A stretch of 40,035 bases of DNA from Nemertoderma westbladi (Eukaryota > Animalia > Xenacoelomorpha). Below, one piece after another: positions 1-40,035 of the stretch (positions are counted from its first letter, which is position 1; each line of letters begins with the position of its first letter). Where the stretch lies: NCBI GenBank assembly GCA_032718475.1, contig JAUCBJ010005726.1:1-40035 (forward strand), in the 5' to 3' direction. Below the pieces are notes generated by a model. It was not told where the DNA came from, made no database searches, and worked only from the letters and a program-made list of their open reading frames with translations. The translations under genes and the position numbers were made by a program.

Positions 1-1526
1 CGCTAGCTACTAAAATAAACTAGTCGCGTTTGTAGAACTTTATACTCACGAATGACGTCAAAGCTCTCTCCTTCCTATCCACAACCCAATGGGCAACCAC
101 AGTGTTAGTAACTACACCCGTGATCGGCACTAATACCAGATTCTGGTTGTAAGATAAGAATAGGGGTTAATCGCTACCGTACGTTAGCTGATCTGGTATA
201 CTAATTTAATTCTAGAACTTTGTTGCTGCGGTAGTTAGCAGCAATACCTATCAGTACGTGGCAAGGCGCGGTAGGATATTAATAAACCTCCCTAGGCCAA
301 GCAGTGTGCCGGTAGCAGAAATCTCCTTGCCTGATCAAATAGCTAACTCCAGACAGGGGGGGGGGGGGGGGGGTACTAATGTACGTTCTACAAAGCGAAC
401 CGGTACCAAACAGTCAGTGCTATGAATCACTAAATTATGGAACGTATGCTGTCCGTACCTAATGTGTACTCGCGTACTGACGAATGGCAATAGTTCGCAC
501 CTGTAGGAAGTACAGGTTAACCCAGGGATTCGTAGGACTGACAAGAGGGGGGGGGGGTGTCTGGATATAATTATTTGATCCTAAATTTGCGGCGTCCAGT
601 GCGGTGTCACGCTTACCCTGATCTATAGGTCTTACGGCGGGCAAGGGCGTCGAACAAAGTCTTACCTTTCTCACAAAGCGGGCGCTGCATGGCAAGTTGA
701 GCATTTCGAAGGGGCAAAGGGGGTGCGCGGTCGATCCAATGTGGGCGCTAGCGTGTTGTGGACATCCCTTCCCTGCGTTGCTTACGGCCTAACGGTCTAG
801 GCTGCCATCTCCCTGGTGTTCGGCTGTCCCGAAGTCGGACCAAAAGAAAACATGTCAGGAAATTGCAGTATATTTACAGTTTTACAAAGGGATTTATCAA
901 ACGAAGTTTCAACAAGAAACCGAATAAACTAATTTTACAAGAATAAGCGTATCAGAATGTAACAACATGAGATATGTAACACAATTCTAAGAAGGGGTGA
1001 TAACCGAAGGCAAACCGGCCTTTTATACTAGAAATTGCACATGGAAACTAAACAGAAATTTCCACAGCTTCACAATTGAGCAATGAAGTGCGTCGTGCCC
1101 TATGATTGGCCCAGCTCATCGTTCAACGCAGTCCGGCCCTTACACTAAATCTGGGACATGGAATCCTAACAGAATTTTCCACTGCCTCACATTTGAGCAA
1201 TAAGATAATTTATGCCCTATGATTGGCCTGGCTCATTATTCGCTACGTTGTACGCTTCTCATTGGCCTACCAATTAGCACCACACGAAAATAAATGGCCC
1301 CAAAATACAAATTTCCCGACTGGGATTCGAACTCGTAACCTACGTAATGTAACCAACGCCTTAACCATCTGACCACTACGCCACGAGAGTACCTAAGGGT
1401 TTTATGTGTACAAATATAAATAGGCATATTACATTACTGTAATTTAATCAAAATACGTCGGATTTTCAAAAGTTTTTACGTTAAAGTTAAACTACAAATG
1501 CTACCTTATAGTGAAATAATTCATCA
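1..1526 (-). mobile_element. Partial LTR of the BEL-1 family (5' LTR or solo LTR of a neighbouring copy, running off the window start)
   Basis: Colinear with 6999-8412 but clearly more diverged than the paired BEL-1 LTRs. Same terminus (...GTGAAATAATTCATCA, i.e. TGATG on minus). Not followed by the CCGCTCC PPT seen at 8413. Contains a ~118-bp internal duplication (~1024-1260). Confidence 0.8.
1302..1383 (-). ncRNA. tRNA-derived Pol III cassette in LTR (copy 1)
   Basis: Minus strand: A box TGGCGTAGTGG (overlapping TGGTCAGATGG), B box GAGTTCGAATCC, then TTTT. Acceptor and anticodon stems do not pair. Confidence 0.6.
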
Positions 1527-1719
1527 CTTATAACAGCAACACTGGCTATCTGACGATATGGATTAGATCAATGTAGCGGATATTGACCATTGAAGGGCTT
1601 CTTATGCATGCAAAGGAAAATATGATCAGACCCAAATCACACAGTCAGACCTGATCTTTTGCTGATCAAATACCGGTAGGTGACTTTGCTGATATGCAGT
1701 AACATTTTACGGTACAATT

Positions 1720-2071
1720 TGATGCGAAAATGTTTTGGCCAGTACTCTGAACCTTCCATTGGGGTCTCAGGTCACGCGCGTACCGTGGTCACTGTATCTG
1801 GCACCTGATTGGCTCAAATATTCAAACGCTGAAAACTTACCTAGGCCTTGACAATTAGTGATAAGATTGTATGCAAATATGTTTTGGATGGTGTTCTGAA
1901 TCTCGCGTTGAGGTCCCAAGTCACCCCCATACCGTGGTCATCAGATACGGCGCCTTATTGGCTAATGCTTTGAACGACGATAACTCGAGTTTGCTTCACT
2001 TTGGGATGAAGTTTGAAAGCTAAGAATATTCTCTGGAATATGCCCTAACTCACTGACGATGTTTTATAGCT
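1720..2071. repeat. Diverged ~150-bp tandem repeat, the target of BEL-1; resumes at 25474-~25720
   Basis: Two units share TGTTTTGG...ACCGTGGTCA...ATTGGCT. The sequence after 25473 continues the same unit pattern (TTCACTTTGG..ATGAAGTTT..AAT.TTCTCT). Confidence 0.55.
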
Positions 2072-2419
2072 TGTTGTGTCCTCTACGGTAGGGACTACCC
2101 TACAGCCTACAAATCTACTAATACGAAGCTATAGAATATCTCTATCCGTAAAGTCCAGTAGTATACCGCTTACCAGATCCTAGTAACGATGTATCTTACT
2201 GTAAGACTCTAGTAATGAAACGGGCTCGTACAGTATCTGACAACAAATCCCAGTCCAGGATATCTAAACAAACAGATACAATACACAAACTACTACTGGC
2301 GAGGAGCAGAGCCTGGTGTCTATTCTATGTACGTGGGCGGGTCTGCCTACGAAACTAGACAAAAGGATACCTGTCCTCTACTACTACTAGGATCGGCATG
2401 CTGCATTGCAGCTGCATTT

Positions 2420-3878
2420 TTAAGAATGCTGTGCCGGCTTGTCAACAAAATTGCACCGCCACAACTCCCTATCACCCATGACATTTGCTAGATCATCCGC
2501 ATCTTTAAGGCCAGTGTCCTTTAAGATGCGTCTCAAGAAAGTCAAGGGCTGTCCACCATGCTTATTCACTCCATGAGGCTGCCAAAGTACAAGATTATGC
2601 ACTGGCTGGTCCTCACGGCGAAAGCAATGTCCTGCAAAGTGGAGGCGATTTTGTTCTAGTGTCAAGCTTGGGGGAACCAATGAGACACCTCCAATGTTAT
2701 ATAGTGTCTGGTTGGAGATGTGTGCATTGTACTTGACACAATGTACCCGGCGTAGCATTCTTGTGAATGTGCCATCCAGAGATTTGGTGTCCTCAGCAGT
2801 TAGAGCCCAGCATGGACTCCCGTAGAGGAGTACTGGAACTACTGCTGCTCTGAATAATCGGACCTTAAGTTTCCGATTAATTCTAGGTGACTTCCAAATC
2901 CTGGAAAGCCTATTCAAGGCTGCCCATGCCTTTCCCTTACGTATTCGAAGGTCCTCACCTGACTTTCGGATCCATGATCCCAGGTAACAGAAGTCGTCCA
3001 CATGCTCAAGCATACCATCCTTTGAGCTTATGCTCATCCGATCAGAGACTTGCTGAGGACTTTCAAAGTTAACTGTCAGAATTTTGGTCTTTCTGGAGTT
3101 AATAAAAAGACCAACACTAGAAGCAGCATGTTCTAATGAGCTGAGGAGCCGCTGGGCTCCCTCTAATGATTCTGAGAGTACTCCTAAGTCATCAGCAAAG
3201 TCTAGATCAGTTAGGTACTTGGCAGGATTTCCTCGACTTCTGGAGCCAGTAGGTGGAGTTATCATCACCCCATCATCATTATGATGATCTAAGGACATGC
3301 GTAGAACATAGTCAACCACAATAATGAACAAGAATGGTGCAAGTGTGTCTCCTTGGAGGACGCCCCATAACACTTCAAATGGTTCTGTGTCACCATCAAC
3401 AGTAGACACAAATGTTGTCGAACCATCGTATACTGATCTGATTGCTGCAATAATTTCATCAGGAATCCCATATAATGAAAGTATGCTGAACATACGTGAG
3501 CGAGAGACTGAATCAAAGGCCTTGAAGAAGTCAACAAAGATAACAGCCAGATGCCTGTCTTTCTTTTTTGATAACTCTTCAATTATCCTTCTAAGTGCCA
3601 AAATGGGCTCCATGGTCCCACGACCTTTACGGAACCCATTCTGATTCCCCGAAAAGAACCATAGAGTGTTAGGTTGCCCTTCTTGGGAACTGGCACCAAC
3701 TTATTTGTTTTCAATTCTTGTGGGACTCTTGTTTTACGGTACATGTCTACTATGATGGGATAGATGAGCTTTAAACACTCAGGTATTTTAAAGACCTCAG
3801 GGGGAACACCATCTACTCCACTGGCACGATTGGTCTTAATGCTCTTTGCAGCAGCCTTCACTTCTGCAAAGGAGATAT
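2420..3878 (-). pseudogene. RTE LINE reverse transcriptase (frameshift and deletion near 3640)
   Basis: Motifs FVDFFKAFDSV, GVLQGDTLAPFLF, LDFADD, FCYLGSWI, LLYGSPCW. The segment between FRG and NQNGFR is deleted. Confidence 0.9.
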
Positions 3879-6499
3879 AGATAGATAGATAGATAGATTT
3901 ATTTATACATTATGTAAAAACAATAACAAATACACCAAACAATGTACTGGTATAAAGGTATTGTCCAACATAACATATAGGATTACCCCTAAAGCTTTGC
4001 AGCTTATTTCCAAGGGGGTCCTTTATGTTACTTGGTTACAAATACAATATTACACTACGCTAACCTAAAACCAATATAAAACGTAATTACACTATGTACA
4101 TGTACAACTTTACCGAGAGCGTGACAATGCCCGACTCAACGATAAAGATGTAATGTACAGAACAATTTATTATAAAACGTAATTACAGTATAAATAGTAA
4201 ATAATTAATAAACTAATAACTTACTGTAGGACTATTGTACCTATTTTTACATTGCACACGGAGATGAGATTTAACTGCAGATTTAAAAGAATGTTGATTA
4301 TTTAGGTTTTTAATTTCATTAGGCAGAGCGTTCCAATTTTTTATGCCGTTAAAAAAGAAAGTATCAGATTCAAAGGATTTACAATTCGGGAGGTAGAAGT
4401 TTGAAGCACTAGCTCTGGTACTGTAAGAGTGTGTATCGCGTACTCTGTTGAATTTTTGTTTTAGGTAATTGGGACATTTACCATTATACACTTTATGCAC
4501 ATGGTTAAGGCGTAGCTGCTTAACTCTACTATCTAAGTTAAGTAGTCCAGATTCAGAAAAGTCATCTGGAGTTAGGTGGTGCCTAGGTTTGTAGTCTTTA
4601 ATAAATCGTACTACTTTATTCTGAGCTACTTGTAATTTACATTTAAGCTGTTTGGTTAAGCCTTCATACCAAGAAGAGCACGCATAGTCCATGTGACACT
4701 GTATTAAAGAAGAGCAAAGTAACTTGCGGGAGTCGGTGTTCAAACTATTTTTATTTCTGTATAGAAACCTAAGCCTACTGTTAACTTTCGAGAAAATATT
4801 TTTCACTGTACTTTCTCCTGATAAGCAGTTATCCAATGTGGCGCCTAAATATTTAACTTCCTTTTTATTTTCAATCTTATGTCCATTACTAGTGACTTCA
4901 AACTTAGTTACCTTCTTTAACTTTCTTTTGGAACCAAACAAAATACTTTCAGTTTTACCGTAGTGAATGGATAGCTTATTATCAACCAACCACTCATTAC
5001 AGGATTCTAGAACTGCACTTAACTTTTGGGAAATATGGATAGGATCTTTATGAGAGAAAATAAGAGCACTGTCGTCGGCATATAAAATGAGTTTAAAATC
5101 GGGATCTATACTACTTATCATATCATTTACATAGCATACAAAAAGCAGAGGACCTAATATACTACCTTGCGGTACACCACAGGTAATCTCTTGTACAGTA
5201 GACAGCGATTTGCTAATGACTACAGTTTGACCTCTGTCTGACAGGTAGGACTTGAACCAGTCTATAGAACCTACACCCATCAGGCCTAACTTACCAAGCA
5301 GAATTTCGTGATCTACAGTATCGAAAGCCTTTTGTAGGTCCAATATTACCATACCAGTATATAAACCCTTTGCGTTATTACATCTAATTGTATCAGTTAA
5401 GTTAATAAGGCGGGTGTCTGTAGAATATGATTTACGAAAACCGGACTGAAGTTCATAGATCAGATTTAGCCTACTAAGATGTGCTTCCAGCTGTAGAAAA
5501 ACAGAACGTTCTAGAATTTTAGATACAATACTTAAGATACTAACAGGTCTGTAATTACAGGGTTCTACTTTACTATTCTTTTTATACAGAGGAACAACCT
5601 TAGATAATTTCAGTTCGTCTGGTACTACATTATCTACGATAGAGTAATTAATAATAAAAGTAATAGGCACTTTAAGTACTTCAGCACCATCCTTAAGAAA
5701 ACGGGCAGGTATTAGATCTAGACCGGTACTTTTTGAGGCTGATAGGCTAAGTAGATTTTTAAAAACGAAATCCTCAGAAACGGGTTTTAAAAATAACTTT
5801 TCTGAATTTTGTAACTTTTCTAAATAAAAATTATTTAGAGTTTCGGACCCTATACTATATTTATTACTTGATAACGGTAATTTCTTAACTAAATTAGAGG
5901 CAACATTAGTAAAATAATTATTAAATAAATTACTAACTAGAGTATGATCATGAATCAGCTCACCGTTATCTTGCAGAACAATATTCGATTTAGATTTAAG
6001 GTTTTTATAACCTAAAGATTTTAGGGTAGACCATAGACTTTTTGGATTATCTTTATTCTCACTTATTTTGTTGTACAAATATTCAGATTTAGCTTTTTTT
6101 ATTTCCCGTTGGACAAGGTTTCTATATTTGCAGTAATAATTATAATCAGCTAAAACACGGTATTTCCTAAATTTATACAAATAGTTATCTCTTTCTCTGA
6201 TATTACTAAGAATACCCGAGGTCATCCAGGGCTCAGTGCGTTGTTTAAGACTAATTTCTTTAATTGGTGCTACAGTATTAAGTGCCTTTAAAAATATATC
6301 TTTAAAAACAGTGTAGGCAAGGTTAATGTCAGCGGCCTTAAAACAGGGTTCCCAGTCAGAATTAACTAACAAACTTAAAAAGCGTTCCTTGCTGTAATTT
6401 TTCATATACCAAACTGTTACTGTTTTATGATCCCCGAAAAAAGATTTTTGTGTCTTTCTTGTGCAAAAAACTATAAAATGATCGCTTAGACCTATATAT
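3879..6499 (-). mobile_element. 5'-truncated CR1/L2-group (Crack-like) LINE
   Basis: 3' UTR stem-loop at ~3980-4021, AATAAA and (TCTA)n tail at 3879-3903. Flanked by ATAT at 3875-3878 and 6500-6503. Confidence 0.88.
4213..6499 (-). CDS. CR1/L2-group ORF2 (end of APE domain + RT), uninterrupted but 5'-truncated
   Basis: Motifs [60 protein letters not shown]. Confidence 0.9.
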
Positions 6500-6780
6500 A
6501 TATCGCCAATGGGAATATCTGGGAGTACAGACTCAGACACTTTTACTTCTATAAAGTTATCAGGCAATACCCTGTCATTATTGAGGAGCTTTTCAAAGTG
6601 GGCTTTCCAACCATTGAGGCGATCGGCTGGTGATTCAGCCTTAACCTTGGTGGTTGGTTGGCTTTTCCGCCCAGTAAGCAGATTGATCGATTTCCATGCC
6701 TGGGATGATTGCCTGCTGTCGTCAGCATCATTGATGGCATCAACCTGTTGGTTTATTAGCTCCTGTAGATTAACAGAGTA
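6500..6780 (-). pseudogene. RTE ORF linker segment upstream of the CR1 insertion
   Basis: Translates as ...[39 protein letters not shown]..., typical of the RTE EN-RT linker. Confidence 0.8.
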
Positions 6781-8019
6781 ACCTGTCCTCTAACCGGTAT
6801 GGCAGATGTACAGTTACCGTAACAGACCAAACTCACGGGAAAACAATCCCTGCGCAGCGAATCCTAACTATCGCTGACAGTCCTAAATGCAGTAATACAG
6901 TTTTAGGGCGTGTGTGTGTGGGTGTGTTACAATAAAACAATTTTGGTGTATATCTTTTCACTAGGTTTTAGTAATTCTCTGACTGAAATAATACCGTGCG
7001 CTAGCTACTAAAATAAGCTAGTCGCGTTTTGTAGAGCTTTATACTTACAAATGACGTCAAAGCTCTCTCCTTCCTATCCACTAGTGTTAGTAACTACACC
7101 CGTGATCGGCACAAATACCAGATTCTGGTTGTAAAATAAGAAATAGGGATTAATTGCTACCATACGTTAGCTGATCTGGTATACGAATTTGATTCTAGAA
7201 CTTTGTTGCAGCGGTAGTTAGCAGCAATACCTATCAGTACGTGGCAAGGCGCGGTAGGATATTAATAAAACCTCCCTAGGCCAAGCGGTGTGCCGGTAGC
7301 AGAAATACTCCTTGCCTGATCAAATAACCAACTTCAGGCAGGGGGGGGGGGGGTACTAATGTATGCTCTACAAAGCGAACCGGTACCAAACAGTCAGTAC
7401 TGCGAATCACTAAATTATGGAACATAAGCTGTCTGTACCTAATATGTACTCGCGTACTGACGGACGGCAATAATTCGCACCTGTGAGGTATACAGGTAAC
7501 CCAGGGATTCACACTACTGACGGGGGGGTGGTTTCTGCCTAAAATATCGTTATTTGATCCTAAATTTGCGGCGTCCCAGGACGACGTCACGCTTACCCTG
7601 ATCTATAGGTCTTACGGCGGGCAAGGGCGTCAAACAAAGTCTTACCTTCCTCATAAAGCGGGCGCTGCATGGCATGTGGAGTATTTCGAAGGGCGAAGGG
7701 GGTGCGCGGTCTAAGTTAATGTGGGCGTTAGCGTGTTGTGGACATCCTTTCCCTGCGTTGCTGACGGCCTAATGGTATAGGCGGCCATCTTCCCGATGTT
7801 TGGCTGTCCCAAAGTTGGACCAAAGAAAAACATGTTCAGAAGTTTACAGTGTATTTACAGTTTAGCGAAAGAATAATCAAACAGATTTAACATAGTTTCA
7901 ACAAGAAACTAGTTAAGAAATGACAACAAGAAGTGATAACTGATAAGTACAATTGTGATAAATGTTAAACTAAGTGAGACAAGTTTTATAAGTAGTGATA
8001 ACCGAAGGCAAACCAGCCC

Positions 8020-8157
8020 TTTATATACTAAATCTGGGACATAGAATTCACTAGAACCTTCTAGAGTATTCCATGGCCTCACATTGGAGCAATAAGATAT
8101 TCCATGCCCTATGATTGGCCTAACTCATCGTTTGATACGTTGTACGCACCTCATTGG
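8020..8157 (-). promoter_or_regulatory. Putative Pol II promoter of the BEL-1 LTR (TATA + CCAAT boxes)
   Basis: Minus strand TATATAAA at 8027-8020 with CCAAT boxes at 8083-8087, 8114-8118 and 8153-8157. Similar arrangement in copy 1 (TATAAAA ~1021-1027). Confidence 0.55.
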
Positions 8158-8193
8158 CTTACCAATTTGTACCAAATGAAAATAAATTGCCCC

Positions 8194-8275
8194 AAAATAC
8201 AAATTTCCCGACCAAGATTCGAACTCGTAACCTATCTAATGCAACCAACGCCTTAACCATCTGACCACTACGCCA
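8194..8275 (-). ncRNA. tRNA-derived Pol III cassette in the BEL-1 3' LTR U3
   Basis: A box TGGCGTAGTGG, B box GAGTTCGAATCT, TTTT terminator. Confidence 0.6.
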
Positions 8276-9251
8276 CGAGAGTAACTAGGGGTTTTATGTA
8301 TACAAATATGAATAGGCATATTACATTACTGTAACTTAATCAAAGTGCGTCGGATTTTCGAAAGTTTTTACGTTATACTACAAATGCTATTCTATAGTGA
8401 AATAATTCATCACCGCTCCATGAAAACAGTAAGTAAGACTGTTTTCACCAATCGAAATACAAAACTATTTACAAATACTTCTAAATCTACTGGTAGGGCC
8501 TAAAATATAAAACAATCACTATCTAATTATTGCATACTTAATATTGCAGGTACAGCGTAAATACAATCCATCATACGTACAAAATACAAATTTACCAATC
8601 AACTTTAGTGCATAAAATACAAAAAGGCTTTCGGTTATCAAGATAAACAAATTAAACAAATCGGAACAAAATTAAATCAAAACGAATCGAACAATTAATT
8701 ACAAAGCTTTCAATAATCTTTCATATATTGTAAATATACATAATAAACTTCCACCAAATTAAATCAGTCCAAATATAAAATAAACATAAGGCGCTAAAAT
8801 CTTTCAAATAAGTCTTAAAGTGTCCTCCTGCCGATCTGAATAGTTCGTCCTGCTGGTCTGGATGTCTTCTCCTGAGCACTAATTGCTAACGGTAGGCTCG
8901 CAAGCCTTCCTTCTCTATCTCGCTCCTCCAAAAGCAATTCCAATATAACTACTCAAATAAGTCCAAATATAATATCTCAAATATAAAGGTCCAAAATCGG
9001 TAGGCTCGCAAGCCTTCCTTTCTTCTCGCTTTCCTAATCCTTGGTCGAATGGGCTCGTCCACGTCCTCTAATACGATTGGGTGGTGGTCGAGATCGAACT
9101 GGTCTCAGACTTCGGTGTCGAGCTGTCGGTGGTTCCTACGTCGAGTTGCCTGCGGTTCTAGAATACCGGGAAATGAAACGACCGCCTTCTTGGTAACGCA
9201 GACTTTGGTGGTTTGGGCAACGCGCTAATATCGGCTCAGGGTTCTCCGGGT

Positions 9252-9804
9252 TCAAGCGCATAGGAATCGCGTTGTCTTGCTCACGCGTACATCCTCCACA
9301 TTTATAGAACAGTTTATAAATGGGGAACGCGTCCTTGGTTTCCGGATCCGCTCCTCGAGCGCGTCTATAAAGATCATATATATCTGTAGTCTCTGCGACA
9401 AACGCTGAGCAAAGGTGATACTATCGAAGAGCTCGAGTGTCATCTCCTTAGGTTCGGTTTGATCATGGGATATCCAATAAAATGATAGGCTCGCGAGCCT
9501 TCCGCCAAACTCCTCGATCTCGCCTTTCTCGTATTCCTTCAAATTCGTCCCTGGCTGCAGGCAAGGGTTCGTTTGCCGTCAAATATTGCAGCGTATGATA
9601 TAATCGGCGTATCTCTGTGTCTGGATCCTCGCAAATGTCACTAGCGTCGCATAACGCATCGTAGGGATACAACGCATTGAACTCCGCGCGTAATTCCTCC
9701 GCTTTTTTGTTATAAGCATCCAATCGCTGTCGCGTAACGTTTGGATCCGCCTTGGACTTAGCGAGCTTGGCTGTACTCCTAGCCATACTCTCCACTCCAA
9801 ACAC
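9252..9804 (-). pseudogene. Accessory ORF downstream of BEL-1 integrase, frameshifted, unknown function
   Basis: Two overlapping ORFs (9463-9804 and 9252-9542) with helical, charged, protein-like composition between integrase and the 3' LTR. Confidence 0.5.
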
Positions 9805-10563
9805 GTTAAAGTTTTGGCTCCATAACGATTAAATGGTGCCTGGTGCTCCTGTTCCTGCGTGAATCCCTGTGTATGTAGTGTTTCTACTAGAGGTTAGATG
9901 TGAGGAGACTTAGAGTTTTGTCGGCTTTTGGCTCAACTTTGCTCTAAAACCCCAACCCATTTGCCTAATGACTTCGGGTTCGCGTGATTTCGCACTGGCT
10001 CCTAATCCAAAAAAATGTGCCGATAAAAAAAGAATTCCGGGTAAACTAGCCGCGAGTCTAAAATACTCACCTTTTAATTTCCCAAACTACTATCCCAAAG
10101 AAATAATGCAGTCGAGAATTAATTCGGTCTAAATAATAGTAGACACGACTACGTAGAACAAGGCCGGTTTTCTTTTTCAAAAAAATTTATCGGTAGGCTC
10201 GCAAGCCTTCCATCTGCTCTTGTCCTCCCCAATTTTAATTTTTATCTAGTTGTATTCTAGAATTCGCATTCACTGGAGAATCATTTTCTTAAATTTAAAT
10301 CCAACTAAATGGATTTGTCTAATAATTTTTGAAAATTGTCTCACTTGTGGGTTCCAAGTGGAATTCCATTCCTACTGTACACACAATCCCGCTCCTATGT
10401 GATACATAAGGGTACTACCCTCCATGTTCACATATAAAGACAATGGAATTCCACCGCTGTCTCTATCTACAGTGAAGAGGATTACAAATGCACATACAGT
10501 AATACAAATACTAATTTACTAAAATACGGTAGGTCTATGTGGCGGCCAACAAAGGTCCCACAT

Positions 10564-11838
10564 CTATTTACTAATATTGGGTGGAGATTTGTAGTCTCCT
10601 GTCTCGTTTCTAGTCTCCTCAAGGAGCACGAGACGTTGTACAGGTCTGTCTATGGTACGTCCGTCGATAGTCCTTACAGTAACTGTTCTTATTACACCAG
10701 ATGTAGGGTGCATGGTCAAAATGACTCCAGTCAGCCAAAACCGTCTTTTCAGATTGGCTTCAGCCAATAAAACATGGTCACCACGTCTTAAACATCGGGT
10801 ATTAAGATACCAAGATGTTCTGGTTGAAATAGAGGGCAAATAATATTTCTGCCATATTTCCCAGAATTTATTTGCAAGCAATTGAGTGATTTTCCAAGCT
10901 TTGTTGCCATATCCGTCGCTATCAACGGGTACCGAAATGGGCAACAATGTCGTCGGCGCCTGCATAAGCAGGTGCGCTGGTGTCAAGGCAAACTGTGCGT
11001 CGTTATTGTCTGGGATCAAAGCGATCGGTCTAGTGTTCAAAATCGCTTCGATTTCTATTAACAACGTCGTCAGTTGGTCGTCTGTCAATATGTGTTGCGT
11101 CGGTACGACTTTAGCCATAGCTGTTTTTATTGAGCCAATCAGCCTTTCCCAAATGCCGCCTCTCCACGGACTGTCTGGAGTATTAAAATACCAAACAATA
11201 CGGTGAGGGCGTAGTTCCTCGGAAATCTGGTTTTGGTCCAACTTTCTCAAAGCTCTGGTTATTTCGTTCCGTGCACCCACAAAGTTTGTCCCTTGGTCGC
11301 AGTAAATGGATTTGACCAATCCACGTCTAGCGATAAATCGCCGTAAGGCTAGGATAAAGGCATTGGTGGTCAAATCTGTCACACGCTCTATATGGACAGC
11401 TCTGCTGGCCATGCAAGTGAAGATCAATCCCCAACGTTTTACCTGTACCCTTCCGCGTTTCGCGATTATGGGTCCAAAACAGTCTATCCCTGTCTCAGTG
11501 AAAGGGGGTCTAAATGCCTGTAATCTCGCTAGTGGTAGTTCACTCATTTCTTGGTGTCCTATCCTCGCGTGCACCTTCTTACAAATCATACAGTTCCGTG
11601 TTACCGAACTCAGTGCCTTACTAGGTCTAATCAGTACAAACCTCGATCGTAAGTGTGATAGACAGTGGTGTCTACCCACGTGTTTGAGTTGTACATGTGC
11701 GTCCAGTATCATAGCACGCTGTAATTCATGGTGTTGCGGTATGATGATAGGATACCTAAAGTCAAGTGCAAAGTCGATGTTTTGGAGTCTGGACTTGTGA
11801 CAAAGTAAGCCCCGGTAAATAATCGGACTCCAACTCAA
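10564..11838 (-). CDS. BEL/Pao integrase
   Basis: HHCC region (H...H...CMICKK), TGIDCFGP, IFTCMASRAVHIE, YCDQGTNFVGA, SPWRGGIWERLI, EAILNTRP, LTPAHLL, C-terminal G.IRTVTVRT...RPVQRL. Confidence 0.95.
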   Translation of the reverse strand: MSWSPIIYRGLLCHKSRLQNIDFALDFRYPIIIPQHHELQRAMILDAHVQLKHVGRHHCLSHLRSRFVLIRPSKALSSVTRNCMICKKVHARIGHQEMSELPLARLQAFRPPFTETGIDCFGPIIAKRGRVQVKRWGLIFTCMASRAVHIERVTDLTTNAFILALRRFIARRGLVKSIYCDQGTNFVGARNEITRALRKLDQNQISEELRPHRIVWYFNTPDSPWRGGIWERLIGSIKTAMAKVVPTQHILTDDQLTTLLIEIEAILNTRPIALIPDNNDAQFALTPAHLLMQAPTTLLPISVPVDSDGYGNKAWKITQLLANKFWEIWQKYYLPSISTRTSWYLNTRCLRRGDHVLLAEANLKRRFWLTGVILTMHPTSGVIRTVTVRTIDGRTIDRPVQRLVLLEETRNETGDYKSPPNISK

Positions 11839-11886
11839 AATCGGTGAAGACTTAATCTGTTTACCTTGGTTGATCGCTGTGAATTC

Positions 11887-14617
11887 TCATGCGAAATATC
11901 GCAATTGATAATGGCGAATGATATCAACTTCACAATGACCAACTTCCTTTAAGGTAAGTCTTCTAGGAAAGTCGCGTTTGCCTCTGGCATATTGTCTCAA
12001 ACGTTTGAGCCATGCTAACTTGCGGCACGCGTCAGTCCATGATCTAGTTAGGTTCACTATCCTGTCAACGTAAGTGTTAGTGACGTCATCAGGTAAGGTA
12101 TAGTCGTATTGTGGATACTTGTCTGGACTTGGTAGGCCCACGGGCCTTCCGGTAGGTTTGTCTGAGTCCCCAAGTATGTCAATCTCTACGGTCTTACCTT
12201 TACCGTCCGCACCTAATGAGTCGACTGGCAGTAACGGTTTCAACTCTACAGTACCAGTGTGTTCCTGTGAGCCTGTAAGCTTCCTAACCTTAGTCACACG
12301 TTTACCTGTAGGTGGTAAGTCAAGTACCTTCTTTGAGCGGAGTGTGATCGCTGTGGCCACACCTTTGTCGTCCAAAGAAGTTAAATTTGGTAAGTCTCTA
12401 AAAGTCCGCTCCAATGGGTCTTCTAGGGGAGTGTCTAGTAGACAGTCTGGTGAAGCGTCCGGTGAACAGTCTGGTGAGACGTCTGGTGAGACATAGCGCG
12501 GAACATCCAGCGAAATGTCCTGTCATCGGTCCCAAAGTCTGTCTGGCGTAACTTCTGTCATAAAGTCTGGTCCAAAGTCTGGTGGACAGTCTGTCGAGAT
12601 GTCTGGTGGAAAGTCTGGTGAGACGTCCGGTAGACATTCTGTCGAGAGTTCCATAAAACAATCTGTCGAGCAATCCGGAGAACAATCTGGTGTCACTTCT
12701 GGTGAATAATCTGGCGAGTAATCTGGTGAACAATCCGGCGAAACGTCTGGTGAAATCTCCCGCGGAACATCCGGCAAAAGATTCGTACAAGCGTCTGGTC
12801 GAGTGTCTGATGAGACGCCTGGCGTAATGTCAGGTCTGGCGTCCAGGTCATCAGATTTCGTCCGTCCTTGTTTCCTCTTGACCTTGGCGTTGGCTTTCGC
12901 TTTAGATTTGACAACCTTGTCGATTTTTATCTCGGCACCCTCTGGTATGGTGTTGGTTGTCGCGTCGAATAACGGTGGCCACTTGCTAGCGTCACTAAAG
13001 CTGTGAAGCTCTAAATTGGCAGGAAAGGTGGTCTGCAAAGGAAAGTATACCCTCGGTATGGTATAGTCTTGTAGGAACGTCAGTTGGGCTTCCCAGTCCC
13101 TCCATTGCTCAGCTAACTTTTCTGGGATGGGGTCGTCCCATTCCAGTCCGGCTTGCCAAATGCTGCGGAGTATGATCCTAGCATGTAGGATCACTGGACT
13201 AATGAAACACAATGGGTCATACAATCGACTCATGGTCGATAAGCAAGTCCTCTTAGTGAGAGGTCTAGTCTGGTCGTTGGACCTTACACGTACCCTAAAA
13301 TTGTCGGTGTTAGGGTCCCAACTCAGTCCTAATACTTTGGTCGTCGGCAGAGGTTCTAGGTCTAATTCTAAGTCACCTCCACTGCGATCCATCGGGTCAA
13401 ATGAGTTCACCAGTTCGGGTTTGTTGGAAGCGAACTTTGTTAGGTGGAATCCGCCCTCAGCGAGACAATCCTGGAGTTGGTGTGCTACGGTTGTAGCGCG
13501 TTCCAAGGTGTCACAACTCTTGAGGCCGTCATCCACGTAGAAATCTCGTTCCACTGTCCGAACTACTTCTGGATCAAATTGGTCTCGTCTGTCCAATGCG
13601 GTCTGCTTTAAGGTGTAAATGATGCAGTTGGGGGCTGTCCCTGGCTCCAAATACTCTTACCTGCATTTGGTAAGTTTCTGGCGGAAGTTGTAAGTTTCTG
13701 TCTGGATACCAAAGAAACCTCAAGCTGTCCCTGTCCCGCTCCAAAGCCTTAACCTGGTGAAACATGGCCTCTACGTCACAGGTGAAAGCCACTTTGCGTT
13801 GTCTAAAACGCATTAGGACTCCCATGAGGTAATTGTTCATATTCAGCCCGTCCATCAGTTCGCTGTTCATAGACATCCCTTGGTAAAGCGCAGCGCAGTC
13901 GTTGACTACACGCACCTTGCCAGGTTTGTCCAGGTGTCGAACAAAATGATGTGGCAGGTAATATGTCTGGTCTGTGGTTACCTCGGGATTTAACATCCTA
14001 ATGGCGTATCCCTTTTGGAGATACGTCTGAAGTTGTGCATTGTATTGCATATGGGCCGTCTCGTCTCGCAACAATCGCTGCCTTATTGATTTGAGTCGCC
14101 TCAAAGCAAGCGGGTAATTGTTAACGAGTTTAGGTTGTCCATTGCGCCACAACATACCAACCTCATAGTGGCCATTCGCGGTCTGGCGAATGGTATCTCT
14201 CATAATATTTAATGACCGTTTTTCCTGTTCTGACATAGCGGTCTCGTAACTACCGGGTTCTGCTGAGTCCTGTTCCAACCATTGAATGGTCCGTTCAGTC
14301 AGCAGTCGGTCTAGCGCTGCTTGCACTGCGCCATGGTCCTCGTCCACGTCTTCGTCCGCTGCGGTGGCTAGTGTCAATGTGTCTGGTAGGCTCGCAAGCC
14401 TTCCGGTGTCACTAGTCGGTGTCGAATCGTCATGCGGCGGTTTGACAACTTCTTGATCTGTCGGTAGGCTCGCAAGCCTTCCTAGATCAATGACCGGTGT
14501 CGAAGCCTGGTGGGTGGGGTCAATGACCTTCGGATTTTTCGGTAGGCTCTCAAGCCTTCCAAAATCCTCGTTCATCGAGTCATCCACAGCACCAACCCTT
14601 TGGTCTTCAGTAGTCAA
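11887..14617 (-). pseudogene. BEL/Pao RT-RNase H region (frameshifts, RNase H deletion, repeat insertion)
   Basis: YYLPHH, KVRVVNDCAA, DVEAMFHQV, LRFLW, FGARDSP (frameshift ~13650), FYVDD, KVLGLSWD, LYDPL, LHSFSDAS. Confidence 0.93.
12430..12850 (-). repeat. 12-bp coding minisatellite (S/T/P-P-D-x) inside pol
   Basis: Repeated TCTGGTGA/TCCGG units encoding PDVSPDCSPDYSPDYSPEVTPDCS... Confidence 0.85.
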
Positions 14618-14722
14618 TACAACCTGGTCTACTGCAAGTAGTTGTAAGTCAGAGGTCCGTGTGGTCGTGTCCAGATCAGTTACGTCAGTATCGGTGGCGT
14701 CTGCGTTAGCGACGCAAGTCTG

Positions 14723-17700
14723 TCATAGTGCCGTCCGTACAATTGGACCACGGGAGTATGAAGGATAGTTATCTATCGTAGTAGTCAATAAACTACATGT
14801 ACTCAAAACATCGTCCTCCTGGTCACTTACCTCTAGTGAACGTATTGGTGCTCTAGTATACCAACCTATGGGAGTTCTACATGCATAGGGGTTGCCCGCT
14901 GTAATAACAGATGGGCGTGTCTCCCATACCTGATGTAAGTTAAACTGGTCTGTCCCAATTAACATCGCAATGGAATGATAATTAACAGGACATTCCGGTA
15001 TTCCAAGGTGTCAGAAATACTTACGATCTTCCGGTGATTGCTCTGGCATAGGGCCGAGCAAGTTACTAAAGTCCTTCGTAGCTGCAAAGGTCAAATTTCT
15101 TACCGGAAGTAATGAGCGCTCCTCCTTGCTGTGTTCCGCTTTGGAAAGAAGAGTGTCTAAGGTTAGTTTTACTCTTGTCACAGGGATCGCTCTCTTACCA
15201 TGCATGCTGCTTACAGTATACTGAGCAGTCTTACCTTTACTCATCTCCGTAACCACGTCGGCTACTTGTTCATCGACATAACTATGCGATGACGCAGAGT
15301 CTAAGATAGCGTATATACGCTTGCTCCCTCGGGTTCCGGTAATCTTTATAGGAATCACGCTAAACCCTTTCAATTGGTTCTGTGTGAGGAGCGTTACCGA
15401 TGGTTGTTCCTCACCCGCATGCACGTAGAAAGTGTCGTCTTCCTCCTCGTCCTCGTCCGATGATCCTGACTGATCCATACAGTCCGTATAAAACGTACGG
15501 ATCTCGCGCGGCGCACACTCCTTATATAATGCGTCGCATCTAGCCGCTTTATCTGGATGCTCTCTTCGAAAGCGTCTGGTCGGAGTATGACTAGTAGTGT
15601 GAAGTAACGCGTCATGGTTACGTCCACACAGAGGACTTGTATCGTCGCTCGGGCAATCCTTCCGGACGTGTCCTGGCTTCGTACATCTCCAGCAAGAATC
15701 TAAAGATCGGATTTGGAGTCTCCTCTCCTCGATTCCTAACTCTTTAAAAGCGCGACATCCACGAAGTTTATGTCCGCTATGGTTTCTGCCGTTCCGCTCG
15801 CAGTATGAGCATCCCGCAAAGTCCGCCGGCAACTGTTGTTGTGGCTGCGTGGTGCCGATAGGCGTCAGAACTTTAGAAGTCTCAGTAGGGGTGGCGTAGG
15901 TAACGGCTTTTGCGTTCGTCGGAGATGGTTTAGTCCGATTCGGCGCAGAAATAGCTATCCCTTCTGCCGCGATATGATGATCAGTATAGTTCGATCGGGT
16001 CTCGATCACGGCCTCCCGCGAAATCAGTTGATAGACGTCGGTGAGTTTTAATAGCCCGCCGGCCTCTTCACGCTGGTACTCGATGCGTCGCCATTCTCGT
16101 CGGAGTAGATGATGAAGTCGACCGATTATCCTGATGAGAACCGTCAGTGCGTTAGCATACTCGAGTTGTCCAATGGACCGTAAAGTCCCTATAGCGTTTT
16201 TTATTTCGTCCGCGAGTCGTAGAAGATCGATCGGTTTCGAAATGCTGCCTCCTCTGCAGAGGTCTTCGATAATAGGATTTAGCCATGGCGACGTTACCTC
16301 CGTAAATCGAATATAAACGGTCGTACGCCAACTCAAAGGCATCGGGAATACCAATGAAGGTTTCCGTTAATCGTTTCGGCTCACCAGACAGGACTAGGAG
16401 CAAGTAATTAAACTTCTCCGTCGAGGTGAAAGCAAACTTAGCGATCTGGGACTCTACGTAGTCTACCAGTGTGCGCCAGTGTTTCGCGTTGCCAGAGAAC
16501 TTTGGCGGTTGCTGTGCCGGTAATCCGTGTCAAGCCGCGAATTTCGCAATCTCGCTAACCAAATCCAACTGTCCGCGTCCCTGTTCGGTGGCGTCGTCCA
16601 GTCGCTCCCTTCCGCGCGTTGTTCGGCGGTAAGAATTATTAACGGGATCTTCTTCTCGACGTGTCGGAGTTTGTCTAGTCTACTGTTCTCGCCTTGGTGA
16701 TCGATGTTGTCTAGGTTGTTCTAACTCCACGCTGGTTCGTGATCCATCCGACGGTTGCGCTTCGAGTCGCTCTTCTATCTGAGCTAGTCGGTCCGTTACA
16801 GGTCGTATTATTTCGGCGAGCCTGTTGGTGCTGATCGCTTCCGCTGGTTGCAACGTGGGTTTCTGTTGGGGTGTTTCTCGTGGTGGATTGTCGATGTATG
16901 GGTTCGTTGATCTCTCCTCCCGTTTGTAATCCGCTGCCGCTCTAGTACGGAATATTTCCCGTTCCGTCGACTCCGAGTCGCTAGATGAGTCGCTGTCGTC
17001 CGGATAAGGTGGTTGGCGGGTTCGCGTCCGCCGTATTATCCTTGGTCGAGTTCGTTGTGGTCTGGGATCTACGGCTCTCCGTTGTTCGGCAGGCTCGCAA
17101 GCCTTCCACGAAGTCGTAGGTCTCGTTGAACTCGGTTCGATCCTGTGGGTACTACCCACATCCATCCTCCTCCGTTGTTCGGTAGGCTCGCAAGCCTTCC
17201 ACAAAGTCGTAGGTCTCGATAAACATTGGGTGAGAGGTCTAGTAAAAACATCAGAGTTAATCTCTACTGTAGGTTTATAAATGACTGGGTTCGCGCAGCA
17301 CGTCACAGGTTTACCTTGCAATGGTTTACTCACCTGTTTTACTGTCATAAACACAGGTTCGTCTCTCTCTACAAGTAAACTACGGCTTACAGTAGGTGGA
17401 CTACTTATCTTAGCTGCGAGAATCGGCGATGAAGTCGCTCGTGGCTGCGGAATTGATTCCGACATAACAAACCTATTACCTTGCACGGGTGATATTTCCT
17501 TCGGTTTTGCAACCATAATCGGTTTTACTGGAGTCGCGGGTTTGAGCATAGGAATAACTTGGGGAAAACGTTTACAGTAATCCTCGACGAACTCCTCTCC
17601 TCGGTCTATCGCTCCCATACTTCCATCCTCGATTCGCTTCTGAATTCCGCGATATCGAGTCTCCATGCGATCCAGGGCAGACAAGTCGTGTCCAGCTCGA

Positions 17701-18391
17701 GACCTTATAGATCTATCTCTCGCGTCGAGTTCGAGGTCCTCTTGCGCGTTCGCCGCCTCGCGCGATCTGCGATTTAGTTCGAACTGGAGCTGCATCTCCC
17801 TTTCGCGTTGATCTGCTTCCTTTTGTTGTACCGCTAACTCCGCTTCCTGTATAGCTAAACGAGCGTTTATTTGTCACGCCTCCAACTTGGCACGAGCGTC
17901 GGATGCTGCTTTCTTCCGTGCTAACTCGTCGGCTGCTGCCTGTCGTGCTAACACGTCAGCTGCCGCCTGTCGTGCTAACTCGTCGGCTGCTGCCGCTGCT
18001 TCTCGCGCTAAGTCCTCCTCCAGTCTCCAGTCTCCGATGCTTCGAATTCGGCTTGCGCTTTGAGTTTCGCAATTCTTGCTTCATCCTGTCTGCGTTGTTT
18101 CTCTCCCTCGATGGCAATCTGTGCCATCTGCCGTTGCGCTTCTTCCTCGGCGACTTGTTGTCGGCGTGCGACCTCCTGTTGTTGTCGGGTAATTACAGAC
18201 GCTGTGCTACTAACGTCGCCAACGTCGCTCCGCACACTAACGAACGATCTATCCAGTGGTGGATTTTGGTAGGCTCACGAGCCTTCCGTAGTTAGAACTT
18301 CCGTCGTCCCTCGCGGTTCGACGCCGTGCTGTCCCGTAAATGTAACAGCGTGGGTTAACTGATACAGAGAACGTAGTACTAGAGCTCCCAT
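14723..18391 (-). pseudogene. BEL/Pao gag-protease (several frameshifts and stops) with a long N-terminal extension
   Basis: PPKFSGNAKHW...EKFNYL gag core. Cys-His triplet CSYC..H..C, CWRC....H....C, C...H..LLH. Protease ILDSAS, LIGTD and TPIGW motifs. 27-bp repeats (AADELARQA) at ~17905-18000. Confidence 0.88.
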
Positions 18392-19411
18392 TTTACTCTA
18401 AACAGGCAAGAAATCTAATTGACTGATTCAGTATTGAAAACTTTAATCCCAGGGACCGCTGTTATTTGGGTGTGGGTACATTTTGTGCTTATCAACTTGA
18501 CTGAAAACAATACTCAAACATGAAATGCGCAAAACACAAAACAATAATCAAACTTAGGTTGCGTGCCATGACAATGTGACAGCATGTAATAAAAATGTAA
18601 ATACTGAAATAGACCAAAATTATGACCTGTGATAAAATAATGTACTAACACAAACATAAATATTATAATTTGTAATTTTTATGTAGAGCCTATCAAAATA
18701 TCGTACAATATATGAAGTAGAGATAAGCTTGAAGCAATTCACCGCCTATCACTAACCCAGGCCTTTAGGTTACAATTCATAAGCAGTCCTAACTCCTTCA
18801 AGCCAATTCGCCTACCAGATTACCACCGGTAAGAACTGTAAAAACAATACCGTACTACTCAAATACAGCCAGAATACTACTGTACTGAACTGACTGAGAG
18901 TAAAAGTAATATTTAAATTGTGAACTAACCCCTATATTTTTTGGTTTAAAATAAATATACAAATATCGAAATCAAGGGAACAAAATGTAATGTACCTCAA
19001 CGCTAGATTAGGTAGGCTAGCTCAGTAGGCCTTCCAACCGTGTAGCCCAACAGACTAGAGCAAAAGGCATTCAAAAGTCACTCCTAGTACACGCACTGGC
19101 CATGAACGTACACTAGCAATTTAGAAATTGAAACTAGAAGCAATAGCCTGGGGTGATATGTAAACCTTAAACTAACCACAACGTCCGCAAGTTGCAGAAA
19201 TACCAAATGCGCAAATACACGCGGCGCAGCACACACAGGTCAAAATTTACGGTACCACTAATCCATACTACACACCGTCACACGTCCAGCACTCAACCCA
19301 ATAGATTTAAGCAAACATCATGTGTTGTAGCATTAGTAACATAGTAAAATTCAATGTAAATTATCGTAGGCCTAATATGTAAACACTGAAACAGTCAGAT
19401 TTGTATTTAAA

Positions 19412-20098
19412 TCATAAAACTTTTGTGACGCCGCATCTACGAAGAAAATTGGTGAGCGTCCCTAACCTCCCGTCCAGGCAGTATAGTTCTTCTTCCTCTT
19501 CGGGTTGTAACAACGCGTCCGAAACTGATTCACCTAACAGTTGGTCGAGTTGTTCTTGCTGAGTCGATCCTACAACCGACTTAAACTGGATAAGGCTTTC
19601 TCTCGCACTTACCAACTTATCGATTATCTTTACCTGAGTAAAGTTGTTGCCACGCAACTCTGCAAGTTCGTGTAAACCTTTAAGTTTATCTATGGAAGCA
19701 TGTACCCTACTTTCTATCCTTACCTGTAATGCATAGAACTCGTATCTCGACATCGGGGCGGTTAACTCGCGTAAAAGGCGAAAACCTTCTCCGAAGTTTC
19801 GAGTAATCTGGGCCATGTGTCCTCCTATACTCCTAATAAGGTTCTCCTGGCTTCCAGTCGAACTTACCATGTCCGGTTCCCGCGATCTGGTCTGCGGGAC
19901 GGCAAGGAAATCTTCGATTCTGCCGTTGCCACGCGTTGCGGCTTCCGGTATTTCCGTTCGGGGTACTGGCGACGCACGCGGTGTGACATCGGTAGAATCT
20001 CGGGTTCTCCTTCTCGGTTCGTCTACTGTCGATCTGTCTGGGTCGCACGAGTCATAGTCGGTAGGTGGGTATCGAGTCGAATGGGGTGTGTCACTCAT
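19412..20098 (-). CDS. 228-aa ORF upstream of gag, resembling a BEL Gag N-terminal helical domain
   Basis: Intact ATG-to-stop ORF. RSIGGHMAQITR resembles the R.G....ITR start of BEL Gag proteins. Confidence 0.55.
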   Translation of the reverse strand: MSDTPHSTRYPPTDYDSCDPDRSTVDEPRRRTRDSTDVTPRASPVPRTEIPEAATRGNGRIEDFLAVPQTRSREPDMVSSTGSQENLIRSIGGHMAQITRNFGEGFRLLRELTAPMSRYEFYALQVRIESRVHASIDKLKGLHELAELRGNNFTQVKIIDKLVSARESLIQFKSVVGSTQQEQLDQLLGESVSDALLQPEEEEELYCLDGRLGTLTNFLRRCGVTKVL

Positions 20099-20129
20099 GT
20101 CTTATTATATACGTCAAGTACGGGTAATA

Positions 20130-20325
20130 AAATGTCAAAGTATCTGAATGTTGGAGTGTCAAACTTACCTTGGTATATATAGTATATATACCCTAACCAG
20201 TACAAATAAACCAACAAAGTCAGAATGTCGAAATGTCAAAATGTCGAAATGTACAAATGTCAAACTTACCTTGATATATATATATATATCATATATATAC
20301 CCTAACCGGTACAAATAAACTAACA
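20130..20325. repeat. ~100-bp tandem duplication in the BEL-1 leader, each unit with a consensus splice donor
   Basis: TGTCAAACTTACCTTG..TATATA..CCCTAACC.GTACAAATAAAC occurs twice; on minus this reads CAAG|GTAAGT. Confidence 0.7.
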
Positions 20326-21094
20326 AAGTATATAATAAAATAAGTAATAATCTAGCCTACCGGCTAAATTTGTACGAATAAATGAGATAACGGTATACGT
20401 TACCAAAATGTAGATCAACAAGTACAAATAATAGGCAAAACAGCAACGTCTAACGGGAAAACAAATACCAACAACACTACTAATAGACAGTGAAACCCAC
20501 AAATTTTGAGTACTACTGTGCTTTCTTAAGTTTGAACGACACGAGTCGTAAAACTTACGTTCCTTTGATCTTCCAGTCGTGCAAATTCCCAAATACAAAC
20601 CGGACGTGGGTCGTTCCGTTTTTCGGCGGCGCGGACGAATTTGTTGTCTCCCAAACTTTGCGAAAAGCGGTCTAATCCTCGAAGCGGTCCAGAAATGAGT
20701 CCTTGAGTCCTGAAAAGTCGAAGGTGAGAGTTTTACTTCTACTTTACAAAAAATCTTCCTAGGTACCGATACAACTTGGTCTTTAAACCCTATGTACCTT
20801 TTCAAGTACCGAAAAGTAACACCGCACACACACGGCATAAAACAAATGCTACAAACTAACTATTAGCTAGTCAAATATTAAATACAAAAGTACTAGCTAC
20901 CCTAAAAGCCTACTGAAGCAGGGGACGTTCTACAAATTACTAAATTTACTAACCTTAATTTTTTAAATATCTCCTACTTACAATAGCTAACAATATATTT
21001 ATCTACCATTTGCAAATCGCAACTTGCAAACTAAATAATAAATATACCACTGCAAAGTATATCTCTCACTTTCGTAACATAAAATATACCTCAC

Positions 21095-21294
21095 TGTTGT
21101 GTCCTCTACGGTAGGGACTACCCTACAGCCTACAAATCTACTAATATGAAGCTATAGAATATCTCTATCCGTAAAGTCCAGTAGTATACCGCTTACCAGA
21201 TCCTAGTAACGATGTATCTTACTGTAAGACTCTAGTAATGAAACGGGCTCGTACAGTATCTGACAACAAATCCCAGTCCAGGATATCTAAACAA
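21095..21294 (-). repeat. BEL-1 5' LTR, U5 end
   Basis: 199/200 identical to 2072-2271. Confidence 0.92.
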
Positions 21295-21646
21295 GATTGC
21301 TTTACATTACAGACTATTAAACTGGTTGAGAGATTATATAATATAGGCCTAAGTAATAAGCTGGCTTTCTAAGAACATTGTGATGCCTTATCATGGGGGT
21401 GGGGAGGGGGGGGGGGCTGAGGGAATTATTGGTAGTGTGGCTGGAGGACTGGCTACAACACTTTGATGGGGTATATGGTCTCCTTTCTACTACTTATTTT
21501 CTTTGGCAACCTGCCTGGGATAATGTGGATTGTATCTGGTCTGGGGTCGGGCTCCTTTCCAAAGCAACTTCAACTTCGAATATTTTCTATTATTCGGTTT
21601 ATTGCACTTGTCATTATAATTTTTTAATTTAACGGAACTTGACGAT

Positions 21647-22030
21647 GTACCTAACTGATCTAGACTTTGCTGATGACTTAGGAGTACTCTCAGAATCATT
21701 AGAGGGAGCCCAACGGCTCCTCGGCTCATTAGAACATGCTGCTTCTAGTGTTGGTCTTTTTATTAACTCCAGAAAGACCAAAATTCTGACAGTTAACTTT
21801 GAAAGTCCTCAGCAAGTCTCTGATCGGATGAGCATAAGCGCAAAGGATGGTATGCTTGACCATGTTGACGACTTCTGTTACCTGTGATCATGGATCCGGA
21901 AGTCAGGTGAGGACCTTCGAATACGTATGGGAAAGGCATGGGCAGCCTTGAATAGGCTTTCCAGGATTTGGAAGTCACCGAGAATTAATCGGAAACTTAA
22001 GGTCCGATTATTTAGAGCAGCAGTAGTACC
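21647..22030 (+). pseudogene. Internal RT fragment of the same RTE family, inverted
   Basis: About 97% identical to the reverse complement of ~2834-3218 (YLTDLDFADD...), with an internal stop. Confidence 0.9.
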
Positions 22031-22470
22031 GAAATCTTTGAACCATCCTCGAAGAGCTGAAATAACTTGAGAGCTGGAAGGATCGGCACACCAAGAATGA
22101 ACACAAGGCCACCCAGAATATCTATCGACATAAATCAGGTATCAGCAGGTGCTGAAGTAGAAAAGATCAGCAGAGCAATCCTCCATTGGAAGACATGGAT
22201 GAGGGTCGCTGTGGAGATACTCTTTAGGTAAACTTGGTTGATAAAGTTGACACTGGGGACAAGAATTTACCATGTTTGTAAGATCGCTATTGATACCAGG
22301 CCAGAATACAGTTTGCCTAGCTCTCCTCTTAGAACATTCAATGCCCTGATGAGCATCATGAAGGTGCTTCAGGACATCCTTGCAGAGGGAAGATGGAATT
22401 ACAATCCGGGAACCTAATAAAATAAGATTATCTTCACCAGATAACTGATGTCGCACATTCCAGAATGGGC
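22031..22470 (-). pseudogene. Ty3/Gypsy integrase fragment
   Basis: RIVIP..LH.AHQG...RRARQTVFWPGI...C..C..SADLF..YVDRYSGWP. Related to, but distinct from, the Gypsy at 34053. Confidence 0.88.
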
Positions 22471-23726
22471 GTATGTGCACAGCACATAAGGTATAACCTG
22501 CTAGTGACGGGCCTAGAGGCCCGATAAGGAACCGACTTTTTATTTTAAATAAAAGAGACAACGAGAATTCGTATAGAACTAATATTTATGTAAAAATACA
22601 ATCATATTTCATACAATAATTATTAATAAATTCGATCTATTATTAGTTGCTCAATTCTAGAACAAAATCGACCTGCAACTAGTGAAGACCTCGTTTTGGA
22701 ATTTCGAAACCACGCTGGTGCGATGCGCGATATCGTGTTTAGTTAATAAAGTGAAAACTCCATCAATTCATGTGCAACCAGTAATAAGAAATCACTATAA
22801 ATGTAATTAATTAAAAATTATTCTAGAAAAATTTTCCTCAAAAAGTATGAAGTCTTGGCATTGGTGACGCGAAACTAGGCTAGTGAGATTCAGGATATTG
22901 CGTTTAATATAAAAATCGAAAACGCTATCGAATTCCGTAAAGGCGTTAATAAAATACTGCAACTTTTTTGAAATTTGTAAAATTCTAGAACTAGAAAAAA
23001 ATAATTTTTGAACGGCGCTGTTTGGGGTTTCAAAACATGGATAGGCTGAAAGTGGACATCGAATTAAGTTTAAAAATGAAAACCCCATCGAATTTGGACA
23101 AAGCGTTCAGGAGTTATAGCGGATCGAAAAAAATTTACCCCCCCCAGTCGCCAAAAATTTACAGTAATTTAAAATTTTGCAAAAAAAATTTTTTGCGTTA
23201 TTTTTGATGGCGAATCGATTGGCAGTACTGGCTACGAAAATTTTTTTTTGAAATTTTTGGTCAGAAAAAAAAACATGGAAAAAGTATATTTTAAAAAGAT
23301 TTGATGTCTTTGCCTATGGTCAGAGAATGATCCAACTCTGTACTTGGCAATCGCTCAAATCCATTCAGCTGAATGGCACAGTAGAGTAAACTAAAGTAAA
23401 TTCCCTATACAATGTTCTGAAGGGGAGACTGACAGAGAGTATTCCAACAATAAAACATTTTGCAATAATGTTGGCATTAATGTAGCCAACACACTGTGTA
23501 CTTAAGTCATTCAGCTTACATTAGCAGAGTGAGATATTCGCATAGAACGCATTGGGAAGAGTAATTCAGCTGAGGCGATATTAGATTTCAAACTAAACCA
23601 ATGAGTTAATGTTTGCTTTGACAGAGAGTGGTGGCCTATACAAACAGTATGGGTGTACTGAGTACAATAATCTTGGCAACCTCATCGATTTATACTAAGC
23701 CTTGTGTAGAAATCCAATACATAAGC

Positions 23727-24320
23727 CATTTTTCATCACGACACCAGCTGTTATTGGTGTTATTTTACCATTGCGCCTATGGCGTTTTTTCGTTTATGTC
23801 CATTTTTCGAGCCCACGGCTCATGGACGAAATAGCGGAACATACCAGGGACCTTAGAATCGCGGTATCTAGCCGCTGTGAAAATTTCATCAAAATCGTTA
23901 GAGTAGTTTTGGTTGTAGATCAGCCAGCCAGTCAGTCAGTCAGTCACGAGCAATTCTTACAGTAATGAACCTCTCGGTTCCTCTCGGAACCGAGAGGTTC
24001 ATTACTGTAAGAATTGCTCGTGGCTGACTGGCTGGCTGGCTGATCTACAGCCAAAACTACTCTAACGATTTTGTGAGGTTCATTACTGTAAGAATTGCTC
24101 GAGACTGGCTGACTGACTGACTGACTGACTGACTAATCTCTAGCCAAAACCACTCTAACGATTTTGATGAAATTTTCACAGCGGCTTGATACCGCGATTT
24201 TAAGGTCCCTGGCATGATCGGCTACTCCGTCCATAGCCTCTGGGCTCGAAAAATTGAGATAAACGAAAAAACGGCATTTGCGCAATGATAAAAACACCAG
24301 CTGGCACTCATGAAAAATGG
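23727..24320. mobile_element. Tail-to-tail non-autonomous Helentron/HINE-like ends forming a palindrome
   Basis: AAATTTCATCAAAATCG core, (CAGT/CAGC)n microsatellite and terminal stem-loop. Perfect 37-bp arms 23945-23981 and 23986-24022. A third copy lies at 24074-24320. Confidence 0.6.
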
Positions 24321-24896
24321 ATAGAGATGGCCTTGTAATGCTATTCAATAGAGAAGGGCCAACTAACATGGAAGTACTTTCTGTGCCAAGTATTATCCTC
24401 ACTCTACAACTCAGACAGTAAGCAAACAAAAGCCGTGGGATTCTAATGTATTACATCATAAGCTGATTGCTCTCCCAATAGCCCTCACAAACTCACTGAA
24501 TCCAATGAAATCGAATATCTATTAGCTTAATGCGAATAGCTGGTAAGCTGAATGCCATTTTAGTTATTGTGTACTGTTGATAGTAGAGTTGACTGCTATG
24601 TTGTATGTATTTAATTAAAATAATTTTCGTAGAGGGAAGTTAATTTGGGATTACTTTCTATCAGATGTAAGCAAAGCTGTTCAATGGGGGTGGGTCATGG
24701 GACCCAAATATAGTACATTATGCATGGCAAACATTAATAAAATCATTCAGTCAACCTGGAGGGTATTTGCTTAGTTAACTCTACTGTGCGAAAAACGAAT
24801 TTATAATGTTACCCATACTTCAGGTGAATGAATTTTTAGATATTTGTACTGAAGGCAAGGATTTCTGATATAATTAAAATACAAGACAGGGGCTTG

Positions 24897-25180
24897 TTTC
24901 GATATGTAGTTGCGCCCTTCGAGCAGCACGTGAGATAATAAAATAATAGACACAATGTTTGACTTTGTCCCTTTGAGCAGCACGTGAGTTTTGCTTTGAG
25001 CCTTCGATATATGTATTTGCGCCCTTCAAGCAGCATGTGAATTACATCAAATAATAGACACATTGTTTGACTTTGTCCCTTCGAGCAGCACGTGAGTTTT
25101 GCTTTGACCCTTCGATATATGTTTTTGCGCCCTTCGAGCAGCACGGGGAGTCGACTCAGACCGAGCCGAGCCGAGCCGTA
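24897..25180. repeat. Minisatellite (~55-60-bp subunits, ~108-bp higher-order unit) followed by (CCGAG)n
   Basis: Five CCCTTCGAGCAGCACGTGAG-like cores. Confidence 0.85.
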
Positions 25181-25208
25181 TAACCTGCTAACGACACAGC
25201 ACATACGA

Positions 25209-25473
25209 CCTATGATTGGCCTAACTCATCGTTCGATACGTTGTACGCACCTCATTGGCTTACCAATTTGTACCAAATGAAAATAAATTGCCCCAAAATA
25301 CAAATTTCCCGACCAAGATTCGAACTCGTAACCTATGTAATGCAACCAACGCCTTAACCATCTGACCACTACGCCACTATATTACATTACTGTAACTTAA
25401 TCAAAGTGCGTCGGATTTTCGAAAGTTTTTACGTTATACTACAAATGCTATTCTATAGTGAAATAATTCATCA
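25209..25473 (-). repeat. BEL-1 5' LTR, U3 start, including the tRNA-like cassette (25295-25376)
   Basis: Matches ~8108-8412 except for 2 substitutions and a ~40-bp deletion. Followed by TSD TAGCT. Confidence 0.9.
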
Positions 25474-27099
25474 TAGCTGTTGGATTGTCGGGTTTTGCTA
25501 CGTGGTCTATGATTAGTTAATTTTTTGAAAGGCTATATATCTCAAGAAGTATTCACTTTGGAATGATGAAGTTTATTTTTAAATGTTCTCTAGAGTGTTT
25601 CCGATCCTACTAAAGACATCCAATTGCTGTATGACTACCGGTTTCACGCTTTTGATTGTTTGAATATGCATGAAAATTTTGCATATAATATATCAAGAAG
25701 AATTAATTTTTGCACAAGGAAATAATAGATAATAGCACAGTCTGAATATAATAACATGCAATACAGTGGTTAGTGACGATGGTCAAAACTATTCTGGTTC
25801 CACAACTATAAGGAGAACCAACTAAATCAGTAATTAGTAATCATAACGGTTATATCATTGACACATAATATTACATTAGTCCTACATTACAGGGCGGCCT
25901 TAATATCCAATAGATGGGCTCTATTCACCCCCAATGTGCTTTCCCGCCCACTATTGGCTTAACCTGATTAATTGTCACCTCGCCACTCCCTGTTCCCGAT
26001 ATCCCTCGTGCTAGGCTCACTAGCTTGTTTCTCCCTCTGAGGTGGTTTGACCTCTCACCTCCCTCTGTGGCTTATGGCGTGTGTCCCCCCCCCCCAGTTG
26101 GTTATGAGGTGAGATTATTATTGGTAATCTCACCTCACCAACTATATTGGTAAAATGCCACTAATCCCATTTTCGGTGGGTAGTGCACGGAATTGAATCC
26201 GCTTACACTCCCCCCCCCCCATGCTATCTTCCCGGTGAGAAGATAGCATATCAACCTTAAGTGCACTTCAATTCCGCTGGATTCCAATCTAATATTGGAT
26301 GTGGGGTGGAATTTTCTTCTCGGGGTCGGCTTTCCAGGCCGGCCCCCCATGGGTCTGTTGTCACTACCCATCCTTGGTACATCTGCGAGCTATGTTGTAC
26401 CAAGGTATCTGGTGTCTCTGTTTAAGATGATTGCCCTCACTCCTCACACAATTTTCCTCGCAGACTTTGTTGTCCCTTTGTCTCACCAGTCCCTTGGGAC
26501 TCATCCTCCTCTATACTCGCTCCCCACACTTGAATCTCGCACTTCTTTCACTTCCTCACACCCTAGCACCTCCTCCCCATACTTCCCCCATTCCCCAATT
26601 TTCGTTGTCACTCTCCACACTCTTATCGGGTCCCACGCATGTGTACATCATGTCAGTGAGATCCGTCTAAAGTCTCGTCCTGCTGTTCTAGTCAATTAGT
26701 CCCCAGTCCCAGTAGCTAATTGGAAAAAGGTTGTACTTGACTATAGTATGTATATTATATATTATACATTCGTCTACATGACGTTTCTTAACCCCCCCCC
26801 CCCCCCCCCCCCCCCCCTCTTAGAGGTCATATGACTCGTCACTCCCAGTCTCGCCCGTTTCATGTCTTCTCCGCCATCACGATTCTCCTCTCTCACCAGA
26901 CTGGTGGTGCCTTGGAAAGGCTTAGGATGGTAAGAGATAACTAAGTATGGTCTTGATTAGTTTAAATCAGTGATGGCCCTTCTTCTTATCTTGTTCTTCC
27001 TATTTCGTACAAATATTCCCCTTATGTGTCAATTTACCCTAAATTTATTCTGTCGATATTCCCCCCTACCTGTGCTATTATCCTATCTGCCATCTGATA

Positions 27100-27495
27100 C
27101 CCCCCCCCCCCCCCCTCAATTCCTCACGTGGCGCCCTCAGTGCTCACAAGTTTTGCGGTACTGTGTACCCTTCTACTGCGGCATGCGTACATACCCCCCA
27201 ATTCTTCATGTGGCACCCTCAGTGCCCAAAAGTTTTACAGTACTGTTTACCCCTCAACTACGGTATGCGTACATACCCTCCCCCCCCCCCCCCTCAATTC
27301 CTCACATGGCGCCCTCAGTGCCCATAAGTTTTAAGGTACTGTGTACCCTTCTACTACGGTATGCGTACATACCCCCCTATTCCTCACTTGCGCCCTCAGT
27401 GCCCACAAGTTTTACGGTACTGTGTACCCCTCAACTACAGTATGCGTACATACCCACCCTCAGTTCGTCACATGGCGCCATCAGTGCCCACAAGT
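27100..27495. repeat. ~85-95-bp minisatellite with poly-C tracts, ~4.5 copies
   Basis: Unit Cn-TCAATTCCTCAC.TGGCGCCCTCAGTGCCCACAAGTTTT.CGGTACTGTGTACCC..ACTACGGTATGCGTACATA. Confidence 0.92.
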
Positions 27496-27783
27496 AGTGC
27501 GTATGTAAATTAGGTACTTTGGTACATTATTGTACCCGTCCGACGTACATAATTGTAACTACCTACACTAGCATATTATGCCTACTGCTTACCTTGGTAC
27601 TAACTACTTATTATTTTGCTTATTTTATTTTTATTTGCTTTTTTTGCTTGCTTATGTGTGGGTAGGGCATCTCGCCCTCATTCCAACCCCCCTCAGTCCA
27701 ATATATTGGACGACTTAACAACCTACGGGCGATTCTTCCAGCAGGCAACTCTCCCACTGTCCCCCTGTAGGTCCTCTTGTTCT

Positions 27784-30700
27784 TCACTCCACTCTCCTTG
27801 TCAATTCCAACTCTCTTGGAATGGACCTTCCTTTCTCCTCCACCTCACTGATTTCCTCATGGTCCCCTGGCAGCAAAATGCCACCCTTCATCTTATCATC
27901 ACTTGGCGGTAGAATGCCACCCTTCATGTCATCCTCACTGGTACATGTCACCTCTGCTGGTCTCCCCCTCAAAATGTGCGCCGGCGTTAAAGCCCCCGAT
28001 GACCCTTGGTCATCCTTCGGTACGCATAATGGCTTACCATTTAATGCCTCCTCGCACTCTGCCAGCTTCGTGTGCAACACATCTCCTCTAACTTTCCTAT
28101 CTCCATTAACCTTCTTACATCATCTCTCCTTCCACCTTGTCTTCTTATTCGACCTCTTCCTTATCAGTGTGCTTCTTAATTGGACTGGCTTCTTTTCTGG
28201 ATATCTCTCCGGACATATCGCAGTCCACTCTTCTTCATCCTCATACTGATACTCGCCAGGAACATTTATGTTCCATCCCATCGCCTCTAGCTCCTGTGCA
28301 TCAAACCCATTCTCCTCCATCCACTCTCTTGCTGTTGCTTCTCCTCCTGACTCATCTATCAGCGGTATTTTCTGGACTTATCCTCCACCCTTTCACCACG
28401 CCCCACTATGCGTGGTTCCAGATCCATACCCATCCCAGGGGGAATAATTATATTATAATTATTTCGTTATTAAAATCAGAGTCCTGATGAAGTGTATTTT
28501 GTACGTTTGCCTACGGAGGCGCGAAAAATCGATTTCACTCCCGCCATGGCAAACTTGGAAAAAATTGGTCATAAAGAAAGATTTTGAGCAAAGATTTTGA
28601 AAAATATATTTTTGATGTCCTAAAAATCTCTGTAATTATAAAATTCAATTTCTTTCACCCAAATGCGACAAATCTTCTTATTGCCTTGTTCCACGTAGGG
28701 AACTATATAGAAGCAAAAGATTATATATATAAAAGGTATGGTCCTAAATTATATGACTTGGCCTAGAGTTCAATGGTGTCGGCCTAGAGTTCATATGACG
28801 TGATCGGGTTCTGACTCATTATCGAGTTTGTGTGATACATAATGAGTGCAGAAAGGCAAGTTGGGGTTGATCTTTATTCCCATCATCAGGATTATCGAGT
28901 TTGTTTTCGAGATAGAATGGAGCCAAGGTTCTTTATTATCGATAATGAGTTTGTATTCCTTCGACAAGAGTTTATCTATATAGTTTATCGAGAAAGAATT
29001 GTATCGATCATCGGCTAGCCACGCTTCGATGGGTCCCTCGGCTTGCTTCCCTCCTCACTCCGAGCATCACATAAGTCCCAAACCCTTCCGAAGAAAGGAA
29101 TGGGCCCTGTAACCTCGGTATGACTCGGGACACAAGCCTCTATCCCTCCACCATATCGTCTGGTTCCAGAAGATCGGCCCATTCCAGATTGGTTGTATCC
29201 ATTTTCCATCGGAACTAGCAGGAACTGCCGATCCTGGTTTCGACTCTCGGTGTCCGTGGGAATCATGGCCCCAGGATGGGGAATATAGTTCATTTCCCAA
29301 TCAGTTGCCATTCCGTCAGTTAACAAACCCAGGGTTGTCCAGGTATATATTGGAGTAGCTACGTTTGTATGGCTATTGGCCCGACTTCAGGGTGTGTGGC
29401 TTTGCGCATAAGCGCTTTGTAGGTGAAACGATATTGGTCGGGGCTATCGTATCGTCTCATTGCGAAGTTGCAAGGGTTGGTGGGGATGGTGAATATGCCG
29501 TGTCGGAGATCATAGCGCTCGTTTGTACCCGCTTTTTCCACTCTCCATTTGAGATTCGAATGGAGATTCGCGAGATACTCAAGTTCCTCGTATCGCCGTA
29601 TCTGTTGCGTTATTGGAAGGTCGGCCCAACACTCTCGGTTCTTTGAGGCCATAGCCTTCGAGTGGTGACCTCGCAGTGCCCAACTTTCGAACTGAGTGAG
29701 CATATCGGGGCAGCAGGCAGTGTTGTGTCCCTGGATTATGCATCACTAACAGAAAGGAACCATTCCCAACTTCACCCATGTACACGCGCCAGGGATTTTG
29801 ACCTCCGGTTTTTCCTTTTGATGGGGTTCCATGCCCGGAGGTTTGCAGAAGTTCTCCCTGTTGCCGCAAATGGTGCAATAGTGGCCGAGGGGAGGCGGTG
29901 CCAACGTGTTTAGTTTGCAGAATGTTCTGCGAACCATAGGGGCCTTCTGGGTGACCCTTTCCGTCATCTGTGTCTTATAGATCTTATTGAGTTGAGACAA
30001 CCGAGTTTCCTTGGCCTTGCAGATATTTCCTTATAAGGTTAGGTGAAGTTTAGGGGCCTTTCCCTTGCCTCCCTCCATGGGAAGTTGGAGGTTGGTGACC
30101 TCCTCCTCCCACTCGATTGGTTGGGTGACCGTCACCTGAAACTCGTTGAAGGTGGTTCGAATATCGATGGGGTTTATCGATTCCGTATAGTCTCTATTTG
30201 TACCAGTGCCATCAGCCGACTTTTCTGGTTGTGGGTAGACAAAGTTTGCGAGGACAACGGCGGGAGGGACCCAGGTATCATCCTCTCCGATGTCCGGTTT
30301 ATACTGGTGCGGTACCTTAGGCATATATCCTGGAACTGGAAAATTAACTTCAGAAATCCGTAGCATTCCGGGATATCATAGTAGATGTCGAGTTCTGGTA
30401 ATGCACTTATTCTCCATAGCTCCAGGCGATCGAAATTGGTGGGTATGTCGATCTCCAGTGCTTTCCACGGCAACTCCTGGGTTATAGTCCGCTGGATAGA
30501 GGTTATAGGATGCGTCTCTGGTTCCCACGGTGGCTCAACCTCTGGCCCACGAGTCCGTTTAGATGACTGGTGTAGGCCCACGCTCGTAGAGGGGAGGTTT
30601 TCCTCTTCTAATAAGATGTCGTGACGTCTCTTAGAAGATTGCGGTTCCCTCCTCGCCTCGTGTCGTCGAAGCTCTCACCGTGGGAGGCTCGGATAGCAGC

Positions 30701-32217
30701 TATACAGGTACGCACCGACCGCTGTACCACGAACCGTCCTTTGTCAGGATTTGACTTTGGGGCCGGTTTTATCAGGATGTATTTGGCTTGAGGCTGTTTA
30801 GGCCTATGCCCATGGACTGAATGTCTGACTGCGTCGTTTACTGCTGGTTCGTTATACAGTAGTTGTTGCGACGCTAATGCTACTTTGTTTTCCGCGATAT
30901 CCCAGATATTACTCCTGCTTTCCCGGACTGGTAGCACTTTCCACTGTGCTAAGGTTTCATAGCCCATGAAGCCGTGTAGGACGGAGGAAGCGAGGTGTTT
31001 ACGGGTCACGTTGTTTAGGATATCAAAGCGTTCAGGGTGTTTTAACACCATATCCCTAATGAATTGGAATATGATGCCGCCCAGTACTAGAATTTCAGTT
31101 TGTAAGTAATATGCTTGGTGATGTGTCATCATAGGATTTTACTCATGTTGTATATCTTCCAAAGGGACCGGAGTTCGTCTTCCCAGACGGTGTTCCCAGG
31201 AAGGTTGGCGGCTGTGGTATTTACGGCTGTATTTCTGTCTGACGGTGGCTGTTTTCCCCCCATAGTGAGGTTTCATGCCCCCCCCCCCCTCCCTAGGATA
31301 TATGCCATCATCCCTGTTCCAACTTTGTAGTCATCCGTGTTAATATCGTCATCCCGGGGGGCCGCTAAGTCAATCATTTCCTTGGGGGGAGACAGAACCT
31401 TTGCTAAAGTCTCGTAGGAGGTCCACGCCGATTCCTGAACCGATTTTTATTATCTGGCCGGTCATCAGTAGTCTGGTAACAGTTTCCGGTAGGCATTTTC
31501 TCCATATAATGTCCCGTTGGGTTTTTGAGAAGTCGAAGACTAGCATTTGCCCAGTAACTGGCGCACTAATCTGTACAAGGGAGGGTTGCGCCTCCTCTTG
31601 TTCCTCTACCAGGCCTATTACCCCAGACTCGGGAGCAAACTTTACTGTACCAATATACTGTTGTTGCATATCGACCTGTGGGGGACCACAGTATAGGTTA
31701 CATTGTCGGATTATGTCATTCTCCCTTTCGCGTTCCTGTTCCTTGAGGATTTTCCGTTTCCTTGTATCACTCGTTGTCTGTCTAGATGATTCTCATTATC
31801 ATATCACCAAATTCATCGACCTCATTCACCAAAAGGATTTCCAAAAGGATTTCTCTTTCCCCTCCTCGACCACTCGAGAAACACCACCCTTACCTGGTAA
31901 TCCGAGGGCCTTTAAATCTTTAGGACTGAAGCGACCATTCATTCTTATCCATGCTTATAATTTCCATTCTACTATTTGATTTGCTGGGCAATGGGTAATT
32001 GCAGGCTTTATTTGACAGGTCGGGTGTCAGTTCTTTTAATATCCCGTTAAGTTCGTTTATAATCTGCAGGGCCTCCTCACTTTATTCTCTTGAGGCCTCC
32101 ATATTACATTCACAGGGGTAACACTTAACCGTATAATGGCCCCTCTCTCCCTCCTATAGCGTAGTATTCCAAAGCTAGGCAAATAATGACTCAAACCTCA
32201 CTAAGTACCTAACGGTA
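27784..32217 (-). pseudogene. Long degenerate accessory ORF downstream of BEL-2 integrase: DEDDy 3'-5' exonuclease-like domain + CCHC knuckle; interrupted at ~28445-29010
   Basis: SLVQIS...VFDF...LPETVTRLL...IIKIGSGIGVDLLRDF, MIDLA, GTGMMAYILG, MTHHQAYYLQTE. C**CIIQGHNTACC at 29710-29751. Confidence 0.65.
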
Positions 32218-32537
32218 CTGTAAGAATTGGCCAACCCGTCAGCTATTGAAATAAAAATGCAAAAAAGGGGCCTAACAGATTGGCATGCATTAGATTATCC
32301 ATACAATTAATATACATCTAATAGAAGCAACCATTGAAATGTCTTTGTAACATTTACCGTAGGTTTGTTATAAGGCATATAGCAAGGAGAATCCACATGG
32401 AGACAACCTCTGATTGGCTGGATGCCTGTTGTTGAGATGTTAATATTCCTTCTCCTTCTGCGTTTCTATTGGTTTCTTTAGATTCAGTGTTCCCTGCATG
32501 TAATATCCCTGGTAAATTACTTAGCGGCGGAGTATCA

Positions 32538-34052
32538 TTACTTAATTATCAAATTACTTAGGGGGGGAGTATCTTCTCCCCCACCGCTGCATTCACCAAA
32601 GTCAAGTTCTAATCGGGAGATTTTGTTTATCAGTCTGCATAATTTTGAATAGCTTGACCAGGTAATTACTGTATGAACTAAGCCATCTTCGCTAGTAACA
32701 ACATCTTTAATTCGACCCATTCTCCATTGGCAGCGTTTAGTATCTGGATCTACCAGTAATATAATGTCTCCTATTTTGCAGTTCTTGTCCGGCCGTAACC
32801 ATTTTTGTCGGTTGATAAGAGTTTGCATGTCTCCATTTCTCCCAAAAAACTCCAGTTAAATACTGACATATTTCTCATTGTTTCTTTGAATACAGGTACA
32901 CTTTGTCGCTGAACATCTCAGAAGGATATCCCAGCTGATGGCGTCTCAACAACAACTGGTTTGGAGTTAACACATCACATGAGTTGATGTCATCGTTCAT
33001 TGGACAAAGGGGTCTCGAGTATATCAACAGTTCTACTTCCACCAACATAGTTCCGAAGGTTTCTTCAGCGATCACTTGATGGTGTAAGTTTCTGTCTGTG
33101 GTTATACTCCGTAGAATTTCTCATTTCGAAGACGCTGATCACGATAAAACATGTCAAGCTTTCTGGCAAATTTAAATTTTCTGGCAATGCATCAATCATT
33201 TTTGGTGCTATTTTCTGATTTTGGCCCCCCAGGACGAAAAGTACAAGTAAAAAATTCTCAAACTAAACATTTTGTATTTGATTTGATAATTCTGAACGTA
33301 TGGGTTTTCTTGGTCGCGGATCACGATAAAAGTAGTGCAGTAGTATTTGTATCAGAGAAAGTAGTATTTCTGAACGCCTAATTAGGCGTTCAGTTATTCC
33401 ATTTTGGTGACTCCCTTTGTGTGCTGACCATTCCCAGGCTACTTCCGGTCGGAATTCTTCTGGGATGCCCATTTGCTTTGCCCTGGTCACCATATTATGT
33501 AACTGGCTTTGTGCGCCTGTGAAATGAGTTGAATCACTGATCCGAATATAATATCGAAACATTTCTATATTGGCAGATAAATCTCCTTAGTACTAGAATC
33601 AATGCGATGGCTGAATAATCCGCCGCTAAATCCAGCGCCATAGCGCGACATAGGAAATACGTGAATACCACTCCATTTCGTTTGACTTCCACCCTGCCGC
33701 GCATTAACGTTATGGGTCCAAACAGATCCACTCCACAGTAGGTGAATGGTAGGTCGTACATCTGGGTCCTGTTCCATGGTAGCGGGGCCATTAATTGTGA
33801 GCCCACTCTACCCTACCCCATTTCCTTTTGGCATTTAATGCAGGTGCATATCACTTGTTTCACATTATATCTTAACTTGAAAATCCAGAAACGTCTTCGC
33901 ACCTTATGCATGGTGTTGTCAAATCCCTGATGGGCGATATCCTGACGTGCCACTCTGATTATAGCTGTTCTAATCTGCGACTCATTTGGTAACAGTATGG
34001 GAAACTTCTCATTATAATCCAGTTCCGTATATAGGAAACGTGTATTGCATCT
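32538..34052 (-). pseudogene. BEL/Pao integrase of a second element (BEL-2), decayed; continues at 39089-~39300
   Basis: CGVDLFGP, VVFT...RAM.LD, YSDQ, HQNGITERLI, SRPL, LTPNQLL, RQKW..IGD..W.MGRI. The frame FLDPLGVIR|CNTRF..KFPILLP joins across the Gypsy insertion. Confidence 0.9.
33122..33371. repeat. 250-bp insertion in BEL-2 integrase
   Basis: Flanked by GTAG(A/T)ATTTCT direct repeats (33111-33121 and 33361-33371). The integrase reading RRSEI|LRSI is restored when it is removed. Confidence 0.65.
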
Positions 34053-34265
34053 TGTGATGGCCTGGATATTTAGTAGGTAGGCCTACAGGCACAGCGGTTA
34101 CCGGTACCAGACTAAGATGGTGATGGGAAAGTGGTTGGCCCTGGAGGCCTAAAGGCTAATACTGCTGTACTGTGGTAATTGACACCCATACATATATAAT
34201 ATATAATAAATATATATTAGTTGACTTTATTATTTATATGGAGCCGCACACACAAGTTCATAACA
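34053..34265 (+). repeat. Gypsy 5' LTR
   Basis: TGTGATGG...CATAACA, identical to 38876-39088. Confidence 0.97.
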
Positions 34266-34275
34266 TGGCGCAGTG
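34266..34275 (+). promoter_or_regulatory. Primer-binding site (tRNA-Ser-like)
   Basis: TGGCGCAG directly after the LTR, complementary to a tRNA ending ...CUGCG-CCA. Confidence 0.65.
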
Positions 34276-34287
34276 ACTAAAACTTCA

Positions 34288-37200
34288 ATGATGAACGACC
34301 CGCCGAATTTTAATGACACGCTGGAACTTCACCCGGACCAACTTGATGATATTCCTCGATCAGATCTAATGATCCACTGCGACAATCTAGGAGTCAAATA
34401 CACGACGAAAACGTCTACAGTAACCCTTAGAATAAAACTCGCACGGGCGCTGCAAGAGGATAGCGACGAGATTAAAACTCCGGGAGAAACAGCCAGTGGT
34501 TATAACTTCGATGTGGGGGCTCTTATAAAATACCTCGTTGATCGCGATGACGCCCGCCAGGCCGATGAAGAGCGACGACGAATGGATGAAGAACACCGCC
34601 GCTCTGTAGAAATGGAGCATCTACTAACTATTGCTCAAGGAGGGAATCGCCACAGCGAACCCCACGAGCAGAGGAACATTCCCACTGGTGCAAAACTTCA
34701 GGTACGTTCCCCGGACGTTTTAGACGTACTGATGAAGTATCGCCAATTCAAACATTGGGAAACTTCGTGGCTAAACTATGTGCAAATAACTAACTTGGCC
34801 AGTAAACCCCGTCAGGACCATGTGGCCGCTCTCTTTTCGTACTGCCACCCAGATTTTTTAAACCGAATCCAATACACCATGGGGATTCCCCGGGACACAG
34901 AAAAAACAATGGATGAAATCCTAAGTGAAATCCGTGCGTATCTGAGGGAAGAACAAAATCTTACCGTTGACAGGTACGAGCTGGTTCGCCAAAAACAGCA
35001 AGAAGGGCAGGATTTCGAAGAATTCTATATCCGCCTTCGTGAGTTAGCGGATGATGCCATGGTAGAGTCCACGACAATAGACGATTGGATAATGACCCTT
35101 CTTGCATGTGGCCTCAGAGACGATGAAACCCGGCGGGAAATATTCAGTAAAAAACCTGCCCTATCCCTCACTGAAACCGTGGACTTCTGTCGCAACCGCG
35201 AACTTGCCACCAAGGAAGGACAGCGGCTCAAACATGAGGTTAAAGCTGTGCAACAATATTCCCAAGGTGGACAACAACGCGGGCGCTCTAAAAGTCGCTA
35301 CAGACAACAGAAGGAAGGGAGAAATTATAGCAGAAACCCTTCAAACTCCCAAAACCGAAAACCGGTGCCCAAAGATAAAGGTATGTGTTATCGGTGCGGT
35401 GGCCATTGGCCACATGACAACCAAAACCCCTGCCTAGCCGAAGGTATAAAATGTCTTAACTGTGGCAAGAAAGGGCATCTAAGTAAATGCTGCCAATCAA
35501 ACAAGGTGAAACCCAAAGTTTCTGGCGCCATAATGATCGCTGAAATTGGAGATAATAAAATGCATAATAAACCTTTTATTCAAATAAAATTCCATCTTGT
35601 TGGTGGGGACTTCCTGGGGAATAAAGTTTGCATCGCCGACACAGGTGCGCAAGTAACAGCAGCCGGTATAGCAGTTCTACACGACTGGCGACTTACACAA
35701 CACGACCTCGAGGATCCAGACGCTCCACTGTCAGCCGCCAATGGCAAACCTATCCAATGTATAGGTCAACTTAAACTCAAACAAACACTGGGGAATAATG
35801 AATTTACTGACTGGGTTTATATATGCCCTGGAATCAACCACGGTGAAATATATTTATCTCTTCCTTCATGCAAAGGCCTGGGTATTGTACATGAACGATT
35901 TCCCACGCCAGTCCACCAACTCAGTGGGATTGAGCCTTCATCTGAGCAAGAGGTGGATGATAATACCTCAAGGAAAGGGATAAACTCCGAGAAGGAAAAA
36001 GAAAAACTTCTCAGCGAGTTTGCCGATGTATTCTTCAGTGAGGGTGACCGGTTGAAAACCATGACCGGCCCACCTATGGAGATTAAGCTGGTCGACAATG
36101 CAAAACCGTTCAAATTATACACCCACCGTTCAATTCCGTATGCCTATCGCGATAAAGCGAAGGAAGCTATTGACGGAATGCTCGCCAATGGTATAATTGA
36201 ACGTATCGGCGATCGATCGACCGACTGGGTTCACCCAATGGTTATATGCCCCAAGCCAAACCGCCCTGGCGAAATCCGTGTAACCATTGACCTAACTAAA
36301 CTGAACCACCAAGTAAAGCGACCAGTCCACAATAGCCGCTCACCTTGGGATATAATTTCCAACAGAAACCCGAACTCCAACCTGTTTACATCTTTGGCTA
36401 CTGGCAGATTAAGTTGGCTGAGTTGAGCCGAGATCTCACAACATTTATAACACCGTGGGGGTGTTTTCGGTATTGTAGAGCCCCCATGGGCCTAATAAGT
36501 ACTGGAGATTCATACAACTACCGTGGGGACATGGCGTTACTGGGACTAGAAAATGTGCACAAAATTGTGGATGATATCCTCATAGAAAGCAGTGATATCA
36601 ACCAGCACATATCCCATGTTCGGGCAGTCCTGCAACGTTGTCGAGAAAACTCCATTACACTTCACCCTGACAAATTTAATTTCGCGCAGCCGAGAATTAA
36701 ATTCGCCGGTTTAATAATATCCGGACAGGGGACCGAGGCTGATCCAGAAAAAGTTCGGGGGATACAGGAGTATGATACTCCTCAAAATATAACTGATCTC
36801 CGAAGCTTCATGGGCTTGACAAATCAGCTTGGTTACTTCTCGGGGGATGTAAGTGCAGCAGCATTTCCACTCCGTGAACTACTCAGGACTCGAAATGAGT
36901 TCGTATGGACTCCCGACCATGACGATGCGTTCCAAAAGGTCAAGCAGACGCTGCTTCGACCACCCATCCTTGCTCCGTTTGACCCCAAGTGTGAGACACG
37001 CCTTGAAACAGACGCCAGCCGATTGAATGGCTTAGGCTATGATCTGTTGCAACGGCATGGGGAGGAGTTTAAACTGGTGGCATGCGCAGTCGTTTCCTCA
37101 CAGACTGTGAGACAAGGTGGGCGACCATCGAATTAGAATGTGCTGCCATAAAATATGGAATGAATAAATGCCGTCTGTACTTGGCGGGACTTCCGACTTT

Positions 37201-38804
37201 TACAGTCGTGACTGATCACCAACCATTGGTTCGCATATTCAATGTCTATACGCTAGATCAAGTCGAGAACTCAAAGATCCAGCGAATAAAGAGTGATTTA
37301 CAATCCCGATATCAGTTCCGTTTGGAGTGGATACCAGGGAAGTCCCATAGGATAGCTGATGGACTGAGCAGGAAACCCGTAGACGACCCAGACTCTCAGG
37401 AAAAATATGAATCTGAGACTACTCACATGCTCACTTCAATAATTGCCGAACTAGGTGATGACTCAGAGGAAAAAACTCAAGAACTCAATGCCAATATGGA
37501 TGACCCATTTATAAGGGAACTCAGGGAAGTGGCACTCGCTGATTCCGAATACCAGGAGTTGGTTCGAGAGATCGTTGGTGGCTTTGCATCGATCAAAAAG
37601 GCGTCACAATCAGTTCAGGAATACAAATCAATGAGAAATTCATTATCAGTTTACCGGGATCTCGCTATGTACAATGACAGACTGGTTATCCCAAAGGGGT
37701 CTCGGAGAAATGTTCTTTTACGACTGCACGCACCCCACTCTGGAATTACGCGAACAAAACAGCGTGCCCGTCAAACTGTCTACTGGCCTGGAATTGGCCA
37801 TGAAATTGAGCGAATGACTCGTGAGTGCAACGCCTGTCAAGAACGGTTGCCAAGTCTTCCCAAAGAAACTTTAAAACCAGATGACTTACCAGAACGTCCC
37901 TTCCAATGCGCTTCTGCCGACTTATTTGAAGTACGTAGTCGGCACTTTCTAGCCTATACAGACCGCTTGTCTGGGTATCCATGTGTAAATGAATGGGCTA
38001 GAGACCCTTCATCCAAACAAGTCACTGCCGCTTTGCTGCGGCATTTCGTAGACCTCGGCATCCCCAATAGACTGCGTAACGGATGGAGGACCCCAATTCG
38101 ACTCGCATTATTCTAGAACATTTTACAACCACTGGGGAGTAAACTGGGAGCCAAGTACGCCCCATTACCCCACCAGCAATGGCCACGCAGAGGCATCAGT
38201 TAAACGATTAAAGGCTCTGCTTATTAAATGTAAACAACCGGACATAAATTCTGAGGAATTCAACGAAGGCTTGATGGAAATCCGAAATTCACCAAGAGCA
38301 AATAACATTTCTCCAAGTGAAATCGTTTTTGGGCGTCTCCTCCGTACGCGACTACCTGCTCACCATTCTAAATACTCACAAGTGTGGAAAGATAAAGCTG
38401 ATTTGACCGATCAAGCGGCTGCAAACGTTCGTCAGAAAGCGGAGCAATATTACAACCAATCAGCACACGACCTTCCACCCCTCAAGATCGGAGAAGAAAC
38501 GAGGATTCAAGACCCAAAATCAAAGCGCTGGACTCATATTGGAACTGTAGTCGGGGTAGGAAGAAATCGTGACTACAGGGTGAAGTTGCCTTCTGGGCGC
38601 ACATGGTGGCGGAATCGCCGCTTTCTACAGAAATATCACGCCGCTACTGACACAGAACCCAACAAGTCTGGTTCAGAAACCAACAAGTGTAATCACGGGA
38701 CTGAAAACTTTGAAACTGAAAGTAATTCAGCTCTTCCTAGACGTAGCGATCGCCTCAGGGAGAAACACGTTAAATTCTCAAACTTTATCACTTTCTCGGA
38801 GTAA
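34288..38804 (+). pseudogene. Gypsy gag-pol polyprotein with three frame-disrupting indels
   Basis: CCHC knuckles, protease ADTGA, RT (IVDD), RNase H (TDAS, IELE, TDHQPL, ADGLSR), integrase (HHCC, ADLF, DGGPQF, SNGHAE). Breaks at ~36396, ~37086 and ~38078. Confidence 0.95.
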
Positions 38805-38875
38805 CAAACTCAACATACTTAAAAGTAACTTTTGAAGTAATAAAAAGTAACTTTTGAAGTAATAAAAAGGGGAGT

Positions 38876-39088
38876 TGTGATGGCCTGGATATTTAGTAGG
38901 TAGGCCTACAGGCACAGCGGTTACCGGTACCAGACTAAGATGGTGATGGGAAAGTGGTTGGCCCTGGAGGCCTAAAGGCTAATACTGCTGTACTGTGGTA
39001 ATTGACACCCATACATATATAATATATAATAAATATATATTAGTTGACTTTATTATTTATATGGAGCCGCACACACAAGTTCATAACA
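38876..39088 (+). repeat. Gypsy 3' LTR
   Basis: Identical to the 5' LTR. Preceded by the PPT and a 22-bp tandem duplication (38821-38864). Confidence 0.97.
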
Positions 39089-39300
39089 CATCTTATGACT
39101 CCAAGGGGGTCGAGAAACAGACATAGCTTCATTATTCTTAACAATCTGGATGTTCTTTTCTAAATCAGTTATAGTCGTCGCAAAATGTTTAGCTTGTAGG
39201 TGTTTCATATGACGGTGAAAGCCATTTCTTTATAATCTACTTTGATTGGTTGGAATTTGGAGATTATTTCTCTAGGTGGCAGTAAATAGAATATCTTCTT
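39089..39300 (-). pseudogene. BEL-2 pol remnant upstream of the Gypsy insertion
   Basis: KHLQAKHF...KLCLFLDPLGVIR matches the BEL RH-IN junction. Confidence 0.75.
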
Positions 39301-39397
39301 TGGTGTCGATTATTTATTTTGCAGAACAAATACGTAGTTAACACTTATTTATAGTTGTAACATACTATTTGTGCATAGATTATATTAATTTGCCATC

Positions 39398-40035
39398 ATG
39401 TCCAAGTCAGATATTGACACTGAACCTTTTGCTTACCACCCATCGGTAACAGCTGTCCCCCATACGGACATTCCCCCCTCTGTTGAGCAGGTTGCACTGC
39501 CAGTCCGCAGTAAGAAATCTTGGTACAGGTCCCGCATCAGGCAATTTACTGGAGGGACTGTAGACAATTTGAATGTAGATCCACCCATAGTTAGTGTTGT
39601 CCAAACTAGAGTGAATTCACCATCACTACTAGTAATGAACACATCCCCCATTATGTTTTCCCCCTCACCTAACAGCAACGAGGAATTGCACCCCCCTATT
39701 AGCAACACCCTTTCGCAGGATATTGCAGATGAAACAATTCCTGTTCACCCACACGCAAGACTAGCTTACTAGCTAGAGGAGATTGACATTTACCGGGAGA
39801 AAGTAGCAACTGGAACTATAGCTTCTGAACAGGAGTTTTATGGGGAAGAACTACATTACCTAATAAACTTAATAATAACCACCCGGATCTCCATAATTAG
39901 GTTTAATGATATGGTGTTAAGCGATCCAACTTGGTCCGACGCAATCTCTTACTGTTGAACGCAAACAGGACCTTCAGAACCGTCTGCTAGGAATATTTTA
40001 CTATTACGAAATATACGGCTCTGACAATTAAAAAA
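39398..40035 (+). pseudogene. Degenerate ORF of unknown origin
   Basis: 124-aa Pro/Ser-rich ORF whose frame continues protein-like through isolated stops to the window end. Confidence 0.35.

Follow-up and report, generated by a model that had tools for sequence, protein, structure and literature searches.

A BEL/Pao LTR retrotransposon of Nemertoderma westbladi contains eleven copies of an imperfect palindrome of 20 nt, all on the minus strand of the window (the whole stretch of 40,035 nt analysed, contig JAUCBJ010005726.1), which is the sense strand of the element (Table 1). Comparison among the copies points to selection on the motif as nucleic acid, and recent neutral duplication does not account for the pattern. 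The reading that fits best is still an RNA-level role linked to particle assembly. It is possible, if somewhat short of probable, that the palindromes act as dispersed RNA dimer-linkage/packaging sites, analogous to Ty1 PAL or the retroviral DIS but multi-site.

The host element presents, in order, LDSAS (protease), YVDD (RT), FSDAS (RNase H) and H2C2 with DUF5641 (integrase). BEL/Pao elements are recognised by protease, RT, RNase H and integrase in this order, with D-S protease, YVDD and DAS motifs (PMC554778). Domain matches were obtained to Peptidase_A17 (E 2.6e-24) and DUF1759 (E 2.8e-7), and the best relatives, with the same domain families, shared at most 42% identity. A triple Cys-His box is expected in BEL/Pao Gag; here the middle knuckle (CX2CX4HX4C) was clear, the first had a longer spacing and the third lacked its first Cys in the window copy. 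The LTRs are in direct orientation and identical at 199 of 200 positions (2072-2271 versus 21095-21294). No target-site duplication was seen. The outer end of the 5' LTR is likely cut, and the continuation from the loose end at 21294 (X5 contigs) resembled the 3' LTR copy. The gag/protease region is disrupted by stops, one frameshift and a low-copy insert, and the RNase H of the window copy is truncated by a deletion near 12982. A homologue search and fold prediction for the ORF3 product returned no homologue, no confident fold and no DNA-binding family. The observed/expected CpG ratio is 1.11 in the element and 0.69-0.88 in the rest of the window.

Table 1 Features of the BEL/Pao element and positions of the palindromic motif in the window.
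Feature	Coordinates	Strand	Remarks
5' LTR	21095..21294	-	visible 200 nt, likely cut at outer end
3' LTR	2072..6931 (2072-2419 + about 6790-6931, outer end inferred)	-	split by two LINE reverse-transcriptase fragments
gag + protease	15011..20101	-	N-terminal ORF 19412-20101; coiled coil, DUF1759, Cys-His knuckles
pol	10564..14722	-	RT (YVDD), RNase H start (FSDAS), 12-nt low-complexity linker, integrase (H2C2, DUF5641)
orphan ORF3, broken	9100..9789	-	N-terminal 108 aa predicted helical, low confidence
motif, UGCG loop	8891..8910	-	3' non-coding; 108-bp duplication with 8999
motif, UGCG loop	8999..9018	-	3' non-coding region
motif, CGCG loop; stem pair 2 is G-U	9484..9503	-	within orphan ORF3 region
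motif, UGCG loop	10192..10211	-	integrase-ORF3 spacer
motif, C-G closing pair + CGUG loop	12131..12150	-	end of RNase H-integrase linker; fixed in family
three motifs (14385, 14463, 14541)	14385..14560	-	78-bp repeat, protease-RT linker; 14550 loop letter private to window copy
two motifs (17088, 17181)	17088..17200	-	93-bp duplication in gag, WKACEP frame
motif	18268..18287	-	gag N-terminal region, third frame; 18277 letter rare in other copies
long-loop look-alike, both 7-nt arms	19011..19035	-	16.6 bits, E about 0.01; inside low-copy insert
low-copy non-coding insert, 1105 nt	18323..19427	.	within gag; absent from other copies

The copies, which an earlier note had listed from the sequence alone, were all confirmed in number, position and single sense-strand orientation. 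Six are exact (8891, 8999, 10192, 14385, 14463 and 17181) and five are variants (9484, 12131, 14541, 17088 and 18268), and together they form seven sites with unrelated flanks spanning 9.4 kb. When up to three mismatches were allowed, the pattern gave 23 strand-matches, against a mean of 0.52 and a maximum of 3 in shuffled sequences, with 0 of 100 shuffles as high. The word GGAAGGC is absent from the plus strand, and all 12 occurrences of GCCTTCC on that strand belong to motif sites. Seven of the copies lie in gag/pol frames, one in ORF3 and three in non-coding DNA. Frame assignment (18268 in the likely gag frame, 17088 and 17181 as WKACEP, 14385-14541 and 12131 as GRLASLP/GRPVGLP) bore out the claim that the motif is read in all three frames and also occurs outside genes. 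The coding copies sit in linkers, none within the RT block (12979-14311), and only that at 12131 touches a homology block, where it is crossed by 2 alignments, compared with >120 for the integrase core. From the start of the internal region to the first copy is about 1.7 kb, and a motif model search of the LTRs and 5' leader gave zero matches. Rfam covariance models gave no match over 8000-22000 at E values up to 1. The motif bears a resemblance to bacterial REP palindromes (GTAG foot), which occur clustered and in high copy number in prokaryote genomes; the matches among genome contigs were 30 single, scattered ones with no second copy within 3-kb loci. Four other BEL families that were examined held no such motif array, which therefore reflects no general BEL need.

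Selection on the nucleic acid is indicated because the motif was kept at 19-20 of 20 positions while the spacers of old duplications fell to about 55% identity. Within the 78-bp repeat, the motif is identical at 20/20 positions and the spacer at 32/58, a difference with a chance of about 7e-6 if both had diverged alike. The further local duplications gave 19/20 in the motif versus 35/73 in the spacer, and 20/20 versus 22/88 ungapped. Across three frames and non-coding DNA, 14 of the 20 motif columns are invariant. The motif belongs to the family, and the nucleic-acid constraint proposed earlier is supported. The duplications of 78, 93 and 108 bp are real but old. Polymorphism at 12131 (0/20 in the motif versus 7/161 in the flank) is not significant alone.

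All 77 stem cells are paired across the copies. The stems had been described as covarying; the compensatory U-A to C-G change at 12131 is real and, with its CGUG loop, fixed in the family (every alternative letter below 3% among 240 contigs of X1 and 134 of X3), but it is a single event affecting one of seven stem pairs, reached by 49 of 500 shuffles and not significant. Single stem changes were seen at 9484 in the window copy and at 12144 in one X4 contig, and both leave a G-U pair on the sense strand only, as had been noted for 9484. Loop positions G10 and G12 and stem position A3 are invariant in 11/11 copies, and the purine-purine mismatch reported earlier held, with a Watson-Crick pair in place of A-A in 0/11. 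The loop had been given as always YGNG. Its UGAG form rests on the letter at 14550, which other copies seldom carry, and the same is true of the letter at 18277 (among the 40 of 1048 differences listed); because this letter is private to the window copy and not family variation, the loop rule across the family reads as YGYG.

The core hairpin is predicted with a probability of at least 0.49 in 11/11 sense contexts and falls below 0.05 in 2/11 antisense contexts, although 8/11 copies are predicted to fold equally well on the antisense strand. Through G-U pairing, the loop is self-complementary in 10/11 copies on the sense strand and in 1/11 on the antisense strand, the sole sense exception being the private letter at 14550. 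This property, which the earlier note had overlooked, favours RNA-RNA pairing. For two copies with YGYG loops a duplex of 14 bp is predicted, at -30.7 kcal/mol versus -15.2 for two hairpins. The loops rank 16, 4 and 20 of 256. The sense sequence of 12,675 nt holds 35 such 14-nt palindromes, among which these ten copies take the first ten places by strength. Self-complementary loops make up 36 of the 256 possible, a prior of 14%, and every one of the sense-strand signals is a C-to-T change, the most frequent type, with a basis of 2 to 4 events. Extended flank stems were mostly no better than swapped flanks (12 settings, one with p 0.001 and one with p about 0.03 on both measures). Loops of four bases are poorly suited to kissing interactions.

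Dimerisation signals of other elements offer a close comparison. The Ty1 PAL1/PAL2 hairpin forms an extended duplex with Gag (PMC6844567), and the retroviral DIS contains a GC dyad and is required for packaging (PMC12789967). Like these, HIV-1 DIS included, and like the MMTV/MPMV palindromes, the BEL motif is a short self-complementary hairpin of genomic RNA with a predicted switch to an intermolecular duplex, and its main loop likewise holds a GC dyad. Those signals number one to three per RNA and sit within or close to the 5' leader, whereas the 11 near-exact copies of the BEL motif, whose role is putative, are distributed over 9.4 kb, mostly in coding linkers and never in the leader. Each copy would fold as a small hairpin in a lone RNA, and two copies would open into the duplex, bordered by the kept A-A mismatch. 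By analogy, the Gag Cys-His domain likely assists duplex formation, and two genomes would be joined at many points for packaging. Local duplications may arise from out-of-register pairing, after which selection would keep only the 20-nt core. A wider version, fairly unlikely in our view, is a multivalent array of RNA stickers by which two 12-kb genomes would be zipped up over their full length or condensed into assembly foci; the array would amplify itself through out-of-register duplication and could capture foreign RNAs whose arms match. The long-loop form at 19011-19035 in the earlier note does have both arms, but it lies in the 1105-nt low-copy insert and is not family sequence; other copies carry about 19 different letters at the insert joint. 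As the insert holds both arms in the same orientation, it may record such a capture.

The hairpins may instead be protein ligands and not pairing sites, with the two loop guanines and the A-A mismatch read by Gag zinc knuckles, as the earlier note had it, or by a host export or transport protein; this is conceivable but doubtful, and it is compatible with dimer linkage. Such a ligand would account for the invariant G10, G12 and A3 and would suit the Cys-His knuckles in Gag, and multiple dispersed stem-loop packaging signals, including some in coding regions, are known from RNA viruses and HBV (PMC6281560). The BEL motif shares with these (MS2 TR-like, RGAG loops) a common loop motif in many co-oriented stem-loops. 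Those signals, however, vary in their stems around a short motif (PMC6281560), whereas the BEL copies are near-identical 20-mers from duplication, and a ligand would leave their self-complementary loops unexplained. The nucleocapsid-tetraloop analogy of the earlier note draws on stem-loop C of RSV psi, which has the same four loop letters, UGCG, whose G residues are contacted by zinc-knuckle nucleocapsid (PMC5035970). That stem-loop, unlike the BEL motif, is a single leader copy with another stem, and NC binding needs a second site (PMC5035970). The UGCG loop matters for NC binding there, yet Gag specificity was not reduced when the loop was mutated, and a GC-to-UU change left packaging unaffected (PMC5035970), so the analogy is weaker than had been put.

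A DNA-level explanation, in which a dimeric protein (the ORF3 product or a host factor) binds the palindromes as double-stranded, dyad-symmetric sites centred on CG, is rather unlikely. Co-oriented sites from tandem duplication would then counter silencing or boost transcription, as with VANC motifs or the role proposed in Sirevirus elements. VANC motifs of VANDAL transposons are likewise family-specific, arrayed in one orientation, gained by tandem repeats and accompanied by an accessory gene (PMC5735166), and Sirevirus elements (Ty1/copia, plants) carry high-copy palindromes with a CG core (PMC2829016); the orphan ORF3, the loop letters conserved as sequence and the CpG ratio of the element also fit. 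However, VANC motifs are 8-9 nt, non-palindromic and mainly non-coding, in a DNA transposon and with binding shown, and Sirevirus motifs are non-coding boxes clustered in the LTR and upstream of ENV, with a CGG-CCG core and read as DNA regulatory boxes, whereas the 20-nt BEL palindrome has a different core, spares LTRs and leader and has at least 7/11 copies in coding frames. The linked partner-base change at 12131 and the sense-only G-U pattern would be unnecessary in a DNA site, and ORF3 matched no DNA-binding family. If true, this explanation would mean that an animal LTR element carries an anti-silencing array of the VANC kind. Least convincing is a self-copying hot spot of no benefit to the element, which stalls or switches reverse transcriptase, is duplicated or converted and survives where the protein tolerates it. 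Three of the seven sites are local duplications, coding copies are confined to linkers, and deletions and the insert joint lie close to copies. Conversion would carry flanks along, yet similarity stops at the 20-nt edge; the 12131 variant became fixed and was not converted back, and hairpin repair by template switching should have mended the A-A mismatch, which persists in every copy.

A literature search for RNA selection or pairing in BEL/Pao elements found nothing. Even in Ty1 and Ty3 these processes are described as poorly defined; Ty packaging likely relies on scattered sites, suspected but unnamed (PMC4974528). The candidate signal here is an exact, short, repeated word, within reach of assays that need no more than short RNAs and a single small protein domain. 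Mobilisation of defective copies in trans has only a hint in its favour, namely that LTRs identical at 199 of 200 positions flank a copy that has lost part of RNase H and contains many stops. If dispersed dimer linkage were true, a dimer/packaging signal could be scattered over coding DNA in every frame and gain copies by duplication, and the continued movement of broken copies would be explained.

A search of the window with the pattern GGAAGGCY-NNNN-RGCCTACC returned 11 occurrences, every one on the - strand, which is the sense strand of the broken BEL/Pao LTR retrotransposon that holds them. All copies, coordinates and variants of this 20-nt imperfect palindrome listed in an earlier sequence-only note were recovered, as six exact copies and five variants, and 14 of the 20 alignment columns are invariant across them. 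With up to three mismatches, the window held 23 strand-matches against a shuffle mean of 0.52, and none of 100 shuffles had as many. A covariance model was made from the 11 copies, whose recovery by it is by construction; in a scan of the 40 kb its sole extra match below an E of 4, reverse strands of the copies aside, was a long-loop form (16.6 bits, rough E 0.01). Rfam gave no match for the motif region. The copies fall into seven sites, with flanks that are unrelated between sites and common only to pairs within one site. As the earlier note had stated, the motif is read in three frames and also occurs in non-coding DNA. The sense-strand base directly 3' of the motif is a purine in 11/11 copies and the next base is A in 8/11, the overall purine content being 54%.

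Coordinates of the motif copies and other features (forward-strand numbering of the window)
Feature	Position	Strand	Remark
Motif array	8891 to 18287	-	
Exact motif copies (lower coordinate)	8891, 8999, 10192, 14385, 14463, 17181	-	
Variant motif copies (lower coordinate)	9484, 12131, 14541, 17088, 18268	-	
Long-loop form	19009-19037		inside the insert
5' LTR	21095-21294	-	
3' LTR	2072-2271	-	broken by LINE fragments
ORF3	9100-9789	-	orphan, downstream of integrase
Low-complexity linker	12400-12980		12-nt units (SPDC/SPDV peptides), RNase H to integrase
Insert	18323-19427		1105 nt, in gag
BEL-like integrase fragment and Gypsy-type element	33620-39088		fragment read by eye
Gypsy-type LTRs	34052 and 38875		214 nt, identical
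Non-coding 1.4-kb repeat	1-1525; about 6931-8417; 25164-25478		three copies or fragments

The host element shows the BEL/Pao gene order, namely gag (DUF1759, Cys-His knuckles), protease, RT, the start of RNase H, integrase (H2C2, DUF5641) and ORF3; the defining features of the group are described in PMC554778. The closest database relatives of the integrase are at most 42% identical, with named matches from fish, molluscs, a tunicate and arthropods, which point to an animal host. Summed contig depth was approximately 12,000-75,000 over the element (contig sets X1 and X3) compared with 55-103 over 18351-19224, a measure that gives no copy number and marks a much-repeated family. Contigs of X4 record 20 and X5 record 29 continue unlike the window beyond 12982, indicating that the window copy is without part of RNase H; the long linker between RNase H and integrase has family-level depth. 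The two LTRs differ at 1 of 200 bases, although this copy carries many stops, a deletion and 4/181 sites unlike most copies, and its 3' LTR has since taken up several insertions. Such near-identity could reflect conversion between the LTRs or a collapsed assembly as well as recent trans-mobilisation of the copy. Searches with ORF3 and the gag N-terminal ORF gave no homologue, the single orphan-ORF match (P0121) being rejected as a summed fibronectin-repeat artefact. The ORF3 structure model had a pLDDT of 56, and the PDB matches of the pol fragment were discarded as low-complexity repeats only. Some contigs join 9372/9374 to 9533/9542, a join that would drop the 9484 copy from ORF3. Scans for promoters and terminators and for tRNAs were uninformative.

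Other copies of the element were compared using contigs from four of seven sequencing runs (X5, guessed to be RNA, says nothing on expression). This family check drew on 40 of 1048 difference rows and covered three of the eleven motif copies individually, those at 14541, 18268 and 12131. At 14550 the window letter was absent from X1 (depth 77,524), and in X3 it accounted for no more than 47 of a depth of 86,561. The UGAG loop is therefore private to the window copy, and the YGNG loop rule of the earlier note gives way to Y-G-Y-G, which the remaining loops fit. The window letter at 18277 reached at most ~0.5% in X1 and 1.5% in X3, so that the loop of the 18268 copy gives no evidence for family variation. 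At 12131-12150 alternative letters were all below 3% in X1 (240 contigs) and X3 (134 contigs), indicating that the C-G pair and CGUG loop of this copy are fixed in the family. Position 12144 is altered in one X4 contig, where a G-U pair remains on the sense strand only. The stems pair throughout (77/77 cells), but formal covariation, as put forward in the earlier note, was weak and not significant, with one pair altered on both sides and a score as high in 49/500 shuffles. Extension of the stem into the flanks was not reliable over 12 settings, one giving p 0.001 (pair counts), one p ~0.03 on both measures and the others being non-significant. Copy-specific extended stems were likewise dropped for lack of overall support, though the 14463 copy folds well (z -3.95).

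Three local duplications proved real, with 0, 0 and 1 of 500 shuffles aligning equally well, and old. Identity in the motif versus the spacer was 20/20 versus 32/58, 19/20 versus 35/73, and 20/20 versus 22/88 (ungapped), and the chance of 20/20 under equal divergence of motif and spacer is ~7e-6. The motif was kept while the spacers diverged, which points to selection at the nucleic-acid level, and recent neutral duplication, named in the earlier note as an origin that would refute it, is therefore rejected. The coding copies are located in linkers and none lies in the RT block, with 12131 crossed by just two alignments; the control set of this conserved-core comparison was without gag and protease, so the linker placement is no firm test.

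The long-loop form had been counted as part of the BEL internal region. Other copies, however, run from 18322 straight to 19428, which places it in a low-copy insert of the window copy; they have ~19 other letters at the joint. No target-site duplication was found at the insert, nor any sign of a group I intron, and Rfam gave no match to it. It holds both 7-nt motif arms in the same orientation (expected ~1e-4 in the insert), its base composition resembles that of the untranslated regions of the element, and it may originate from a sister element. Elsewhere in the window, a second BEL-like integrase fragment lies beside an inserted Gypsy-type element, both without the motif, and one copy of the 1.4-kb repeat sits where the internal region meets the 3' LTR.

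Beyond the window, no exact 20-mer match and no relative in integrase or integrase-alignment searches was found in viral_contigs. The relaxed pattern gave 30 lone matches in prokaryote genomes, two of them the exact 20-mer, and no clusters; on these single, unclustered matches a REP-like origin was rejected. Nine metagenome BEL loci, most of them partial and forming four families by shared 20-mers, have integrases 34-38% identical to that of the window in eight cases and 52% over one short segment in the other. They contained no motif match at up to five mismatches, a best model match of E 0.32 and each hairpin type at most twice. A look-alike in the twin locus L037 was set aside as antisense, with a foot pattern expected by chance (P 0.35). 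Among the entries listed from the accessible literature on BEL/Pao signals, dispersed LTR-element stem-loops or the motif letters, which included few subscription papers, none described such an array; the published BEL elements of PMC3118150 may bear on novelty.

A property that the earlier note missed is loop self-pairing. Once the private 14550 letter is set aside, all loops fit Y-G-Y-G and self-pair via G-C and G-U; in the window, 10/11 copies have a self-complementary loop on the sense strand versus 1/11 on the antisense strand. The predicted energy of a duplex of two UGCG copies is -30.7 kcal/mol, compared with -15.2 for two hairpins and -22.9 for the antisense. The loops rank 16, 4 and 20 among 256 possible, 36 of which have the property. 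Among 35 wobble-tolerant 14-nt palindromes of the sense sequence, the ten strongest are the ten copies with such loops; controls hold single palindromes of like strength, so the unusual thing is the array. In 150-nt context the core is predicted to fold with a probability of at least 0.49 in 11/11 sense copies, whereas the antisense fails in two, is weak in one and folds well in eight. Few C-to-T events, of a common kind, underlie these signs of strand bias, which are no more than suggestive.

The copies may be dispersed dimer-linkage and packaging palindromes, the reading we favour, though at somewhat short of an even chance. Four-base loops are poor kissing partners, and the 5' leader of the element has no motif copy, both of which count against it. 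Ty1 dimers depend on self-complementary PAL1/PAL2, with a hairpin proposed to become an extended duplex with Gag (PMC6844567), a GC dyad marks retroviral dimer sites that are required for packaging (PMC12789967), and scattered sites are likely used in Ty packaging (PMC4974528). The view of the earlier note that the hairpins are protein ligands, compatible with dimer linkage, appears rather unlikely. Its nucleocapsid analogy stands insofar as RSV NC binds a UGCG loop, but mutation of that loop left Gag specificity and packaging unaltered (PMC5035970), and known dispersed signals are more variable than these motifs (PMC6281560; PMC8472981).

It is also improbable that the copies form an array of DNA sites for a dimeric protein. 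The precedents, VANC motifs (PMC5735166) and the repeated motifs of Sireviruses (PMC2829016), are mainly non-coding, unlike this array, and ORF3 has neither a homologue nor a confident fold. A functionless hot spot would fit the local duplications but is quite improbable, since the sharp motif edges, the fixed 12131 variant and the unrepaired mismatch all misfit. The array of self-complementary hairpin motifs in this BEL/Pao element is real, under selection and family-specific, and its function is an inference. Under dimer linkage, the sense-strand hairpins would pair copy to copy, linking RNA dimers for packaging.
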